Shown here piece after piece: positions 1 to 60,325 of a stretch of DNA of 60,325 nucleotides; positions within the stretch are counted from its first letter, which is position 1; every line of letters starts with the position of its first letter. Under the pieces are notes generated by a model. It saw only the letters and a list, made by a program, of their open reading frames with translations, was not told the origin of the DNA and did not search any database. Made by a program: the position numbers and the translations under genes. Source of the DNA: Planctomycetia bacterium (GTDB lineage: Bacteria > Planctomycetota > Phycisphaerae > FEN-1346); NCBI GenBank assembly GCA_003170085.1, contig PMZT01000246.1, positions 1-60,325 of the forward strand, in the 5' to 3' direction.

Positions 1-117
1 GTTGACGGCGACCGTGGTTTTGCCGACGCCACCCTTGCCGCTAAACACCAGCAGCGAGTTGTGGATACGCGGCGGCGGGGGCGAGCCGTGCTCAGGGCTC
101 GCCGGGGCGTCAGGCAT
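1..117 (-). CDS. Mrp/NBP35/MinD-type P-loop ATPase, first 39 codons only (gene runs off the left edge)
   Basis: Minus-strand ATG at 117-115, overlapping by 8 nt the stop (112-110) of the upstream ORF. Translation MPDAPASPEHGSPPPPRIHNSLLVFSGKGGVGKTTVAVN contains the deviant Walker A SGKGGVGKTT of the Mrp/MinD/ParA clade. Confidence 0.7.
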   Translation of the reverse strand, partial: MPDAPASPEHGSPPPPRIHNSLLVFSGKGGVGKTTVAVN

Positions 118-1723
118 GGTCGCACCCGCAGCAGCCGTCGGTTTTCAGACACTGGCCGGCGACCGCGAGCGCGGCTGCCTCGAGCGGCGGGACGTCGCGG
201 TCGAGGAGCGCCGGGCGGATACCGCGGGCTTCGAGGTCGGCGGCAATGCGTCGCCCCATGCCCCGGGTCACGACCATCGCGCAGTCGGCCACTGCCGCGA
301 GCACGTCCGCGTGGTCGTGGTGGAGATGCGCTTCGTTGGGTGAGTTGCTGCAGGACTGGCTGTGGCCCGCGTGCTGGTTCAGCCGCCGCTCGCTCAGAAC
401 CGGCTTGCCTTCGGTCACTTCATATATCAGGAACAACGGCGCCCGGCCCAGATGGCAGGCCACCGTCTGCTCGTCGTCACAGGTAACTGCAACTTTCATC
501 ATTTGCTCCTTTGCTTGTATGCTGACGGAGATGCCCTCCTCGCCCGTAAAGGCCTGCTCCAGGTCTGCTATCAGGTCGCGAGCATCCTCGATGCCCACCG
601 AGTAGCGGATGAGGCCGTCGGTGATTCCCGCCGCCAGCCGCTCCGAGGCCGGTACGCCAGAATGCGTCATCGATGCCGGATGCTCGACAAGTGTCTCGAC
701 GCCGCCGAGCGAGACCGCCAGCGTCGCGAGTTTCACGCGGTTCATCAGCCGCCGACCGGCCTCGATGCCGCCGCGTAACTCGAAGCTAATCATGGTTCCG
801 TATCCGTTCATCTGTCGCCGCGCCAGTTCGTGCTGCGGGTGACTCGCGAGGCCAAGGTAGCGGACCCAGGCGACATCGGGCCTGCCCTCGAGCCACCGGG
901 CAATCTCGGCCGCGCTTGCCTGCGCCCGGTCGACGCGCAACGCCAGCGTCTTCAGCCCGCGGTGCGCGAGGAAGGCCTGATGCGGGTCCATGCAGCAGCC
1001 GGTAAGCGTCATTGTTTGCCGGAGACTGTCGTGCATATCGGCATCACACGCGACGAGAACCCCGCCCACAACGTCGGCGTGCCCGTTGATGAACTTCGTA
1101 ACCGAATGGAGGACCACGTCCGCGCCCAGTTCGAGCGGACGCTGCAGGTAAGGTGAAGCGAAAGTGCCGTCCACCACGAGCGCAGCCTGGCTGAGATGTG
1201 CCAGTTCTGCGACCGCCTTGATGTCAGTGACCTGCATCATCGGGTTGGACGGCGTCTCGACGTAGATCATCCTCGTCTCCGGACGCATTGCGTCGCGGAC
1301 CGCGACCAAGTCCGACGTATCGACATAGGACGACGCGACGCCGTAGCGCGCCAGGTGCCGTTCCAGCAGCACGCGCGATGGGCCGTAGACCGAGGCAGTA
1401 CTGACGACGTGGTCGCCGGAACGCAGCAGGGCGAGAAAGGCCGTCGTGACTGCCGCCATACCTGAACTGGTCGCAACCGCCCCGGCCCCGTCTTCAAGCG
1501 CGGTGACGCAGTCCTCGAATGCGCGGACGGTCGGATTGCCGATGCGCGTGTAGATGTAGCCGTCCGACTCGCCGGCGAAGCGGCTCGCCCCCTGCTCGGC
1601 GCTGTCGAAGGCGAAAGTAGAAGTCTGGTAGATAGGCGGTACGACGCTGCCGTATTCATCTTTGGGAACGCCCGCGTGGACGAGCCTGGTCGCGAACCCG
1701 GGTTCCCTAGTGGTCACAGCCAC
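110..1723 (-). CDS. Cys/Met-metabolism PLP enzyme (methionine gamma-lyase / cystathionine gamma-synthase-like) fused in frame to a C-terminal NifX/NifB-like FeMo-cofactor-binding-fold domain
   Basis: 537-aa ORF. The first ~395 aa show YTRIGNPT, the PLP-lysine motif HSVTKFINGH and SLGGVETLVEHPASMTH. With no intervening stop it continues into MMKVAVTCDDEQTVACHLGRAPLFLIYEV..., typical of small NifX/NifB-type proteins. An internal AAGGAG-CAA-ATGATG (511-497, minus strand) is retained at the domain boundary. Confidence 0.8.
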   Translation of the reverse strand: MAVTTREPGFATRLVHAGVPKDEYGSVVPPIYQTSTFAFDSAEQGASRFAGESDGYIYTRIGNPTVRAFEDCVTALEDGAGAVATSSGMAAVTTAFLALLRSGDHVVSTASVYGPSRVLLERHLARYGVASSYVDTSDLVAVRDAMRPETRMIYVETPSNPMMQVTDIKAVAELAHLSQAALVVDGTFASPYLQRPLELGADVVLHSVTKFINGHADVVGGVLVACDADMHDSLRQTMTLTGCCMDPHQAFLAHRGLKTLALRVDRAQASAAEIARWLEGRPDVAWVRYLGLASHPQHELARRQMNGYGTMISFELRGGIEAGRRLMNRVKLATLAVSLGGVETLVEHPASMTHSGVPASERLAAGITDGLIRYSVGIEDARDLIADLEQAFTGEEGISVSIQAKEQMMKVAVTCDDEQTVACHLGRAPLFLIYEVTEGKPVLSERRLNQHAGHSQSCSNSPNEAHLHHDHADVLAAVADCAMVVTRGMGRRIAADLEARGIRPALLDRDVPPLEAAALAVAGQCLKTDGCCGCDHA

Positions 1724-2081
1724 CCCCGGTCTTGCGTCGGCAGTCTGCTCCCGGATGGCCTTTCTTGCCGCATCCCGGGCACCGGCGCGCGGTCGTCCTG
1801 ACGGTTCCGCCCTCGATGCTCAGAGCCATGCCAGAATGCAGGACCTGCGCGACCTTGCGCCGCGCGTTCTCGACGATGCGGCCGAATGTCTGCCGTGACA
1901 CTTTCATGCGGGCGGCCGCCTCATCCTGGTGCAGGCCCTCCAAGTCGGCCAGCCGCAGGGCTTCAAACTCGTCCAGCGTCAGGTTCAACCATTCCAGCCG
2001 GCACGCCGGCACGCCGGCCGGCCTGAACACGCAGGCACCGGGCTTCCCGGCGATCCTGCGGCAATTAGTTGGTCGAGGCAT
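1707..2081 (-). CDS. DUF134/UPF0251 family predicted DNA-binding protein
   Basis: MPRPTNCRRIAGKPGACVFRPAGVP...LTLDEFEALRLADLEGLHQDEAAARMKVSRQTFGRIVENARRKVA matches the DUF134 pattern (MPRP..CRR N-terminus plus a sigma-70 region-4-like HTH). The first ATG is at 2081; the ORF opens at TTG 2096. It overlaps the next ORF by 17 nt. Confidence 0.75.
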   Translation of the reverse strand: MPRPTNCRRIAGKPGACVFRPAGVPACRLEWLNLTLDEFEALRLADLEGLHQDEAAARMKVSRQTFGRIVENARRKVAQVLHSGMALSIEGGTVRTTARRCPGCGKKGHPGADCRRKTGGGCDH

Positions 2082-2101
2082 GTTGGTGTAAGTCAATCAT
2101 T

Positions 2102-2117
2102 ATAGGCATATGCCCAT
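2102..2117. promoter_or_regulatory. 16-bp near-perfect palindrome ATAGGCATATGCCCAT in the divergent promoter region
   Basis: The core GGCATATGCC (2105-2114) is a perfect palindrome. It sits between the DUF134 operon (minus) and the EamA-like gene (plus). Operator function is inferred only. Confidence 0.3.
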
Positions 2118-2208
2118 AACCAGTCAAGCGCGGCAATGCCGGGCGTCCGGAAGTCTCCCGTTACCTCCGGCGGTTGACTTTCGGATTCGGCTGCCCTAAC
2201 ATCACGTA

Positions 2209-2610
2209 ATGGACTACCGGTTGCTGTCGGTGTTTGCGCTCGTGCTGTGGGGGACATGGGGTTTCTTTGCCAAGACCATCTCTGGCAACGTTTCGCCCCA
2301 GAGTCTGGCATTCTGGAGTACCCTTGCCACGATGGTTCCGGTTGCCGTTTTCGCGCTTACGGACAGCACCGGTAAGTGGACGCGACCGCACCCGATGGCG
2401 CTCGGGGCCGGGCTCGCCTACGGTCTCGCGCTGGTGTTCTTCTTTGTCGCCCTCCGCCGGGGCCCGGCATCGGTGGTTGTGCCTTTGTCCGGCATGTACA
2501 TCCTGATTCCGGCCGTGCTCGGATTCATCTTCCTCAAGGAGCAAGTCACGGTCTCGCACATCCTCGGGCTCGTCTGCGCCGGCCTCGCGGTTTTCTTCCT
2601 GAGCCGCTAG
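2209..2610 (+). CDS. small EamA/DMT-superfamily membrane protein (about 4 TM helices)
   Basis: 133 aa and strongly hydrophobic. LLSVFALVLWGTWGFFAK and the C-terminal VSHILGLVCAGLAVFFL resemble a single EamA repeat. Confidence 0.6.
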   Translation: MDYRLLSVFALVLWGTWGFFAKTISGNVSPQSLAFWSTLATMVPVAVFALTDSTGKWTRPHPMALGAGLAYGLALVFFFVALRRGPASVVVPLSGMYILIPAVLGFIFLKEQVTVSHILGLVCAGLAVFFLSR

Positions 2611-2696
2611 GCCCGGCGCGCACCTGACACGTCCCGGCGCCCGCCTGCAATCGCAGCCTGACCAGGTCACCGCTCGTCTGCGGACCGGGAGGAGCG

Positions 2697-3698
2697 TCAG
2701 CCGCCGATGCGCAGCGGGGACGTGTCGGCTTCCGACAACGGCGCTACGCGCAGCATCCCGGTGCCGTACTCGACCGTGACTTCGGGCTGTTCCCTGCCGT
2801 CGGAAAAGCGCGCGCACAGGCGCGCGGACGTGCGCACGTCGTCTGCGGCAGTCGAGTTGAAGAGAACCGTGAGGGGGCCAACTACATCCACGGGTTCGAG
2901 GGAGGTGTCCTCGGGCCGCACCAGATTCCTGAGCGCGGCGTTCTCAAGTTCATCCCGCCCTACGATAACCCGCGCGCGCGACGGCAGGCGGAAATGCCGG
3001 CCGATGCGCAGCATCCGCATGTGGCGAGGCGTGTCATCGTTGTGCTCAAACGCCTCTCGCAGCCGGGTAGCGAACAGGCGGTCGGTAAGCAGGCAACCGC
3101 CGGCCGGACACGGGTAGTCGTTGACGCCCAACTCCGCTGCCAGCGCAATCTGTGGCTTGCGCGACCGACCGCGGATGGCAAGCAGCCGGGTGCGGTCGAC
3201 AAGGCCCTGAAGCTCGGGGACGGTCGGCTCAAGCAGGTGGGCGGACAACGGCCGCAGCAGGATTCCTTCGAGCCCCGATTCCTTCTCAATCAGCTTGAGC
3301 GCAGGCATGTGCTGGGACATCGGCCGTTCGCCCAGCACCTCGCCCGAGAAGACAAAGGCCGCGCCGATATCCCGTGCGTACTCACGGGCGCGGGAGAACG
3401 TGAACACGCGGCAATCGAGGCAAGGGTTCATGTTCCTGCCGTAGCCGTGGTGGGGGTGCTTGACCATCTCGATGTAGTCCTGGCCGGTCGGCACGACTTT
3501 GATGGGGACGTTCAACTCATGGGCGACCTTGGTCGCCTGGTGCTGGCAGCCTTTGCTCGTGCAGGTGCAGAACGGGCTCTTGTAGTTGAGCGCGTACACG
3601 TCGATGCCCTGGTCGAGCATCAGCCGGAATGCAAGGATGCTGTCGAGCCCGCCTGAGAGCATCCCGACAGCTTTGGTGCGTTCCATGAGAGCGTTCAT
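2697..3698 (-). CDS. PP-loop ATP-pyrophosphatase family protein (ThiI/MnmA-like, tRNA-thiolation type)
   Basis: PP-loop SGGLDS in AVGMLSGGLDSILAF, Cys-rich CTCTSKGC and PCLDCR motifs, and GERPMSQ. I chose the start at MNALMERTK (ATG 3698); the longer ORF to 3923 has an Arg/Pro-rich, non-coding-looking extension. Confidence 0.6.
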   Translation of the reverse strand: MNALMERTKAVGMLSGGLDSILAFRLMLDQGIDVYALNYKSPFCTCTSKGCQHQATKVAHELNVPIKVVPTGQDYIEMVKHPHHGYGRNMNPCLDCRVFTFSRAREYARDIGAAFVFSGEVLGERPMSQHMPALKLIEKESGLEGILLRPLSAHLLEPTVPELQGLVDRTRLLAIRGRSRKPQIALAAELGVNDYPCPAGGCLLTDRLFATRLREAFEHNDDTPRHMRMLRIGRHFRLPSRARVIVGRDELENAALRNLVRPEDTSLEPVDVVGPLTVLFNSTAADDVRTSARLCARFSDGREQPEVTVEYGTGMLRVAPLSEADTSPLRIGG

Positions 3699-3961
3699 CA
3701 CAGGCGAGATTCTAGACGACCGGGCCTTGATGGTCAAGACAGCGGAACGGAGAGCGCGGTCACCCGCACAGTGCGCGGGATTTGACAAGGCCGGGGCGGG
3801 GTTTATCATCATATCAGTGACTGACACTAGGTCTGCCGTGATGCGCCGGAGGCGCGTGCCGTGATTCGGGATATTTCCCGGGGCCGTGCGCCTCGGAGAC
3901 CGCGGGCAGACGTCAGTACCCACCTACGGGGTTCGACCACCAAGAGACAACAGGAGTAACC

Positions 3962-4213
3962 ATGGCCAAGTACATCATAGTCCTGAAACCCATGACCGCC
4001 GATGCGGTGAAGACCGCCTGCGCGGCCGTCATCACAGCGTCGACCGGTACCGGCATAGCATTGGACTGGGCTTACGTCGACAGGAAGAGCAACCAGCCGA
4101 TATGCTGCTGGGATGCGCCGGACCGCAAGAGTGTCGAGGAGCTGTTTCGGCGCGCCGGCCAGCAGATAGAGAACCTGCGCGAGGTGGAACTCTACAAGGC
4201 ACCCCGCGGGTAG
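3962..4213 (+). CDS. small DUF4242-like protein
   Basis: 83 aa, preceded by AGGAG. MAKYIIV...ICCWDAPDRKSVEELFRRAG resembles the DUF4242 pattern (..iyCvyeApd.eair.h..raG). This is a weak call. Confidence 0.4.
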   Translation: MAKYIIVLKPMTADAVKTACAAVITASTGTGIALDWAYVDRKSNQPICCWDAPDRKSVEELFRRAGQQIENLREVELYKAPRG

Positions 4214-4427
4214 AGGTGCCGGAGTAGCAAATGCTCTCAACTTCCGGCCAGACGTGGGTCACGGCGACGCGGGAAACCGGCCGCGTCAGCTTGACTTGGT
4301 CGGCCCGGGTCATATGATTTGCGGATGGTCAGCCTGATGTTCTGTCGGCGTGTGAGGCCGATACCATGACTCGGTCGAACCGCTGGGGCCGTGCGCCCCG
4401 GAGACCGGACGACGCCAGGGCAGTACC

Positions 4428-4455
4428 CAGTTTGCAGTTTGCAGTTTGCAGTCCC
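4428..4455. repeat. 7-bp tandem array (CAGTTTG)x3 plus one degenerate unit
   Basis: Read directly: cagtttg cagtttg cagtttg cagtccc. Intergenic. Confidence 0.9.
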
Positions 4456-4538
4456 CGAAATCCAAACACAACCTTAGATAGACAAGCGGCATGATTGACC
4501 GGCTTTGTGCCGGCAGTTTGCCGGCTCGGAATCTCAGA

Positions 4539-4565
4539 ATAGGCCCTATAGGGCCTATAGGACCT
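4539..4565. repeat. 9-bp tandem array ATAGGCCCT ATAGGGCCT ATAGGACCT containing a perfect 18-bp palindrome (4540-4557)
   Basis: TAGGCCCTATAGGGCCTA equals its own reverse complement. It ends 22 nt before the methyltransferase ATG, so it may act as an operator. Confidence 0.85.
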
Positions 4566-4579
4566 GTGCCAGAGGAGGC

Positions 4580-5374
4580 ATGATGTTGAAGAGGACCGAT
4601 TTTAAAGAAGGCGACGTACAGGGATTTTACAGCGGCCCGGCCGGGTCGTTGTGGGAGCTTTGCATGACTGAGGAAATCCACTCGGGCGGCAAGGAAACCA
4701 CCAACGTGCTGGCCAAGGCCCTGGGCCTGAAGCCTGGTATGCACGTTCTCGATGTCTGTTCGGCGCTGGGCGCGCCGGCCCGCCATATCGTGAAGGACCA
4801 CGGCGTTCGGGTCACCGGGCTCGACTTCACGTCCGCGTACGTTGAGGAAGCCAACAAGCGCACCAAGGCCGCCGGGCTCGACAAGTCAATCTTGTTCGTG
4901 CGCGGCAACGCGATGGACATGCCGTTCCCGGCCGAGACGTTCGACATCATCTGGAGCCAGGAGGCGTGGTGCCACGTGCTCGACAAAGACAAGCTGATTG
5001 CCGAAGCGTTCCGCGTGCTCAAGCCGGGTGGGAAGCTCGGTTTCACCGACTGGATTGTCACCGGGCAAATCGCCGACGCCGAACTCAAGCCGCTGATGGA
5101 GATGATGGCCTTCCCGAACATGCAGAGCTTCACCGGCTGGCAGGAGGCGATGAAGAAGGTCGGGTTCAAGGTGCTTGACGCCAAGGATGAGACCGAGGCA
5201 TACGCCCGCTGCTGGGATGACTACGTCCGCATCGTCACCAAAGACGCCAAGGATGGAATCATCAAGGCCAATGGCCCGGACATCTATGCGTTTGCCGAGA
5301 AGCTCGTGACCGACTGGCGTGCGGCTGCCTACGCGCACAAGGTCGGCAGAGGGTTCTACATCGCGCAGAAGTGA
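4580..5374 (+). CDS. class I SAM-dependent methyltransferase
   Basis: GAGGAGG lies 5 nt before ATG 4580. Motif I VLDVCSALGAP, post-I VTGLDFT, and FDIIWSQEAWCHV...LKPGGKLGFTDW are typical of the Methyltransf_11/25 type. Confidence 0.8.
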   Translation: MMLKRTDFKEGDVQGFYSGPAGSLWELCMTEEIHSGGKETTNVLAKALGLKPGMHVLDVCSALGAPARHIVKDHGVRVTGLDFTSAYVEEANKRTKAAGLDKSILFVRGNAMDMPFPAETFDIIWSQEAWCHVLDKDKLIAEAFRVLKPGGKLGFTDWIVTGQIADAELKPLMEMMAFPNMQSFTGWQEAMKKVGFKVLDAKDETEAYARCWDDYVRIVTKDAKDGIIKANGPDIYAFAEKLVTDWRAAAYAHKVGRGFYIAQK

Positions 5375-5473
5375 CGTACAACCGAGCCCAGGGCTGAGCG
5401 TGATGCGTGCGGGCGGCACGCGCCTCGGTGCCGCTCGCACGCTTCAGCCCGCGAACACGGGATTGAGAAGAAC

Positions 5474-6742
5474 ATGACTGAGCACGGCCAATTGCTAGCC
5501 GAACTGGGCCTGAACGTCCCGCTGCACGACGAACTGTCGAGGGCCACTGAGCGGTCGTTCCAGCGCACCATCGGCGCGCAGCAGAACCGGCCGAAGGCGA
5601 TGGCGTACTTCGACGGCGTGCTGCACGGCGCGCACGGCGGCCGCATTGCCGAACTGGTGGCGGCCCGTGCCGCCGGGCGCAAGGTCGTCGGCACGTTCTG
5701 CGTCTATGTTCCCGAGGAAATTGCGCTGGCCGTCGACGCGATACCCATCGCGCTGTGCGGGGGCTCGCAGTTCACGGTCCCCTACGCGGAGAAGACGTTC
5801 CCGCGCGACATCTGTCCGCTGGTGAAATCGACGCTGGGTATGGCGTTCGCGAAGATATGCCCATACGGGCCTATTCTCGACTACACGGTCGGCGAGACGA
5901 CCTGCGACGTGAAGAAGAAGACGTGGGAAATCCTCGCCGACGATACGTTCCACGTGATGGAGGTGCCGCAGAAGAAGGAGGCCATCGACGTCGAACTCTG
6001 GCGCAAGGCCGTGCGCGAGTTCAGGGACAAGATGGAGCAACTCACCGGGAAGAAGGTTAGGACAGAGCGGCTGGCCGAGTCGGTCCGGGTTATGAACGAC
6101 AAGCGCCGGGCCCTCCAACGCCTGACCGAGTTGCGCAAGGCCGACCCGCCGCCCATTTCCGGGCTGGACGCGTTGGCCGTGATGCAGGGCGCGCTGAACG
6201 ACGAGCCGGTGCGGTTCACGCAGAACCTTGACCGGCTCAACGCCGAGCTGGTCGAGCGCGCAGCCGCGGGTGTGTCGCCGTTCAAGCAGGGCACGAAGCG
6301 GATCATGGTCTCGGGTTGCCCGTCGGTGATGGGCAACTGGAAGGTGCATCACCTCATCGAGGCGGCGGGCGCCGCCATCGTGGTTGACGAATCATGCACC
6401 GGAACGCGCTACTTTGAGAATCTGGTCGGCGATGCCGCGCAAGACCTGGATGCGCAGTTGGCCGCGATTGCCGACCGCTACCTGAAGATTAACTGCTCGT
6501 GCTTCACTCCGAACAGCGAACGGCTGGATGATGTGAAACGGCTGGCACGAGACTTCAGGGTCGACGGCGTCGTCCAGTACGTCCTGCAGTACTGCCACAC
6601 CTACAACGTCGAGGCGATTCGGGTTGATGCTGCGCTCAAAGCGGCAGGCATCCCGTCGCTCAAGATTGTGACCGACTACTCCGAAGAGGACTCAGGCCAG
6701 CTCCGAACGCGCATTGAGGCATTCCTGGAGCAACTGGGCTAG
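5474..6742 (+). CDS. 2-hydroxyacyl-CoA dehydratase / benzoyl-CoA reductase (HgdB/BcrC) superfamily Fe-S protein, stand-alone subunit, double-cubane-cluster-protein-like
   Basis: 422 aa. GRKVVGTFCVYVPEEIALA, ETTCDVKKK and DESCTGTRY are present, and the C-terminal DYSEEDSGQLRTRIEAFLEQL is shared with the two Hgd-like ORFs at 16830 and 17939. It is Cys-rich and has no adjacent partner subunit. Confidence 0.7.
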   Translation: MTEHGQLLAELGLNVPLHDELSRATERSFQRTIGAQQNRPKAMAYFDGVLHGAHGGRIAELVAARAAGRKVVGTFCVYVPEEIALAVDAIPIALCGGSQFTVPYAEKTFPRDICPLVKSTLGMAFAKICPYGPILDYTVGETTCDVKKKTWEILADDTFHVMEVPQKKEAIDVELWRKAVREFRDKMEQLTGKKVRTERLAESVRVMNDKRRALQRLTELRKADPPPISGLDALAVMQGALNDEPVRFTQNLDRLNAELVERAAAGVSPFKQGTKRIMVSGCPSVMGNWKVHHLIEAAGAAIVVDESCTGTRYFENLVGDAAQDLDAQLAAIADRYLKINCSCFTPNSERLDDVKRLARDFRVDGVVQYVLQYCHTYNVEAIRVDAALKAAGIPSLKIVTDYSEEDSGQLRTRIEAFLEQLG

Positions 6743-6800
6743 CGTGAGCGCTGGATTAGAGACCGACAGAGTATTCGTTAAGGACCAAAGGAGGCAAGAC

Positions 6801-7559
6801 ATGAACCGAGCATGTGGAACCGCTGTTGTGGCGGCACTGCTGCTTGCGCAGGCAGCAGGCGCGGCCGTGATACCGACAATCGGCGGCGACCTCGGGGCGC
6901 AGTCGAAATACGTGTGGCGGGGAGCCGTGTTCAATCCCAGCCCGGTCCTATGGCCGGATGTCTGGGCAACCTGGAACGGGATAACCCTCACCGGCTGGAC
7001 CTCGTTCAACCTCGCCGATAACACCCTTTACAATGACCCGGCGTTCAAGTTCACTGATGTGGACGTATTCCTCGAATACGCCCATACGTTCGGCCGGGTG
7101 ACCGGTACGCTCGGATACGCTCAGTACATGTACCCGGGTTACTTGAGCGCCTTTCCATCAACGGGTGAGGTCTACCTGAAGGGTAAGGCCGACCTGAAAG
7201 TGCTGCAGGCGGGCGTAGCCGCCAATCTGGACGTGATTCACGTGAAGGGGTTGTACGTTTCCCCAAGCCTGTCGCGGTCACTTACGCTGGGCCCGGTCAC
7301 GGGCACGCTGGCGGTGTCGCTCGGCTGGGGCACGGAGAAGCACAACGAGTACTACTACGGGGCCGACAAGGCCGCCCTCACCGACCTGACCGGCGGCTTG
7401 AACATCGCCTGGACTCCGCCCGGCTGCTGCGGTAAGTTCATGACCGTGACCGCCAACGGCGGTTACGCGCAACTGCTGGGCGTCTACACCGAAGGAACTA
7501 AGAGCAACGTCTGGGGCGGGCTGACGCTTAACTTCTTCTACACGCCGGGGAGCAGGTGA
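6801..7559 (+). CDS. outer-membrane beta-barrel protein, TorF/Gcw_chp-like putative porin
   Basis: GGAGG precedes ATG 6801. Signal peptide MNRACGTAVVAALLLAQAAGAA, alternating beta-strand pattern, SKYVWRGAVF...GWTSFNL, and an aromatic-rich C-terminal strand LTLNFFYTP. Confidence 0.5.
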   Translation: MNRACGTAVVAALLLAQAAGAAVIPTIGGDLGAQSKYVWRGAVFNPSPVLWPDVWATWNGITLTGWTSFNLADNTLYNDPAFKFTDVDVFLEYAHTFGRVTGTLGYAQYMYPGYLSAFPSTGEVYLKGKADLKVLQAGVAANLDVIHVKGLYVSPSLSRSLTLGPVTGTLAVSLGWGTEKHNEYYYGADKAALTDLTGGLNIAWTPPGCCGKFMTVTANGGYAQLLGVYTEGTKSNVWGGLTLNFFYTPGSR

Positions 7560-9139
7560 TGCACACCACGACGGTATTCTGGATTGCCGCCATCCTGTAT
7601 TCCGGGGTCTGCATCGCCCTGGGCGTCGTCAGTTGGGGAGTGAAGCGTCACAGCACCGCCGGCCGCCGGATTGCCGACTACTGGATCGGTAGTCGGGAGC
7701 TGCCAGGCTGGATGCTGGGCGTGTCGCTCAGCGCCGGCTGGTTGATGCTGGGCTGGATAGGGTATGGAATTTCCATGGTCTACCAGATGGGCCTGTCCGG
7801 TGTGTGGATGCTGTTTCTGCCCTGGTTCATCCTGATGCCAATTATCATCTGGATGGTGCCGTATGTCCGGCGTCTGCCCAACATCTCGCTGCCCGAGGCG
7901 CTGGAGAAGCGATTCGGACCCTCGTCTCGAACGCTGGTCGCGTTCTGCTCGATATTCGTGTTCGTTTCCTGGACCGGGGCCGAGACCTACATGCTCGGCC
8001 AGCTCGCCGCGCCGTTTCTGAAGATATCGCCGGTAATGGCGATGGTCGTCTTCATGTTTCCCGTGCTGGTGTACATCGGCCTCGGGGGCTTCCGTGCGGA
8101 CGTGACGACCGACGTGCTGCAGTTCTCGATGATGGCGCTGTTTGTCGCCATCCTGGCCGTCGTCGGTTACGCCGCCGCCCATGCCCTGACCGGCGGGCAC
8201 GTCCTGAGCACGTTGGCGCACACGGCAACGCCCAACTACGGTGCTGGCTCGATATTCCGCCTGTTTGCCTGCGGCATCTCCCTGCCTATCATCCTGCTGT
8301 TTGCGTTCATGCCCGGCTGGATGATTGAGCAGGACCTGCTGCTGCGAATCCAGGGAGCCAAGACTCTGAAAGAAGCCCACCGGATGGCCTGGACGGCGCT
8401 CGTGCTGGTCTGGGTCTTCGTCCTCGCGTTTCCCCTGTGGACTGCCTTCAATGCGCTGGTGTTGTTTCCGCCCGGAGTCGCGTCGAGCGCAGCGGCCATC
8501 GGCAAGGACGCAACCGGCATCATCTCGGCGATAATCCTCAAGTACTTCCCCGTCTGGGCGCAGGTCCTGATGCTTGTCGGCATCCTGGCCACGCAGATGT
8601 CCACGCTTGCCAACTTTGCCAACGTCACGGCCCTGCCCCTGATGTACGACTTCATCCAGCCGCGCCTGATGAAGAAAGCGAGCAAAGAATCGGCGCTGCG
8701 GTGGTCGCGGCCTATCCAGGTTCTTGCCTGCCTGCTGGCCCTGGTCTACGCGATAAACTCCACTTCCCTAATGGACGTCTATGTGTTGTCATCAGGAGTG
8801 CTGACGGCCTCGATTGCCATCCCGGCGTTCGCCGTGTACTGGAAGAAAGCCAATCGGCTGGGCGTGCTCCTCGCCGTGATTCTCGGTTTCGTGGGGAACG
8901 TCGGGTTCTACGTCCTCGAATACCACGTCTGGAACCACGTGTACAAACCGACCTGGATGGCGAGCACCTACCTCGGCTACATCATCGTCGGCATGGTCGG
9001 TTCGCTCCTCGGGCTCGTGCTGGGCTCGCTACTCGGCAAACGCTCGTCCGCCGCCGAACTCGGCGTGATAGCGCCGAAACCGCTCGAAGGCGTCGAGGTC
9101 TTCGACATCGTGCACGATTCGCCGGGCACGACCGTATGA
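7556..9139 (+). CDS. sodium:solute symporter (SSS) family transporter
   Basis: 527 aa with about 13 TM segments. DYWIGSRELPGWMLGVSLSAGWL is typical of PutP/PanF-type SSS. The start GTG 7556 / ATG 7559 overlaps the porin stop. Confidence 0.85.
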   Translation: MMHTTTVFWIAAILYSGVCIALGVVSWGVKRHSTAGRRIADYWIGSRELPGWMLGVSLSAGWLMLGWIGYGISMVYQMGLSGVWMLFLPWFILMPIIIWMVPYVRRLPNISLPEALEKRFGPSSRTLVAFCSIFVFVSWTGAETYMLGQLAAPFLKISPVMAMVVFMFPVLVYIGLGGFRADVTTDVLQFSMMALFVAILAVVGYAAAHALTGGHVLSTLAHTATPNYGAGSIFRLFACGISLPIILLFAFMPGWMIEQDLLLRIQGAKTLKEAHRMAWTALVLVWVFVLAFPLWTAFNALVLFPPGVASSAAAIGKDATGIISAIILKYFPVWAQVLMLVGILATQMSTLANFANVTALPLMYDFIQPRLMKKASKESALRWSRPIQVLACLLALVYAINSTSLMDVYVLSSGVLTASIAIPAFAVYWKKANRLGVLLAVILGFVGNVGFYVLEYHVWNHVYKPTWMASTYLGYIIVGMVGSLLGLVLGSLLGKRSSAAELGVIAPKPLEGVEVFDIVHDSPGTTV

Positions 9140-9151
9140 CCCTGTAGATAG

Positions 9152-9922
9152 ATGACGCGCACTGCCGGCATCGACATCGGTTCGCGCACGACCAAGGTGG
9201 CCGTGCTCGAAGACGGCCGTCTGGTCCATTCCCGCGTCGTTGACACCGGCACCGACCCGCTCGGCCGGGCCCGCGAACTCCTATCCTCCCTGGCCGCTGA
9301 CCCCCAATCCCAAGTCCCCGTTACCGCCACCGGCTACGGTCGGCACCTGGCACGCGAGCGGCTTGGGTTTCCCGTCATCACCGAGATCAAAGCGCACGCG
9401 CTGGGCGCGGACCGGCTCTTTCCGGAGTGTCGAACCGTCATCGATATCGGCGGCCAGGACTCCAAAGTCATCCGGGTCGAATCGGGTCGGCAGGTTAACT
9501 TCGAGATGAATGACCGGTGCGCGGCCGGCACCGGTCGTTTTCTCGAGGTGATGGCGGCTACGCTCGGCTACACGGTCGGGGAGTTCGGTTTGGAGGCGCT
9601 TGTGGCCCCGGAATCCGTGGCCATCAACTCGATGTGCACGGTCTTCTCCGAATCCGAAGTCATCTCTCTCATCGCTGGCGGAGAGAGTAAGCAGAGCATC
9701 GCGCTGGGCCTGCACGAGTCAATCATCAGTCGGCTCCTGGCGCTGGTCGGTCGGGTCGGGGTCGAATCGCCGGTGGTCCTGACCGGCGGCGTCGCGCGCA
9801 ATCCCTGCATCCGGGCGTTGCTGGAGCGGCGGCTGGGCGTGCCACTGCTGGTGCCGGATGAGCCGCAGATTGTCGGCGCCCTCGGCGCGGCCCTGAGCGC
9901 CGGAAACGGAGCGCGGCCATGA
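9152..9922 (+). CDS. BcrAD/BadFG-family ATPase, HgdC-type activator of 2-hydroxyacyl-CoA dehydratase-like enzymes
   Basis: GIDIGSRTTKVAV, VIDIGGQDSKVI, the cluster ligand motifs NDRCAAGTGRFLE and NSMCTVFSESEVISL, and VLTGGVARN. Confidence 0.85.
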   Translation: MTRTAGIDIGSRTTKVAVLEDGRLVHSRVVDTGTDPLGRARELLSSLAADPQSQVPVTATGYGRHLARERLGFPVITEIKAHALGADRLFPECRTVIDIGGQDSKVIRVESGRQVNFEMNDRCAAGTGRFLEVMAATLGYTVGEFGLEALVAPESVAINSMCTVFSESEVISLIAGGESKQSIALGLHESIISRLLALVGRVGVESPVVLTGGVARNPCIRALLERRLGVPLLVPDEPQIVGALGAALSAGNGARP

Positions 9923-10297
9923 ACGGAGTGACGTGTCTGCTGCTGCTGGGTCGGAGGTGGAACTCGTGACTTACGAAGCAACGGGAGACAGGATGTCTCC
10001 AGACCTGGACCACATCTTCGTCTCCTCACGCGGTCACTCCCACACAAGCAAGTCGGTCGAAAGGAGGTCGCACGAAACGACCTTTGGCTTTCTGGGTCCT
10101 GCTGGCCGCCGGTGTCTTCGCGCTGTTGGTCGGCGTCGCCCACGAAGACTGGGCACGGATCCATCATTTCAGTTCACAGATATGACTGTCTTGCATGGGC
10201 CTGGTCTAGGCCCGTTTGTTCGTGTAGCGGGACGCCGGTGCCCGTCACCGAGGCCGCCCGCGATGTCCGCCAAACGTTAGAGAAACAGGAGGTCTGA

Positions 10298-12091
10298 ATG
10301 AAGAGTCTGTCAATACTTGTACTGGTCCTGCTCGTCCCGTTGACGCTCTCGGCCAGCCAGCGGGTGATGGTGATTGAGGACGTTACCGCGACCTGGTGCC
10401 AATACTGCCCGGGTGCGGCGCGCGGAATCGAGGAACTCGACTTCCGTTCGTATGACTCAGTAGTCCCGATTGCCTACCACGCGTCGAACAGCGGCGACCC
10501 CTACTATTCGGCCGACGCGGCGGCCCGATTGAGCTACTACTCGATAGGCGGCTACCCGACCGTGGTTCTGGACGGCATCAACAAGATTGTCGGCGGCGAG
10601 CATACGGGCACCATGTACCCGACCTACCTCGCCTACTACAATACCCGCATCGCTGTGGCCAGCCCGTTCACCATCGCGCTTTCCATAACCTATGACACGA
10701 CCGCCCGCACCGGCACCCTGACCATCAAGGTGAAGAATACCAGTTCCGGCTCAGTGACGGCCCAGCTCCAGACCGTGCTGACCGAGAGCCACATCCACTA
10801 CTCGTGGCAGGGAATGGACAGCCTGCAATACGTGGAGCGCAACATGCTGCCCAGTGCCTCGGGCGAGGCGATAACGGTAGCGGCCGGCGACTCGGTGACC
10901 AAGACCCGCGACTTCACGGTTGCCTCCGGCTGGGTGGCAAGCCACTGCGATTTCGTCGTGTTCGCCCAGAACAACTCCACCAAAGAGATAAACCAGGGCG
11001 CGCGCATCGCCATCGTCAACGTCCCGGACTTGCAGTACTACGGCTACCAGCCGGCTGACCCCGTGCCGAACAGCGACGTCGACCTGACCGTGGGGCTGCG
11101 CAACATGGGCACCGGCGAAGGTCAGGACATCGCCGGGACACTCTCGACCACCGACCCGTATGTCACGGTAACGACGCCCAACGCCGGTTTCCCGAACATA
11201 CCGACCGCAGCCAGCGCCTACTCGACCACTCCGTTCGAGATTCACGTGGCGGATAGCTGCCCGAACCCGCACCATGCGACGATGAACTTGCAGGTTACCG
11301 CGACCGGTGCGCCGACCGCCGTCTTGAGCTTCCCGCTGAACGTGACCACGACCTACGGATTCGCGGATAACATGGAACACGGTATCGGTCAGTGGACGCA
11401 CTCAGGAATCAGAGACAACTGGCACCAGTCACACTATTCGTTTCAGTCGGACAGCACAAGCTGGTACTGCGGCGTGGAAGGCAGCCACCAGTATACGAAT
11501 GAGAACGATTCCCGTCTCATGACGCCGCTATTCACTGTGGGCAGCGACACGACGCTGAAGTTCTACGTATACTACGAGATGGGGAACGATATAGGGTATC
11601 TTGAGATAGGTAACGGCTCGGGGTTCTGGTGGCCGCTGATGAGCTACTTCGGATCGAGCTCAGGCTGGTATCAGGAGAATATAGGCCTGGGTGCGTACCG
11701 TGGCCAGACCGTGCAACTCCGCTACCGCTTCATTAGCGACTATAGCGGTACCGCCGAGGGCTGGTACGTTGACGACGTTGAGGCCGGTGCCATCCTCGGG
11801 GTGAGTGAAGATCGGACGCTCGCCGGCTGGCGCGTTGCGCTTTCAGGTAGTCTCGTAAGGACATCGGCCCGCGTGAATTACCAGCTCCCGGTCGGGGTCA
11901 CGGGGAGCCTGTCCGTGTACGACGTGGACGGCCGGCTGGTCCGGCAACTGGGCCGCAACCTCGTCGGTACGGGCCGGATTACCTGGAACCTGACCGACAG
12001 GGCAGGCAACGCGGTCCGGAACGGCACGTACTTCATCCGGCTGGTCTCTGCCTCGGGTGGGGTTACCGGCAAGCTGGTGGTAACCAGATAG
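10298..12091 (+). CDS. secreted thioredoxin-like (single CxxC, Omp28-related-like) protein with a C-terminal T9SS/FlgD-Ig-like sorting domain
   Basis: Signal peptide MKSLSILVLVLLVPLTLSA and CxxC in ATWCQYCPGAARG. The C-terminus LSVYDVDGRLVRQL...GRITWNL...NGTYFIRL...KLVVTR fits the T9SS C-terminal domain pattern. Confidence 0.6.
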   Translation: MKSLSILVLVLLVPLTLSASQRVMVIEDVTATWCQYCPGAARGIEELDFRSYDSVVPIAYHASNSGDPYYSADAAARLSYYSIGGYPTVVLDGINKIVGGEHTGTMYPTYLAYYNTRIAVASPFTIALSITYDTTARTGTLTIKVKNTSSGSVTAQLQTVLTESHIHYSWQGMDSLQYVERNMLPSASGEAITVAAGDSVTKTRDFTVASGWVASHCDFVVFAQNNSTKEINQGARIAIVNVPDLQYYGYQPADPVPNSDVDLTVGLRNMGTGEGQDIAGTLSTTDPYVTVTTPNAGFPNIPTAASAYSTTPFEIHVADSCPNPHHATMNLQVTATGAPTAVLSFPLNVTTTYGFADNMEHGIGQWTHSGIRDNWHQSHYSFQSDSTSWYCGVEGSHQYTNENDSRLMTPLFTVGSDTTLKFYVYYEMGNDIGYLEIGNGSGFWWPLMSYFGSSSGWYQENIGLGAYRGQTVQLRYRFISDYSGTAEGWYVDDVEAGAILGVSEDRTLAGWRVALSGSLVRTSARVNYQLPVGVTGSLSVYDVDGRLVRQLGRNLVGTGRITWNLTDRAGNAVRNGTYFIRLVSASGGVTGKLVVTR

Positions 12092-12102
12092 GCGAGCGGT
12101 CG

Positions 12103-12882
12103 TTGCGCGGCAAGGCACTTTTTCTTGCGAGCCTCGGGGCGCTGGCGGTGTTCGCCGGCTGCTCCGAGGCTCCGGTGTTGGAAATAAAGCCGACCAACCG
12201 GGTCGTGCTGGCCGAGTTCTTCACCTGGATGCGCTGCGGGTACTGCCCGTACGCGGCCCGTGCTCTTGACAGCGTGGCCGCGGACTTCCAGGACAGCTTC
12301 GTGGTGATTGCCTATCACCGGCGCGTGGCCGGTGATACGCTCAGTCCGGAATACGTCGAGAATCGAAAGACGTTCTACTACGCCACCAACGGTGAACCGG
12401 CCACCGTCTTCGACGGCGGGGAGGTGGTCTGGACGCCCGGGCCGGAGTACAACTACTCGACTTTTCACGGCAGGACCGTGGTCGCCCGGAATGTTCCGCC
12501 CGGTGCCCAGTTGTCAATGGCCGCTGCGCTTTCCGACAGCGACGGCACGATTACCGTCTCGGCCACCGGAGTAACTTCGACACCGACCGAAAGCCTGAGG
12601 TTGTTCATCGTGATTGTCGAAGACAGCGTCCACGCGTATCTGCCCGGGGCATACGATTCGATATTCCGGCATGTGATGAGGCAAATGCTGCCGGATGAGA
12701 AAGGGACTCCGGTCAGCCTGGTTGCGGGTGACACGGTCGTCGTGGAGAGACAGTTCCAGCTCAAGCCGTTCTGGAACCGACCCATGCTGGGCGCGGTCAC
12801 CTTCGTTCAGGACATGAGGACGCACGAAATCCTGCAGACCGCCTGTCTCAGCAGAATCGAACCGCAAAGGAGATTCCGATGA
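12103..12882 (+). CDS. lipoprotein, thioredoxin-like CxxC paralogue of the preceding gene
   Basis: TTG start, lipobox LAVFAGC, and CxxC in WMRCGYCPYAARA. The layout parallels the N-terminal half of 10298-12091. Confidence 0.55.
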   Translation: MRGKALFLASLGALAVFAGCSEAPVLEIKPTNRVVLAEFFTWMRCGYCPYAARALDSVAADFQDSFVVIAYHRRVAGDTLSPEYVENRKTFYYATNGEPATVFDGGEVVWTPGPEYNYSTFHGRTVVARNVPPGAQLSMAAALSDSDGTITVSATGVTSTPTESLRLFIVIVEDSVHAYLPGAYDSIFRHVMRQMLPDEKGTPVSLVAGDTVVVERQFQLKPFWNRPMLGAVTFVQDMRTHEILQTACLSRIEPQRRFR

Positions 12883-13625
12883 CCAACAAACCGACCCCCG
12901 GCCGCCTTTGGTTCCTTATGCCCGTTTTGTCCATCTCCCTCCTCCTCCTCGCCGGTCGGGCGCTGGCCGGCTACGGGTTCACCTTCGCGCCGCGCGGGGA
13001 CACGGTCCAGCACGTCGACCCAAGCGGGACTGGCGTATTCCTATTCACCCTCACCAACACAGGCACAGCGAGCGACATCTACCGCTTCGATTGCCGCCTG
13101 CTCGACAGCGTACCAGGATGGGTCGTTGTATACTGCGTTCACGGGCGGTGCGAAGAGCCCGGGGCAACGGCGTACGACACGGTACTGGCCGGGGCCAGCG
13201 ACACCACACCGGACGTCACGGTCTACACCACCACGACCCAGGGCGAAGAGGTCGTATGCCTCCGGGTGCGTTCAATGGGTGACTCGGCGACTGCCGAGTC
13301 CGTCGCAGTCCACACCATCGTCGGTTCCGGCATCGACGAGGACGCACGTCTGGATGCGCCGGAGGCCCGTTTCCGGGTGGCGCCGACGTTGGTGAGTCGG
13401 CAGACCGGAGCATTGGTCGTTTTCTCGACGCGGGAGCAGACTCGCTTCAGGGTGACGCTGTACGACGCAGCCGGGCGGTTGGTCCAGACCATCGCGTGCA
13501 ATGCTGTGTCGGCGGGACGACACCGCATTCGCTGGCAGCCGGAACGCGGCCTGCCCGACGGCGTTTACCTGCTCCACCTGTCGGCGGGAGACGAATCGGC
13601 AGTTACCAAGGTGATTGTCGAATAG
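12879..13625 (+). CDS. secreted hypothetical protein with T9SS-type C-terminal domain
   Basis: ATGA overlap with the upstream gene and AAAGGAG RBS. There is a signal/TM segment, and the C-terminus VTLYDAAGRLVQTI...HRIRWQP...DGVYLLHL...TKVIVE. Confidence 0.55.
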   Translation: MTNKPTPGRLWFLMPVLSISLLLLAGRALAGYGFTFAPRGDTVQHVDPSGTGVFLFTLTNTGTASDIYRFDCRLLDSVPGWVVVYCVHGRCEEPGATAYDTVLAGASDTTPDVTVYTTTTQGEEVVCLRVRSMGDSATAESVAVHTIVGSGIDEDARLDAPEARFRVAPTLVSRQTGALVVFSTREQTRFRVTLYDAAGRLVQTIACNAVSAGRHRIRWQPERGLPDGVYLLHLSAGDESAVTKVIVE

Positions 13626-13708
13626 CCGGCTGAAGGTCAGGATACGACGGTGAGTTGCCCCGACGGCGCCAGGGCTCGGTTTCTGTTGCCCGGGGCCGCT
13701 TACAGAAT

Positions 13709-14425
13709 ATGATGAAAGGAATGTCCAGCAAAGACCCGTTGGCCTCAGCGGCCCCAGTCGGACTGTACGCTCAGCTCGCCGAGGCGGTGACGACGATGAA
13801 GCCGGAGCTCGTAGCCGAACTGGCGCGCAAGGTACTGGAACAGGGCTTGTCGCCCGAGGACGCCATGACGCAGGGTCTTGCCGCCGGCATGCGCCGGATG
13901 GGCGAGAAGTTCACGGCCAAGCAGTGTTTCGTGCCCGAAGTACTCCTCGCTTCCAAGGCGATGTACGCCGGGTTCGACATCCTGAAAGAGCATGTGACCG
14001 GCCCGGGTCGCACGCGGGGCAGGGTCATCTTGGGCGTGGTGCAGGGTGACATCCACGACATCGGCAAGAACATCGTGAAGGTGATGGTACAGGCCGCCGG
14101 ATTCGAGGTGATTGACCTCGGGCGGAACGTGCCGTTGCCGGAGTTCGCGAGGGCGGTCGAGTCGGACTTGTCCGACCGGTCGGATGGGTCAGACCGCAGC
14201 CTGGTGCTGGGCATGTCCTCGCTGATGACCACCACGATGCCGCGGATGGGCAAGGTCATCGATTTGCTGGACAAGGCCGGCTTGCGCAAGCAGGTCAAGG
14301 TGATAGTCGGCGGAGCACCGGTGACCACCGGTTTCGCCCAAGGCATCGGCGCGGACGGGTTCGCACCGGACGCACACTCGGCTGTGCTCGAAATCGAGCG
14401 GCTGGCAGGGCAAGGTAGCAGGTAG
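13709..14425 (+). CDS. methyltransferase cognate corrinoid protein (B12-binding, MtaC/MtbC/MtsB-like)
   Basis: N-terminal helical cap (LVAELARKVLEQGLSPEDAM), the DxHDxG motif in GVVQGDIHDIGKNIV, MSSLMTTTM and VIVGGAP. It carries an odd SDLSDRSDGSDRS insertion. Confidence 0.85.
   Translation: MMKGMSSKDPLASAAPVGLYAQLAEAVTTMKPELVAELARKVLEQGLSPEDAMTQGLAAGMRRMGEKFTAKQCFVPEVLLASKAMYAGFDILKEHVTGPGRTRGRVILGVVQGDIHDIGKNIVKVMVQAAGFEVIDLGRNVPLPEFARAVESDLSDRSDGSDRSLVLGMSSLMTTTMPRMGKVIDLLDKAGLRKQVKVIVGGAPVTTGFAQGIGADGFAPDAHSAVLEIERLAGQGSR
14162..14197. repeat. 9-bp in-frame tandem array (TCGGACTTG TCCGACCGG TCGGATGGG TCAGACCGC) inside the corrinoid-protein CDS
   Basis: Read directly. It encodes (SDx)4 = SDLSDRSDGSDR. 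Confidence 0.8.
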
Positions 14426-14448
14426 GAGTTAGCAGTTAGGAGTGAGTC
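14414..14448. repeat. 7-bp tandem array GGTAGCA GGTAGGA GTTAGCA GTTAGGA GTGAGTC between corrinoid protein and methyltransferase
   Basis: Read directly. It contains TAG/TGA triplets in all three frames, including the corrinoid-protein stop at 14423-14425. Confidence 0.85.
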
Positions 14449-14506
14449 GGACAGGAGCGGGCGGTTTGCTGCGCTGCTGCGCGGCGAGAAGCCGGAACGG
14501 CCGGTC

Positions 14507-15442
14507 GTGTTTCCGATGGTTGTGGCGAATCATGCGGCGCGGCTTGAGGGCTACTCAATCTCAGAGGCCGTGACACAGCCTGACGTGCTGGCGCGGGTGC
14601 TATACTCCGCGTACCGGTTCTATGGCTACGACCTCGTCATGGTTTTCTCGGACACAATGGTCGAAGCCGAGGCCATGGGCGCGCAGGTGCTGATTCCCGA
14701 AGACGACGACCCGTTTCTTCTCGAACCGCCGCGCGTTTCCAAGCTTGAGCCGGCCAATCCTGAGACCGACGGCAGGATGCCGGTCATTCTCGCTGCGACG
14801 CGCCGGCTCAAGGCTCTCCTTGAAGACGAAGTGCCGATTCTGACTTCGCTGAAGGGACCGTTTTCACTGGCTTCCTTCCTGCGCGGGATGGACGGCTTCC
14901 TTGAAGACCTGCTCAGCGACCCGCGCCGGGCAAGGGAGTTCCTGCGGCTCGCGACCGAGAACCAGGTTGTCTATGCCGAGGCAATCGTCAAGGCCGGCGG
15001 GATTCCCTTCATCGGCGACCCGGTTGCGTCCGGCAGCCTGATAAGCCCGGAGATGTTCCGCGAGTTCGCATTGCCTTATCTGGCACAACTGGTTCGTTCG
15101 GTTCACCAGCGGGGCGTGAAGGCCGGACTGCACATCTGCGGTGAGTCGAAGAGCATCCTCAGGGACATGGTTGCCACCGAGGCTGATTTCCTCAGCATTG
15201 ACGTGATGGACCTGGGCGTGGCACGTTGTGAGGTCGGCGACAATCCGGTCTTGATGGGCAATGTCTCAACCGGGTTGCTGCTTGAAGGTAAGCCGGACCA
15301 GGTAGCGGCGGCAGCCACGGAGTGTCTTGCGCGCGGCGGGCCGAGGCTTGTACTCTCTTCAAGCTGTGACGTGCCAGCCGGCGCGCCGAAAGAGAACGTG
15401 AAGGCCCTGGTCGAGGCGGGCAGGAAGTGGGAGGCAGCCTGA
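14507..15442 (+). CDS. URO-D-fold MtaA/MtbA/MtsA-like methylcobamide methyltransferase (Zn type)
   Basis: Zn motif H-x-C in GLHICGES plus SSSCDVPAGAP, and IGDPVASGSLISPEMF. 14507 (GTG) is the first canonical start. Homology to the MtaA N-terminus (RFAALLRGEKPERPVV, compare RLLAALKGEPVDKVPV) extends upstream to about 14460 in the same frame. Confidence 0.8.
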   Translation: MFPMVVANHAARLEGYSISEAVTQPDVLARVLYSAYRFYGYDLVMVFSDTMVEAEAMGAQVLIPEDDDPFLLEPPRVSKLEPANPETDGRMPVILAATRRLKALLEDEVPILTSLKGPFSLASFLRGMDGFLEDLLSDPRRAREFLRLATENQVVYAEAIVKAGGIPFIGDPVASGSLISPEMFREFALPYLAQLVRSVHQRGVKAGLHICGESKSILRDMVATEADFLSIDVMDLGVARCEVGDNPVLMGNVSTGLLLEGKPDQVAAAATECLARGGPRLVLSSSCDVPAGAPKENVKALVEAGRKWEAA

Positions 15443-16839
15443 CGGTCACGGTGGCCCCGCGGGGCACTCACAGCCTGCGCGAGTCGCTTGTCGAGGCCGG
15501 CGTCAGCCTGCCGTCGGACTGCGGTGGTGTTGGTACATGCGGCAAGTGCAGGGTCCGTGTGCTCGATGCCGACGGCGAACGGAGCGTTCTCGCCTGCCAG
15601 TATGTGCCGGCGGTGCCGACCGCGGTGTTGCTGGAGCCGGTTCGGTCCGCGCACCGGCGCGGCCCCGGCCGACCCGGGCCGGGCGCTTCCGGAACCCTGC
15701 GCCTTGCGGCTGACATCGGAACGACCACGATTTCCCTGGCCGCGGTGGACGAGAAGCAGCGCCGGGTCGTGGCGAGACAGGAAACGCTCAACCCGCAAGT
15801 CATCTACGGAGCCGACGTGGTGAGCAGGATTGCGGCGGAAGACAAGGTCAGCCGGGCGGGGCTTGATCGCGTACTGCTGCGGTTCATGGCCGATGCCGGC
15901 ATCGCGAGCGAGCGCCCGGTCGTGGCCGTGGGCAACACGGTAATGGCTCACTTCCTCATGGGTCGGAGCCCGGCATCGCTGGGTGAGTTTCCCTACGAGT
16001 CGCGGCTGCCGTTGAGCAAGAGCCTTACCAGTCAGCATGGCGGCATCTGGACGCACATGCTGCCGCTGCTCGGCAGCTTCGTCGGCTCAGACTGCACCGC
16101 GGCGATTCTCGCTTCGGGCATGCACCGGAGTCGCCGTCTCTCCCTGCTGGTGGACGCCGGGACCAACGGCGAGGTCGTGCTCGGCAACCGCGGGCGACTG
16201 CTCGTGACCTCGACCGCGGCCGGGCCGGCATTTGAGGGCGCGACCCTGGCGTGCGGCAGTCTGGCACAGCGCGGGGCGGTGAGAGCGGCGCGGCTTGGGG
16301 ACGGGCGATTCGTCCTTGACGTCATCGGCGGCGGAGAGCCGAGGAGTATCTGCGGTTCGGGCGTGCTTGACGCGGTGGCCGAGGCAACCCGCGCCGGGCT
16401 GGTCGATGCTTCAGGCAGGATTGGCCGGGACTCGCCGCTCAACCTCAACGACGGTCCGGAGGCGGTCTACCTGTCTCAGGCCGACTTGCGCGAGGTGCAA
16501 CTGGCCAAGGGCGCAATCGCCGCGGCAATCAGGATTCTACTGGCCGAGTGGGGCGCAGTGGCGTCCGACCTCGAATGCGTCCATGTTACAGGCAAGTTCG
16601 GGGCGGCGATGAACCCGGCTTCAGCGGTGCGAATCGGCCTGCTGCCGCAGATGCCGCTCACCCGAGTCCGGCGCCACGGCAATTTGGCTCTGCTCGGCGC
16701 CGTGCGGGCCACGCTGAACCCGGGCCTGTTCGTCGAGGCCGAGCGTTTCGCGGAGAACTGCCGCGAGGTAATGTTGAGCAGCCACCCGCAGTTCGAACAG
16801 ACTTTTGTTGATTCGATGCGACTTGAACCATGGAACTGA
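15427..16839 (+). CDS. RACo/RamA-type reductive activator of corrinoid proteins ([2Fe-2S] ferredoxin domain plus ASKHA ATPase)
   Basis: N-terminal plant-type ferredoxin motif DCGGVGTCGKCRVRV...C. ASKHA motifs AADIGTTTI, LLVDAGTNGEVVLG, STAAGPAFEG and CGSGVLD. It overlaps the upstream gene by 16 nt. Confidence 0.85.
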   Translation: MGGSLTVTVAPRGTHSLRESLVEAGVSLPSDCGGVGTCGKCRVRVLDADGERSVLACQYVPAVPTAVLLEPVRSAHRRGPGRPGPGASGTLRLAADIGTTTISLAAVDEKQRRVVARQETLNPQVIYGADVVSRIAAEDKVSRAGLDRVLLRFMADAGIASERPVVAVGNTVMAHFLMGRSPASLGEFPYESRLPLSKSLTSQHGGIWTHMLPLLGSFVGSDCTAAILASGMHRSRRLSLLVDAGTNGEVVLGNRGRLLVTSTAAGPAFEGATLACGSLAQRGAVRAARLGDGRFVLDVIGGGEPRSICGSGVLDAVAEATRAGLVDASGRIGRDSPLNLNDGPEAVYLSQADLREVQLAKGAIAAAIRILLAEWGAVASDLECVHVTGKFGAAMNPASAVRIGLLPQMPLTRVRRHGNLALLGAVRATLNPGLFVEAERFAENCREVMLSSHPQFEQTFVDSMRLEPWN

Positions 16840-17942
16840 TACCCCGCGCGACGTTTCGGCAAATACGGCAGGAACGGGTCGAGGAGATAGCCTCGGCGCG
16901 CAAGCAGGGCGCAAGGGTAGTGGGTTACTTCTGCATCTACTCGCCGGTCGAGCTGGTGCAGGCAGCCGGGGCGATCCCGGTCCGACTGATGCGCGGCGGA
17001 CAGGCGGCCGAGGAGGCAGGGGAAAAGTACCTGCGGGCCGACGCCTGTTCTTTCTGCAATAGCTGCATGGGAAACTTCGAGCGCGACCAGTTGTACCAGC
17101 AGGTTGATGCCGTGCTCAGCGTAAACACGTGCGACATGATGCGCCGGTTGCCCGAGTCGATAGAGAGGCACTTCGGCATCCCCGTATACCAGTTATACAT
17201 GCCGCGGACGTCCGAGCCGCTGCCGCACCGCGTGGCCGAGTTCAGACGGCAGCTTGACGGATTGGCCGGAGAACTGGCAACCCTGACTGGCAGCGCCATC
17301 GGTACGGAGCGACTGGAATCCGAGATTGCCGCATTCAACCGGTTGCGGGAGATGCTGCGGCAGGCAAGCGATACGCGACGGATGAACGCGCCGTTGCTTT
17401 CCGGTGGCACGATGCTCGACTTGGCAACGACCACATGGCTGCTCGGTCCGGTCAAGGCCGTCTCGCTCATTGAGGAGGTGCTGCGGATTCTCGCCGCCCG
17501 GCCTCGCCGGGAATCGCGTCGGCCGCGGCTGATGCTCGGCGGCAGCATCCTGACTGAGGATGATCGGTGGCTGCTAGACATGGTCGAGGAGAAGGCGGAC
17601 ATCGTGACCGACATCCTTTGCACGGGTACGCGCTGGTTTGCCGAGGATGCTCCGTCGGACGGCGCGCCGCTGGATCGGCTGGCGCGGTTCTACTTCAGCC
17701 GGCCGTGCATGCACCGCCGGCCGAACTCGGCGATGTACGAGTACGCGCAGAAACTCGCCCGTGAGTTCCGGGTTGAGGGGTTTGTGTACAAGACGCTGCT
17801 CTACTGCGACCCGTGGAGTTTCGAGGTGAGGCGGCTGCAGGAAGCGCTCGGCCTGCCGGTGCTGCACCTCGATACTGATTACTCGACCGAGAACCGCGAG
17901 CAGGTGCGCACGCGGGTCGAGGCTTTCCTGGAGACGCTATGA
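16830..17942 (+). CDS. 2-hydroxyacyl-CoA dehydratase/benzoyl-CoA reductase family subunit (HgdB/BcrC-like)
   Basis: ARVVGYFCIYSPVELVQAAGAIPVRL, NTCDMMRR, and the C-terminal DTDYSTENREQVRTRVEAFLETL. It overlaps both neighbours by 10 nt and 4 nt. Confidence 0.8.
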   Translation: MELIPRATFRQIRQERVEEIASARKQGARVVGYFCIYSPVELVQAAGAIPVRLMRGGQAAEEAGEKYLRADACSFCNSCMGNFERDQLYQQVDAVLSVNTCDMMRRLPESIERHFGIPVYQLYMPRTSEPLPHRVAEFRRQLDGLAGELATLTGSAIGTERLESEIAAFNRLREMLRQASDTRRMNAPLLSGGTMLDLATTTWLLGPVKAVSLIEEVLRILAARPRRESRRPRLMLGGSILTEDDRWLLDMVEEKADIVTDILCTGTRWFAEDAPSDGAPLDRLARFYFSRPCMHRRPNSAMYEYAQKLAREFRVEGFVYKTLLYCDPWSFEVRRLQEALGLPVLHLDTDYSTENREQVRTRVEAFLETL

Positions 17943-19357
17943 GTGAGCGGAGTCTGACCAGTCAGGCAGGTCGGACGAGTCCGACCCCGGGTTGGGCTGA
18001 CCCGAAGCCGGCGCGGGTCACATTTGACGAGTGGCAGGACCTGTTCGAACGGGTGCCGGAAGAACTGGTTGAGGAGTACCACTACTTCCCGCCCAATCGT
18101 GAAGCGTTCTCAAAGTACCTGTTTCCACCCCAGACGTTTGCCATCTACGGCATGCGGCACCTGCGCCGCCTCAAGTATGACAACTCGCTCGCGGCCCTGC
18201 GCATGTGGGGGTTTGTCCAGAACGAAACCGAGCGGCTGTTCCGGGCGCGGCAGCTTGGGCGCCGGGTCATCGCGACGATGGGCGACCTCGGCGCGGTGCC
18301 GGTCATCGTCAACTCATTTCCGGACTGCATCGCGTTCTACCCGGACTGCATCTGGTGGACCCCGTTCGCGATGGAGAGCCGGGTGCTGTTCGACGCGGCG
18401 GCCGAACTCGGCATCGGCGACGCCACCTGCTTCTCCCGCGCCGCCCTTGGCGCATTCGCCAAGCACTCGTATTTCCCGGACCCGGACCTCGTGATTGCCT
18501 CGACCGGCGCATCGTGCGACGATTACTCGGGGGTGGAGCAACTGGTTGAGCGGTTTGCGCCGGACATGATGTGGGTCGAAGAACCAATGAGATGTGACAT
18601 GGGACGAATGGGACCCATGGGACCTATGCTCGTCAAGGAGTACGAACGGGTGGTCGAGCGGATGGAGAAGCTGACCGGACACGAGATAACTGACGATGAG
18701 TTGCGCGCGGGCGTGCGCCAGGCCAACCGAGTGCGGAAACTGGTGAAGCGGCTGCGGGAGCTGGCGTTCCGCGAGGGCGCGATGGCATCGTTGGAGATGA
18801 TGGTCGTCGAGTTCGGCAACCTGCATCATTACTCGGACATCACCGAGTGGCCGCACGTGCTGGAACACTTGCTCGCAACCGCGGAAAGCCGCGCGGCAGC
18901 GGACACGCCGGTTGTTGACAAGGATGCGCTACGCGTCGTTTGGGTCACGCCGCCGGCGGACCCTCTGCTGCTAACCTATGTTGAGGACGCGGGAGCGCGC
19001 GTGGTCGGTACTGAGTACGTCATCAATCAGGCACTTGAGATAATAGACGAGGACAAGCCGCCGCTTGAGGCGATTGCCGAGTCGTTCATGGCCGCGTCGC
19101 TCATAGGCACGTCGAAAGCAAGGGCGCAGTCGGCAATCGACCAGGCACGCGAATACCGGGCGGAGGGCGTCATCATTTCCGGCATCTTCGGCGGGTCGCA
19201 CTGCGCCATGGAGGGCAGGCTCATCTCCGACTACGTGAAGGCCGCGCTCGACCTGCCGGTGCTCGAGTTCGATGTCACGTCGCCGTCCCGGGAGATTGCA
19301 CTCCAGATTGGTACGCGGATAGATGCTTTCCTCGAAGTGCTCCGGAGCCGACGATGA
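17939..19357 (+). CDS. 2-hydroxyacyl-CoA dehydratase/benzoyl-CoA reductase family subunit (HgdA/BcrB-like)
   Basis: 472 aa. RRVIATMGDLGAVPVIV, TCFSRAALG, ASCDDY, and the C-terminal FDVTSPSREIALQIGTRIDAFLEVL. It contains the MGRMGPMGPM repeat insertion. Confidence 0.8.
   Translation: MSERSLTSQAGRTSPTPGWADPKPARVTFDEWQDLFERVPEELVEEYHYFPPNREAFSKYLFPPQTFAIYGMRHLRRLKYDNSLAALRMWGFVQNETERLFRARQLGRRVIATMGDLGAVPVIVNSFPDCIAFYPDCIWWTPFAMESRVLFDAAAELGIGDATCFSRAALGAFAKHSYFPDPDLVIASTGASCDDYSGVEQLVERFAPDMMWVEEPMRCDMGRMGPMGPMLVKEYERVVERMEKLTGHEITDDELRAGVRQANRVRKLVKRLRELAFREGAMASLEMMVVEFGNLHHYSDITEWPHVLEHLLATAESRAAADTPVVDKDALRVVWVTPPADPLLLTYVEDAGARVVGTEYVINQALEIIDEDKPPLEAIAESFMAASLIGTSKARAQSAIDQAREYRAEGVIISGIFGGSHCAMEGRLISDYVKAALDLPVLEFDVTSPSREIALQIGTRIDAFLEVLRSRR
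18599..18628. repeat. 9-bp in-frame tandem array ATGGGACGA ATGGGACCC ATGGGACCT (ATG) inside the HgdA-like CDS
   Basis: Read directly; it encodes MGRMGPMGPM. The unit differs by 1 nt from the intergenic 9-mer ATAGGACCT at 4557-4565. Confidence 0.8.
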
Positions 19358-20406
19358 AGGAACTGCTCACGCCGAGGGAACGTTTCGGCCTGCTGGTGAT
19401 TGATGAGCCGCAGGACCGGGTGCCGGTGTTCCCGCTGGTTACCGCGCACGCGGCGCGGGTCGCCCGGATACCGATTCGGGACTACTATACCGACGGCATT
19501 GCAATGGCCCGCAGCCAACTGGCGGCGCAGGAGTTCTACGGCACCGACTTCATCTCGTTCTTCTCCGAGGTCGGGCTCGTGGCCGAAGCGCTGGGTTCCC
19601 GGTTCAGCTACCCTGATGACGACCTGCCGCTGCTGGCCGAGCCGAAATGGAGTGAATTGGGCGAGTTGGACGATGCGACGGCCGACCCGATGAAGGACGG
19701 ACGCCTGAGAGTGTACCTCGACGCGATATCTTACGCCTACGAGGCGCGGGCCGACACGGTTCCGATTCTCGCCTACGTCCCGGCGCCCTTCACAACTGCC
19801 CAGCAGCTCGTGGACCAGGAAGCATTCCTGCTCGGGCTGCTAACCGAACCGGAGCGGATCCACCGTTTGCTCGAGTACGCGACATGTTCAATCATCCGAT
19901 TCTGCCGCGCCATCATCGGCGCGGGCGGGTTGCCGATTCTGGTTGACCCGCTGGCCTCAGGGAGCGTGATATCGGCGGAGCACTACCGCGAGTTCGCGCT
20001 GCCCTGCGAGGCGGAGGTCATCCGCTACCTTCACCGCTACGACCTCGACATCGTGCTCCACATCTGCGGCGACACCAACCCTATCATCCACATCATGCCG
20101 GAATCCGGAGCCGACCTGCTGAGCCTTGACCACGTTGGCCTGGAAACCGCGATTGCCGCGGCGGGAGACCGGTGCCGTATCATCGGCAACTTCGACACGA
20201 CTGCCATCATGCTGTCGAAGCCACAGGAGGTCGCGGACTCGGTTGCCGCGATGGTGCTGGCAGGAAAGCCGTGTCCAAGGGGATTTGTGGCTGCCACAGG
20301 ATGCGAGGTGCCGGTCGAGACGCCGCCGGAGAACGTGCGGGCGTTTGTTCGAGCCGCGAAAGAGGCTGGCGCCAATGCCGACTGGGGCGCGAGGAGGAGA
20401 GCGTGA
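19354..20406 (+). CDS. second URO-D-fold MtaA-like methyltransferase (Zn type)
   Basis: RERFGLLVIDEPQDRVPVFPLV (MtaA-type N-terminus), VDPLASGSVISAEHYREF, and Zn motif VLHICGDT plus ATGCEVPVETPPENV. ATGA overlap with the upstream gene. Confidence 0.8.
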   Translation: MKELLTPRERFGLLVIDEPQDRVPVFPLVTAHAARVARIPIRDYYTDGIAMARSQLAAQEFYGTDFISFFSEVGLVAEALGSRFSYPDDDLPLLAEPKWSELGELDDATADPMKDGRLRVYLDAISYAYEARADTVPILAYVPAPFTTAQQLVDQEAFLLGLLTEPERIHRLLEYATCSIIRFCRAIIGAGGLPILVDPLASGSVISAEHYREFALPCEAEVIRYLHRYDLDIVLHICGDTNPIIHIMPESGADLLSLDHVGLETAIAAAGDRCRIIGNFDTTAIMLSKPQEVADSVAAMVLAGKPCPRGFVAATGCEVPVETPPENVRAFVRAAKEAGANADWGARRRA

Positions 20407-21176
20407 TAACTGCCGGGATAGACGTGGGTTCGGTGAATACCAAGTTGGTCGTGTTTGACCACATCAGTCAAGGGATATTCTGCGAGAAGGTCGTACCGAC
20501 CGGGCCGAGGCCGCGGGAGACGGCGCGGCGGGTGATGGCCGAGTGCCGCAGCGAGCACAAGGACCTTGCCGGCCACGTGCGCGGCGTCGTGGCGACCGGC
20601 TATGCCCGTCACGTTGTGGACGACGTCGAAGGAACAATCACCGAAATCAAGGCTGCGGCACTCGGCATCCGGAACTGGCACCCGGAGGCCCGGACCGTGG
20701 TGGACATCGGCGGGCAGGACTCGAAGGTGCTCAATCTCGACGAGTCGGGTAAGGTTCGCGACTTCGTGATGAACGACCGGTGCGCGGCCGGCACCGGCCA
20801 GTTCCTTTCTGTGCTGGCGCGGACGCTCTCGGTGCCGCTTGAGGACTTCGGCCGGCTGAGCCTCGAGTCGCGGCGGCCGGTCCCGGTTTCAAGCCTCTGC
20901 GTGGTGATGGCCGAGTCGGAGATACTGTCGTTGCTCGCGGCCGACACCCCGGTCGCGGACGTGATTGCCGGCCTGCACGAGGCACTGGCTCGCAGAATTG
21001 CCAACATGGCGGCGCGGCTGCGGGTTCAGCCGGAGGTTGTGTTCACGGGCGGCGTGGCGCAAAATCTCGGGATGAAGGCGGCGCTGGAAAGGGCGCTGGG
21101 TGTGCCGGTAACCATTGCCAGAAAACCGCTGCTGGCCGCGGCACTGGGCGCGGCGCTGGCTAGCGAACGAGAGTGA
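20403..21176 (+). CDS. second BcrAD/BadFG-family HgdC-type activator ATPase
   Basis: GTG start overlaps the upstream stop (GTGA). GIDVGSVNTKLVV, VVDIGGQDSKVL, NDRCAAGTGQFLS, SSLCVVMAESEILSL and VFTGGVAQN. Confidence 0.85.
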   Translation: MITAGIDVGSVNTKLVVFDHISQGIFCEKVVPTGPRPRETARRVMAECRSEHKDLAGHVRGVVATGYARHVVDDVEGTITEIKAAALGIRNWHPEARTVVDIGGQDSKVLNLDESGKVRDFVMNDRCAAGTGQFLSVLARTLSVPLEDFGRLSLESRRPVPVSSLCVVMAESEILSLLAADTPVADVIAGLHEALARRIANMAARLRVQPEVVFTGGVAQNLGMKAALERALGVPVTIARKPLLAAALGAALASERE

Positions 21177-22617
21177 ACCGAACCGGCCGCGCGTCGCTGC
21201 CCGCCGGGAAAACGATGAAGTAGTTGCCCGAGCTCAGGCCCGCCGGTCGCCAGGCGACCGCCCGCTGTCCGCCCTGAACTCCGAAAGTCGCAACCTGCCG
21301 GCCCGCCGCATCAAACACCCGGGCCGTGCCGGCACGCACCGAAGCGGGTAGGCCGACGAGTACCGTGTCCCGCGAAACTGTCTGTCGGGTAGTTGGGGTC
21401 GTGTCCGGAATCGGGGTGTACGGTTCCCGGGAGAGGTGGTCCCAAAAATGCAGGTAGGTATCGAGCACAATCGAGCAGGCGTCGCCGGTCAATGCCGTCG
21501 CCTGTTCCTGAGTCGGGCCGGTAAGGGGCCATTCGGCTTCCACGCTGTCAACCATGCTGAAGAGCCGTTCTTCGACCGGGGCGAAGTGCTCGAGCAGGTC
21601 GGCTAGTCGGTAGGTGTTGTCGGCACCGGGATGGTCCGGGTCGCAGCGGACGTAGTTGCGCAGGCGGATGGCTTCGTCGCAGATGGGCGCGTGGTCGGAC
21701 CCGTCGAGCGCTCCGGGCAGCGGCCCGCCCTGGACCCAGACGGGGACCGGCAGGCTCACATCAGGCGTGCCGAGCAGCACCCACATCATCGTCCGGCCCG
21801 CGGGTTCGCCGGGCCTGGTTCCGACCATGACCTCGGCCGAGCGCGTGGTGCGGCGGCAGAGCGTGCTTTCGATCGGCAGGTACCCGGTCGGGAATGTGTC
21901 GTACGTGCCTGCGAAAGGCAGGGGATACGGGTCGAGGAACGTGCGACCGATGTCGCGAGTCAGGGTCTGGATGATGAACCTCGAGTCAATTCGGTTTTCG
22001 TGGCGCGCGGGGACTGCGAGCTGCATGGCGCGCTCGTACCGCTCTATGCCCGTCATGCGATTCGGGTTGCCGGACATCGAGTAGTTCGCGCGAAGAATCA
22101 AGCCGATGGTGTCCTCGTCGCAGTCATAGCGGTTGTAGTAGAGGTTGCTGGCCTCGAACATCGAGGTCGTACCGGTCGAGTCGAAGACACCGAAGTTGGC
22201 CGGGGTCTCGCGGCCGATGACGTTGAGCGAGTCCATCAAACTGGCAAACTCACTGACCGTGGCGCAGGTGCCGAGCGCCATGCTCATGATGTTTCCGTCG
22301 TCCGCTAGGCCCTTGTCCCGGCTCATAATGTTGAACGAATTCGAGTTCATGATGGCGAATCCGGCTTCGTTGATGCCGGCCCAGGCGTTCAGCGTGTCAT
22401 TGGCGTAGACGTCGGTCACGTAGTGGTACTTCGGTCCGGTGAAGTAGCGGACTTCCTGATTCTCATCACTGACGTCGCGGTTCTTCCAGAGCATCGGCCG
22501 GCCGTTTGTAGTCGCGTCCGGGCCGAAGACGCCAATCGTGCAGCCAAAGGACGAAGTCAAAATGCAGAATGCAAAATGCAGAATGCAGAATGATCGGAAG
22601 CCGAAACGCACGTTCAC
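21160..22617 (-). CDS. secreted Ntn-hydrolase (peptidase C69/C45-like, N-terminal nucleophile Cys) with T9SS-type C-terminal domain
   Basis: A signal peptide is followed by GCTIGVFGPDATTNGRPMLWKNRD (C-T....AT.[DN]G....[KR]N.D pattern of C69-type Ntn hydrolases). C-terminus ARVFDAAGRQVATF...VAWRP...GNYFIVF...RFTLVR. Confidence 0.6.
   Translation of the reverse strand: MNVRFGFRSFCILHFAFCILTSSFGCTIGVFGPDATTNGRPMLWKNRDVSDENQEVRYFTGPKYHYVTDVYANDTLNAWAGINEAGFAIMNSNSFNIMSRDKGLADDGNIMSMALGTCATVSEFASLMDSLNVIGRETPANFGVFDSTGTTSMFEASNLYYNRYDCDEDTIGLILRANYSMSGNPNRMTGIERYERAMQLAVPARHENRIDSRFIIQTLTRDIGRTFLDPYPLPFAGTYDTFPTGYLPIESTLCRRTTRSAEVMVGTRPGEPAGRTMMWVLLGTPDVSLPVPVWVQGGPLPGALDGSDHAPICDEAIRLRNYVRCDPDHPGADNTYRLADLLEHFAPVEERLFSMVDSVEAEWPLTGPTQEQATALTGDACSIVLDTYLHFWDHLSREPYTPIPDTTPTTRQTVSRDTVLVGLPASVRAGTARVFDAAGRQVATFGVQGGQRAVAWRPAGLSSGNYFIVFPAGSDARPVRFTLVR
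22561..22595. repeat. 7-bp tandem array (AATGCAG AATGCAA AATGCAG AATGCAG AATGATC) within the signal-peptide coding region of the Ntn-hydrolase
   Basis: Read directly. On the minus strand it encodes SFCILHFAFCIL, the hydrophobic core of the signal peptide. Confidence 0.9.
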
Positions 22618-23696
22618 CGGGGTCTCCGGACTTCGCGCACCAGGGTATCAACGAGCTGGTCTTCGCCACAGGTCTTGACGACCCGGCCATGGGCGAAGAC
22701 GATGCCCCGGCCTTTGCCGCCGGCAATCCCGAAGTCTGCCTCGCGCGCCTCGCCCGGCCCGTTGACGATGCAGCCCATCACGGCCACCGTGATCGGCGCG
22801 GTCACGTCGCGCGTCCGCCGCTTGAGCGATTCGACCATTTCGATCAGGTTCACGCCGCAGCGGCCGCACGTGGGGCATGAAAGGATGCGGATGCCGCGTC
22901 GCGGCCTCAGGCCCAGCTCGGCCAGAATCTCCTGGGCGATGACGACCTCGCTGAGCGGGTCGCCGGTCAGGCTCACGCGCACGGTGTCGCCGATACCCTC
23001 GGCCAGCAGCGTTCCGAGGACGATGGCCGAGCGGGTTCGCGCCTCGTCCGCCGGTCCGGCCGCCGTGATTCCCAGGTGCAGCGGCAGATCGCACGCTGCG
23101 GCCAGCAGGCGGTAGGCGGCCAGGGTCGTCGGCACGTCCGACGCCTTGGCCGAGAGCACGAGGTCCCTGAAGCCTTCTTTCTCGGCCACGCGGACCCAGT
23201 CCATGAGCACGTCCACCATGAGTCGCACGAGATCCCCGGTTTCGGTCCCGCCCTTGGCGCCGCGGACGCTCCCCGAGTTGACGCCGAACCTTACCGAGCG
23301 CCCCAACTTGGCTGCCAGGGCGAGCACTCGCCGCAGGCCCTCGGGATCGTCGATGTTCCCCGGGTTGAGGCGGACCTTGGCGACGCCGGCCTCGAGTGCC
23401 CGGATCGCGAGGGCCGTATTGAAATGGATGTCGGCCACGATCGGCACGGGCGAGGCCGCCACGATCACCGCCAGGGCCTCGGCGTCGGGCGGAGCGGGGA
23501 CCGCCACGCGCACGATGTCGCAACCGGCAGCGGCCAGGTGGCGGACTTGGTCGAGCGTCGGCCCGACCTCCCGCGTGTGCGTGGTCGTCATCGACTGGAT
23601 ACTGACGGGCGCCTCGCCGCCGACCGTCACGTTACCGACGCGGATGTCGCGTGCCGCGCGACGCGTGTAATTCACGGGGTCGTTCATGCGAGGCAT
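22614..23696 (-). CDS. ispG: 4-hydroxy-3-methylbut-2-en-1-yl diphosphate synthase (flavodoxin)
   Basis: RVGNVTVGGEAPVSIQSMT, CDIVRVAVP, PIVADIHF, VRLNPGNI and SCPTCGRC...VMGCIVNGPGEA are the classic IspG/GcpE signature. Confidence 0.9.
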   Translation of the reverse strand: MPRMNDPVNYTRRAARDIRVGNVTVGGEAPVSIQSMTTTHTREVGPTLDQVRHLAAAGCDIVRVAVPAPPDAEALAVIVAASPVPIVADIHFNTALAIRALEAGVAKVRLNPGNIDDPEGLRRVLALAAKLGRSVRFGVNSGSVRGAKGGTETGDLVRLMVDVLMDWVRVAEKEGFRDLVLSAKASDVPTTLAAYRLLAAACDLPLHLGITAAGPADEARTRSAIVLGTLLAEGIGDTVRVSLTGDPLSEVVIAQEILAELGLRPRRGIRILSCPTCGRCGVNLIEMVESLKRRTRDVTAPITVAVMGCIVNGPGEAREADFGIAGGKGRGIVFAHGRVVKTCGEDQLVDTLVREVRRPR

Positions 23697-23816
23697 TATG
23701 AGTGACCGCCGGTAACGCTGTCAAGAACCCGTTGTCTGGGGCCGTGTAAAACAGGACTTTTCCCGTTGCCCGCGGTAGCACGCCCCGGTAAAATGTGTTA
23801 CTGGAAGGAGCGAGGC

Positions 23817-24233
23817 ATGGCGAAACTGGTTCGTTTCGGCGTCTCGATGGACGAGCGGCTGCTCGAAGCGCTTGACGCGGTCGTCGCGCGGCGGCATTAC
23901 GCGAACCGCAGTGAGGCGATCCGCGACCTCGTCCGCTCCGAGCAGGTCCGCGAATCGTGGGAGAAGGCCAAAGGCCCCGTCGTCGGCACGCTCACGCTCG
24001 TTTACGATCACCACGTCCGCGAGGTGAACGAGCGCCTCGTGACCCTCCAGCACGACCACGGCGACGTCGTCCACTCGGCCATGCACGTCCACCTGTCGCA
24101 CCGGATGTGCCTGGAGGTGATCGTGCTGCGCGGCAAACCGCGCGACGTGCAGGAACTGGCCGACCGTCTGATCGCCGCGCGCGGCGTCAAACACGGCCGC
24201 CTGGTCGCGACGACCGATGAGGACCTGGTCTGA
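23817..24233 (+). CDS. nikR: nickel-responsive transcriptional regulator NikR (RHH plus ACT-like metal-binding domain)
   Basis: GGAAGGAG RBS. MAKLVRFGVSMDERLLEALD...YANRSEAIRDLVR (ribbon-helix-helix), and LQHDHGDVVHSAMHVHLSHRMCLEV carrying the His/Cys ligand pattern. Confidence 0.85.
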   Translation: MAKLVRFGVSMDERLLEALDAVVARRHYANRSEAIRDLVRSEQVRESWEKAKGPVVGTLTLVYDHHVREVNERLVTLQHDHGDVVHSAMHVHLSHRMCLEVIVLRGKPRDVQELADRLIAARGVKHGRLVATTDEDLV

Positions 24234-24276
24234 CGCGGGCCGGCCGGGGGCTTGGAGTTCGAGAAGGGATACAGCT

Positions 24277-24945
24277 ATGCACATTGCACCGGGCTTCTTG
24301 TCACCGCCCGTTTGGGCGACGATGGCGGCGGTTTCGGGCGCCACGGTGGCGGCGTCTCTGGCCCTGGCCCGGCGGCGGGTGGGCGAGCGGCAGGTGCCGC
24401 TCATGGGCGTGATGGGCGCGTTCATCTTCGCGGCGCAGATGGTCAACTTTCCGGTCCTGCCCGGCACGAGCGGCCACCTGGGCGGGGGATTCCTGCTGGG
24501 GATTCTGCTGGGCGCGCCGGTTAGCGTCATCGTGATGGCGTCGATTCTGGCGGTGCAGGCGCTGGTGTTTCAGGACGGCGGCGTCGAGGCCCTGGGTGCC
24601 AACCTCTTCGTCATGGGCATCGTGCCCAGCCTGCTGGGGGCGGCGGTCCGGCGCCTCTGGCTGCGGCCGAAGCAGGGGATCGTAACGTATGCCGTCACTT
24701 TTTTCGGCGGCGCCGTGGCGGTGCTGCTCGGCGCGACGGGCGTGATCCTCATGTTGTTCCTTTCGCAGTCGCTTCCGGGCAGCGTCAGCCTGCTTCAGGC
24801 GATTACGGTGATGGATGTTATCCACATGGGCATTGGTGCGGTGGAGGGGGCCGTAACGGTTGCGGTCGTGAAGTTCGTTCTGGCCACGCGGCGCGAAGCC
24901 ATTCTGAGCCCGGCTGGCCCGGCTTGCGAGAAGGGGTCGGCATGA
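24277..24945 (+). CDS. cbiM: ECF transporter substrate-capture component CbiM/NikM
   Basis: The N-terminal MHIAPGFL (metal-binding Met-His N-terminus) and multiple TM helices are typical of CbiM/NikM. Confidence 0.85.
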   Translation: MHIAPGFLSPPVWATMAAVSGATVAASLALARRRVGERQVPLMGVMGAFIFAAQMVNFPVLPGTSGHLGGGFLLGILLGAPVSVIVMASILAVQALVFQDGGVEALGANLFVMGIVPSLLGAAVRRLWLRPKQGIVTYAVTFFGGAVAVLLGATGVILMLFLSQSLPGSVSLLQAITVMDVIHMGIGAVEGAVTVAVVKFVLATRREAILSPAGPACEKGSA

Positions 24946-25280
24946 GTCCTTACAATCGAAAGACCCTCCTCGTAGGGGTGGCTATCGCGGTAATCATTGG
25001 GGGCGGGGTCTCATACTTCGCCTCGCGCTCGCCCGACGGGCTCGAGAAGACGCAAGCGGACCTGGGCCTCACGCAACCGCCGCACGAAGGCGTGACGGCG
25101 CCGGCCGTCGTGTTCCACGAGTACGGCCTGAAGTGGCTGGGCGAAGGTTTCTGGTCCAACGCCATCGCCGGCGTGACGGGCGTCCTGCTGGTGCTCGGCC
25201 TCCTGCTGGGCCTTGGGCGGTGGATGAAGGCCGGCAAGTCCGGCCGCGACGCCGACGCCCCGGCCTCGCGCCAACCCTGA
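24942..25280 (+). CDS. PDGLE-domain small membrane protein (CbiN/NikN-like accessory component)
   Basis: ATGA overlap with cbiM. It carries a literal PDGLE motif (SRSPDGLEKT) flanked by two TM helices. Confidence 0.7.
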   Translation: MSPYNRKTLLVGVAIAVIIGGGVSYFASRSPDGLEKTQADLGLTQPPHEGVTAPAVVFHEYGLKWLGEGFWSNAIAGVTGVLLVLGLLLGLGRWMKAGKSGRDADAPASRQP

Positions 25281-25303
25281 ACGCGCTGCAGCGGAGATCG
25301 TTC

Positions 25304-26089
25304 GTGCACCACGAGATGCTCGACCATTTTGCCGCGGGGGTGTCGCCGATTCATCGCCTCGACCCGGCGGCGAAAACGGTGGCGGCGCTGGCCGTCATTC
25401 TGGCCACGGTCCTCGTCGGCCGCGACCACTTCCGGCCGCTGATTCCGCTGGCGGCGGCGCTCGTGATCTACCAGGCGATCGCCCGGGTTCCCGTGGGGTA
25501 CACGGCGCGGCACCTCCTGTTGCTCTCGCCGCTGGTACTGGGGATCGTCGGGCTTTTCCCGCTCCTGGAGCCGGGCCGGGCGCTGTGGGCGATACCGCTG
25601 GGGCCGTGGCGGATCGAGATCACGCAGGCGGGCCTTGTGCGCGGCGGACACCTGGCGGCCAAGTGCGTCCTGGCGTCGTGGGCGGCGTTCCTCCTGATGG
25701 CGACCACGCGGTTCCAAGACCTGCTGCAGGCGCTGGCGCGGCTGCGCGTGCCGCGGGTGCTCGTCATTCAGCTTGCGTTTATGTATCGTTATCTATGGAT
25801 TCTGGCGGATGAAGTGATGCGCCTGCGCATGGCCCGTGCCGCGCGCGACGGGGGCGGCGGGCCCTGGAAAATGCGGATGCGCAGCCGCGTCGATCTCGTG
25901 GGCGTCCTCTTCGTGCGGACGTACGACCGGGCCGAACGCGTGTACTGGGCCATGCTGGCCCGCGGGTTCGATGGCACGATGCCGGCTACCGCGACGGCCC
26001 CCGCGCGGCCCGTCGACTGGGCCTTCGCCGCCATGACCGTGGCGGCGGCGCTCCTCCTCATCAGTGCCGACAGGTGCCTTTATGGCTGA
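25304..26089 (+). CDS. cbiQ: ECF transporter transmembrane (T) component CbiQ
   Basis: SPIHRLDPAAK, and the conserved Arg-rich coupling helices LRVPRVLVIQLAFMYRYLWILADEVMRLRMARAAR. Start is uncertain (GTG 25304 or ATG 25316). Confidence 0.8.
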   Translation: MHHEMLDHFAAGVSPIHRLDPAAKTVAALAVILATVLVGRDHFRPLIPLAAALVIYQAIARVPVGYTARHLLLLSPLVLGIVGLFPLLEPGRALWAIPLGPWRIEITQAGLVRGGHLAAKCVLASWAAFLLMATTRFQDLLQALARLRVPRVLVIQLAFMYRYLWILADEVMRLRMARAARDGGGGPWKMRMRSRVDLVGVLFVRTYDRAERVYWAMLARGFDGTMPATATAPARPVDWAFAAMTVAAALLLISADRCLYG

Positions 26090-26834
26090 GCCGATTCTCG
26101 AGGTCGTCGACGTCCGGTACCGTTATCCGACGGGGACCGATGCGCTCTGCGGCGTCACGTTCAGCGTGGCGGCGGGCGAGCGTGTCGCCCTCGTGGGGCC
26201 GAACGGGGCGGGCAAGAGCACGCTGCTCCTGGCGATTGCCGGGTTCGTCCCCGCGACGGGCCGCATCCGCCTGGGCGGGCACACGCTGAACCGCGCCACG
26301 GTGCGCGACGTGCGGCGGCACCTGGGCCTCGTGTTCCAGGACCCCGACGATCAACTCTTCATGCCCCGCGTGGGCGAAGACGTGGCGTTCGGCCCGGCGA
26401 CGATGGGCCTTGCGCCCGAGGAAGTTCATGCGCGGGTGCACGAGGCCCTGGCGGCGGTCGAGCTTGAGGGCTACGAGACGCGCGCCCCGTATCATCTCTC
26501 GGTGGGCGAGAAGCGGCGGGCGGCGCTCGCCACGGTCCTTGCGATGCGGCCGCAGGTCCTCGCGCTCGACGAACCTTCCGCCAACCTCGACCCGCGCGGG
26601 CGGCGGCGGCTGATCGGCCTGCTGCGCGCCCTCTCGACCACGCTGCTCATCGTGGGCCACGACTTGGACCTCATCATGGACGTGTGCGACCGCACGATCC
26701 TGATGGACGCGGGCTGCGTGATCGCCGACGGCCCGACGAGCGCGATCCTGACCCATCGCGAGCTTCTGGAATCGCACGGGCTGGAGTTGCCGCTGGCCGT
26801 CGCTGCGCGTCAGACGCCGGAAAGCCCGCGGTAA
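26082..26834 (+). CDS. cbiO: ECF transporter ATPase CbiO
   Basis: Walker A GPNGAGKST, Q-loop, ABC signature LSVGEKRR, and Walker B VLALDEP. It overlaps cbiQ by 8 nt. Confidence 0.85.
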   Translation: MAEPILEVVDVRYRYPTGTDALCGVTFSVAAGERVALVGPNGAGKSTLLLAIAGFVPATGRIRLGGHTLNRATVRDVRRHLGLVFQDPDDQLFMPRVGEDVAFGPATMGLAPEEVHARVHEALAAVELEGYETRAPYHLSVGEKRRAALATVLAMRPQVLALDEPSANLDPRGRRRLIGLLRALSTTLLIVGHDLDLIMDVCDRTILMDAGCVIADGPTSAILTHRELLESHGLELPLAVAARQTPESPR

Positions 26835-26857
26835 GGGTTTCCACTTGGACAAAAGGC

Positions 26858-26946
26858 GTGGGTGGCACGGCCTCGCGCCTTTGCGTGGCCGTGCTTTGTT
26901 CGACTGAAAGCACGGCCACCCAACATCGGGAGGCCGTGCCACCCAC
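26858..26946. repeat. nested palindromic element (17-bp outer stem enclosing a 13-bp inner hairpin)
   Basis: Outer arms gtgggtggcacggcctc (26858-26874) and gaggccgtgccacccac (26930-26946). Inner arms gtggccgtgcttt (26885-26897) and aaagcacggccac (26907-26919). It lies 24 nt after the cbiO stop. Confidence 0.8.
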
Positions 26947-27036
26947 CGGTGGCGTTCTTGATGGCGGCGTTTTTGATTGCGGGTCGCGCGGCTTCCGTTT
27001 ACCCTTTCGCCGCGGAATTCGCAGGGGAGACGAGCG

Positions 27037-27711
27037 TTGGATCCATTGACGCGGGCACTGGTGGAGTCGGCCGTCGCGGTCTTTCAGCCGCCGGGGCCGG
27101 TCCTCGAGATCGGGGCGCTCCAGGTCCAGGGGGAGGCGGTGGGCGACCTCCGCCCGCTTTTCCCCGGCAAAGAGTACGTGGGCTGCGACATGATGCCGGG
27201 GCCGGGCGTCGATCGCGTTGAGAAACTGGAAGCCCTGACGTTGGCCGACGGGTGGGCCGGCACCGTCCTGTGCCTGAACGTGTTCGAGCACGCCTGGGAC
27301 TTCCGCCGCGGCGCGGAGGAAATCCTGCGCGTGACGGCACCGGCGGGCCTGGCGCTCGTGACCACGGTCTTTGAGTTTCACGTCCACGCGTATCCGGACG
27401 ATTACTGGCGGTTCACGCCGCGCGCCATGGAACGGCTCATGAGCGGTTTCGGGAGTGTCCTTTACGGTTTCCAGGGGCATCCGAAGACGCCGCGGCTGGT
27501 CTTTGCGCTGGGTCTGAAGATGCCGCGCCCGGACCTTCCTCAACTGGCCGAGACGTGGAAGCGCGAGGTGCTGGTGCGCTGGACCGAGCAGCCGCCGCTG
27601 GGCGCCCGCGTGCGTGCCGCCATCGGCGGGGCGCTCTTTGGCCGTCGCGGCTTCCGCACGATTCGGCACTGGCGCGACCTCGAGATCGCCGTCGGCGGCG
27701 AGGGGCGGTAG
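27037..27711 (+). CDS. class I SAM-dependent methyltransferase (Methyltransf_11-like)
   Basis: Motif I VLEIGALQ, then EYVGCDM and GTVLCLNVFEHAWD. The ORF opens at TTG 26977; I prefer TTG 27037, which is preceded by GGGGAG. Confidence 0.55.
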   Translation: MDPLTRALVESAVAVFQPPGPVLEIGALQVQGEAVGDLRPLFPGKEYVGCDMMPGPGVDRVEKLEALTLADGWAGTVLCLNVFEHAWDFRRGAEEILRVTAPAGLALVTTVFEFHVHAYPDDYWRFTPRAMERLMSGFGSVLYGFQGHPKTPRLVFALGLKMPRPDLPQLAETWKREVLVRWTEQPPLGARVRAAIGGALFGRRGFRTIRHWRDLEIAVGGEGR

Positions 27712-27991
27712 AGCACGCCGCTGTTCCCGCTCACCTGAGTCTCAATCACCAGGGCACGCATGGAACCTTTTCTCCCGCGGCGCATCCAAGAAGAGGGTTG
27801 ATACCGGATTCCTGCATTATAACCCGGTGCAGGAACGTCTAACAGGGTAGCGAGGCTGGACGCCGTGGGGGGGTCTGCGCAGTGTGGTTCCGTTCAGGAA
27901 CCGTCCCCTGTTGTACTCTGCTGGTCGTATAGTATGATGGGATAGTGGCCGCGGGCGGGGCACGGTGTACCCGCATCGGCGGAGGTATCGC

Positions 27992-29125
27992 ATGAGATAC
28001 TTCGCGATAGGCGTCTTGGCGATCTTGGCGACGGCCATTCAGCCGGCCCTTGCCGCCGATCCGTTTGTCTGGGGCGGAAACGATCCGTCCAAGGCGCCTG
28101 CGGCGCCGTCCGCACCGACTTCGCCAACTGCTCCGACCGCCCCGGCCACGCCAGCCACAACGCCTGCTCCGGCCGTGCCGAATTCGCCGGCACCGGCGAC
28201 CACGCCAGGCACGGCGGCAACGCCCGCGCCGATCATTCCTCCGGTGGCTCCCGGCGATGAGCGAGGCAAGGTGGCCGAGATCGAAAGTCAACTGGCCGCA
28301 GGCAAGACCGATGAGGCGCTGGAGGGGGCGCGGATCCTGGCCCGCTCGGCCCGCGACGAGGGCACAAAAATCGAGGCGGCGCGCCTCGTGGCCGATGCGC
28401 TTCGGAAGAAAAGCGAGTGGAAGCAGGCCCGGCTGTCGTACACGCAGGCCCGCGATCGGTGTGAGAAGGGGAGCGATAACTACATCAAGTACGATGCCCT
28501 GGTCGAGATGCTGGCGGTCTCGCCCGCCGGCGTCTATCCGCCACTCACGGCGAAGCCGGCCGGCGGCGATGCGGCCGGCAAGACGCTGGCCGATGACGAG
28601 TACCTGGGCGCCGCCCTTGCACGTCTGGCCGAGACGCGCATCGAGAAGATCAAGTTGAAGTTGGCGGCGGTGAAGCGCGCCCGGTCGCCGCAGGAAGCCG
28701 TGGCGGTGCTTACGGCCATGATCGAGGACCTGAGGCAAGCCCGCGCGGTCTCGGCCGCGGCCGCGGTTGAGACCGAACGGGCCGTGGCAGCGGCCGTGGC
28801 GCAGCGGCTGGTGGAACTCGGCAGGCAGGTCAACACCACGCTGACCACGAAGGAGACCGAGTTCAGGCAGGCGATCGCGGGAAACCGTCTGACCCAGAAT
28901 CAGCGGACGGAGATGGAGAAGTACCAGAGCCTCTGCAACGAACTGGCCCAGGCCGAGGGCACGTTCCAGGCCGGCGTCGACAAACTGGCCGGCTGCAAGT
29001 CCTGGACCGAGACCGAGCGCCTGAAGAACGACAGCACGACGCGCCAGGGCGGGTATACGCGGCTGGCGTCGGTGTTCGCCCCGCCGTCGCTCAGCGATCG
29101 TAACGGCCGGACGACGTGGTGGTAA
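27992..29125 (+). CDS. secreted hypothetical protein (Pro/Ala/Thr-rich linker plus helical domain), paralogue A
   Basis: GGAGG RBS and signal peptide MRYFAIGVLAILATAIQPALA. It is clearly similar to 29224-30327. No family recognised. Confidence 0.6.
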   Translation: MRYFAIGVLAILATAIQPALAADPFVWGGNDPSKAPAAPSAPTSPTAPTAPATPATTPAPAVPNSPAPATTPGTAATPAPIIPPVAPGDERGKVAEIESQLAAGKTDEALEGARILARSARDEGTKIEAARLVADALRKKSEWKQARLSYTQARDRCEKGSDNYIKYDALVEMLAVSPAGVYPPLTAKPAGGDAAGKTLADDEYLGAALARLAETRIEKIKLKLAAVKRARSPQEAVAVLTAMIEDLRQARAVSAAAAVETERAVAAAVAQRLVELGRQVNTTLTTKETEFRQAIAGNRLTQNQRTEMEKYQSLCNELAQAEGTFQAGVDKLAGCKSWTETERLKNDSTTRQGGYTRLASVFAPPSLSDRNGRTTWW

Positions 29126-29223
29126 GAGCTTTCCGGTGACAACGCCGGCGGAATTGGCTATTGATTTTCAATGTCCACATCATGTAGCATGACGAAACGA
29201 TCAAACAATTTGGGGGAGGTCCC

Positions 29224-30327
29224 ATGAAAATCACCCTGACAGTCACCGTTGTTCTCGCTCTGGCGATGGCGGCGCAGGCCGCCATCATGCCGACCAAGAA
29301 GGATGCCGCCACGCCCGCCACGGCCACGACGCCGGCCAAGGGGATGGACGCGTCGACCGGGGGCGTCACCGTCACCCCGAACAAGGGGGCGGATGCGCCC
29401 ACCGGGGGCGTGACGATCACGCCGCGAAACGCCACCGCCGGCGCGGACACGATGAACGCCGAGGACCAGGCCAAGGTGGCCGAGCTTGAGGCGCATCTCG
29501 TCGCGGGCGAGTTCGACAAGGTCATCGAAGGCGCCAAGATCCTGCTGGCTAATACTCAGGGTGAGGCCGCCAAGAACGCGGCGATGCGCCTGACGGCCGA
29601 CGCCTTCCGCAAGAAGTCCGACTGGCGCCAGACGTTGGCCGCGTACCAGAAACTGCGCGAGCGGTACAAAGACGGGAGCGACGACTGGGTCCGGACGGAC
29701 GCCATCGTCGAGATTTTCAAGGCCTCGCCCACCGGCGTCTACCAGCCGGCCGGGGCGCCGGTCCCCAAGGCGGCCGCGGGCGATCCGCCGCGCACGCTGG
29801 CCGACGATGCGGCGCTCGAAGAGGCCCTCGCCCGCCTGGCCGGGTTTCGCGCGAAGGGCCTGAAGAGCCGTGTCACGACGGTTCGGCGCGGCCGGTCGCC
29901 GCAGGAAGTCGCGGTCGCGTTCAAGCCGCTGGCCGAAACCGCCCGCCAACTCTTCGTGATTTCGAAAGACGCGCCGGCCGATAGCGCCCATGAGGTGGCT
30001 GCCGCCGCCGGGGGCCGCCTCAAGGAACTCGGCGACCCGATGATCGCGCAGCTTCAGACGAAGCGCGAGCGGTTGGCGCCGAAAATCGAGGCCCCGTGGA
30101 ACCTGACCAACCAGGATAAGGCCGACATGAACGCCACCGTCGCGGTCTGCAAGGAAATGGGCGCGGCCGAGGCGAGCTACCAGGCGTCGCTCATGCTCAT
30201 GGGCAACTGGCCCGACGGCGCCGACCTGCGCACCCAAAGCAGCGTGCGCCAGGCGGCGTATGAGCAGATGGCTGTCAAGTTGAAGCCGCCGGACTACCGC
30301 GGCTTCGGCTACGGCTACGGATATTGA
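29224..30327 (+). CDS. secreted hypothetical protein, paralogue B
   Basis: GGGGGAGG RBS and signal peptide MKITLTVTVVLALAMAAQA. AELEAHLVAGEFDKVIEGAKIL...FRKKSDWRQ...SPTGVYQP parallels AEIESQLAAGKTDEALEGARIL...LRKKSEWKQ...SPAGVYPP in paralogue A. Confidence 0.6.
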   Translation: MKITLTVTVVLALAMAAQAAIMPTKKDAATPATATTPAKGMDASTGGVTVTPNKGADAPTGGVTITPRNATAGADTMNAEDQAKVAELEAHLVAGEFDKVIEGAKILLANTQGEAAKNAAMRLTADAFRKKSDWRQTLAAYQKLRERYKDGSDDWVRTDAIVEIFKASPTGVYQPAGAPVPKAAAGDPPRTLADDAALEEALARLAGFRAKGLKSRVTTVRRGRSPQEVAVAFKPLAETARQLFVISKDAPADSAHEVAAAAGGRLKELGDPMIAQLQTKRERLAPKIEAPWNLTNQDKADMNATVAVCKEMGAAEASYQASLMLMGNWPDGADLRTQSSVRQAAYEQMAVKLKPPDYRGFGYGYGY

Positions 30328-30332
30328 TCGCT

Positions 30333-31118
30333 TTAGATTGTCATTGCCAGGAATCCGCCGTCGACGCGAATGAACGCGCCGGTGACGAAGCTTGATGCCT
30401 TCTCGCTGGCCAGCCAGAGCACCGCGCCCAACAGTTCGTGCGATTCGCCGTAGCGCTTCATGGGCGTGTGGGCCATGATCTGGGCCGTGCGCTCGGGCGT
30501 GAGGAGCTTGCGGTTCTGTTCGGCCGGGAAGAAGCCGGGGATCAGGGCGTTGACGCGGACGCCGTCGCCGGCCCATTCGCGGGCCAGGAACTGCGTGATC
30601 TGGTTCACGCCGCCCTTGGCCACGCCATACGTGAAGACCTTCGACAGCGGCGGGCCGCTCGACGCGCTCGAGATATTGATAATACTGCCTGACTTGCGAG
30701 CGACCATGCCCTTGCCGAAAACCTGGCACGCCAGGAACACGCCCTTCAGGTCCACGGCGATGAGCTTTTCCCACTCGGCGTCGGTGATCTCGAAGAACGG
30801 CGTGCCGGAGTTAAGGCCGGGGGCGTTGATCAGGATGTCGGTGCCGCCCCACGTCTTGTCCATGGCGGCGGAGGCGTCCTCGATGTCCTTGCGGCGGGTG
30901 CAATCGGCCGCGATGGCGATCGCCGTGCCGCCGGCCTTCGCGATCTCGTCGGCCCGGGCCTGGGCCGCCTGCGGGTTGAGATCGATGATGCCGACCTTGG
31001 CCCCCGCGCGGGCCAGGGCGATCGACATCGCCCCCGCCAGTACGCCCCCGCCGCCGATGACCGCGGCACGCTTGCCGTCGAGGTTGAACAGGTCCAGCAG
31101 ATATGCCGAGTCCGTCAT
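30333..31118 (-). CDS. SDR-family oxidoreductase
   Basis: Rossmann motif AAVIGGGGVLAG, NAPG, catalytic S...YGVAKGG (YxxxK), and C-terminal VDGGF. Start at ATG 31118, preceded by GGAG. Confidence 0.85.
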   Translation of the reverse strand: MTDSAYLLDLFNLDGKRAAVIGGGGVLAGAMSIALARAGAKVGIIDLNPQAAQARADEIAKAGGTAIAIAADCTRRKDIEDASAAMDKTWGGTDILINAPGLNSGTPFFEITDAEWEKLIAVDLKGVFLACQVFGKGMVARKSGSIINISSASSGPPLSKVFTYGVAKGGVNQITQFLAREWAGDGVRVNALIPGFFPAEQNRKLLTPERTAQIMAHTPMKRYGESHELLGAVLWLASEKASSFVTGAFIRVDGGFLAMTI

Positions 31119-31275
31119 GGGTAAAGCTCCTTCCGAGGTTCGAGGCTGCCGTACGCCGGCTATAATACCCGCGCGGCCTCGTGCTGCAAAGGGCCAAAAC
31201 CCTTGCATCCTGGCCTTCTGCTGGTAGCATACGCAACGCGATTTCAGGACCCGCGAACAAGCAAGGAGGCATGAA

Positions 31276-32169
31276 GTGTCAGCACTCGATCCGCATGAGA
31301 AACTGAAGGCCTTTCAGCCCACGTGTCGGTACTTCGTCGGCATCGATTCCGACGGCTGCGCGTTCGACACGATGGAGCCCAAGCACAAGGAATGCTTCTG
31401 CCCGGTCACGGTGTGGAAGTGGGAGCTGGCATCGGTTTCGAAGTATGCCCGCGACGCGTGGGACTTCGTGAACCTTTACTCCAAGCAGCGCGGGTGCAAC
31501 CGCTTCCACGCCCTGGAGTACGTGATGGACCACCTGCGCGAGCGGTCCGAGGTCGTCCGCCGCGCGATCGACATCCCGATGCTGACGGAGCTGCGGGCGT
31601 GGACCGGCCGCGCGAAGGCCCTCGGTAACCCCGAACTCGAGGCCGAGGTCAAGCGCACGGGCAACGAGGAACTGGCCCGCGTGCTCGACTGGTCGAAGAC
31701 GATCAACGAGATGGTGGCGAAGATCGTGAAGAAGGTGCCGCCGTTCCCCGGCGTCCGCGAGAGCCTCGAGCTCCTGTCGGGCAAGGCCGACCTGATGGTC
31801 GTGAGCGCGACGCCCGGCGAGGCCCTCCAGCGCGAGTGGCAGGAGCACGGCATCGCCAAACACATGGCCATCATTGCGGGCCAGGAGATGGGTACGAAGA
31901 AGGACCACTTGGCCCTGGGCGCCGGCGGCAAGTACCCGGCCGAGCGGATTCTCATGATCGGCGACGCCCCCGGCGACATGAAGGCCGCCCAGGCCAACAA
32001 GGCCATGTTCTACCCGATCAACCCCGGCCACGAGGAGGAATGCTGGGACCGCTTCATCAAGGAGGCCGGCCCGAAGTTCCTGGCTGGCGAATATACCCGC
32101 GAGTACGAAGCCCGGCTCATTGCCGAGTTCGACAAGATTCTGCCCAGCGTTCCGCCGTGGAAGCATTAG
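31276..32169 (+). CDS. HAD-superfamily hydrolase
   Basis: Motif I FVGIDSDGCAFDT (DxD), VVSATP, and motif IV MIGDAPGD. GTG start. Confidence 0.7.
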   Translation: MSALDPHEKLKAFQPTCRYFVGIDSDGCAFDTMEPKHKECFCPVTVWKWELASVSKYARDAWDFVNLYSKQRGCNRFHALEYVMDHLRERSEVVRRAIDIPMLTELRAWTGRAKALGNPELEAEVKRTGNEELARVLDWSKTINEMVAKIVKKVPPFPGVRESLELLSGKADLMVVSATPGEALQREWQEHGIAKHMAIIAGQEMGTKKDHLALGAGGKYPAERILMIGDAPGDMKAAQANKAMFYPINPGHEEECWDRFIKEAGPKFLAGEYTREYEARLIAEFDKILPSVPPWKH

Positions 32170-32268
32170 AGGCGAGGGACGAAGGGACAGAGGGGAAAGA
32201 GCACAAAGGTGCTGGGGGAAGGCGGGGCGGCCAGCACGGATTCCGGCTATCAGATAAGGAGTTCGCCT

Positions 32269-33732
32269 ATGAAGCGCCTCAGCACGTTCATGCTGGTTGT
32301 CGCAATCGTAGCGCTCTCCGCCTGCACGCCGGTATGGGCCGCGGCGGCGGCACCGGAGGACGCGAAGGAACTCGTCCGAAACCCAACGTTTGCCGCCGAA
32401 GGGCAGGGCGGCTTGCCGGCCGAGTGGGCCGTATGGAAACCCCTGTGGGAGAACGCTGCTGTTGCGTTCCGCCGCACGGATTCCGGTCTGTGCGCGGGGG
32501 CGCAGGAACCATACGCTGTCGGTGGCGTGTGGCAGGATCTTGCGGGCATCAAGGCCGGCCAGGCGTACGCCGTCAAGGCGGAGTGTGAGTTGACCGGCGT
32601 GAAGCGGCCGGCCGGCGCCGTCCTCGTGCGAATGATGTGGATGAAGGGCAAGCAGCAGGCCCACCCCGCCGGTATGCTCGTGCGACTGAAGGCGAGCGAC
32701 GACGCGAAGTTGCAGCGTATCGTTTTCGAGGACTGCCTCATCGCCCCGCCCGAGGCCGGCGGTGCCCGGCTGTCGCTCGAGGTCAAGTGGCCCGAGGGCG
32801 GCACGGTTCTTTGGAAGCGTGTAAGCGTGCAGCCGTGCGATCCTCCGCCGCCGCGCAAGGTCAAGATCGGCACGGTGTACCTGCGGCCCAAGAACAGCAC
32901 GCCCGAGAAGAACCTCGATCTCTGGACGGCGAAGATCGACGAGGCGGGCAAGCTTGGCCTCGACATCGTCTGCCTGGGCGAGACGATCATGGCGGTCGGC
33001 ACGCAGAAGAACGCGGCCGACGTGGCCGAGGCGATTCCGGGGCCTACCACCGAACGCCTTGGCGCCGCCGCCCGCAAAAATCACCTATGGGTCGTCGCGG
33101 GCCTGATGGAACGCGTGGGCGACCGGCTTTACAACACCGCCGTTCTCCTCGACCGCGACGGCCGCCTCGCGGGCAAGTACCGCAAGGTGCACCTGCCGCG
33201 CGAGGAGTGGCAGAAGGGCATCACGCCGGGCGACACGTACCCGGTCTTCAAGACCGATTTCGGGACGATCGGCATCCAGATATGTTACGACTGGTTCTTC
33301 CCGGAGGCGGCGGAGATCTTCGCGCTCCACGGCGCCGAGATTCTTCTGGCGCCCACGTGGGGCGACACGCAGCCCGACGCCGAAGGCCGCGCCCAGGGCG
33401 AAACGGTCTTCCGCACCCGCGCCCGCGACAACGGCCTGTACTTGGTGCCATGCGTGTACGACGGGCACAGCATGGTGATTGATCCGATGGGCCGCATCCT
33501 GGCGTCGAATGCCGGCTTGCCCGCCATAGCCGCCTCCTCCGCCGGAGCAGCCTCGGCTGCGGCGGCTGGATTGGCGGCGGCTGGCGCCGAGGGCGTCTTC
33601 TGGGCCGAGGTGGACCTCAGCAAGAGAGAATGCTTGCCGTGGGTCGGCGAGTGGCGTCAGGTCGGCTGGCGCGACCGCATGCCGGGCACGTATGCGCCGC
33701 TGCTGTCCGATCCGTCGCGGCAAGGGCCGTGA
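32269..33732 (+). CDS. secreted carbon-nitrogen hydrolase (nitrilase superfamily) with an N-terminal beta-sandwich-like domain
   Basis: AAGGAG RBS plus signal peptide. Catalytic E-K-C context: VCLGE, YRKVHLP and IGIQICYDWFFPE. There is an Ala/Gly-rich insertion near the C-terminus. Confidence 0.75.
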   Translation: MKRLSTFMLVVAIVALSACTPVWAAAAAPEDAKELVRNPTFAAEGQGGLPAEWAVWKPLWENAAVAFRRTDSGLCAGAQEPYAVGGVWQDLAGIKAGQAYAVKAECELTGVKRPAGAVLVRMMWMKGKQQAHPAGMLVRLKASDDAKLQRIVFEDCLIAPPEAGGARLSLEVKWPEGGTVLWKRVSVQPCDPPPPRKVKIGTVYLRPKNSTPEKNLDLWTAKIDEAGKLGLDIVCLGETIMAVGTQKNAADVAEAIPGPTTERLGAAARKNHLWVVAGLMERVGDRLYNTAVLLDRDGRLAGKYRKVHLPREEWQKGITPGDTYPVFKTDFGTIGIQICYDWFFPEAAEIFALHGAEILLAPTWGDTQPDAEGRAQGETVFRTRARDNGLYLVPCVYDGHSMVIDPMGRILASNAGLPAIAASSAGAASAAAAGLAAAGAEGVFWAEVDLSKRECLPWVGEWRQVGWRDRMPGTYAPLLSDPSRQGP

Positions 33733-33817
33733 GCACTGATCGACTTGGGTGCGAGTGATCTCCATCGCGCAAGGCAGGTTTACCCCGGATTCGAGCAACC
33801 TGCAAGGAGTTGATCCC

Positions 33818-35479
33818 GTGCGAATCGCATGTTTTCTGGCCACCGCGGTGTGCCTGATGGAACTTGGCGCCCTCGGCGCGGACGCCGCTGCGCCGCCGAA
33901 GGTGGGCTTGTCCGCCGAAGCCTTGGCGAAGGTGGGCGACGTGATCTTTGCCGCCGATTTCTCGGGGACCGATGCGCTGGCCGGGTGGACCCGCGCGGGA
34001 AACGCCAAGATCGACACGAGTGCGCCCGGCGGTCACGCCGTGATGATTGAGTGTACGCCCGAAATGCCCTCGCGCGGCGCCAACATTCAGCGGCCGCTGC
34101 CGGTGGAGCGGCTGCGGGGCTGCAAGCTGATCTTCTCGGCGCGGGTCAAGGCCGAGAACGTCTCGGCGAAGCCGAACCCGTGGAATGGGATCAAGTTCAT
34201 GGCGCCCATCGTGGCCCCCGGCGGCAAGCAGTGGCACCAGGGCGAGATCGGCACGGGCACGTTTGACTGGCGGCCGGTCGCGTGGCAGGCGGCTGTGCCG
34301 GCCGACGCCACCGAGGTCTCGCTCGTCCTGGGCCTCGAACAGGTCACGGGCAAGGTGTGGTTTGAGGATGTGAAGGTGGTCGTCCGCCGCCCGCCGGTGG
34401 TCGCCCAGCCGCGCGCGTCGGAAGGGCCGCCGTACAAGGGCCACAACCTGCCGCGCCTGCGCGGGGCGATGATCAGCCCGAATATCGACGAGGACGGTCT
34501 GCGGACGTTCGGCCGCGACTGGAACGCCAACCTCATCCGCTGGCAGCTCATTCATACGCGCGGCGGGTTGCCCGTGACGACGTTGGCCGAGTATGATGCG
34601 TGGCTCGAAAACGAGCTCAAGAAGCTCGATGCGGCGCTTCCGCTCTGCGAAAAGTACGGCCTCTACGTGGTCGTGGACATTCACTCGCCGCCCGGCGGCA
34701 AGCCCACGACGAGCGGCTACGTGGGGTCCGACGACCGGTTCTTCTCCGACAAGGCGTGCCAGGACAAGTTCATTGAGGTCTGGCAGAAGATGGCCAGGCG
34801 GTATCGCGGGGCCAAGGCGGTCTGGGGCTATGACCTGGCGAACGAGCCGGTCGAGAACACCTTCGGCGAGGGCTGCGACGACTGGCAGGCTCTGGCCGAG
34901 CGCGCCGCCAAGGCGATCCGCGAGATCGACCCCGAACGCGCGATCATCGTTGAGCCGGCGGCGTGGGGCGGCCCGGGCGGGCTCGACGAACTTCAGCCCA
35001 TCAACGTGCCCAACGTGGTGTATAGCGTCCACATGTACATCCCCCACGCCTTCACGCATCAGGGCGTCTTCGACGACGGGAAGAAGCAATACGTGTACCC
35101 CGGCACGATCGAAGGCAAGAGGTGGGACCGGGCGGCGCTGGAGGCGGCGCTGAAGCCGGCCGTGGATTTTCAGAAGAAGTACGGCGTTCACATCTATATC
35201 GGCGAGTTCAGCGCCATCCGCTGGGCGCCCGATCAAAGTGCATGCCGCTACCTGAAGGACGTGATCGATATCTTCGAGTCGCACGGCTGGGACTGGTCGT
35301 ACCACGCCTTCCGCGAGTGGGACGGCTGGAGCGTCGAGCACGGCTCCGACCGTGCCAGCCGCGCGCGGGCCGCCGAGCCGACCGACCGCGAGAAGCTCCT
35401 GCGCGAGTGGTTCGCGAAGAACCAGAAGCCGGCGTGGAGCCTCCCGGCAGCGCCGCCGCAGGGGAAGGATAGTAAATGA
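33818..35479 (+). CDS. glycoside hydrolase family 5 (cellulase/mannanase-type) with an N-terminal CBM-like domain
   Basis: AAGGAG lies 8 nt before GTG 33818, followed by a signal peptide. Acid/base motif DLANEPV, nucleophile motif IYIGEFSA, and WSYHAFREWDGW. Confidence 0.8.
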   Translation: MRIACFLATAVCLMELGALGADAAAPPKVGLSAEALAKVGDVIFAADFSGTDALAGWTRAGNAKIDTSAPGGHAVMIECTPEMPSRGANIQRPLPVERLRGCKLIFSARVKAENVSAKPNPWNGIKFMAPIVAPGGKQWHQGEIGTGTFDWRPVAWQAAVPADATEVSLVLGLEQVTGKVWFEDVKVVVRRPPVVAQPRASEGPPYKGHNLPRLRGAMISPNIDEDGLRTFGRDWNANLIRWQLIHTRGGLPVTTLAEYDAWLENELKKLDAALPLCEKYGLYVVVDIHSPPGGKPTTSGYVGSDDRFFSDKACQDKFIEVWQKMARRYRGAKAVWGYDLANEPVENTFGEGCDDWQALAERAAKAIREIDPERAIIVEPAAWGGPGGLDELQPINVPNVVYSVHMYIPHAFTHQGVFDDGKKQYVYPGTIEGKRWDRAALEAALKPAVDFQKKYGVHIYIGEFSAIRWAPDQSACRYLKDVIDIFESHGWDWSYHAFREWDGWSVEHGSDRASRARAAEPTDREKLLREWFAKNQKPAWSLPAAPPQGKDSK

Positions 35480-35668
35480 GGAAGCCGACTTTATTGGCGA
35501 TCCAGGACGGGAAGGCGACGGAACGGCTGCGCCCGCACCGCACGTTCGAGGATTCGTGCAAGTTCGAGATCTCGCTCACGAGCTGCCCGGTGCCGCAGGC
35601 GAAATGACGAACGAGTGGCGCCGTGTGATGCAGGTGGTCAGAGAATCGGTAATAAGGAAGGAAGAATA

Positions 35669-35762
35669 CTGGCGGAGAGGCCGGGATTCGAACCCGGGAT
35701 CAGGGTTTAAGCCCCGATAACGGTTTAGCAAACCGTCGCTTTCGGCCGCTCAGCCACCTCTC
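35669..35762 (-). tRNA. tRNA-Ser (anticodon GCU), CCA encoded
   Basis: The minus-strand sequence GGAGAGGTGGCTGAGCGGCCGAAAGCGACGGTTTGCTAAACCGTTATCGGGGCTTAAACCCTGATCCCGGGTTCGAATCCCGGCCTCTCCGCCA folds as a cloverleaf. Acceptor GGAGAGG/CCTCTCC, anticodon stem ACGGT/ACCGT with loop TTGCTAA, a long variable arm, and T-arm CCGGG-TTCGAAT-CCCGG. Confidence 0.9.
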
Positions 35763-35938
35763 CGCGCGGCTTGCCGACAAGGCCATTCTACTTCATCCCT
35801 ATCGGCTGTCAAGCCGCGGCGTCTTCAAACCGTCCGAAAAGGATTTGACCCGGTGTGGCACAGGGCCTAAATTCTGTCGAGAGAAGGGCGATGCCGGCCG
35901 TACAAGCGAGCCGTCGCGCCTCGTTCTCATCCTCAATT

Positions 35939-35962
35939 TTGAACCTTGAACTTCGCACTTCC
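35939..35962. repeat. degenerate 7-bp tandem array (TTGAACC TTGAACT TCGCACT TCC)
   Basis: Read directly, immediately upstream of the ATG at 35974. Confidence 0.6.
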
Positions 35963-35973
35963 GTGGAGCCTTT

Positions 35974-37122
35974 ATGAACGACCGCGAGCGTTTCATGGCC
36001 ACGATGCGATACCAGCCGCGCGACCGCTGCCCGATCTGGGATTTCGGGTTCTGGGATGAGACGCTCGTCCGCTGGCACGGTGAGGGTCTGCCCGACGACG
36101 TCGCCACCAACCCGCAGGCCGCGCGGTTCTTCGGCATGGATGAGTTTGACACGAGTTGCAGCGTCCTCACCGGCCTCTTGCCGGAGTTCGAGCAGGCGGT
36201 GATCCGCCTGGACGACCAGTACCGCTGGGTCCGCCGGGCCGACGGCGTGACCGAGAAGTGGCACCGGCACTCGACCACCATCCCCGAGCCGACGGAGTTC
36301 CTCCTCATCGGCCGCGACTCGTGGCCGGAGTACAAGAAACGGCTCGACCCGGCCGATCCCCGTCGCATCCCCGCCGACTATGCGGCGCGCCTCGCCGAGC
36401 ACCGCGACGCCACGCGCACGTATCCGCTTTCGATCTGGGCGGGCAGCCTGTACGGGCGCCTGCGCGACTGGATCGGCGTGACGAACCTGAGCCTGATGCT
36501 GTACGACGACCGCGCGCTGGTCGAGGAGATGGTCGAGAGGCTTGCCCAGTGCGTGCTCGCGCCGCTCGAAAAGGCCCTGAAGATGGCGCGGGAGCAGGGC
36601 GTGACGTTTGATTATGCGAGCATGTGGGAGGACATCTGCTTCAACCGCGGGCCGCTCCTCTCGCCCGGGATGTTTCACGAGATGTGCGGGCCGTGGTACC
36701 GCCGCATCACCGATCTCCTGCGGTCGTACGGCTGCGAGGTCGTGCAACTGGATTGCGACGGCAAGATCGACGAGCTCATGCCCACGTGGCTCGACAATGG
36801 CGTCAACTGCATGTTCCCCATCGAGATGGGCGACTGGGCCGACCCGGTCGCGATGCGCCGCCGCTGGGGCAAGGGCCTGCTCATGCGCGGCGGGTTCGAC
36901 AAGCACGTCCTCGCCCGCGGCCCCGACGCGATCCGGGCCGAGGTGAAACGCCTGACCCCGCTGGTGGACGAGGGGGCGTTCATCCCGCACTGCGATCACC
37001 GCGTGCCCGCCGACGTCCCGATGGCCCACTACCTCGTCTACGTCGAAGAGGCGAAGCGCGTGTGGGGCCAGGGCCTGCCGAATCTGCGGCCGATGGGGGC
37101 AATGAAAGGAAGTGCAAAGTGA
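35974..37122 (+). CDS. uroporphyrinogen-decarboxylase (URO-D) family protein, non-MtaA subtype
   Basis: RERFMATMRYQPRDRCPIWDFG, MWEDICFNRGPLLSPGMF and FIPHCDHRVPADVP are typical of the URO-D-like proteins found beside carbohydrate genes. The substrate is unknown. Confidence 0.65.
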   Translation: MNDRERFMATMRYQPRDRCPIWDFGFWDETLVRWHGEGLPDDVATNPQAARFFGMDEFDTSCSVLTGLLPEFEQAVIRLDDQYRWVRRADGVTEKWHRHSTTIPEPTEFLLIGRDSWPEYKKRLDPADPRRIPADYAARLAEHRDATRTYPLSIWAGSLYGRLRDWIGVTNLSLMLYDDRALVEEMVERLAQCVLAPLEKALKMAREQGVTFDYASMWEDICFNRGPLLSPGMFHEMCGPWYRRITDLLRSYGCEVVQLDCDGKIDELMPTWLDNGVNCMFPIEMGDWADPVAMRRRWGKGLLMRGGFDKHVLARGPDAIRAEVKRLTPLVDEGAFIPHCDHRVPADVPMAHYLVYVEEAKRVWGQGLPNLRPMGAMKGSAK

Positions 37123-37277
37123 AAAAGGGCCGCAAGGTGGACACCAAGGCCCGGGTTCGCAAACGGGACCGCAAATCAACAGAAGACTGCGAAGACGTTG
37201 CGGCCGCCAAGAAAGCCATGGCGGAATCAAAGGTGAGAATCCCGTACGAGAAGGTCCGCAAAGAACTGGGGTTGTAA
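37119..37277 (+). CDS. small basic protein (52 aa) with an antitoxin-like C-terminus; hypothetical
   Basis: GTG overlaps the upstream stop (GTGA). Sequence VKKGRKVDTKARVRKRDRKSTEDCEDVAAAKKAMAESKVRIPYEKVRKELGL. The C-terminal ED..aa..A.....IP.E.V.KELGL pattern resembles tails of RelB/Phd-type antitoxins. This is a weak call. Confidence 0.3.
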   Translation: MKKGRKVDTKARVRKRDRKSTEDCEDVAAAKKAMAESKVRIPYEKVRKELGL

Positions 37278-37399
37278 GTTGAGCGCCGGGCTTTCACGCC
37301 AGCCGAAGCTCGCCGCAACATACGGGTCCAGCCAAGAACTGTTGTGTAGCGGGTAGAAGCATGTATACTGGCTCTTGTCGGTGATTGGGAGGGACCCGC

Positions 37400-38620
37400 G
37401 TGATCGAATCGCCTGTTGTTTCCGAGAAGGCCGCGTTGGATAAGTTCCTGGCGGACAACCCCGAGTTGGAAGCCCTTTCAGCGCGGCTGTCAACGTTTAA
37501 TGTGTTCCGTGCACTCCGGATTGAGCACGAAGAAATCCGACATAGCAACGTGCTGGCGTGGCTCCTGGACCCGCGGGAGTCCCACGGGCTGGATGATATT
37601 GTGCTTCGCCGAATACTGTCGAACATCCTGCTTGAGGCGGGATCGGAGAGGTCGGAAGCGTTGGGTATCTCGGCGGCCCAGGTGGAACTCATGGATTTGA
37701 CGGACGTCGATGTTCGCCGCGAGCGGGAGCATATCGACGTGCTGGTTGTGATTCGTCCGCCAAATGAAGATGAAAAGGGCGTTGTGCTGCTCGTGGAAAA
37801 CAAGATCCACAGTGGTGAGGGCGAGGGGCAGTTGAATCGCTATCGCGAGCAAGTGACCAAGGAATTTCCGGAATTCACCCTTGTTCCGGTGTTTCTGACC
37901 CTCGATGGTGAAGATGCGGGTGAGGCCGAGGCCGAAACGTTCATTTCATACAGCCATCGCCAAGTTTTGTCCGTCTTGGAGAGAATCATCGACCAGCGGC
38001 GGCAGCAATTGCCCGGCGCGGTTGCCGTGTTCCTGGACCAGTACATGGAGACCTTACGGAGGCTTACGATGCAAGAAAATGACCTCGCAGACTTGTGCAA
38101 GAAGATCTACCGAACTCACCGTAAGGCCATTGACCTCATCACCAAGTATGGCATGGCCAGCAGATTCGAGGAGGTTGCCAACGACATCCTCAAGGAAGAA
38201 GGCCCTTTCGAGGTGCTTTCATCGGATGGAAGGTCTATCTGGTTCCTTCCCGTGTCCTGGGCGAGAGTGGTGCCGGAAAATGGCGCGGTATGGAAAAACC
38301 TCAAGAGGCAGGTGAGTGTGGCGTGTTGGCTGGTGAAAAGAAAGGACAAGATCCAGATTGTGTTTGAAGTGTCTCGCATGGATGATCCCCAAAAACGTCT
38401 TGCTTGCGTGACGGCCCTCCGCAAGGCTGGCTTCCGCCTCATCAAGGCAGCCTTTGATGAGGATGCAACGTACAGCCGGTTCTTCTCCGCCTTCCACGAA
38501 GTTGCCGATTACGACGACGCGGAAGAGGTTCGAAAGGCCGTGGGCTCGCTTCTTGCCAAGGCGAAAGAGCAATTCCCCAAGGCGGCGGTTGCGCTTACAG
38601 AGGTGTTTTGTAGCAAGTGA
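37400..38620 (+). CDS. PD-(D/E)XK nuclease superfamily protein (PDDEXK_4-like)
   Basis: GGGAGG lies 7 nt before GTG 37400. FNVFRALRIEHEEIRHSNVLAWLLDPRESHGL is the hallmark N-terminus of this family. The catalytic D...E-x-K is in IDVLVVIR...VLLVENKIHSGEGEGQLNRY. GC is about 10 points below the flanks. Confidence 0.7.
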   Translation: MIESPVVSEKAALDKFLADNPELEALSARLSTFNVFRALRIEHEEIRHSNVLAWLLDPRESHGLDDIVLRRILSNILLEAGSERSEALGISAAQVELMDLTDVDVRREREHIDVLVVIRPPNEDEKGVVLLVENKIHSGEGEGQLNRYREQVTKEFPEFTLVPVFLTLDGEDAGEAEAETFISYSHRQVLSVLERIIDQRRQQLPGAVAVFLDQYMETLRRLTMQENDLADLCKKIYRTHRKAIDLITKYGMASRFEEVANDILKEEGPFEVLSSDGRSIWFLPVSWARVVPENGAVWKNLKRQVSVACWLVKRKDKIQIVFEVSRMDDPQKRLACVTALRKAGFRLIKAAFDEDATYSRFFSAFHEVADYDDAEEVRKAVGSLLAKAKEQFPKAAVALTEVFCSK

Positions 38621-38712
38621 TTGGGCTGCCGTCGATTCCGTACACCGCTTCCGCGAAACAAGGCGCATGCCAGGGCTTGGCATAGTTCCAGCCAATACTA
38701 CAACGCATATTC

Positions 38713-38740
38713 GCGCGGCAGGTACGGAGACCCGCCGCGC
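38713..38740. repeat. 28-nt hairpin element GCGCGGCAGGT-ACGGAG-ACCCGCCGCGC (copy 1 of 2)
   Basis: 11-bp stem with 1 mismatch. A nearly identical copy lies at 50970-50997. This copy sits between convergent genes. Confidence 0.7.
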
Positions 38741-38771
38741 AAAGTTGTCTCTATCGCTATAGTGTAAACCG

Positions 38772-40133
38772 TTACGAGCGCCGGCCGCGCTGCTTACGCC
38801 GGGGCGGCTTCTTCTCGTCGTCCTCGACATGCGCCCGCAGGATCAGTCGGAGCGGGACTTCGGGGAAGGGCAGTTCGGTGCGAAGGCGGCGCTCGACGAA
38901 CCGGCGGTAATCCTCGTGAAAGAGGTCGGGGTTATTCACGAAGAGCACGATCGTGGGCGGGCAGGTAGCCACCTGGGTACCGTAATAGATCTTCGGCAGC
39001 ACCGCGCCGGGCGACGGCGGGTGGTAGGTCCGGATGGCGCTCTCGATCACGCGGTTGAGCGAGGCGGTTGAGACGCGCGTGGAGGTCTGCTTGAAAAGGT
39101 TCCGCGCCAGGTCGACCGTGATGAGGACGTTCTTCGCGTCCTTGGCCGTGACGCACGTGATCGGGGCGTACGAGAGGCCCGGCAGCGCCTTACCCAGGTA
39201 CTCCACATAGTCCTCGCTTGTGGCCTTGCCCATGGCCTGGTCGAACTTGCTGACGACCAGGACGACCGGCTTCATCTCCTTCTCGATGGCCGAGCCCAGG
39301 CGTTTGTCGACCTGGCTGACCTCCGACGGGGCGTCGAGCAGAAAGAGCACGACGTCGGCCCGGCGGATCGATTCCATCGCCCGCGTGAGGCTGTAAAACT
39401 CGATGTCGTTGGCGATGCTCTTGCGCTTGCGAAGGCCGGCGGTGTCGATGGCCACGTACGTCAGGCCGTCCTTCTCAAAGCGGATGTCGACGGCGTCGCG
39501 CGTCGTTCCGGGAATCTCGGAAACGATGACCCGCTCGGACCCCGCCAGGGCGTTGATGAACGTGCTCTTGCCGGCGTTGCGTTTGCCGACGACGGCGATC
39601 TTCATGGCGACTTCGGCCGGGGCCTCGCCAGTCTCGGGCGGCAGGCGGTCGAGGATGGCGTCGAGGAGTTCGTAGCGGCCGCGCGAGTGTTTCGCGCTCA
39701 CGGCGATGATCGGCGTAAAGCCGAGCGAGTAAAAGTCGTTCGCGCCGAGGGCGAACTTGTCGTTGTCGGACTTGTTGGCGGCCACGAGGATCGGGGCCTG
39801 GACCTTGCGCAGTCGCTTGGCGATCTCCTCGTCGAGCGGCGTGCGGCCGTCCATCACGTCCACCGCGAAGATGATGACCGCGGCCTCGCGCAGGGCGTAC
39901 TCGATCTGCCGCGCGACGTCGGCGGCAAGCTCGCTCGAGGTCTTGAAGTCCATGCCGCCGGTATCGATCAGGTCGAACCAGCGGCCCTTGTACTCGATGA
40001 TCGTTGAGATGCGGTCGCGCGTGACGCCGGCCGTGGGCTCGACGATGGAAATACGCTGCCGGGCCAGCATGTTGAGCATGCTGGACTTGCCCACGTTGGG
40101 CCGGCCGACGATGACGACTTGCGGCAGTGGCAT
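38772..40133 (-). CDS. der: ribosome-biogenesis GTPase Der (EngA)
   Basis: Two tandem GTPase domains (GRPNVGKSS...DTGG...NKSD and GKRNAGKST...DTAG...SKFD) followed by a KH-like C-terminal domain. Confidence 0.92.
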   Translation of the reverse strand: MPLPQVVIVGRPNVGKSSMLNMLARQRISIVEPTAGVTRDRISTIIEYKGRWFDLIDTGGMDFKTSSELAADVARQIEYALREAAVIIFAVDVMDGRTPLDEEIAKRLRKVQAPILVAANKSDNDKFALGANDFYSLGFTPIIAVSAKHSRGRYELLDAILDRLPPETGEAPAEVAMKIAVVGKRNAGKSTFINALAGSERVIVSEIPGTTRDAVDIRFEKDGLTYVAIDTAGLRKRKSIANDIEFYSLTRAMESIRRADVVLFLLDAPSEVSQVDKRLGSAIEKEMKPVVLVVSKFDQAMGKATSEDYVEYLGKALPGLSYAPITCVTAKDAKNVLITVDLARNLFKQTSTRVSTASLNRVIESAIRTYHPPSPGAVLPKIYYGTQVATCPPTIVLFVNNPDLFHEDYRRFVERRLRTELPFPEVPLRLILRAHVEDDEKKPPRRKQRGRRS

Positions 40134-40145
40134 AGATTAGTCCAA

Positions 40146-41204
40146 TTAGACCTTGGGCTTGAAGCGCTTCAGCGGCAACAGCACGGTCTTGCCCGTCTGG
40201 GCCGACTTGTAGATCGCGCAAATCACTTCGACGGCTTTGCGGTGCTGTTCGACCGAGACGATGGGGTCGCGGCCCTCGCGCGCCGCCCGCGCGACGTCGT
40301 CGAGGTTGCGGGCGAAAATATCGCTCACGAGGTGCATCGGGTCGCTCGAGGCGCCCGTGTCGGCCGGGGCGGCGGCGGGCTTGCCGGCCTTCTCGGCCTC
40401 GAGTTCGTCGGCCAGTTTCCACAGTGTGGCCTTGTCGTCATCCAGGTAGATCATGCCCTTGGTGCCGCAGAGTTCGTGGTGTACGGCCGACCCGGGGAAC
40501 GACGACGTGGAGCCCAGGATCGCCCCGAGCGCGCCGCTTTCGAACTCGACGGTGGCCACCGCAACGTCCTCGACCTCGATGCGCTCGTGGGCCAGGCGGG
40601 CGGTCTTCGCGGTGATCGCCTTGATCGGGCCGCACAGGTACACGAGGAGGTCGATCGCGTGGACGGCCTGATTCATGAGGCACCCGCCGCCGTCCAGCTT
40701 CCACGTGCCGCGCCAGTCGCCGGAATCGTAGTACTCCTGCGCGCGCCACCACGGCGTATTGCAGAGGGCGAACGTGATTCTGCCGAGGCGGCCGGCGTCG
40801 ATCGCGGCCTTGGCGCGCCGCGTGTCGTCGGCGAAACGGTGCTGGAAGATGCCGCCGTACGTCCGCCCCGACTTGCGGACGGCCTTGATGATCTGATCGC
40901 AGCGCTGCGGCGTCACGTCCTGCGGCTTCTCGGAGATGACGTGCTTGCCGGCCCGGACGGCGGCGATGATGATGTCGCCGTGCAGGCCGGTCGGCACGCA
41001 CACGTCGATGAAGTCGATGTCCTTGCGCTTCAGGACGGCCTTGAGTTCGGTGAACCAGGGCACGCCGTATTGCTCGCCCACCTTCTGGGCCTTTTCGGGC
41101 ACGATATCGACGACCGCGGCCAACTGGATTTTCTGGGTCGACTGGTAGCACTTGCAGTGATGCCCGCCGATGCCGCCGACGCCGACGACCGCCACCTTGA
41201 ACAT
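40146..41204 (-). CDS. Gfo/Idh/MocA-family NAD(P)-dependent oxidoreductase
   Basis: Rossmann motif MFKVAVVGVGGIGGHH, the EKP motif (HVISEKPQ), and a C-terminal alpha/beta domain. Confidence 0.85.
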   Translation of the reverse strand: MFKVAVVGVGGIGGHHCKCYQSTQKIQLAAVVDIVPEKAQKVGEQYGVPWFTELKAVLKRKDIDFIDVCVPTGLHGDIIIAAVRAGKHVISEKPQDVTPQRCDQIIKAVRKSGRTYGGIFQHRFADDTRRAKAAIDAGRLGRITFALCNTPWWRAQEYYDSGDWRGTWKLDGGGCLMNQAVHAIDLLVYLCGPIKAITAKTARLAHERIEVEDVAVATVEFESGALGAILGSTSSFPGSAVHHELCGTKGMIYLDDDKATLWKLADELEAEKAGKPAAAPADTGASSDPMHLVSDIFARNLDDVARAAREGRDPIVSVEQHRKAVEVICAIYKSAQTGKTVLLPLKRFKPKV

Positions 41205-41325
41205 GGTATTCCTTTCGCGATGAATAACGAAGTTACGAACGCGCCGCGTCGTGGCAGTCGCTGCGGCGACCCCCCGGCTGTGCATTGCCTTGCCCACCCG
41301 AGGGCGCCCGCCGCGGCGGGAGGGG

Positions 41326-42579
41326 TTACTTGAGGGCCAGGCGGCCCCAGCGGCGCTTGCCCACGCGGAGGATCGCGCCGGCGGTCACGGCGACCTGCGT
41401 CTTGGGGTCGGTGATCACCTCGTCATCGATCGAGACGCCGCCCTGCGTGACGAGGCGCATCGCCTCGCTGTTGGAGGTTGCGAATCCCGCCAGGACGATC
41501 AGCCGCGCCAGGCCGATCTTCCCGCCGGCCAGGTCCGACGTCTTCACGGCGACCTCGGGGATCTCGCTCGGCTTCTCCTTGTCGCTGAAGATCCGCCGAA
41601 ACTCCGCGGCCGCCGCCATCGCAGCGTCTTGGCCGTAGTAGCGGGTGAGGATGGCCACGGCCAGCCGCTCCTTCGCCTCGCGCGGGTGCATAGAACTCAG
41701 GGTTTGCTGGATTTCCTGCACGGGTACGGCCGTCAGCAGGGTGAAGTAGTTCTCCATGAGCGCATCGGGAATGCTCATGAGCTTGCCGAACATCTCGTTC
41801 GGGGCGTCGGTGATGCCCACATAGTTGCCCTTGGACTTCGACATCTTCTCGACGCCGTCGAGGCCCACCAGGAGGGGCATCGTCAGGACGATCTGCGGCT
41901 CGAGGCCGGCGTCGCGCATCAGGTCGCGACCGGCCAGGCAGTTGAACGTCTGGTCGGTGCCGCCGAGTTCCACATCGGCCCGTATCACGACCGAGTCGTA
42001 CGCCTGCATCAGCGGGTACAGGAACTCGTGGACGCCGATCGGGTCGCCCGCGCGGTGCCGCTTCTCGAACGTGTCGCGCTCGAGCATGCGGGCCACGGTC
42101 ATCTTGGCGGCGAGCTTGAGGACGTCGGCGAACGTGAGCTTGGCCAGCCACTCGCTATTGTGCCGCAGCTCCAGCCGGTCGGGGTTGGTATCGAGAACCT
42201 TGCCGGCCTGCTCGAAGTAGGTGCGGGCGTTCTTCTCGATCTGCTCGTCGGAAAGGACCGGCCGCGTGTGGTTCGCCCCCGTCGGATCGCCGATGCGGGC
42301 CGTGTAATCGCCGATGATCAGGACGGCCTTGTGCCCGAGGTCCTGAAACTGCCGCATCTTGCCCATGACGACCGTGTGGCCGAGGTGGATGTCGGGCGCC
42401 GTCGGGTCCATGCCCAGCTTGATGCGCAAGGAGCGTTTCTCGATGATGGCCCGGGCGAGCTTCCTGAGCAGTTCCTCGTCGGTGTAGACCTGGACGGCCC
42501 CGCGGCGCAGCAGGTCCAGTTGCCGCTTTGCCTCGTCCTTGACGGCCTGCGGAATGTCAGCCGGATTGGTCTCAGTCAC
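41326..42579 (-). CDS. tyrS: tyrosine--tRNA ligase
   Basis: HIGH motif (PDIHLGHTV), KMSKS present literally, YPLMQAYD, and a C-terminal S4-like domain. Confidence 0.92.
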   Translation of the reverse strand: MTETNPADIPQAVKDEAKRQLDLLRRGAVQVYTDEELLRKLARAIIEKRSLRIKLGMDPTAPDIHLGHTVVMGKMRQFQDLGHKAVLIIGDYTARIGDPTGANHTRPVLSDEQIEKNARTYFEQAGKVLDTNPDRLELRHNSEWLAKLTFADVLKLAAKMTVARMLERDTFEKRHRAGDPIGVHEFLYPLMQAYDSVVIRADVELGGTDQTFNCLAGRDLMRDAGLEPQIVLTMPLLVGLDGVEKMSKSKGNYVGITDAPNEMFGKLMSIPDALMENYFTLLTAVPVQEIQQTLSSMHPREAKERLAVAILTRYYGQDAAMAAAAEFRRIFSDKEKPSEIPEVAVKTSDLAGGKIGLARLIVLAGFATSNSEAMRLVTQGGVSIDDEVITDPKTQVAVTAGAILRVGKRRWGRLALK

Positions 42580-42745
42580 GCCCTGACGCCCTTTCGCACG
42601 ACCCTGAATCTCCCCAATATAGGCGAAATGGCCGCAGGTTCAAGGTTTTTCGCAGTGCGGCCGCACGTGTGGCCTTGTCGATAGAAGGATGGAGCGTATA
42701 TTAGCCATAGGGGAAGTGGCTGTTCTTCGAACCTGCGGAGGGCGA

Positions 42746-44305
42746 ATGAAGCTGACGGTTTGGCGAATCCTGTGCGTTGCCGCGTGCCTGGCGATGCTGG
42801 CTGCGTCGCAGGCGTGTGCGGCTGCGCAGGAAGGGCAGGCGGCTGCCTCGACCGCGCCGGCCAAGGTGGCGCCGGTGGAGCACATGCTGGGCGCCGGCAC
42901 GGCGTTCGCCACACCGTATTACGTGATCGACAGCGGTAAGCCCGGGCCGACCGTTATGATCAACGGCGGCATGCACGGCGATGAGCCGGCCGGTGCCGCG
43001 GCGGCGCGGCAGATCAGATTCTGGACGATCGCGCGCGGCAAGCTGATCGTTCTGCCGGAGGCGAACCGGCTGGCCCTTGAGGTCCGCACGCGCAGCACGC
43101 CGAAGGCCGTGGCGGCGAAGCTGGGCATGGAAGAGACCAACCTGAACCGCTGCTTCGCGTCGACGCGGAAGGAATCGCCCAAGGGGCCGCTGGCGGCGGC
43201 TATCTGGGCGGTGCTCAAAGAGGTGAAGCCGGAGTGGCTGGTCGACCTCCACGAAGGTTTTGCCGTTGCGGGCGAGAACTCGAGCAGCGTCGGCAGCTCG
43301 GTGATTTCCTCGCGGTCCCAGGAGGCACGTGGCGAGGCGCAGGCGATGGTCGACGAGGTCAACGCCACGCTGACCGATGAAGAGATGCGGTTTCTGGTGA
43401 AGTCGCAGCCGATCGCCGGCAGCCTGGCCCGCGCCGCGGCCGACGTGATGGGCGTCCACTCGATGATCGCGGAAACCACGACGGGCGACCAGCCGATTTC
43501 ACTCCGCTCGCGCCAGCACCGGCTCATGGTGCACCGGTTGCTCGCGGACCTGAAGATGGAGCCGTGCAGCGTTGAGGTCGTGATGGGCGACGCCGCCGGG
43601 AAGATCCGCGTGGCGATCTATGACGGCGAGGGTGCGCACCAGGGCCTCAGCATTGACCACAAGCTCGTGGATGGGAGCGACATGCTCGTGGAGCGGATCG
43701 GGCCGCCGGAACTCGGGGCCGGCGCGCTCGCGCACTTCGACGTGCTCATCATGCCGGGCGGCAGCGCCTCGGCCGAAGCGCGGAGCCTGGGCCTCGACGG
43801 TCGGCAGACGGTCCGACAGTTCGTTGCCGGCGGCGGCGGATACGTGGGAATCTGCGCCGGCGCCTACCTGGGCACGTCAACGTACCAGTGGTATTTGGGC
43901 CTCGTGAACGCGACCGTCGTGGACGGCGGCCGCGGCAAGGACGTTGTTACGATGGAACTTACGGCCGAGGGCCGCAAGCTCCTTGGCGAGAAGACGGCGC
44001 CGTTCGAGGTCCGATACGCGAACGGCCCGATCGTGGTTCCCGGGAAGCGAACGGACCTGCCGGCCTACAAGGAACTGGCGGTCTTTCGGACCGAATTGGA
44101 GATGATGGATCGCGAGCCCAACGTGCAGATGAACGGCAGCCCCGCCATTGTGGCGGCAACGCATCAGCGCGGCCGCGCAATGTGCATCAGCCCGCACCCG
44201 GAAGCGACGACGGGCCTCGAGGACCTGGTCCGCAGCGCCGTGCGCTGGGCGGCAGGGCGGGAGAGTACGAGCGCCACACCGTTGCCCGCCGCGGCCATCC
44301 CGTAG
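42746..44305 (+). CDS. secreted fusion protein: succinylglutamate desuccinylase/aspartoacylase-like (M14-type) domain plus class-I glutamine-amidotransferase-like domain
   Basis: Signal peptide, then VMINGGMHGDEPAG...VLPEANR (AstE/AspA-type Zn site). The C-terminal half has FDVLIMPGGSA...GGGYVGICAGAY (GATase1/DJ-1-like nucleophile elbow). The stop TAG lies inside the REP element. Confidence 0.6.
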   Translation: MKLTVWRILCVAACLAMLAASQACAAAQEGQAAASTAPAKVAPVEHMLGAGTAFATPYYVIDSGKPGPTVMINGGMHGDEPAGAAAARQIRFWTIARGKLIVLPEANRLALEVRTRSTPKAVAAKLGMEETNLNRCFASTRKESPKGPLAAAIWAVLKEVKPEWLVDLHEGFAVAGENSSSVGSSVISSRSQEARGEAQAMVDEVNATLTDEEMRFLVKSQPIAGSLARAAADVMGVHSMIAETTTGDQPISLRSRQHRLMVHRLLADLKMEPCSVEVVMGDAAGKIRVAIYDGEGAHQGLSIDHKLVDGSDMLVERIGPPELGAGALAHFDVLIMPGGSASAEARSLGLDGRQTVRQFVAGGGGYVGICAGAYLGTSTYQWYLGLVNATVVDGGRGKDVVTMELTAEGRKLLGEKTAPFEVRYANGPIVVPGKRTDLPAYKELAVFRTELEMMDREPNVQMNGSPAIVAATHQRGRAMCISPHPEATTGLEDLVRSAVRWAAGRESTSATPLPAAAIP

Positions 44306-44360
44306 GGGCACCCCCATGTGGGTGCCCTGGCGGTATGGCCGGACACGGCGGGCGGCCACG
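44302..44360. repeat. REP-like palindromic element, long variant, 3'-truncated copy
   Basis: gtaggggcacccccatgtgggtgccctggcggtatggccggacacggcgggcggccacg, preceded by ggccatccc as in the next copy. Confidence 0.85.
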
Positions 44361-44384
44361 ACGAAGTCCCGCCGTGGCCATCCC

Positions 44385-44458
44385 GTAGGGGCACCCCCAT
44401 GTGGGTGCCCTGGCGTTATGGCCGGACACGGCGGGCGGCCACGCGGGGCCGCCCCTAC
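44385..44458. repeat. REP-like palindromic element, long variant, complete copy
   Basis: Terminal inverted repeat GTAGGGGC...GCCCCTAC. Inner hairpins GGGCACCC/GGGTGCCC and GGCGGCC/GGCCGCC. It is tandem to the previous copy. Confidence 0.85.
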
Positions 44459-44477
44459 GGGTGACGGCATGCCGCGA

Positions 44478-47183
44478 CTACTTCTTCTCCGCCCGGCCCG
44501 CCATCTCGCGCAGGACCTTGCCGAGTTCCTCCATCGTCGCGCCGTAACCCGCCCAATCGAGCGACTTGATCTGCTGCTGCGCCTTCTCGTACAGTTCCAC
44601 GGCGTGAGCCCGCAGCGCCGCCGACGTTTGGCCTTCGGGCGGGCCGGCGGCAGGCTTAGCGGGCGCCGCCGGGCCCTCGCCAAACACGGCCTGGAGCGCC
44701 CCGTCAAACGTCTCGTCCATGGCGATGCGGTCCTGGTAGGAGACGATGACGCGCTTGAGTTCCGGAATCGCCGCGTTCTCGCTCTTCAGGTACAGCGGCT
44801 CGACGTACAAGATCGAGTCGCCGACGGGAATGACCAGGAGGTTCCCGCGAACGACGCGGCTGCCGTGCTGGTTCCACAGCGTCAGCAGGGGCGAGATCTT
44901 GTCGTTCTGGTTGATGCGGGCCTCGACCTGGTTCGGGCCGAAGACGAGGTGGTCCTTCGGGAAGGAGTAGCAGAGCATCTTACCGTATTCCTTCCCGTCG
45001 CAGCGGCCGGCGAGCCAGCCGACCATGTTGTCCTTACGCGAGGGCGTGAAAGGAAGCATGAGCAGGTATTCGGGCTGCTTCTCGCCCGGCAGGGTCATGA
45101 TGAAGTAGTACGCCTGGATCGGCTGCGTGTGGCCCTCATACACGTGGTTCGGCTGTTGCCAGAGGTCTTCCTTATTGTAGAAGATCCGCGGGTCGGTCAT
45201 GTGATAGGCCAGGTACTGCTCGGCCTGGGTTTCGAACATGTCCAGCGGGTATCGCAGGTGCGCCCGCAGTTCCTCGGGCATCTCCGCGATGTCCTTGCAG
45301 AGGTCCGGGAAGATCGTGCGCGCGACCTGCGCGAGCGGTTCTTTCGCGTCGATGACATAGAACGTCACGGTGCCGTCGTACGCGTCGACGACCGCCTTAA
45401 TTGGGTTCCGAAGGTAGTTCGTGCCGCCGTAGTCGCGGCGGGTGCGGTTGGAGTACGGGAACCGGTTGGTCCGGGTGTAAACGTCGGTGATCCACACGAT
45501 GCGGCCCTGCCATACGACCGGGTACGGGTCCTGGTCGTACTCGAAAAACGGGGCAATGGTGCGAAGACGCTCGATGATCTGCCGGCGCCAGAGCACCCGC
45601 GTTTCGGGCGTGAAGCTGTCGGTCAGCAGGATGTTCCAATCGCTGAAGTAGTAGGCGAACATCAGCCGCCGCAGGGTCGAGTTCACGGCGATGCCGCCGG
45701 TGCCCGCGTACTCGGCGTAGTGGTTCTCGCTGCCCAGCGGATAATCGAACTCCTTCTGGCTCGTGTGGACGTAGATCTCGTTGCGCGTCAGCTCGCCGAA
45801 ATAGATGCCCGGCTGCTTCAGGTCCATCCCGATCTTGCTCTGCGGCGGGATGTCGCGGACCCAAAGTTCCGGCAGGCCCTCGGGGGTCACCACGTTCACC
45901 GGGCTCATCACGAGGCCGTACCCGTGCGAGTACAGCAGGTGCAGGTTCACCCACGTTCGGCTCGACTCGTTCAGCAGCGCGGTCTCGAGCTCGCGTGCTG
46001 ACAGCGTGACCTGGCGATAGCGGCCCTCGATGGTGTAGCGGTCGACGTCGGCGTCGTTGAAGTGGTAGTACGGCCGCAGGGCCTGGATCTGGTTGTACAC
46101 CGACAGCAGCACCCGCCAGTCCCAGATGCGTACGTTCTCGATCGTGCCCGGCACGTTGCGGATGTCCTGGAGGGTGAGGTTGCCGGCGCCGGCATAGGGC
46201 TTCACCTCGACGTCGGCCAGGTTGTAGGCATAGCGCGTGGCCTCGATATTATTTTTGAGATACGGCAGCTCGTATTCCAGTTCGTTCGGCTCCACCGTGA
46301 ACCGCTGCATGAATGCCGGGTACGTCCAGATGGCGGAGCCATGCAGGAGGATCAACACCACGACCGAGCCGCCGGCGAGGATGCGGTGTCGCCGGATACC
46401 GCCCACGAGGAGCAGGACCGCCGCGATCACGCTTGCGACCATCATGACCTTGAGCATCGGCAACCGCATGTGCACGTCGGCGTAGCCCGCGCCGAAGACC
46501 GCGCCCTGCTTCGAAAGCAGCAGGTCAAAACGGTCGAGCCAGTAACCGAAGGAGACCACCACGAGAAGCAGGGCACCCAGCACCGCCAGGTGCGTCGACG
46601 CCGCCCGCGTGATCGGTTCGCCCGGCCAGCCGATCGCGCCGCCGACGAAGTATGCCACGCCCACGCCGATGGCCGCCAGGACGATGAGCGTCATCGCGTA
46701 CGTCTTGATCGCCGCGAGCACCGGCAGGACGAAGACGTAGAAGCCGGCGTCGTAGCCCAGGATCGGCTCGGTCCACCCGAAGCTCGGGAAGTTGTGGAAC
46801 TGAAGGATCGTGTACCAGTAATCGGTGGCCGCGGCGGCAGCCATGTAGGCGACCACCACGACGGCAATGCTGCCCACCAGCCACAGGAACCGCTTGAACG
46901 AGGGCGACGGAATCTTCCACGGCAGCCCTTTGAACTGGATGTATCGGCCTGGGGCCAGCCGCGCCGCCACCAACGCATTTACGCCCACCCAGATGACCGT
47001 CGCCAGGAACACGCTGACGCCCAGGGCGATGCGCGTCCAGAGTTCCGTCGTGAAGACCTTGGCGAAGCCGAGCGAGTCGAACCAGAGGAAGTCGACGTAG
47101 AGGCCCGAGAGCTTCGCCGCCGCCCACGCCACCACGGCGATGACGGCAATTGTGATGATCCAGCGTAGTTGGTGTTTTTTCAT
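44478..47183 (-). CDS. UPF0182 family large membrane protein
   Basis: About 900 aa. The N-terminal multi-TM region has LYVDFLWFDSLGFAKVFTTELWTR, characteristic of UPF0182. Start chosen at MKKHQLRW (ATG 47183). Confidence 0.8.
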   Translation of the reverse strand: MKKHQLRWIITIAVIAVVAWAAAKLSGLYVDFLWFDSLGFAKVFTTELWTRIALGVSVFLATVIWVGVNALVAARLAPGRYIQFKGLPWKIPSPSFKRFLWLVGSIAVVVVAYMAAAAATDYWYTILQFHNFPSFGWTEPILGYDAGFYVFVLPVLAAIKTYAMTLIVLAAIGVGVAYFVGGAIGWPGEPITRAASTHLAVLGALLLVVVSFGYWLDRFDLLLSKQGAVFGAGYADVHMRLPMLKVMMVASVIAAVLLLVGGIRRHRILAGGSVVVLILLHGSAIWTYPAFMQRFTVEPNELEYELPYLKNNIEATRYAYNLADVEVKPYAGAGNLTLQDIRNVPGTIENVRIWDWRVLLSVYNQIQALRPYYHFNDADVDRYTIEGRYRQVTLSARELETALLNESSRTWVNLHLLYSHGYGLVMSPVNVVTPEGLPELWVRDIPPQSKIGMDLKQPGIYFGELTRNEIYVHTSQKEFDYPLGSENHYAEYAGTGGIAVNSTLRRLMFAYYFSDWNILLTDSFTPETRVLWRRQIIERLRTIAPFFEYDQDPYPVVWQGRIVWITDVYTRTNRFPYSNRTRRDYGGTNYLRNPIKAVVDAYDGTVTFYVIDAKEPLAQVARTIFPDLCKDIAEMPEELRAHLRYPLDMFETQAEQYLAYHMTDPRIFYNKEDLWQQPNHVYEGHTQPIQAYYFIMTLPGEKQPEYLLMLPFTPSRKDNMVGWLAGRCDGKEYGKMLCYSFPKDHLVFGPNQVEARINQNDKISPLLTLWNQHGSRVVRGNLLVIPVGDSILYVEPLYLKSENAAIPELKRVIVSYQDRIAMDETFDGALQAVFGEGPAAPAKPAAGPPEGQTSAALRAHAVELYEKAQQQIKSLDWAGYGATMEELGKVLREMAGRAEKK

Positions 47184-47291
47184 GGTACCCCTTATGATAG
47201 ACACCCGCGTGTGCAGCCGCAACAGATTACGTTTAACGGTCCAGGTTTTGCTCTTGACACGCCCCCCTTGCCGCCGATATGTTTATCCATT

Positions 47292-47336
47292 ATGAAAGCG
47301 TTCGGCGAGAACCTGCTTCTGGGTCTTAGGAGATAA
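47292..47336 (+). CDS. putative leucine-rich leader peptide MKAFGENLLLGLRR (14 aa)
   Basis: The short ORF has 4 Leu in a 5-residue window. It lies upstream of a terminator hairpin and of leuA. Confidence 0.5.
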   Translation: MKAFGENLLLGLRR

Positions 47337-47374
47337 CTCCCGGGGCCGCCGCGCGCTTAAATCCGGATCACGTG

Positions 47375-47401
47375 GCCTCGGGAAACCCCCGAGGCTTTTT
47401 T
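47375..47401 (+). terminator. intrinsic terminator / attenuator hairpin GCCTCGGG-aaacc-CCCGAGGC followed by T6
   Basis: Read directly: an 8-bp GC-rich stem and a T-run at 47396-47401, 70 nt upstream of the leuA ATG. Confidence 0.75.
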
Positions 47402-47470
47402 GTTGGCTGAAAAACGGTTGCGGCGGGCGTCCGCCGCTATATAAGTAACGGACCCAAAAGGAGGCGTATC

Positions 47471-49042
47471 ATGGCCAGTCAGACCGACAAACGGGTGCTG
47501 GTGTTCGACACCACGCTGCGCGACGGCGAGCAGTCGCCCGGCGCCAGCCTGAACCTCACCGAGAAGCTGGAGGTGGCCCGGGCACTGGAACTCCTTGGCG
47601 TCGACGTCATCGAAGCGGGGTTCCCGATCACGTCGACCGACGACTTCGAGGCCGTTCGCGCCATTTCGCGCGAGGTCCGCAAGCCTGCCGTCTGCGGCCT
47701 GGCGCGGTGTGTGGCCAAGGACATCGACCGTGCCGCCGACGCCCTCGGCGACGCCAAGCGGCCGCGCATCCACGTGTTCCTGGCCACCAGCAAGATCCAT
47801 CGCGAGTTCAAGCTGCGCAAGGCCCGGAGCGAGATCGTCCGCCTGGCGATCGAGGGCACGAAACATGCCTGCGCTGCCGTCAAGGACGTTGAGTTCACGC
47901 CCGAGGATGCCGCGCGCACCGAGCCGGACTTCCTGGCCGAGGTCGTCGAGGCGGTCATTGCGGCCGGCGCCACGACCGTGAACATTCCGGACACGGTCGG
48001 CTGGTCCACGCCCGACCGGTTCCGCGGGCTGATCGAGTACCTGTTTGAGCACGTGCCGAACATCGGCAAGGCCGTCATCGCCGTGCATTGCCACAACGAC
48101 CTGGGCATGGCCGTGGCGAACACGCTGGCGGCGCTCCAGGCGGGCGCGCGGCAGATCGAGGTCACGGTCAACGGCATCGGCGAGCGGGCCGGCAACGCGG
48201 CGCTCGAGGAAGTCGTCATGGCCCTCGCGACGCGGCCGGACGTTTTCGGCGGCCTGAAAACGGGCATCCACACCGAGTTGCTGCACCGCACGAGCCACCT
48301 CGTGAGCCGCGTCACGGGCATGGTGGTGGCGCGGAACAAGGCGATCGTGGGCGAGAACGCGTTTGCCCACGAGTCGGGTATCCACGCCGACGGCATCCTG
48401 AAGGAACGCACCACATACGAGATTATGGACCCGAAATCGGTGGGCCTGGCCAAGAGCAAGCTCGTCCTGGGCAAGCACTCGGGGCGGCACCAGTTCCGGC
48501 AGCGGTTGACGGAACTGGGTTTCCGCCTGACCGATGCCGAGGTCGACGGGCTGTTCTTCGGCTCGTTCAAGACGCTGGCCGATCGCAAGAAGGAGGTCTT
48601 CGACGAGGATCTCGTGGCGCTGGTCGAGAGCGAGGTCACCCAGACGCCCGAGACGTGGAAGCTCTGCGGCTTCCAGGTGGCCACGGGCACCGGCGGCATG
48701 CCGACGGCCACCGTGGAGCTCGAGCGCTACGATACGAAAGAGCGTATCCGTGACGCCGCCACGGGCGACGGCCCGGTCGACGCGATCTTCCGGACGCTCG
48801 AACGCCTGACGGGCATCAAGCTGAAACTCGAGGACTACCAGATTCGCTCGGTCACGAGCGGCACCGAGGCGCAGGGCGAGGCCCGCCTCGAGGCCAGGTG
48901 TGGCGACCTCGTGGTGTCGGCCCGCGGCGTCTCGACCGACATCCTCGAGGCCAGCGCCAAGGCGTATCTGGGCGCGATCAATCGGGTGCTGGCGAAGAAG
49001 GCAATGAAGTCCAAAGTCAAAGGTCCAAAGCCCAAAGTCTGA
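47471..49042 (+). CDS. leuA: 2-isopropylmalate synthase
   Basis: AAGGAGG RBS. VFDTTLRDGEQSPG, HCHNDLGMAVANTLAA, and a C-terminal LeuA allosteric dimerisation domain. Confidence 0.92.
   Translation: MASQTDKRVLVFDTTLRDGEQSPGASLNLTEKLEVARALELLGVDVIEAGFPITSTDDFEAVRAISREVRKPAVCGLARCVAKDIDRAADALGDAKRPRIHVFLATSKIHREFKLRKARSEIVRLAIEGTKHACAAVKDVEFTPEDAARTEPDFLAEVVEAVIAAGATTVNIPDTVGWSTPDRFRGLIEYLFEHVPNIGKAVIAVHCHNDLGMAVANTLAALQAGARQIEVTVNGIGERAGNAALEEVVMALATRPDVFGGLKTGIHTELLHRTSHLVSRVTGMVVARNKAIVGENAFAHESGIHADGILKERTTYEIMDPKSVGLAKSKLVLGKHSGRHQFRQRLTELGFRLTDAEVDGLFFGSFKTLADRKKEVFDEDLVALVESEVTQTPETWKLCGFQVATGTGGMPTATVELERYDTKERIRDAATGDGPVDAIFRTLERLTGIKLKLEDYQIRSVTSGTEAQGEARLEARCGDLVVSARGVSTDILEASAKAYLGAINRVLAKKAMKSKVKGPKPKV
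49009..49040. repeat. degenerate 7-bp tandem array (GTCCAAA GTCAAAG GTCCAAA GCCCAAA GTC) forming the last codons of leuA
   Basis: Read directly; it encodes the tail SKVKGPKPKV. Confidence 0.7.
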
Positions 49043-49090
49043 GGTGGACGACTTCAGGGGCAGACGGTACGAAAGAAAGGTGACTGGCTC

Positions 49091-50353
49091 ATGGCAACAA
49101 CAGCACAAGTGAAGAAGGCCGTCCTGGCTTACTCCGGCGGCCTCGACACGTCGGTCATCCTGCCGTGGCTGCGCGAAACCTACGGCTGCGAGGTCGTGGC
49201 GTTTGTGGCCGACCTGGGGCAGGGCCCCGGCGAACTCGATGGCATCGTCGCGAAGGCCAAGCGGTCGGGCGCCTCGGAGGTCTACGTCGAGGACCTGCGC
49301 GAGGAGTTCGTGACCGATTACCTGTGGCCGATGCTCAAGGCCCACGCCATTTACGAGGGCAAGTACCTCCTGGGCACGAGCATCGCGCGGCCGCTGATCG
49401 CCAAGAAACAGGTGGAGTGCGCCCGCGCGACGGGCGCCGACGCCGTGGCCCATGGCGCCACGGGCAAGGGCAACGACCAGGTGCGGTTCGAGCTTACGTT
49501 CATGGCCCTCGCGCCGGACCTCCAGGTGCTGGTGCCGTGGCGCGATCCGCGCTGGACGCTCACGAGCCGCGAGGCCGCCCTCGAGTACGCCCAGGAGCGC
49601 GGCATCCCCGTGCAGCAGTCCAAGAAGAGCATCTACAGCCGCGACCGGAACCTGTGGCACATCAGCCACGAGGGCGCGGAGCTCGAGAACCCGATCAATG
49701 AGCCGCGGCCGGATGTCTTCGTCCTCAGCACGCCGGTCGAAAAGGCGCCCGACAAGGCTGAGTACGTTGACCTCGAGTTCGAGGCCGGCGTGCCGGTCGC
49801 CGTCAACGGCAAGCGCCTTGGCCCGGTCGAGGTCGTCGAGGAATTGAACCGGCTCGGTGGCAAGCACGGCGTCGGGCAGATCGACCTCGTTGAGAACCGG
49901 CTGGTGGGCATCAAGTCGCGCGGCGTGTACGAGACGCCCGGCGGCACGATCCTGTACGCGGCCCATGCGGCCCTCGAGGCCCTGTGCCTCGATCGCGACA
50001 CTCTGCATTACAAGCAGGGCGTGGCGTTGCGATATGCCGAATTGGTGTACTACGGCCAGTGGTTCACGCAGCTTCGCGAGTCGCTCGATGCGTTCATCGA
50101 CAAGACGCAGGAGAAGGTAACGGGCAAGGTGCGGCTGAAGCTGTACAAGGGCCAGGCGCTTTACGCCGGCGCCGAGTCGCCGTTCAGCCTGTACAGCGAG
50201 GACCTCGCGAGCTTCGTCATGGGCAAGTCGTACAACCCGCGGGACGCCACGGGCTTCATTCACCTGTTCGGCCTGCCGATGAAGGTGCGCGGCCTGATGG
50301 AGCGCAAAACGAAGCAGGCTTCGCAAGGCAGTGCGAAGCGCCGCAAGAAGTAG
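49091..50353 (+). CDS. argG: argininosuccinate synthase
   Basis: [22 protein letters not shown] and [13 protein letters not shown]. Confidence 0.92.
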
Positions 50354-50416
50354 GTCGCCGCGGCGACCGCGCGAAACCTAAGAAGCTGCGCTGTCGTACT
50401 ACGCAAGGCGCAACAC

Positions 50417-50944
50417 GTGAACCTTGTGCTCATCGGATACCGGTGTACCGGCAAGACCACGATCGGCCGCCTCATGGCCGACCGGTTGGGCTGGCCGCTC
50501 GTCGATACCGATACGCTCATCCAGAAGCGGGCGGGCAAGAGCGTCAAGGAGATCGTTGCGGCGGGCGGGTGGCCCGAGTTCCGCCTGCTCGAGCGCAAGG
50601 TAGTCGCCGATGTCTCGGCCGTTGACCGCCAGGTCATCAGCGCGGGCGGCGGGGCGATCCTCGATGCGGGCAATCGCAAGGCCCTGCGCGCGGGCGGCCT
50701 CGTCATCCTGCTGACCGCCGCGCCCGAGGTGATCTGGCAGCGGATGAAGGCCGACCCGAAAACGCTGGCCGAGCGCCCGAACCTGACCGACGCGGGCGGC
50801 ATCGCCGAGGTCCAGAGCCTGCTGGCCGAGCGACGGCCCCTTTACGAGGCCGCGCGCCATCACGCGATCGCGACCGACCAGGTCACGCCCGCCGCCGCGG
50901 CCGAGCAGATTCTGGGCTGGCTCAAGGCCGCCGGGCATGTCTAA
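50417..50944 (+). CDS. aroK: shikimate kinase
   Basis: GTG start. Walker A GYRCTGKTT, DTD, EFRLLE and GGGA, at the typical ~175 aa size. Confidence 0.85.
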   Translation: MNLVLIGYRCTGKTTIGRLMADRLGWPLVDTDTLIQKRAGKSVKEIVAAGGWPEFRLLERKVVADVSAVDRQVISAGGGAILDAGNRKALRAGGLVILLTAAPEVIWQRMKADPKTLAERPNLTDAGGIAEVQSLLAERRPLYEAARHHAIATDQVTPAAAAEQILGWLKAAGHV

Positions 50945-50969
50945 CATGACAGCGCTAGATTCAAACTGA

Positions 50970-50997
50970 GCGCGGCGGGTACGGAGACCCGCCGCGC
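50970..50997. repeat. 28-nt hairpin element GCGCGGCGGGT-ACGGAG-ACCCGCCGCGC (copy 2 of 2)
   Basis: Perfect 11-bp stem, located 26 nt after the aroK stop. Confidence 0.75.
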
Positions 50998-51053
50998 AAA
51001 TCCTTGAAAGTAGCACTGTCATACTAATCTCATGTTGACAAGGCGGGCGCGCC

Positions 51054-51971
51054 ATGAGCGTTGCCGTTGATTTTGCGAACTATCGCGGCGAACTTGCTGC
51101 CCTCGCCACCGCCTTCTGCTGGACGGCCAGCGCGCTGGCGTTCACCGCCGCGGCCAAGCGGCTGGGCTCGCTTGTCCTGAACCTCGTGCGCCTGGCCATC
51201 GCCCTGGGGTTCATGACGCTTTACGGGTGGCTCGTGCGCGGCCTGCCGCTGCCCACCGACGCCACCGCGCACAACTGGCTGTGGCTGGGCCTGTCGGGCC
51301 TCGTGGGTTTCACCTTCGGCGACCTGTGCCTGTTCCGGGCGTTCGTCCTGATCGGGCCGCGCGTGACGATGCTCCTGATGGCGCTCGTGCCGATGATCGC
51401 CGCGATCGTCAGTTGGGCGGCGCTGGGCGAGGCGCTCCCCTGGACCGCCGGCGTGGGCATGGCGCTGACGATCGGCGGCGTGGCCTGGGTGGTCCTCGAA
51501 CAACGGCCGCCGCACCCCGAACTGCCGCACACGGTCTCGGCTACGGGCATCCTGCTGGCGCTCGGCGCCGCGGCGGGCCAGGCCGTGGGCCTGGTGCTGA
51601 GCAAGGTGGGCATGGCCGGCTACGATCCGTTTGCATCAACGCATATCCGCACGATCACCGGCCTCGGGGGCTTTGCCGCCATCTTCCTGGTGACGGGCGC
51701 GTGGCCGCGACTGGCCGCCGGCCTGAAGAGTGGCGCGGGGATGGGCTACGCCTCGATCGGTGCCCTGTTCGGCCCGTTCATCGGCGTTTCGTTGTCACTT
51801 GTGGCCATAACATACACGTGGGTGGGAGTGGCGGCGACGATCATGTCGATCGTGCCCGTGCTGATCATCCCGTTCATGATGGTGATTTATCGCGAGCGGG
51901 TAAGCACGCGCGCCGTGCTTGGCGCCCTGGCGGCGGTGGCCGGCGTGGCTGTACTCTTTCTGTGGCGGTGA
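51054..51971 (+). CDS. EamA/DMT-superfamily transporter (10 TM)
   Basis: 305 aa with two EamA-like halves. ALATAFCWTASALAF and LGEALPW are typical. Confidence 0.8.
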   Translation: MSVAVDFANYRGELAALATAFCWTASALAFTAAAKRLGSLVLNLVRLAIALGFMTLYGWLVRGLPLPTDATAHNWLWLGLSGLVGFTFGDLCLFRAFVLIGPRVTMLLMALVPMIAAIVSWAALGEALPWTAGVGMALTIGGVAWVVLEQRPPHPELPHTVSATGILLALGAAAGQAVGLVLSKVGMAGYDPFASTHIRTITGLGGFAAIFLVTGAWPRLAAGLKSGAGMGYASIGALFGPFIGVSLSLVAITYTWVGVAATIMSIVPVLIIPFMMVIYRERVSTRAVLGALAAVAGVAVLFLWR

Positions 51972-52006
51972 CGCGGGCACAACATAAACGACCAAGCCGG
52001 AGGATG

Positions 52007-52060
52007 TAGGGGCACCCCCATGTGGGTGCCCTTGGGCGGCCACACGGGGCCGCCCCTACA
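52007..52060. repeat. REP-like palindromic element, short 54-nt variant
   Basis: gtaggggcacccccatgtgggtgcccttgggcggccacacggggccgcccctac, lying between two convergent stops. Confidence 0.9.
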
Positions 52061-52067
52061 GAGGCGT

Positions 52068-53033
52068 TTAGTGCCTCGGCAGCAGGAAGAGCGTCGACGC
52101 GTTGGCCGTGGTCATTTCGAGCCCCGTGGCCTTCATGATGAAATCGTTCGCGTAGAGGTCATCCTTGCCCTGGTCTCGGTCGACGCCCTGGACATGGCCG
52201 TCGTAGAACGCCATGTTCGTGTGCGTGTTGTAGTACTGCGCATCGGGATCGCCGGTGTGGTCCTGCACGCCTCCCGGGTGACGCGCAGCAATTCGGGGCT
52301 TGCTCGTGGTGCCATCGTAGAAGAGGACGCCGTCGGTGACCATGATCTGGGTCGTTCGCAGCTTGATCTGCGAGATGTCGCGCAGCATATGCGAGGCGAG
52401 CAGGTGGAAGGTGGGGTTGGTAAGGTCCGTGTCATCGACGGTCAGCGAGGGGAAGCGGTTGCGGGTGTCGGCGGCGTTGTCGAGATCGGTCTGTGCCAGT
52501 TTGACGCTGCAGCCGTTCCAATAATAGGTGCAGTCCACCATGAAGCCGGCTGGGCCCAAACGGGCAAACCCCTGGGCGGCATCCGGGTCGCTGCTACCTG
52601 GGGTGAGGACTCGGGGTAGCGTGATGACCGGGTCAGATGCTCCCGAATCCGCCGTCCACGTGACCAGGAGCTCGGATGCCTTGGGGCACCACAGAACGCT
52701 GTTGCTCGCGGGCGGGTCCGTGTCCGACCGCTGGGAGGAATCGGGGGCCGAGAGGTATCCCCCGCGGACCAGGAGGTCGCACCAGTACAGGCCGGACTTC
52801 ACATACCGCGTCGGGGGGAGCGCGCCCTTGGCGTCGGCGGAGTAGTTCAGCACGGACGCCGCGATCTGCTTCAGGTTACTCTGGCATTGCAGATCTTGCA
52901 CAGTCTGCATGACCGGGGCGAGCGCCGACAGGAGCAAGGCCGCCAGGATACCGATAATGGTGATGACCACCAGCAGTTCGACCAGCGTGAAGGCAACGAG
53001 ACGCTCGTGGTACGACCTCAAGGCTCTCTTCAT
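52068..53033 (-). CDS. DUF1559-type protein with prepilin N-terminal cleavage/methylation domain (H-X9-DG family)
   Basis: N-terminus AFTLVELLVVITIIGILAALLL, and C-terminal HTNMAFYDGHV (H-x9-DG-like motif). Confidence 0.85.
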   Translation of the reverse strand: MKRALRSYHERLVAFTLVELLVVITIIGILAALLLSALAPVMQTVQDLQCQSNLKQIAASVLNYSADAKGALPPTRYVKSGLYWCDLLVRGGYLSAPDSSQRSDTDPPASNSVLWCPKASELLVTWTADSGASDPVITLPRVLTPGSSDPDAAQGFARLGPAGFMVDCTYYWNGCSVKLAQTDLDNAADTRNRFPSLTVDDTDLTNPTFHLLASHMLRDISQIKLRTTQIMVTDGVLFYDGTTSKPRIAARHPGGVQDHTGDPDAQYYNTHTNMAFYDGHVQGVDRDQGKDDLYANDFIMKATGLEMTTANASTLFLLPRH

Positions 53034-53219
53034 GGCTAGGCGTTCCCCTGAAAAGGGTGCATCACAGGCAATGAATGCGTAACGCTATAGTATTCTAGAA
53101 ACTGCCGCAGGCGATTACAAGCCTTTCATTGTCAACACAACGGGCGCCTCCCGCCGCGGCGGGAGGCGCCCGTTTCACATTTCACTTCCACGGCCCATGG
53201 CGGGCCGCGACGTTGCCTC

Positions 53220-53273
53220 GTAGGGGCACCCCCATGTGGGTGCCCTTGGGCGGCCACATGGGGCCGCCCCTAC
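53220..53273. repeat. REP-like palindromic element, short 54-nt variant
   Basis: It differs from the 52007 copy by one base (C to T) and is followed by TTTTT. It overlaps the stop codon of the HEAT-repeat gene. Confidence 0.9.
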
Positions 53274-55354
53274 TTTTTCGCCGGCTTGATCCGCTTCATC
53301 ACGTCGTTGGCATCGGTGATGAGCTTCTTGTCCTTGGTGATCGTGAGGCACTTCTCCATGGCGGCCCTGGTCTCGGGCGGCAGGTTGTTGCCGAGGCTCT
53401 TCGCGATCTTGACGGCCGCGGTGCAGGCCTCGTTCTTCAGGGCGTTGTCATCGAGCATCGGCACCACGATCAGCAGGGCGGCCGGCTGGTTCACGTCGGC
53501 CAGCACGCCAAGCACCAGTTTCTTCTCGTCGGGCCGGGTGATGACCGTGAGCGCCTCCTGGCTCATCTGGAGCTTCTGGGCCGCCGGCACCTCGGGCAGG
53601 GCGGCCAGCCGCAGGTAACCGCGGAGGGCCAGCACCTTCAGCGTCAGCTTGCCCTCGCTCTTGCCCACGGCGATGAGGTCCGGGGCCGCGGTCATGTCGG
53701 ACCAGTCGGCCAGCGCACGGACGGCGGCTTCCCGGACGCCCATGTCGGCGTCCTTGAGCGCCGCTCGGACGGGCAGAATCGCCTTCGGGCCACCGAGACG
53801 GCCGAGGGCCTTGAGTAGCGACCCCTTCGCCGGCATCTGGGCAGACGCCAGCGGCGTCAGAATGACCTGAAGGGCCACGTCCTTGTTGGTCGCGCGGCCG
53901 CAGGTGGCCAGCAGGGCCTTCTCAGCCGCATCAGTGTCCTTCGTCTTTATGAGGAGGGCGATCATAGGCGCCAGGCACTTCTCATCGGCCACGGCTTCGA
54001 GGCCCTTGAAGGCTTCCGCGCGAACGGCGGCATCGGCATCGTCCGCCGCCTTAAGCATCGCCGGGGCGGCTTCGGCGGACTTGCGGGCCGTCAGGGCGCG
54101 GAGCAGTTCGGCGCGGACCTTGGCGTCGCCCGTCATGGCAGCGAGCATCGCCGCGTTGGCGTTCTGGGCCTTCATCGTTGCAAGCGAGTTACGGGCGGCA
54201 TCGGCTTCGGCTCCGCCGCCGGCGGCAGCCTGCGCGAGGGCCGGAACATCGGACGCATCGCCGATCGTGGCCAGCGCACCGAATGCGGCCGTACGAACGG
54301 CATCATCGGCGCTCTTCAACGAGCCGAGCACGGCGGGCTTGGCGGCCATGTCGCCGCGACGGCCCAACTGGGCCAGCAGGAGCGCCTGGCCGGGGGCCGG
54401 CAGCTTCGGCAGGAGGTCGGCCAGGGCCTTCGTGGCTTCGGGGCCCGGGATCTCGCCCGCGAACGAAAGGGCGATGGCCTGCATCTGGGCATCGTTGCCG
54501 GCCAGGACTTCGGCCACCATCGGCATGGCTTTTACGCCCAGCGCCAGGACGAGGCCGCGGAGGCCCGCGATCCGGGTCGGCTTGGGCTCGGCCGGAACGT
54601 AAACAGCCTTATAGATGGCCGCCGCTTCGTCGTTCTTGTCCTCCTTCAGCATCTTATCGGCGCACTGGAGGTACGCGTCGATGACGTACGGCCGCAACTT
54701 CGGCGACGCCGTCACGCGCAGGCCATCGAGGGCCTTGGCCGCATCGGCGCCGCCGATCTTGCCGAGCGCCCCCACGGCCGCCTCAACGACCGACGCATCC
54801 TTGTCGGCCAGGTATTTGAGGATCACCGGAACCGTTGTGGCGTCTTTGCGGACGGCCACGGCGTTGATCATGGCGACCTGCCAGTCGGGCGTGGCGGCCT
54901 TCTGCATTGCCACCACGAGGGCGGGCGTGGCCTCCGGCGCGGTGTTCCACTGAAGCGCGCGGCGGGCCGAGTCGCGAACGACCGCATCCTTGTCGTCGAG
55001 GGCCTGCACGAGCGCCGGAACGACCTCGGCCTTGCCGATCCACTGGATCTGGCGCAGCAGCCACACGCGGGCGGCCGAGGGCGTCGCGGCATCGAGCTTC
55101 CCGGCCAGCGCCGTGGCGACGGCGACGCGCTCGGTCTCGGCGCCGGGGCGCGCAGCGTTGTTGGCCAGTGTTTCGATGGCCTTCATGGCCGCCGTCCGCT
55201 TCGCCGGGTCATCGCTGGCGATGTCGGGCAGCAGCGAGGCAAAGTTCTGGACCGTCGCGGCCGGCGCTTCCTCGGCACGAGCCGGAGTCGCGGCGTACGC
55301 CAAGCCAACCACCGCCAGCAGCGTTACAACCGTCAGCACGTTCAGCAATTTCAT
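53270..55354 (-). CDS. secreted HEAT/Armadillo-repeat protein
   Basis: Signal peptide MKLLNVLTVVTLLAVVGLAYA. Repeated ..D.D..VR..A..AL motifs occur throughout (DKDAVVRDSARRAL, DADAAVRAEAFKGL, DADMGVREAAVRAL). Confidence 0.75.
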   Translation of the reverse strand: MKLLNVLTVVTLLAVVGLAYAATPARAEEAPAATVQNFASLLPDIASDDPAKRTAAMKAIETLANNAARPGAETERVAVATALAGKLDAATPSAARVWLLRQIQWIGKAEVVPALVQALDDKDAVVRDSARRALQWNTAPEATPALVVAMQKAATPDWQVAMINAVAVRKDATTVPVILKYLADKDASVVEAAVGALGKIGGADAAKALDGLRVTASPKLRPYVIDAYLQCADKMLKEDKNDEAAAIYKAVYVPAEPKPTRIAGLRGLVLALGVKAMPMVAEVLAGNDAQMQAIALSFAGEIPGPEATKALADLLPKLPAPGQALLLAQLGRRGDMAAKPAVLGSLKSADDAVRTAAFGALATIGDASDVPALAQAAAGGGAEADAARNSLATMKAQNANAAMLAAMTGDAKVRAELLRALTARKSAEAAPAMLKAADDADAAVRAEAFKGLEAVADEKCLAPMIALLIKTKDTDAAEKALLATCGRATNKDVALQVILTPLASAQMPAKGSLLKALGRLGGPKAILPVRAALKDADMGVREAAVRALADWSDMTAAPDLIAVGKSEGKLTLKVLALRGYLRLAALPEVPAAQKLQMSQEALTVITRPDEKKLVLGVLADVNQPAALLIVVPMLDDNALKNEACTAAVKIAKSLGNNLPPETRAAMEKCLTITKDKKLITDANDVMKRIKPAKK

Positions 55355-55376
55355 TGGATGTTCCCCTTGCAATTTA

Positions 55377-56708
55377 TCAGGAAAGGCGCCATGGCGCGCG
55401 CATCGGGCGATCAAGCCACCGCGCGGCCTCTTCATTACCGATAACCTCTTCCTTGACCGGATCCCACTTGTACGACTGGCCCGTCCAGTACGCGATATTG
55501 CCGAGGTGGCAGACCGTGACCGAACGGCAGCCGATTTCGGCGTCGCAGATGGGCCGCCGGCGGGTCTTGATGCAGTCCATCCAGTCGGGCATGTGGGCAA
55601 CGCTCTTGTACAGGTGAATCTCGTTCTGCCCGATCGGCGTGTCGATCTCCTCGGGGAAGCACTTGAAGTACCCGCGGTTGACCTCAACCCAGCCCTTGTC
55701 GCCGACGAAGAGCACGCCGCTGACGCCGTTCTTGCCCTCGGGCAACTTATATTGCTTCGGACCGTTGCCGTCGGCGCTCCAGAAGTGGTGCATGAGGACG
55801 CCGCTCGCGTACTTGTACGTCAGGGTGGGGTACTCCTTGCCGGGCGCGAAGATCTCGACGGGGCCGCTTTCGTCCATGCCAAGGCCCCACTGGGCGATGT
55901 CGTAGTGGTGGGCGCCCCAGTCGGTCATCATGCCGCCCGAGTAATCGCGAACCAGGCGCCATCCGCCGCTGTAGCTGCCGCTGCAACGTTCGCCGTTGTA
56001 GGGCGACCACGGGGCCGGGCCAAGCCAGAACTCCCAGTCCATGCCTTCCGGAATCGGCTCGGTCGGGAACTGCTTCTCGGTCGACGGGCCGCCGACGTTC
56101 ACGAAGACTTCCTTGACCGTGCCGATGCGGCCGTTGCGCACCAGTTCGCAGGCGTGATGGAATTCCTTGCTCGACCGCTGCATGCTGCCGTTCTGGTAGA
56201 CGCGGCCGTAACGGCGGACGGCGGTGACCATCGCCCGCGCCTGGCGGATCGTCAGCGCCATCGGCTTCTCGCAGTACATGTCCTTGCCGGCCTTGGCGGC
56301 GGCGATCGTGATCAGCGCGTGCCAGTGATCGGGCACGGCGATGACCACGGCGTCGATGTCGTCGCGGGCCATCACGTCGTGGTAGTCGCTGTACACCGCG
56401 ACGCCCTTGAACGTGCCCGCGGCCCGCTCCTGGGCGTAGTTATCATTGGCCTTTTTCTCGGAGGCGTCGCGTACCCATTTCTTGACGTCGCACACCGCCA
56501 CGCACTGGGCCGTGCGGTTGCCAAGAACCTGGCCGAACAGGCCGCTGCCTTGGTTGCCGATGCCGATGTCGCAGACGGTCAGCCGGTTGCTGGCCGACGG
56601 TATGGCGTCGGCCCCCAGGGCCGTCGACGTGATCATGTAAGGCGCCGCGGCGGCCGCGATCGCGCCTTTTAGAAGATCGCGTCGTGAGACCTTCATCTGG
56701 TTCAACAT
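55377..56708 (-). CDS. Gfo/Idh/MocA-family oxidoreductase with twin-arginine (Tat) signal
   Basis: MLNQMKVSRRDLLKGAIAAAAAP (Tat motif), Rossmann CDIGIGNQG, and EKP motif MYCEKPMA. The long ORF to 57623 is an antisense-overlap artefact. Confidence 0.85.
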   Translation of the reverse strand: MLNQMKVSRRDLLKGAIAAAAAPYMITSTALGADAIPSASNRLTVCDIGIGNQGSGLFGQVLGNRTAQCVAVCDVKKWVRDASEKKANDNYAQERAAGTFKGVAVYSDYHDVMARDDIDAVVIAVPDHWHALITIAAAKAGKDMYCEKPMALTIRQARAMVTAVRRYGRVYQNGSMQRSSKEFHHACELVRNGRIGTVKEVFVNVGGPSTEKQFPTEPIPEGMDWEFWLGPAPWSPYNGERCSGSYSGGWRLVRDYSGGMMTDWGAHHYDIAQWGLGMDESGPVEIFAPGKEYPTLTYKYASGVLMHHFWSADGNGPKQYKLPEGKNGVSGVLFVGDKGWVEVNRGYFKCFPEEIDTPIGQNEIHLYKSVAHMPDWMDCIKTRRRPICDAEIGCRSVTVCHLGNIAYWTGQSYKWDPVKEEVIGNEEAARWLDRPMRAPWRLS

Positions 56709-56933
56709 AACGGTCCTCCCTGTTCCCTGAAACGAGCCCCGAATCTTCGCAGAATACACACTCGTCTTGAGGTATGCGACACAATTTTCGTGATTACCGA
56801 GGGCCCGATTGAGGTCCGGAATGCCCCGCCGCGCCGAAGACCCGACGCGGAGGCCGCGAGCGCCACGGAAACCCGCCGAATTTGCGGGATGCTTTGTCGT
56901 ACAAGGTGTTGAATGATGTACGGAGGAGACACC

Positions 56934-57695
56934 ATGGAAACGTTGGTCTTCGAGACGGCGCAGGCGCTGGGCGCGTATGGGGCACGTATCGCCGCCGAGA
57001 CGATCCAGGCCGCGATCCGCCGCACGGGCAGGGCCAATATCATTCTTGCGACCGGGGCCAGCCAGTTCGAGGTGCTGGCGGCGCTGGTGGCGGCGCCCGG
57101 CGTCGACTGGTCGAAGGTCGTGATGTTCCACCTGGACGAGTACGTGGGCCTGCCCGACACGCACCCGGCCAGTTTCCGGCGGTACCTCCGCGAACGGTTC
57201 GTCGAGAAGGTGGGGCGGCTGGGCGCCGTGCACTTCATCGAGCCCGCCGCGGCGGGCGACCCGCGGGCCGAGTGCAGCCGCGTGGGCAATATCCTTTCCG
57301 CCAACCCGATCGACGTGGCCCTTGTGGGCATCGGCGAGAACGGGCACCTGGCGTTCAACGATCCGCCGGCCGATTTCGACGCCGAGGAACCGTATCTTGT
57401 GGTTGACCTTGACGAGGCCTGCCGCCGCCAGCAACTGGGCGAGGGCTGGTTCGCGACGCTGGCCGACGTGCCGCGCCGGGCTATCTCGATGAGTATCCGA
57501 CAGATCCTGAAGAGCCGCCGCATCGTTTGCTCGGTGCCCGACCGGCGCAAGGCCGAGGCCGTTCTGGCGGCGGTCGAGGGGCCGATCACGAACCTGTGCC
57601 CGGCGTCGGTCCTGCGGAGACATCCGGATTGCGTTCTCCTGCTGGAACCCTCGTCGGCGTCGCTGCTCTCGAAGAAGTTGCCCGTGCTGAAGTAG
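56934..57695 (+). CDS. nagB: glucosamine-6-phosphate deaminase
   Basis: [27 protein letters not shown] and [14 protein letters not shown]. Confidence 0.85.
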
Positions 57696-57703
57696 AGGAC
57701 GCT

Positions 57704-58117
57704 GTGAATATCCCCGGTTTCGTCGATCTCCAGGTCAACGGCTACAAGGGTGTGGACTTCTCCAGTCCGGACCTGACGGCCGATTCCTTCGCCCGCGCCT
57801 CGCGCGAGCTTCTTACGCAGGGGACCGCGGCGTTCCTGCCCACGCTGATCACGTGCCCCGAGGAGGTCTACCGCCGCAACTTGGCGATCATCGGGCAGGC
57901 GTGCGCGCAGCCTGAGTTCGAGGGACGGCTCCTGGGCATCCACGTGGAGGGGCCGTTTCTGTCGCGCGCGCCGGGCGCCGTGGGCGCTCACAACCCCGCC
58001 TACGTGCGCGACCCGGACCCGCAGCTCCTTGATCGGATGCAGCAGTGGGCCGGCGGGCGCATCCGCATGATAACCGTTGCCGCCGATGCGCCGGGGGCGG
58101 AGGAACTTGTACGCGAT
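57704..58117 (+). pseudogene. nagA: N-acetylglucosamine-6-phosphate deacetylase fragment (central ~135 aa only)
   Basis: VNIPGFVDLQVNGYKGVDF...FLPTLIT...GIHVEGPFLS...GAHNP...ITVAADAPGAEELVRD aligns by eye with E. coli NagA from about SPGFIDVQLNG to VTLAPE. The N-terminal ~50 aa and the C-terminal ~200 aa (the GHS... part of the barrel) are missing. Homology stops where the heptamer array starts. Confidence 0.6.
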
Positions 58118-58149
58118 TGCGGATTGCGGATTGCGGATTGCGGATTGAA
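58113..58149. repeat. 7-bp tandem array (GCGGATT)x4-5
   Basis: gcgatt gcggatt gcggatt gcggatt gcggatt ga, read directly. Confidence 0.9.
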
Positions 58150-58192
58150 ACGGAATAGGATGCCGACCGCGCGGCTGGACGCCGCTTCTTCA

Positions 58193-58227
58193 AATTCGCA
58201 ATTCGCAATTCGCAATTCGCAATTGGA
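58193..58227. repeat. 7-bp tandem array (AATTCGC)x4 plus a degenerate unit; inverted partner of 58113-58149
   Basis: The reverse-complement unit GCGAATT differs from GCGGATT by one base, so the two arrays can pair with one G-T/G-U per unit. They are separated by a 43-nt spacer. Confidence 0.9.
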
Positions 58228-58236
58228 TCCTTTGAT

Positions 58237-59193
58237 GCCCGCGAACCGTGGCTCGATCGGCTCGAGGAGTTGGTGCCCATCGCGCCCATCGGGCGAAGCG
58301 GCATCCGGGTGGTGCTGGATGTGATGTACGGCGCGGGACAGGGGCTCCTGGTGGAGCGGTTGCGGCGCGCGGGCTGTGCGGTGCGCGAACTCCACGGCGA
58401 GCTCAATCCGGGCTTTGGCGGCCTGCACCCGGAGCCGATTCCCGCCTACATGGGACCCCTGGTCGCGGCGACGCGGGAGTGGCGGGGGCCCGGACCGTGC
58501 GTGGGCTTCGCCTTCGACGGCGACAGCGACCGCATCGCCCCGGTGGACGAAGACGGACACGTCGTCACCCCGCATCAGGTCCTCGCGCTGCTCGTCCGGC
58601 ACCTCGTCAGGAACCGTCGGGAGCGTGGAGCGGTCGTCAAGTCGGTGAATATCGGCCGCATGGTGGACCTGGAGGCGCAGGCGTTGGGGGTGCCGCTGGT
58701 CGTCACCCCGATCGGGTTCAAGTTCATCGCGGCCACCATGCTGGAACACAACGCCATGGTCGGAGGAGAAGAGAGCGGCGGCTTCGCAGTGCACGGCCAT
58801 ATCCCAGAGCGGGATGCGGGCCTGATCTGTCTGCTGCTGCTCGAGTGCATGGCGATGACGGGCCAGTCGCTCGGGACGCTGGTCCGCGAGATGGAGGCCA
58901 CGTACGGTCCGCATCGCTACGGCCGGACGGACCTGCGGCTGGCGACGCTGGCCGACCGGGACCGGGTGGTGGCGAATCTGGTCGGTTCGCCGCCGACCGC
59001 GCTGCTGTCCGTTCCCCTCTTGCAGATGGACACCCGGGATGGGGTGAAGCTGATTCGAGCGGATCACAGCTGGGTCATGCTGCGGGCCTCGGGGACGGAG
59101 CCGCTGCTGCGCATCTACGCCGAGGCGCCCACAGAGGACGAGGTGCGCGCGCTGCTGGACTGGGGACAACGTCTTGCGGCGGAGAAAGGCTGA
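58237..59193 (+). pseudogene. phosphomannomutase/phosphoglucomutase fragment (domains II-IV; domain I with the catalytic Ser absent)
   Basis: EPWLDRLEELV...GIRVVLDVMYGAG...GFAFDGDSDR (Mg site)...GGEESGG...LRASGTEPLLRIY. The frame opens only at 58159, after a TAG. There is no canonical start before TTG 58270, yet homology begins around 58240. Confidence 0.65.
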
Positions 59194-59200
59194 GGGTAGG

Positions 59201-59641
59201 ATGTCGAAACGGAAGGCGCAGGCCAGACTCCCCGGGGTGACCAGCCGACCGATCGAGGAAGCCTGGCGCCCCTGGGGGAGCTTCCACACGCTCGAAGCGG
59301 GGCCGGGGTACAAGATCAAGCGGCTGGTGGTCCTGCCGGGGCAGCGGTTGAGCCTGCAGCGGCATCGCCGCCGGACCGAGCATTGGGTGGTGGTGGCCGG
59401 GACCGCCACGGTCGTCAACGGGACGCGCACGCTCTCGCTGCGGCGGCGCGCGTGCACCGTCATCCCGCGGCAGGCGTGGCACCGGATCGAGAATCATGGA
59501 CGGGTCCCCGTGATCATCATCGAGGTGCAGCACGGGACATATCTCGGCGAAGATGACATCGTCCGGAAGCAGGATGATTACGGGCGGACGGTGGAGCGCG
59601 AGCCACGAGCCACGAGCCACGAGCGGAATCTCGGGGGCTGA
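59201..59641 (+). CDS. mannose-6-phosphate isomerase, type II cupin domain protein (stand-alone)
   Basis: RPWGSFHTLEAGPGYKIKRLVVLPGQRLSLQRHRRRTEHWVVVAGTA...HRIENHG...IIEVQHGTYLGEDDIVRKQDDYGR matches the C-terminal cupin of bifunctional ManC/CpsB. Confidence 0.8.
   Translation: MSKRKAQARLPGVTSRPIEEAWRPWGSFHTLEAGPGYKIKRLVVLPGQRLSLQRHRRRTEHWVVVAGTATVVNGTRTLSLRRRACTVIPRQAWHRIENHGRVPVIIIEVQHGTYLGEDDIVRKQDDYGRTVEREPRATSHERNLGG
59600..59627. repeat. 7-bp tandem array (GAGCCAC)x3 plus a degenerate unit at the 3' end of the cupin gene
   Basis: Read directly; it encodes part of the tail EPRATSHER. Confidence 0.85.
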
Positions 59642-59681
59642 GATCTGTCCGGCAGCGAGCACGGGCCGGGGCGAGGCAGAA

Positions 59682-60325
59682 GTGAATCGATTGTATGTCG
59701 TGGTCCTGGCGGGCGGCAGTGGCGAGCGGTTCTGGCCCCTTTCGACGCCGAGCCATCCCAAGCAGTTTCCCTCCCTGCTGGACGGGAAAAGCTTCTTCCA
59801 GCGCACGATCGAGCGGGCGGCGAACCTGGTGGGGCAGGACCGCGTCCTGGTGGCCACCCGGCGGGAACTCCTTCCCATCGTCCTGCAACAGCTCCCTGGG
59901 TTTCCCCCGGAGAACTGTATCCTGGAACCGGTCGGGCGAGATACGGCGGCCTGCATCGGCTTGGCTGCGCTGGTGGTCGAAGGGCGCCTGCCGGGCGCGC
60001 GGATGCTCGTCGCGCCGTCGGATCACTTCATCTCGCCTTTTCACGCTTTCGAGGAGACGGTGCGGCACGGACTCCTGCTCCTGGACCGGCTGGACGGCCT
60101 GGTGACCCTGGGGATCCCGCCGACGGGCCCGGAGACGGGATACGGTTACATCCTGGCCGGGGACGCCGTCCCGGAGCATCCGGCGGCTCGGCGCTGCCAG
60201 CGGTTCACCGAGAAGCCTGACCGGACCACGGCGGAACGCTTCGTGGCCGACGGCCGGTACTACTGGAACAGCGGCATCTTTCTCTGGAGAGCCTCCACGT
60301 TCCTGCGGGCGGTGGCCCGGCACCT
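59682..60325 (+). CDS. mannose-1-phosphate guanylyltransferase (NTP-transferase domain), 3'-partial at the window edge
   Basis: Absent from the ORF track because there is no stop before the window end. Manual translation from GTG 59682 gives VNRLYVVVLAGGSGERFWPLS...ILEPVGRDTAACIGLAA...APSDH...LGIPPTGPETGYGYI...RFTEKPD...YYWNSGIFLW, the classic ManC N-terminal domain. Confidence 0.8.
   Translation, partial: MNRLYVVVLAGGSGERFWPLSTPSHPKQFPSLLDGKSFFQRTIERAANLVGQDRVLVATRRELLPIVLQQLPGFPPENCILEPVGRDTAACIGLAALVVEGRLPGARMLVAPSDHFISPFHAFEETVRHGLLLLDRLDGLVTLGIPPTGPETGYGYILAGDAVPEHPAARRCQRFTEKPDRTTAERFVADGRYYWNSGIFLWRASTFLRAVARH

Follow-up and report, generated by a model that had tools for sequence, protein, structure and literature searches.

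The operon described here has much in common with the mlp gene clusters (Kountz & Balskus 2023, PMC10418091), which lack an H4folate methyltransferase, occur in strict anaerobes and often lie beside sel genes and an HGD-D protein with its ATPase. Many of these clusters hold a double-cubane protein, its reductase and sel genes, and methyl-selenium or methyl-sulfur metabolism has been proposed for them (PMC10418091). Type 1 clusters have at least one Mlp2-clade and at least one Mlp3-clade methyltransferase, 87% of their carriers have a selenium-utilisation trait, and ClMlp2 moves a methyl group between cobalamin and selenide (PMC10418091). In Methanococcales, selenium starvation induces the mlp/sdm clusters, which have been connected with the use of dimethylselenide (PMC10418091; PMC11097638). 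As described in the papers that cite it (PMC11097638 and PMC10418091), the dimethylselenide demethylation by SdmABC of Methanococcus voltae and M. maripaludis (Niess & Klein 2004) also uses a corrinoid protein and MtaA-like methyltransferases, and serves to obtain selenium from methylated selenides.

The reductase part of the operon, too, has comparable systems. The double-cubane cluster protein (DCCP) and its reductase DCCP-R from Carboxydothermus hydrogenoformans (PDB 6ENO, 7YYL; PMC7317905) are the closest solved relative of both HGD-D subunits; they use ATP to drive the reduction of small molecules other than CoA esters, and have been linked to selenium by comparative genomics. The class I benzoyl-CoA reductase BzdNO/BzdPQ of Aromatoleum (PMC11971306; PDB 8S02) resembles the operon in its set: a heterodimer of two HGD-D paralogues, one with a six-cysteine [8Fe-9S] double cubane that stores electrons and one with a three-cysteine open-site [4Fe-4S] cluster, and an HgdC-type ATPase that feeds them. 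HgdAB/HgdC and HadBC/HadI belong to the same superfamily, with the same type of activator and an open-site [4Fe-4S] cluster in the alpha subunit.

The seven-gene operon and its conservation

The window, which is the whole stretch of 60,325 nt that was analysed, carries the operon as seven plus-strand ORFs at 13709-21176, where the initial annotation had placed them:

13709..14425, plus strand: corrinoid (B12-binding) methyl-carrier protein (Pfam B12-binding_2 and B12-binding)
14435..15442, plus strand: MT-a, MtaA-like URO-D-fold corrinoid methyltransferase with a His-Cys-Cys zinc site (Pfam URO-D)
15427..16839, plus strand: RACo-type ATP-dependent corrinoid reductive activase, [2Fe-2S] ferredoxin plus ASKHA ATPase (Fer2/Raco_middle/RACo_C_ter)
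16830..17942, plus strand: HgdS, small HGD-D subunit, 370 aa, DCCP/BzdN/HadC-like (Pfam HGD-D)
17939..19357, plus strand: HgdL, large HGD-D subunit, 472 aa (Pfam HGD-D)
19354..20406, plus strand: MT-b, second MtaA-like corrinoid methyltransferase, with a His-Cys-Cys zinc site (Pfam URO-D)
20403..21176, plus strand: HgdC/DCCP-R-type ATPase ('archerase') with a bridging [4Fe-4S] cluster (BcrAD_BadFG, CoA_E_activ)

The Pfam matches of all seven proteins exceed the gathering scores, and from MT-a onward the genes overlap by 4-16 nt at every junction, so that both the families and the overlaps first proposed were found again in the ORFs, the Pfam matches and the junctions. MT-a (TGA 15440-42) and RACo (GTG 15427) overlap by 16 nt, RACo (TGA 16837-39) and HgdS (ATG 16830) by 10 nt. 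HgdS/HgdL and HgdL/MT-b are joined by ATGA at 17939 and at 19354, and MT-b/ATPase by GTGA at 20403, with GTG 20403 as the ATPase start. The start of the corrinoid gene was taken to be ATG 13709; the longest ORF opens at TTG 13655. MT-a shows homology from 14435 onward. Its first canonical start, GTG 14507, would lose about 24 conserved N-terminal residues, and there is no ATG, GTG or TTG between the TAG of the corrinoid gene (14423-25) and 14507.

The survey covered 56 species-level genome loci, and since these are phylogenetically related the counts are of non-independent events. All seven genes were found in order in 28 of them and RACo alone was missing in another seven, which gives 35 complete loci, and 16 partial loci keep the gene order, with HgdL identity across loci down to 44%. 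The named carriers of the block are all WOR-3 or Ca. Stahlbacteria. Because the same gene order recurs across the survey, the operon is one selected block and more than chance adjacency, as the initial annotation had argued from the overlaps; its two modules do co-occur elsewhere. That annotation also could not map the operon onto a described pathway, which is no longer tenable, since mlp gene clusters had been reported by Kountz & Balskus (PMC10418091) and the operon falls within their definition of one. It differs from the published clusters in having a two-gene BzdNO-like pair set between the methyltransferase genes instead of a homodimeric NF040772 DCCP, and in its strictly conserved order where mlp clusters are without conserved synteny; moreover, WOR-3 is not among their listed carriers.

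RACo is missing from the operon in the seven complete and several partial loci, while HgdS/HgdL and the ATPase are always kept. This could mean that HgdS/HgdL and the ATPase act on the corrinoid itself, either as an alternative activator of Co(II) or as a methyl sink turning CH3-Co(III) into methane, and that no H4folate methyl acceptor enzyme is encoded would agree with it. We find this very unlikely, as RACo may be encoded elsewhere in the genome, and as in four other phyla the genes within 10 kb of HgdS/HgdL and the ATPase include neither a corrinoid protein nor a methyltransferase. The presence of HgdS/HgdL without any corrinoid genes implies that their substrate is not specific to methyl-cobalamin. 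SelD/SelA adjoin the reductase in two of the seven non-WOR-3 loci.

Methyl-transfer proteins and the HGD-D pair

The corrinoid protein matches B12-binding_2 with 66.9 bits and B12-binding with 76.9 bits, and NCBIfam TIGR02370 with 181 bits against a cut-off of 215. Its DxHxxG motif is GDIHDIGKN, with the histidine invariant in 45 orthologues. MT-a and MT-b (URO-D 240 and 216 bits) are paralogues with 37.6% identity. The best solved relative of MT-a, with the L001 orthologue as query, is MtaA of M. mazei (4AY7, 2e-29), which MT-b matches at 3.8e-26; MtaA is closest to both, and their H/C/C residues, invariant in 49 orthologues of MT-a and in 48 of MT-b (H236, C238, C317), align with its zinc ligands. 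The H-x-C...C zinc site of both methyltransferases is of the S/Se (thiol) type, as the initial annotation had recognised, and the motifs it quoted are present and conserved across 45-56 orthologues. RACo gives 32 bits to Fer2, 97 to Raco_middle and 207 to RACo_C_ter, and together with the HgdC-type ATPase it makes up the two distinct ATP-driven electron injectors that had been pointed out.

Outside WOR-3 the closest named proteins to MT-b are UroD-family proteins of Methanococcales. In two reference clusters MT-a and MT-b have their best score to the same Mlp type, with 197 and 203 bits to M. igneus U1 and 219 and 216 bits to S. silvacetica U1, and 70-132 bits to the other types; these reference proteins are not labelled as Mlp1, Mlp2 or Mlp3, as the trees of Kountz & Balskus carry no matching accessions. 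Type 1 clusters have Mlp2 and Mlp3, whereas the methyltransferases of the operon are probably paralogues of a single Mlp type. The methylthiol:coenzyme M methyltransferase MtsA/MtsB of Methanosarcina barkeri has an MtaA-type zinc enzyme that works on both the donor and the acceptor side of one corrinoid protein, with thioether and thiol substrates. It is our working model for two paralogues of the same clade, but it is methanogen-specific, has coenzyme M as acceptor and has no reductase partner. Bacteria of the kind that carry the operon are not known to make coenzyme M. For SdmABC the likely methyl acceptor is also coenzyme M, and the archaeal cluster has no HGD-D reductase, unlike the operon. 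No substrate-specific MT1 of the MtaB or MttB/MtbB/MtmB type was found in the window region or in the loci, which sets the operon apart from the methanogen Mta/Mtb/Mtt systems, and there was no H4folate or pterin-binding methyltransferase among the operon genes or their neighbours.

HgdS and HgdL match HGD-D with 267 and 139 bits (Pfam cut-off 28.4), and the DCCP family NF040772 with 205 and 92 bits, both under the cut-off of 350. For the Had, Bzd and Bcr subunits, too, their scores are far under the cut-offs of the NCBIfam equivalogs. Along its whole length HgdS aligns with DCCP (6ENO, 1.6e-33) and also matches BzdN (3e-30), and is closest to DCCP, BzdN and HadC. It holds all six cysteine ligands of the double-cubane [8Fe-9S] cluster, C35, C73, C101, C264, C293 and C326, at a spacing that fits Cys36/73/100/263/293/327 of BzdN (PMC11971306); in 56 orthologues C73, C101 and C326 are invariant and the other three are present in about 85%. 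HgdL has a single triad only, C164, C193 and C422, with the first two invariant and C422 in 94% of 53 sequences, and the triad spacing of 29/229 agrees with 28/225 in HgdS. HgdL is strongly conserved, with a mean column identity of 67% over 19 sequences. The HgdL sequence gives E 0.005 against MbdO and its profile 0.008 against BzdN. An AlphaFold2 model of it (pLDDT 69.7, pTM 0.74) had 20 Foldseek matches in the PDB with E<1e-3 and TM 0.59-0.76, all of them DCCP, BzdNO, MbdON or HadBC. Membership of the pair in the HAD/BCR/DCCP superfamily, as first claimed, is thus seen in the sequences of both, and the three-domain fold adds to this for the 472-aa protein. The names HgdB-like and HgdA-like were too loose, as the 370-aa protein is nearest to DCCP, BzdN and HadC, and judged by its sequence HgdL is a very divergent DCCP-like protein without orthology to HgdA or BzdO.

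Six cysteines in HgdS and one triad in HgdL is the pattern of BzdN/BzdO, unlike the homodimeric DCCP with its seven-cysteine motif; HgdS lacks the seventh, non-ligand cysteine and HgdL one whole sub-cluster. HgdS would store electrons, and catalysis would take place in HgdL at an open-site [4Fe-4S] cluster. The operon ATPase (BcrAD_BadFG 170 bits; CoA_E_activ 227 bits, cut-off 125) has its cluster cysteines C127 and C166 invariant in 45 orthologues, and is the putative electron injector for HgdS/HgdL. The likeness to BzdNO is distant in sequence, and the operon has one ATPase gene instead of two and is without a CoA ligase or an aromatic pathway. No CoA-transferase or CoA-ligase genes were found in the window flanks or related loci, in agreement with the initial annotation, and no aromatic-pathway genes around the operon. 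2-Hydroxyacyl-CoA dehydratases act on CoA thioesters, have CoA-transferases adjacent and no longer have the double cubane in either subunit. The operon differs on all three points; neither these enzymes nor benzoyl-CoA reductase proper fit the flanks of the window or the related loci. We infer that the substrate of HgdL is a small molecule and no CoA ester.

These results bear on the earlier idea that a methoxy-aromatic compound is O-demethylated and its product then undergoes ring reduction or radical dehydroxylation. Bacterial O-demethylases share the layout of a corrinoid protein, an activase and two URO-D methyltransferases, and BzdNO-type enzymes do reduce aromatic rings. True O-demethylases (Odm/Vdm/Mtv), however, swap one or both zinc cysteines for carboxylates in the donor-side methyltransferase and have an H4folate-binding methyltransferase, and here H/C/C is invariant and of the S/Se type, both methyltransferases are nearer to MtaA and the Mlps than to OdmB/VdmB, and no H4folate methyltransferase, CoA ligase or transferase or aromatic-pathway gene was seen around the operon. 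With SelD, YedF, SelA, SelB and tRNA-Sec as neighbours in the relatives, the idea is left unsupported and scarcely credible.

Selenium genes and other neighbours of the module

SelD was found within 10 kb in 20 of the 56 loci; in 11 of them it reads in the same direction as the corrinoid gene and lies directly upstream of it, by less than 300 nt. Twelve loci carry SelA, ten carry SelB and eight carry tRNA-Sec (8 of the 11 tRNAs found), and YedF occurs in L010 (same record as L005), L014, L027, L051 and L056. On the complete chromosome CP070705 the order is SelD, FTR-like, DCCP, ATPase, SAM methyltransferase, corrinoid protein, MT-a, HgdS, HgdL, MT-b, ATPase, SelA, SelB. In Planctomycetota it is SelA, SelD, SAM methyltransferase, DCCP, HgdS, HgdL, ATPase, and the corrinoid genes are absent. 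The literature places HGD-D and activase genes beside sel genes in Slackia. Within the 60-kb window there is no SelD, YedF, SelA or SelB. Three secreted T9SS-type proteins are encoded in the window where relatives have YedF-SelD. Three genes of the window belong to the wider module or are related to it:

4505..5374, plus strand: class-I SAM-dependent methyltransferase (Methyltransf_11), associated gene of the wider module (Pfam)
5474..6742, plus strand: bona fide DCCP (NF040772, 461 bits, cut-off 350), separate from HgdS/HgdL
9152..9922, plus strand: second HgdC-type ATPase, presumed DCCP reductase (BcrAD_BadFG 181 bits, CoA_E_activ 236 bits)

The DCCP gene adjoins the operon in L039, L045 and L051, and adjoins HgdS/HgdL in other phyla. 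The second ATPase has 43% identity with that of the operon, and a porin-like ORF (6714-7559) and an SSF transporter gene (7556-9139) lie between it and the DCCP gene. The SAM methyltransferase has no NCBIfam match over cut-off, and 32 of the 56 loci have an orthologue of it. In deep WOR-3 lineages this gene immediately precedes the corrinoid gene, and of the seven non-WOR-3 loci six have it upstream of the HGD-D genes (none found in L053). The enzyme weakly matches arsenite-methyltransferase-type families and DCCPs co-occur with the SAO organometallic locus, so methyl cycling on arsenic, tellurium or mercury, with organometallic chemistry of the kind that Haft & Gwadz proposed for the SAO system, is conceivable. 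It is highly improbable, as the arsenite-type matches are far under the cut-offs and there are no ars, mer or sao genes in the loci.

The synteny in relatives points to selenium over sulfur. Methyl-thioether or methylthiol turnover, which the initial annotation had offered as one reading, came near the mark. The His-Cys-Cys zinc site suits sulfur and selenium alike. A sulfur role would be methanethiol or dimethylsulfide turnover, or anaerobic methionine salvage, with C-S cleavage by the reductase as in the nitrogenase-like methylthio-alkane reductase. Kountz & Balskus (PMC10418091) report a clade of non-selenium clusters linked to ATP-driven MarHDK-like reductases, and the window, without sel genes, holds a methionine-gamma-lyase-like gene at 110-1723. 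This gene, however, is conserved near the operon in none of the other 56-survey loci, and with the sel genes of the relatives a sulfur role appears improbable.

Synteny is silent on direction: the enzymes may need selenium instead of supplying it. HgdS/HgdL and DCCP could depend on it, as selenocysteine in some lineages or as a selenium-bridged double cubane of the kind proposed by Haft & Gwadz, with the corrinoid relay serving a pathway for an unrelated substrate. This would explain the sel genes beside HgdS/HgdL. DCCPs of the NF040772 type are almost confined to SelD-positive genomes (the converse is false), and the FTR-like protein in the same islands is related to a known double-selenoprotein family. 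In a DCCP homologue of L060 the position of a conserved cysteine is taken by an in-frame TGA, and homology goes on for about 290 aa past it. Selenoprotein genes often adjoin sel genes. The seven operon proteins, on the other hand, have no in-frame TGA at conserved positions in any locus, the methyltransferases belong to the Mlp/Sdm group that is experimentally tied to methyl-selenide use, and YedF, a putative selenium-handling protein, is also adjacent. Selenium dependence is a rather unlikely explanation.

Proposed role of the module

The best reading is that the module handles selenium (chalcogen) and is a variant form of those mlp gene clusters that include DCCP/DCCP-R. We hold with moderate confidence, on the evidence of sequence and synteny, that the operon, carried by uncultured WOR-3 bacteria, is a co-translated unit of a corrinoid methyl-transfer relay and a BzdNO-like ATP-driven low-potential iron-sulfur reductase, and is part of a selenium-handling locus. 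RACo would spend ATP as the corrinoid protein is reduced to Co(I). One of the MtaA-like paralogues would then take the methyl group from a methyl-selenium compound on its His-Cys-Cys zinc, giving CH3-Co(III) and free selenolate or selenide; candidate donors are methylselenol, dimethyl(di)selenide or a Se-methyl amino acid, and less likely a sulfur analogue. Because an H4folate methyltransferase is absent, the other paralogue may hand the methyl group to a thiol acceptor.

The HgdC-type ATPase would drive electrons into the [8Fe-9S] cluster of HgdS, which in turn may supply the three-cysteine [4Fe-4S] site of HgdL, where a small substrate other than a CoA ester would be reduced. This step probably liberates selenide, by reductive C-Se or Se-Se cleavage or by reduction of Se(0), and the selenide could then go to SelD. 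The role given here to HgdS/HgdL is a guess, since dimethylselenide can be demethylated stepwise to selenide without a reductase. The presence of the operon in the selenium-utilisation locus of related genomes gives a testable role to a poorly understood enzyme family.

The seven-gene operon and its carriers

An ORF check bore out the positions of the seven plus-strand ORFs proposed in the initial annotation, and the overlapping junctions it described were recovered from the sequence as a 16-nt overlap, a 10-nt overlap, ATGA, ATGA and GTGA. NCBIfam was consistent with the Pfam assignments, the ATPase alone passing a curated cut-off (CoA_E_activ, 227 bits as compared to 125).

Genes of the operon, with their Pfam domains
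13709-14425, + strand: corrinoid protein (B12-binding_2 and B12-binding)
14507-15442, + strand: MT-a, MtaA-like methyltransferase (URO-D)
15427-16839, + strand: RACo, ATP-dependent corrinoid activase (Fer2, Raco_middle and RACo_C_ter)
16830-17942, + strand: HgdS, 370 aa (HGD-D)
17939-19357, + strand: HgdL, 472 aa (HGD-D)
19354-20406, + strand: MT-b, MtaA-like methyltransferase (URO-D)
20403-21176, + strand: operon ATPase, HgdC-type (BcrAD_BadFG)

The start of MT-a is peculiar. Its homology begins at 14435, in the same frame as the TAG stop of the corrinoid gene (14423-25), and there is no ATG, GTG or TTG between this stop and the GTG at 14507. The absence of a canonical upstream start is common to two other assemblies (L006 and L007), and in a 95%-identical relative (L062) the ATG lies inside a 16-nt stretch that is missing from all three. 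A non-canonical start, a shortened protein or read-through of the stop are possible ways of initiation. Scanning 13300-21500 for promoters and terminators was uninformative, since shuffled controls gave the same counts, and the only Rfam match in the whole window was a tRNA-Ser, so that neither a cobalamin nor a SAM riboswitch was found.

At 60-95% identity, HgdL has homologues in at least 120 clusters, and all the named ones are 'candidate division WOR-3'. A scan with one genome per species gave 56 loci, in which the window proteins were used as tblastn queries. All seven genes were found in the same order in 28 loci, RACo was the sole missing gene in seven, and 16 were partial, cut by contig ends or showing small variants, with the order unchanged. 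Those carriers that have a name belong to WOR-3 or Ca. Stahlbacteria. The gene order is kept although HgdL identity drops to 44%, and between shallow and deep lineages the flanks vary while the seven-gene block is constant. It had been argued that the corrinoid and HGD-D modules are not adjacent by chance, and their recurrence in this order, complete in half of the loci, is decisive on this point. The seven-gene unit is a real, selected operon.

RACo is missing from the operon in at least seven species-level loci (L039, L042, L046, L047, L057, L011 and L012), and in these HgdS, HgdL and the ATPase are always retained. In these loci the activase gene lies at another place in the genome, or else the HgdC-type system can take over its role.

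The HgdS and HgdL pair

The nearest relatives of HgdS are the double-cubane cluster protein (DCCP) 6ENO (1.6e-33), BzdN (3e-30) and HadC. Its cysteines 35, 73, 101, 264, 293 and 326 have the same spacing as the six [8Fe-9S] ligands of BzdN, Cys36/73/100/263/293/327 (PMC11971306), and from the DCCP motif HgdS lacks only a seventh, non-ligand cysteine. C73, C101 and C326 are unchanged across the 56 orthologues. The other triad (C35, C264 and C293) is present in about 85% of them; a few lineages have lost its three cysteines together. These losses, seen in L019, L020, L023, L024, L055 and L060, repeat inside one orthologue group the step from double to single cubane that has been proposed for BCR/HAD evolution.

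HgdL is among the best-conserved proteins of the operon, with a mean column identity of 67%. By sequence it matches DCCP only, and weakly; its AlphaFold2 model (pLDDT 69.7) has structural matches to DCCP, BzdNO, MbdON and HadBC only. Both HgdL and HgdS score under the cut-off of the DCCP model NF040772. HgdL has a single triad, C164, C193 and C422, with a spacing of 29/229 as compared to 28/225 for the invariant triad of HgdS. The N-terminal half could not be mapped onto BzdO or HadB by sequence and the profile aligns residues ~200-467 only, which is why the triad is assigned from its spacing and conservation.

In BzdNO, electrons are stored on the double cubane of one subunit; in the other, one sub-cluster is gone and a substrate pocket has arisen where a [4Fe-4S] cluster has an open site (PMC11971306). 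The cysteine pattern of HgdS and HgdL is that of BzdNO, and we infer that they form a heterodimer. There are no CoA-transferase, CoA-ligase or aromatic-pathway genes near the operon, which disfavours the earlier idea of aromatic O-demethylation followed by ring reduction.

Methyltransferases and selenium genes

The best solved relative of MT-b, and of the MT-a orthologue in locus L001, is MtaA of M. mazei. The H-x-C...C motif of both aligns with the zinc ligands of MtaA, and these residues are invariant. The two methyltransferases share 37.6% identity. When MT-b was searched against the full library, about five orthologue clusters at 50% identity were followed by a broad family at 39% or less; outside WOR-3 the nearest named relatives are UroD-family proteins of Methanococcales. 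A further, weak URO-D-family ORF found 15 kb downstream (35974-37122, 45 bits over the C-terminal half only) is in a context unrelated to the operon.

Kountz & Balskus (PMC10418091) defined the mlp gene clusters, many of which contain DCCP, DCCP reductase and sel (selenium-utilisation) genes, and they showed methyl transfer between cobalamin and selenide by ClMlp2. WOR-3 is not among their listed carriers. We used as references the clusters of Methanotorris igneus, a listed type 1 carrier, and Sporomusa silvacetica, both of which have the order corrinoid protein, URO-D genes, RACo. MT-a and MT-b match the same single reference Mlp type at ~200-220 bits and other types at 70-132 bits, which suggests that the operon carries two paralogues of one Mlp clade. 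The pair of Mlp2 and Mlp3 required of 'type 1' is thus probably not present, judged against reference proteins that carry no Mlp1, Mlp2 or Mlp3 labels. For the mlp clusters, methyl-selenium or methyl-sulfur metabolism was proposed (PMC10418091), and methyl-sulfur metabolism is a possible reading of the present operon as well. On the selenium side, the sdm genes of Methanococcus are required for the use of dimethylselenide and induced by selenium starvation (PMC10418091 and PMC11097638).

The surroundings of the operon in its relatives point to selenium. In L005, YedF (184 bits, cut-off 110) and SelD (345 bits, cut-off 125) lie directly upstream of the corrinoid gene. SelD was found within 10 kb in 20 of the 56 loci, as compared to a chance expectation of ~0.5 loci for one SelD gene per ~2.3 Mb genome, with shared ancestry inflating the observed count. 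In 11 loci it has the same direction as the corrinoid gene and precedes it by less than 300 nt. SelA is present in 12 and SelB in 10, both following directly after the operon ATPase in the deep WOR-3 clade, and tRNA-Sec makes up 8 of the 11 tRNAs detected across 37 loci. The complete chromosome CP070705 (L039) has on one strand SelD, an FTR-like gene, DCCP, ATPase, SAM-methyltransferase, corrinoid protein, MT-a, HgdS, HgdL, MT-b, ATPase, SelA and SelB. Between SelD and the FTR-like gene, inside this selenium island, about 1 kb (3171-4181) is without any ORF of at least 90 aa; a selenoprotein gene interrupted by TGA could be concealed there. The protein of the FTR-like gene has a weak match to the 'FtrB family double-selenoprotein' model.

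HgdS and HgdL also occur without corrinoid genes, at 36-41% HgdL identity, in Planctomycetota, Aminicenantes, Hydrogenedentales and Chitinivibrionales. Among these seven non-WOR-3 loci the ATPase was detected beside the pair in five, five have another DCCP or DCCP-like gene at a distance of up to 10 kb, the same class-I SAM methyltransferase is found in six, and SelD is beside the pair in two; the order in L052 is SelA, SelD, SAM methyltransferase, DCCP, HgdS, HgdL, ATPase. This implies that the reductase pair is linked to selenium in its own right. The fusion of reductase and corrinoid relay is specific to WOR-3/Stahlbacteria. Lin et al. found HGD-D and activase genes among the sel genes of Slackia.

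The main rival explanation is that the dependency runs the other way, and that these enzymes require selenium. It is favoured by the pattern of Haft & Gwadz, where 955 of 970 strong DCCPs are in SelD-positive genomes, and by what is probably a selenocysteine codon in a DCCP homologue from Chitinivibrionales (L060, ~7056-5824, minus strand), 49.5% identical to the DCCP of the window. An in-frame TGA (6687-6685) aligns with the conserved Cys129 of the ICPY motif and homology runs ~290 aa past it, so this is probably a selenocysteine-containing double-cubane protein. The hairpin 3' of the TGA was no better than shuffles (z = -0.24), and we therefore make no SECIS claim. A term search of a 2026 selenoproteome review (PMC13188914) found neither 'double-cubane' nor 'dehydratase'.

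The window itself has no SelD, YedF, SelA, SelB or FTR-like protein by tblastn. The contig of the 95%-identical relative begins inside the operon, and hence covers no region upstream of it. Directly upstream of the corrinoid gene the window has three secreted proteins (10298-13625; Omp28, FlgD_ig and Por_Secre_tail, T9SS sorting). Near relatives at 82-83% HgdL identity have SelD at this site; it is there in the close relatives L006, L007 and L013, and in L005 and L010 the site holds YedF-SelD. L005 has similar secreted-protein genes followed by YedF-SelD, and the sel genes thus appear to have been lost or moved in the lineage of the window. The SAM methyltransferase and DCCP are placed 8 kb upstream of the operon, in a second gene set (4505-9922) of SAM methyltransferase, true DCCP, porin-like ORF, SSF-family transporter and HgdC-type ATPase, two of which are:

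5474-6742: true DCCP (NF040772, 461 bits)
9152-9922: HgdC-type ATPase, presumably the DCCP's own

Only in this window do a porin-like ORF and a transporter stand between the DCCP and ATPase genes, and they hint at an imported small substrate. At 110-1723 (minus strand) there is an unusual fusion of a methionine-gamma-lyase-like PLP enzyme to a C-terminal Nitro_FeMo-Co domain of the dinitrogenase cofactor-binding type. Methionine-gamma-lyase-like enzymes release methanethiol or methylselenol, but the gene is near the operon in no other locus and was dropped as a feeder of it.

Proposed function and meaning

The best supported reading, to which we give an even chance, is that methyl-selenium demethylation is coupled to the reductase and provides selenide for SelD. 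We observe the families, residues, gene order and synteny, and we infer every chemical step. RACo would make Co(I), one methyltransferase paralogue would demethylate a methyl-selenium compound onto the corrinoid, and the other would hand the methyl to a thiol. The ATPase would load the double cubane of HgdS, which would feed HgdL for the reduction of a small substrate other than a CoA ester, and the selenium would finish as selenide, for SelD. It is also possible that the HgdS/HgdL system acts on the corrinoid itself.

A more doubtful proposal is that HgdS and HgdL are a dedicated low-potential selenium reductase or C-Se lyase. They would then be a new CoA-independent branch of the benzoyl-CoA-reductase/dehydratase/DCCP family, storing electrons on the double cubane and spending them at the open-site [4Fe-4S] cluster on reductive cleavage of C-Se or Se-Se bonds, or on reduction of Se(0) to selenide, at very low potential. 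In WOR-3 this reductase would be hard-wired to the relay of corrinoid demethylation, and the two would strip organic or methylated selenium down to the selenide that SelD takes up. The potential of Se(0)/HSe-, calculated here from standard potentials, is about -0.72 V at pH 7, a range that suits an ATP-driven electron injector; this is a lead and not a result. Chemistry on other metalloids is possible too.

Our literature search found no published description of the WOR-3 operon, the heterodimeric pair or the cross-phylum module. The operon belongs with the selenium-linked mlp/DCCP clusters as a distinct variant, in which a two-subunit reductase like BzdNO is built into the operon, and nothing about it is new as a category. 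Outside CoA-ester metabolism, what double-cubane and related HGD-D enzymes turn over in the cell has been unsettled since 2018. It is also poorly known by what means anaerobes gain selenide in anoxic habitats, where selenium is mostly reduced, methylated or elemental. The operon sets a BzdNO-like reductase between two selenium-type methyltransferases, and its relatives put the reductase inside a SelD/SelA/SelB/tRNA-Sec locus, which leaves only a few selenium (or sulfur) compounds as candidate substrates. Its value is that an orphan enzyme family is tied to a short list of testable substrates and a compact set of proteins. If HgdS and HgdL do act as a selenium reductase, double-cubane enzymes would gain their first physiological function, and a new way of assimilating selenium would be known from anoxic sediments.

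What the first reader, a model, noticed from the sequence alone, without database searches (positions are those of the whole stretch)
14414..14510. Corrinoid protein and MtaA-like methyltransferase share one reading frame, separated by a single in-frame TAG inside a heptamer array; the conserved methyltransferase N-terminus has no start codon
- The corrinoid-protein stop TAG (14423-14425) is in the same frame as the methyltransferase ORF (14507 - 14423 = 84).
- Reading on from the TAG gives ELAVRSESDRSGRFAALLRGEKPERPVVFPMVV.
- RFAALLRGEKPERPVV matches the conserved MtaA N-terminus (M. barkeri MtaA: RLLAALKGEPVDKVPV).
- Codons 14426-14506 contain no ATG, GTG or TTG. Initiation at GTG 14507 would therefore delete a conserved segment.
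- Possible explanations: a natural corrinoid-protein::methyltransferase fusion interrupted by a nonsense change or sequencing error; stop-codon read-through yielding both a short and a fused product; or non-canonical initiation.
- The TAG sits in the 7-bp array GGTAGCA GGTAGGA GTTAGCA GTTAGGA GTGAGTC. Because 7 mod 3 = 1, that array places stop triplets in all three frames.
Basis: seen in the sequence. Interest (0 to 1): 0.65.

Follow-up and report, generated by a model that had tools for sequence, protein, structure and literature searches.

The report
Methyltransferase gene lacking a normal start codon
In an uncultured WOR-3 bacterium from peat, a working methyltransferase gene sits just after a corrinoid-protein gene with no normal start codon, and at least 15 distinct related sequences share this, so the cell must start or continue translation there in an unusual, still unproven way.

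Summary
The corrinoid gene's TAG (14423-25) is in frame with the MtaA-like (URO-D family) ORF. Codons 14426-14506 hold no ATG/GTG/TTG. Homology to MtaA starts at about 14456-14462.

Three independent peat metagenomes assemble the junction identically. Fifteen distinct related WOR-3 sequences carry the same start-less junction. Their genes are intact and under purifying selection (dN/dS 0.07-0.15).

It is not a broken fusion. All close orthologues are separate genes, most with ATG, GTG, TTG or CTG starts, and true fusions appear only at 35% identity or less.

The in-frame TAG is not essential. Three start-less relatives (L064, L032, L089) have the corrinoid stop out of frame and remain intact; the two full-length ones are under purifying selection.

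The invariant feature is AGGAG/AGGGG, then 5-6 nt, then GTT/GTC, then exactly four codons, then the conserved Asp codon. Sister alleles have GTG, ATG, CTG or TTG at that same codon.

Best explanation (about 45%): a separate cistron starts non-canonically at GTT 14435, probably coupled to termination at the adjacent TAG. Rivals are TAG read-through making a minor fusion (about 20%) and downstream starts giving a truncated enzyme (about 20%).

The evidence is comparative only; proteomics or reporter assays are needed.

The parts
13709..14425 (+). Corrinoid (B12-binding) protein gene. The start is probably ATG 13709 (TTG 13655 is the first in-frame start). The stop is TAG 14423-14425. It has the DxHxxG motif (GDIHDIG).
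   Evidence: Pfam B12-binding and B12-binding_2; NCBIfam pyl_corrinoid/MtbC-like, below curated cut-offs. ORF. Metatranscriptome contigs at 100% identity over 13700-14382.
14414..14448 (+). Imperfect heptamer array GGTAGCA GGTAGGA GTTAGCA GTTAGGA GTGAGTC. It holds TAGs in all three frames and two AGGAG Shine-Dalgarno-like motifs.
   Evidence: Arrays of the same kind, with different unit types and copy numbers, sit at this junction in 23 related loci and almost nowhere else in 519 kb.
14423..14425 (+). Corrinoid stop codon TAG. It is in frame with the downstream ORF and is also the first three bases of TAGGAG.
   Evidence: The homologous TAG lies at D-27 in frame 0 in 12 of 15 distinct start-less sequences. 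It is out of frame in L064 and L032, and in L089 a different TAG ends the corrinoid ORF and this position reads CAG.
14424..14428 (+). SD1: AGGAG, 6 nt upstream of GTT 14435.
   Evidence: An SD (AGGAG or AGGGG) lies 6 nt (5 nt in L032) upstream of the GTY codon in all 15 distinct start-less sequences. The same geometry precedes the GTG or ATG start in sister alleles.
14435..14437 (+). GTT, the proposed non-canonical initiation codon (position 'c4', D-15).
   Evidence: At this aligned position, always four codons before the conserved Asp codon, related loci have GTG (7), ATG (1), CTG (3 to 5), TTG (2), GTT (13) or GTC (2).
14438..14444 (+). Second AGGAG (14438-42), overlapping an out-of-frame GTG (14442-44). 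AGT 14441-43 occupies the position of the ATG start in L001/L002-type alleles.
   Evidence: This unit and the offset GTG are absent from start-less L064 and L089, and L032 lacks the offset GTG, so they are not essential.
14450..15442 (+). Conserved body of the MtaA-like (URO-D superfamily) corrinoid methyltransferase, from Asp (GAC 14450) to TGA 15440-42. The ORF is open from 14426.
   Evidence: Pfam URO-D, 6.9e-75, full length. 4AY7 MtaA, 5.6e-33, with HxC...C zinc ligands aligned. Orthologues 50-93% identical. dN/dS 0.08. RNA contigs over 14513-15431.
14462..14495 (+). GC-rich hairpin (-20.6 kcal/mol) over the F-A-A-L-L-R-G-E-K-P codons. The CTG CTG pair (14474-14479) lies in its loop and stem.
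   Evidence: It recurs in related loci because the codons are conserved. No covariation was shown.
14507..14509 (+). First canonical in-frame start (GTG); the next is ATG 14516. A start here would remove about 19-22 conserved N-terminal residues.
15427..16839 (+). RACo/RamA-type corrinoid reductive activase (2Fe-2S ferredoxin + ASKHA domain). It overlaps the methyltransferase stop by 16 nt.
16830..19357 (+). Two HGD-D/double-cubane-type proteins (16830-17942 and 17939-19357).
   Evidence: Syntenic in orthologous loci.
19354..21176 (+). Second MtaA-like URO-D protein (19354-20406), followed by a BcrAD/BadFG-type ATPase (about 20400-21176).
   Evidence: Synteny.

Best explanation
The corrinoid protein and the MtaA-like methyltransferase are two separate cistrons, as in all close orthologues.

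In this allele, the codon at the homologous start position is GTT (14435-14437). Sister alleles have GTG, ATG, CTG or TTG there. The codon lies 6 nt downstream of a conserved AGGAG (14424-14428). Translation of the methyltransferase most likely begins at or next to this GTT by non-canonical, inefficient initiation. Ribosomes terminating at the corrinoid TAG, which forms part of the same TAGGAG motif, probably help. The result would be a low methyltransferase-to-corrinoid-protein ratio.

On this reading, the in-frame relation of the TAG to the methyltransferase ORF follows from the register of the TAGGAG Shine-Dalgarno motif and the heptamer array. It is not a functional requirement.

Shown: the sequence is real; the allele is conserved and under selection; the SD/GTY/frame geometry is invariant; the frame to the corrinoid gene is dispensable.

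Inferred: GTT itself is the initiating codon; coupling contributes; the output is low.
For: 1. The sequence is real. It is identical in three independent runs, and both genes are transcribed.
2. Fifteen distinct start-less sequences come from independent metagenomes and MAGs. All URO-D ORFs that reach their stop are intact at 329-330 aa. dN/dS is 0.065-0.15 against dS of 0.3-1.1.
3. The invariant geometry is SD + 6 nt (5 nt in L032) + GTT/GTC + exactly 4 variable codons + GAC. Alleles with the same SD spacing have GTG or ATG at this position, and CTG and TTG alleles share the codon position.
4. The indels seen in the variants spare the GTY-to-Asp frame but break the corrinoid-to-Asp frame. L064 has +1 nt in the corrinoid tail, L032 has -1 nt between the SD and GTT, and L089 uses a different TAG in frame 2. 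L064 and L089 keep dN/dS of about 0.07.
5. L023 carries a 108-nt insertion downstream of GTT that is in frame and stop-free.
6. The first 21 nt of the spacer are 93% identical, against 65% at third codon positions of the gene. That indicates an RNA-level signal such as a ribosome-binding site.
7. The DRSRRFAA codons show 7 synonymous against 2 non-synonymous variants (P = 0.0009), so translation covers them.
8. In E. coli the native initiator weakly recognises GUU (10.64898/2025.12.21.695813). Non-near-cognate codons initiate at about 0.01-0.2% of AUG (10.1101/063800). Unrecycled post-termination ribosomes restart at non-canonical codons just downstream of a stop (PMC2268962).
9. Control: none of 30 other genes in the window needs a non-canonical start.
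Against: - GUU and GUC are two mismatches from AUG and are not established natural start codons in bacteria. By E. coli standards the output would be 1,000- to 10,000-fold below AUG.
- A single T-to-G change would give a canonical GTG, yet none of the 15 sequences has it. This needs selection for weak initiation, which is unproven.
- There is no protein-level or ribosome-level evidence. RNA contigs do not span 14383-14512.
- The synonymous/non-synonymous signal could partly be imported by recombination with canonical-start alleles, since junction types are interspersed on the tree.
- Twelve of 15 start-less sequences do keep the TAG in frame, against 3 of 25 canonical ones. This would also fit read-through.
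Confidence: 0.45

Rival explanations
1. Stop-codon read-through, or a short ribosomal hop over the TAG. Most ribosomes terminate and make free corrinoid protein. A minority decode or bypass TAG 14423 and continue in frame, making a corrinoid-methyltransferase fusion of about 62 kDa, which would be the only source of methyltransferase activity.
For: - The TAG is in frame in 12 of 15 distinct start-less sequences, against 3 of 25 canonical-start ones (Fisher 2.7e-5 if treated as independent).
- Corrinoid tail lengths differ among start-less loci (4, 6 or 8 residues) in multiples of three.
- The TAG is never replaced by a sense codon in frame or by another stop.
- Natural fusions with the same domain order exist and are collinear across the junction. 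P0091 is 34% identical with a linker only 10 aa shorter. MtsD/F/H are fused corrinoid/methyltransfer proteins (PMC10762971).
- The last corrinoid codon (AGG or AGT) recurs 15-18 nt downstream in frame, as a hop would need.
Against: - L064, L032 and L089 are start-less but have the corrinoid stop out of frame. The two with full-length ORFs keep them intact, with dN/dS of about 0.07. L089's junction is old and diverged.
- The frame-0 loci share one allele, so the association is one or a few events and not 12.
- The spacer is conserved at all three codon positions, which is unlike a linker peptide.
- No suppressor tRNA, pyl gene or RNA structure was found in the window.
- TAG is a normal, frequent stop here (12 of about 45 genes).
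Confidence: 0.2
2. Initiation further downstream, at CTG 14474/14477 (TTG or ATG in some relatives) or at GTG 14507/ATG 14516. This would give an enzyme lacking 11-25 N-terminal residues, and the upstream conserved codons would be a relic.
For: - Gene callers chose these starts for about a dozen database entries (320-322 aa).
- CTG is a usable weak start in E. coli and sits at the start position in the A2 alleles L015, L029 and L027.
- Purine-rich AGGAGCAGGCGG lies 9-12 nt upstream of the Leu-Leu codons.
Against: - The DRSRRFAA codons upstream show 7 synonymous against 2 non-synonymous variants in start-less loci (P = 0.0009).
- Canonical codons at the Leu-Leu position are not enriched in start-less loci (5/11 against 14/24).
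- The CTG pair is buried in a -20.6 kcal/mol hairpin.
- The lost segment aligns with structured residues 16-33 of MtaA 4AY7.
- There are no indels in the 12 nt between GTY and Asp in the 15 sequences.
Confidence: 0.2
3. Initiation at the out-of-frame GTG 14442 (TTG in L009), followed by a -1/+2 frame correction.
For: A GTG or TTG at this +1 offset is present in 12 of the 15 distinct start-less sequences. Relative to L001/L002 it can be read as 'ATG to GTG plus a 1-nt deletion'.
Against: - It is absent from L064, L089 and L032.
- There is no slippery sequence.
- The SD abuts the codon with zero spacing.
- Frame 0 is the selected frame from at least codon 4 of DRSRRFAA.
Confidence: 0.03
4. Assembly or sequencing error, or a recently inactivated pseudogene.
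For: A single contig with a repeat array at the critical spot could in principle be mis-assembled.
Against: - There are zero differences in three independent runs.
- The same state occurs in 15 distinct sequences.
- The full-length ORFs are intact, with dN/dS of about 0.07-0.15.
- The gene is transcribed.
Confidence: 0.02
5. The TAG is recoded as pyrrolysine or another amino acid.
For: The corrinoid protein belongs to the family that partners the Pyl-containing methylamine methyltransferases (TIGR02370). In-frame TAG is the Pyl signature.
Against: - There are no pylSBCD, tRNA-Pyl or MttB/MtbB/MtmB genes in 60 kb.
- TAG ends about a quarter of the genes.
- The TAG lies in a linker, not in a catalytic site.
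- The out-of-frame relatives argue against it.
Confidence: 0.02

Closest known systems
Weak non-canonical start codons used to set expression (for example AUU of infC and rare CUG starts in E. coli; own knowledge, with quantification in 10.1101/063800)
   Same: A Shine-Dalgarno motif at normal spacing is followed by a codon that pairs poorly with initiator tRNA. The state is conserved, and sister alleles carry canonical codons at the same place.
   Different: Known natural cases differ from AUG at one position. GUU and GUC differ at two, and in E. coli they reach only about 0.01-0.2% of AUG. No N-terminal evidence exists here.
Translational coupling by termination-reinitiation (PMC6728339, PMC10666635, PMC2268962)
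   Same: The upstream stop lies 5-19 nt before the proposed restart site and overlaps the SD (TAGGAG). The genes encode partners of one enzyme system.
   Different: Classical coupling uses overlapping or adjacent canonical starts (ATGA, TGATG) and needs fMet-tRNA, IF2 and IF3. Restart at non-canonical codons has been described mainly when ribosome recycling fails (PMC2268962).
Fused corrinoid/methyltransferase proteins: MtsD/MtsF/MtsH of Methanosarcina acetivorans (PMC10762971) and bacterial fusions such as P0091 (Desulfospira joergensenii)
   Same: The domain order is the same (B12-binding_2, B12-binding, URO-D), and the alignment is collinear across the junction. A read-through product would look like these.
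   Different: Those are single uninterrupted ORFs and only 35% identical or less. Here a TAG is conserved, and all close orthologues are two genes.
Pyrrolysine-encoding in-frame UAG in methylamine methyltransferase genes
   Same: An in-frame TAG occurs inside a corrinoid-dependent methyl-transfer gene set.
   Different: There, the UAG lies inside the substrate methyltransferase and needs pylTSBCD. Here it lies between two genes, no pyl genes were seen, and the frame is not conserved in all relatives.
mlp gene clusters (corrinoid protein + Ram/RACE activase + several MtaA-like 'Mlp' proteins, no H4folate methylase; PMC10418091)
   Same: The operon content is a corrinoid protein, a RACo-type activase and two MtaA-like URO-D proteins, with no pterin methyltransferase.
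   Different: This WOR-3 operon also encodes two HGD-D/double-cubane-type proteins and a BcrAD/BadFG ATPase. Membership of the Mlp1/2/3 clades was not tested. That paper does not describe start-less junctions.
Heptanucleotide-repeat phase variation (own knowledge)
   Same: The array has a 7-nt unit, so each unit gained or lost shifts the frame by one. Unit type and copy number differ between close relatives (for example L001 against L040).
   Different: The units are imperfect. No within-population length variation was seen in contigs. The array lies between genes, not inside one.

Membership tests
MtaA/CmuA-type corrinoid methyltransferase (URO-D superfamily) | Full-length URO-D (TIM-barrel) domain | tested here: met
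   Pfam PF01208, 6.9e-75, profile positions 5-346 of 346.
MtaA/CmuA-type corrinoid methyltransferase (URO-D superfamily) | Score above the curated cut-off of the MtaA/CmuA subfamily model | tested here: not met
   TIGR01463 scores 187 bits against a cut-off of 235.4. NF004889 scores 206.6 against 244. It is related to the family but falls outside the curated subfamilies.
MtaA/CmuA-type corrinoid methyltransferase (URO-D superfamily) | Zinc ligands H-x-C … C aligned with MtaA | tested here: met
   LHICG and SSSCD align with LHICG and APGCG of 4AY7. That these residues are the zinc ligands is from my own knowledge of MtaA.
Methyltransferase-cognate corrinoid protein | B12-binding_2 cap + Rossmann B12-binding domain with DxHxxG | tested here: met
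   PF02607 and PF02310. GDIHDIG is present in the translation. TIGR02370 scores 180.8, below its cut-off of 215.3.
Fused corrinoid-methyltransferase protein (MtsD/F/H-like) | Both domains in one uninterrupted ORF | tested here: not met
   The TAG at 14423 is conserved. No fusion exists among orthologues above 35% identity.
Programmed stop-codon read-through | The downstream ORF is kept in frame with the upstream ORF across relatives | tested here: inconclusive
   The frame is kept in 12 of 15 distinct start-less sequences. The three exceptions have no frame-0 link to the corrinoid ORF, and the two full-length ones are under purifying selection.
Programmed stop-codon read-through | A read-through product exists | not testable with these tools
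   This needs proteomics or a reporter assay.
Pyrrolysine recoding | pylT/pylS/pylBCD present, with UAG inside a methylamine methyltransferase | tested here: not met
   None is present in the 60-kb window. The rest of the genome is not available.
Non-canonical translation initiation | An SD at functional spacing from a conserved codon that is in frame with the conserved protein | tested here: met
   AGGAG or AGGGG lies 5-6 nt before GTY in all 15 distinct start-less sequences, and the GTY-to-Asp distance is always four codons.
Non-canonical translation initiation | The protein N-terminus maps to that codon | not testable with these tools
   This needs N-terminal proteomics, toeprinting or a reporter assay.
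Termination-reinitiation coupling | The upstream stop lies within a few nucleotides of the downstream start | tested here: met
   The corrinoid TAG lies 9 nt (window), 2 nt (L089), 8 nt (L032) or 16 nt (L064) before GTY. Dependence of downstream translation on upstream translation was not tested.
Type 1 mlp gene cluster (PMC10418091) | Corrinoid protein + Ram/RACE + at least two Mlps from the Mlp2 and Mlp3 clades | not tested
   The gene content is compatible, but clade assignment of the two URO-D proteins was not done.

The most novel reading that the evidence does not exclude
A bacterial lineage maintains, over deep divergence (dS up to about 1), a functional gene whose only initiation signal is a Shine-Dalgarno motif followed by a valine codon (GUU or GUC). 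Translation would then start either by genuine initiation at a doubly mismatched codon or by restart of post-termination ribosomes from the adjacent corrinoid gene without a canonical start. This would be a natural, selected way of setting a very low enzyme-to-carrier ratio within one operon.
Probability: 0.4. Interest if true: 0.8.

Novelty: new variant of a known kind. Interest (0 to 1): 0.6.

Why it matters
Gene finders and most models of bacterial translation assume ATG, GTG or TTG starts. Here a clearly functional, conserved and transcribed gene has none in the right place. Annotation pipelines therefore truncate it: database entries of 311-322 aa lack a conserved N-terminal segment.

If the start is a GUU/GUC codon, or a termination-coupled restart, it would be a natural example of something so far seen mainly as background in E. 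coli reporters or in recycling-defective mutants. It would also show how operon stoichiometry can be tuned through the quality of the start codon.

If instead the TAG is leaky, the locus would be a snapshot of two partner proteins being joined into a fusion of a kind that exists elsewhere (MtsD/F/H).

The junction is also an evolutionary hot spot. At least six start architectures (ATG, GTG, TTG, CTG, GTY and an insertion-bearing form) alternate among close relatives, built from 7-nt units whose gain or loss shifts the frame by one.

Tried and rejected
- **Sequencing or assembly error.** Rejected: three independent runs are identical, and 15 distinct sequences share the state.
- **Ancestral fusion broken by a nonsense mutation.** Rejected: about 90 close orthologues are all stand-alone proteins of 320-344 aa, and fusions are 35% identical or less.
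- **Organism-wide odd start-codon usage or TAG reassignment.** Rejected for the window: 30 other genes have canonical starts upstream of their Pfam domains, and TAG ends about a quarter of the genes at sensible C-termini.
- **Pyrrolysine.** No pyl or MttB genes and no tRNA-Pyl were found in the window.
- **Out-of-frame GTG 14442 plus a frameshift.** There is no slippery site, and the GTG is missing in L064, L089 and L032.
- **Downstream CTG/TTG/ATG start.** Canonical codons are not enriched there in start-less loci, the site is buried in a hairpin, and the upstream codons evolve as coding sequence.
- **A conserved RNA structure in the spacer acting as a recoding signal.** Single-sequence folds of 11 loci gave no common structure involving the spacer, only the coding-region hairpin. 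I did not build a covariance model.
- **The array as a genome-wide intergenic cassette.** It occurs only at this junction in the window and in 519 kb of loci. One X4 contig with unrelated flanks was not followed up.
- **RNA evidence for co-transcription across the junction.** Metatranscriptome contigs cover both genes but not 14383-14512.
- **Data limits.** Two look-ups returned no DNA because the sample files were too large. The WOR-3/corrinoid literature search found nothing specific.
Full report
**1.

The corrinoid-protein ORF ends with TAG at 14423-14425. The first canonical start of the downstream URO-D/MtaA-like ORF is GTG 14507, which is 84 nt later and in the same frame. The 27 intervening codons read ELAVRSESDRSGRFAALLRGEKPERPV and contain no ATG, GTG or TTG, only CTG at 14474 and 14477.

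The TAG lies in an imperfect 7-nt array, GGTAGCA GGTAGGA GTTAGCA GTTAGGA GTGAGTC (TRF period 7, 3.9 copies). Its four TAGs fall in all three frames.

A start-free run of 27 codons (P about 0.35) and being in frame (1/3) are unremarkable on their own. What is remarkable is that homology runs through the start-free stretch. The Pfam URO-D match begins at residue 13 of the extension. The solved MtaA structure 4AY7 aligns from residue 11, with SGRFAALLRGEKPERPVV against KTRLLAALKGEPVDKVPV.

**2. It is not an error**

Contigs from three independent peat metagenomes (2018, 2020, 2025) cover 14384-14534 with no differences. Metatranscriptome contigs match both genes at 100% identity (13700-14382 and 14513-15431), although none spans the junction.

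**3. Context**

The window (65% GC) comes from an uncultured candidate-division WOR-3 bacterium (names attached to hits). The operon encodes:

- a corrinoid protein;
- the URO-D-type methyltransferase in question;
- a RACo/RamA-type reductive activase;
- two HGD-D/double-cubane-type proteins;
- a second URO-D-type methyltransferase;
- a BcrAD/BadFG ATPase.

The operon is syntenic in related contigs. It resembles the 'mlp' clusters of corrinoid protein, activase and MtaA-like proteins that lack an H4folate methylase (PMC10418091), with extra reductase-like genes.

**4. Orthologues are separate genes**

I searched with the conceptual read-through product. About 90 close relatives (50-93% identity) came back, all stand-alone URO-D proteins of 320-344 aa. 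Fused corrinoid-URO-D proteins appear only at 35% identity or less.

Orthologue N-termini read MGQDRSRRFAALLRGE…, MESERSRRF…, (GTG)GSGQDR… and (TTG)NPLSSDR…. So the conserved DRSRRFAAL segment is normally translated from a canonical start a few codons upstream.

**5. The start-less state is shared**

I retrieved junction DNA from about 60 related loci. Fifteen distinct sequences lack any in-frame ATG/GTG/TTG between the upstream in-frame stop (or far upstream) and DRSRRF, apart from a TTG directly abutting the SD in L004 and L060. They are: the window, L004, L040, L005, L060, L061, L009, L014, L028, L025, L088, L043=L068, L064, L089 and L032.

They come from different samples and MAGs, including GTDB representatives CAIVTL01, JAPLUO01, JAFGRF01 and CAZQZR01, and NCBI GCA_036705545.1.

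- All URO-D ORFs that reach their stop on the contig are intact at 329-330 aa from the Asp codon.
- Pairwise dN/dS to nearest neighbours is 0.065-0.15, with dS of 0.3-1.1.
- The first 21 nt of the spacer (TAGGAGTTAGCAGTTAGGAGT) are 93% identical across these loci. Third codon positions of the gene are 65% identical.

The spacer is therefore a selected RNA or DNA signal, not debris.

**6. Junction types alternate among close relatives**

On a URO-D tree the start-less type appears in at least four places, interspersed with ATG, GTG, TTG and CTG types. L001/L008 have an ATG start behind five TAGGGGN units. They sit inside the window's own clade.

The corrinoid gene confirms this independently. 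L001 shares a clade-specific SDLSDRSD… insert with the window, L005 and L040. The arrays differ in unit type and number, and each 7-nt unit shifts the frame by one. The junction is thus a rapidly remodelled hot spot.

**7. Read-through or initiation?**

In favour of read-through:

- In 12 of the 15 start-less sequences the corrinoid TAG is in frame, at 27 nt before the Asp codon. Only 3 of 25 canonical-start loci are in frame.
- A natural Desulfospira fusion is collinear across the junction.

Against read-through:

- Those 12 share one allele, so they are not independent events.
- Three variants break the frame. L064 has a 1-nt insertion in the corrinoid tail, giving a stop 7 nt earlier in frame 1. 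L032 has a 1-nt deletion between the SD and GTT, putting the stop in frame 2. L089 ends the corrinoid ORF at another TAG in frame 2 and has CAG where the others have the in-frame TAG.
- L064 and L089 still show dN/dS of about 0.07. L089's junction is old and diverged.

What never varies is this geometry: an SD (AGGAG or AGGGG), then 6 nt (5 nt in L032), then GTT (13 sequences) or GTC (2), then exactly four variable codons, then GAC.

At that same aligned codon, other alleles have GTG (7), ATG (L042), CTG (L015, L029, L027) or TTG (L013, L017). The GTG and ATG alleles share the same SD spacing. Every indel seen in the start-less family spares the GTY-to-Asp frame. L023 even carries a 108-nt insertion downstream of GTT that is in frame and stop-free.

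Within start-less loci the DRSRRFAA codons show 7 synonymous against 2 non-synonymous variants (P = 0.0009). Translation therefore covers them. This argues against the downstream starts, as do two further points:

- Canonical codons are not enriched at the Leu-Leu position in start-less loci (5/11 against 14/24).
- The CTG pair sits in a -20.6 kcal/mol hairpin.

**8. Mechanism proposed**

The methyltransferase is a separate cistron whose start position carries GTT (14435-37), 6 nt after AGGAG (14424-28). Initiation there would be weak. In E. coli the native initiator 'weakly recognises' GUU (10.64898/2025.12.21.695813), and non-near-cognate codons give about 0.01-0.2% of AUG (10.1101/063800).

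Ribosomes terminating at the TAG embedded in the same TAGGAG could raise this. Unrecycled post-termination ribosomes are known to restart at non-canonical codons just downstream of a stop (PMC2268962).

The in-frame TAG then follows from the register of TAGGAG relative to the start codon. The GTG-type alleles also have an in-frame TAG four codons upstream of their start, yet their corrinoid ORF ends at a different TAG.

The geometry, conservation, selection and dispensability of the corrinoid frame are shown. That GTT is the initiating codon, that coupling helps and that output is low are all inferred. I put this explanation at about 0.45, read-through or hopping at 0.2, downstream initiation at 0.2, and the rest at small values.

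**9. Controls**

- None of 30 other genes in the window has a Pfam domain beginning upstream of its first canonical start.
- TAG is an ordinary stop.
- The window has no pyl or MttB genes and only a tRNA-Ser.
- The period-7 TAG array is confined to this junction.

**10. Verdict**

This is a real, conserved and transcribed gene without a canonical start. 'Non-canonical initiation' is favoured over 'read-through', but only protein-level data can decide.

It is a new variant of known phenomena (weak or non-canonical starts, translational coupling) with an unusually extreme codon. It is also a practical warning that databases hold N-terminally truncated models of this protein.

Noticed in passing
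L001 680-732 and L008 (same junction); compare window 14414-14448: In the closest ATG-type relatives the intergenic array is five TAGGGGN units (GATAGGGGTTAGGGGCTAGGGGTTAGGGGATAGGG ATG). This is telomere-like, with five G4 tracts 3 nt apart, so it could form an RNA G-quadruplex over the ribosome-binding site.
   Followed up: no
window 14162-14200: The corrinoid protein carries a low-complexity insert (SDLSDRSDGSDRS) inside the B12-binding domain. It is shared only with the window's own clade (L005, L040, L001; shorter in L061 and L043) and absent from other orthologues and from the Desulfospira fusion.
   Followed up: partly
window 14412-14443 against a contig of run X4 (record 9): A 253-nt metagenome contig matches only the 32-nt array (2 mismatches) and has unrelated flanks on both sides. 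The array may therefore also occur at another locus or in another organism.
   Followed up: no
L023 391-525: One relative has a 108-nt insertion between the SD-GTT unit and the AGGAGT-xxx-xxx-GAC unit. It contains a long C-rich/G-rich inverted repeat (CCCTCCCCCT…GGGGGAGGG), is in frame and stop-free, and carries an in-frame GTG.
   Followed up: partly
window 14424-14458: Four GGA motifs (TAGGAG, TTAGGAG, TCGGAC, CAGGAGC) lie within 35 nt around the ribosome-binding region. This resembles the multi-GGA sites bound by CsrA/RsmA-type translational repressors. It is an idea only.
   Followed up: no
window 4505-9922: A second, partly parallel gene set lies upstream: a SAM-dependent methyltransferase, an HGD-D protein, an unknown ORF, a sodium:solute symporter and another BcrAD/BadFG ATPase. 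In some relatives the SAM methyltransferase directly precedes the corrinoid gene (L087, L089).
   Followed up: no
window 35974-37122: This is a third, more divergent URO-D-family ORF. The Pfam match covers only the C-terminal half (7e-12).
   Followed up: no
window 10298-13625: Three consecutive genes lie just upstream of the operon and are syntenic in L002. At least the first and third encode secreted proteins with FlgD-Ig/Por_Secre_tail (T9SS-type) C-terminal domains. The first two have Omp28-like domains.
   Followed up: no
L015/L018, L029, L027 (junction): A further allele class has CTG at the start position, behind GGGG-type SD motifs, and ACC or ACG where other alleles have ATG. CTG therefore seems to serve as a start codon for this gene in some lineages.
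   Followed up: partly
window 14462-14495: A strong hairpin (-20.6 kcal/mol) is formed by the GCY GCG CTG CTG CGC GGC codons of the conserved FAALLRGE segment. It is present in all related loci examined. Its role, if any, is unknown.
   Followed up: partly
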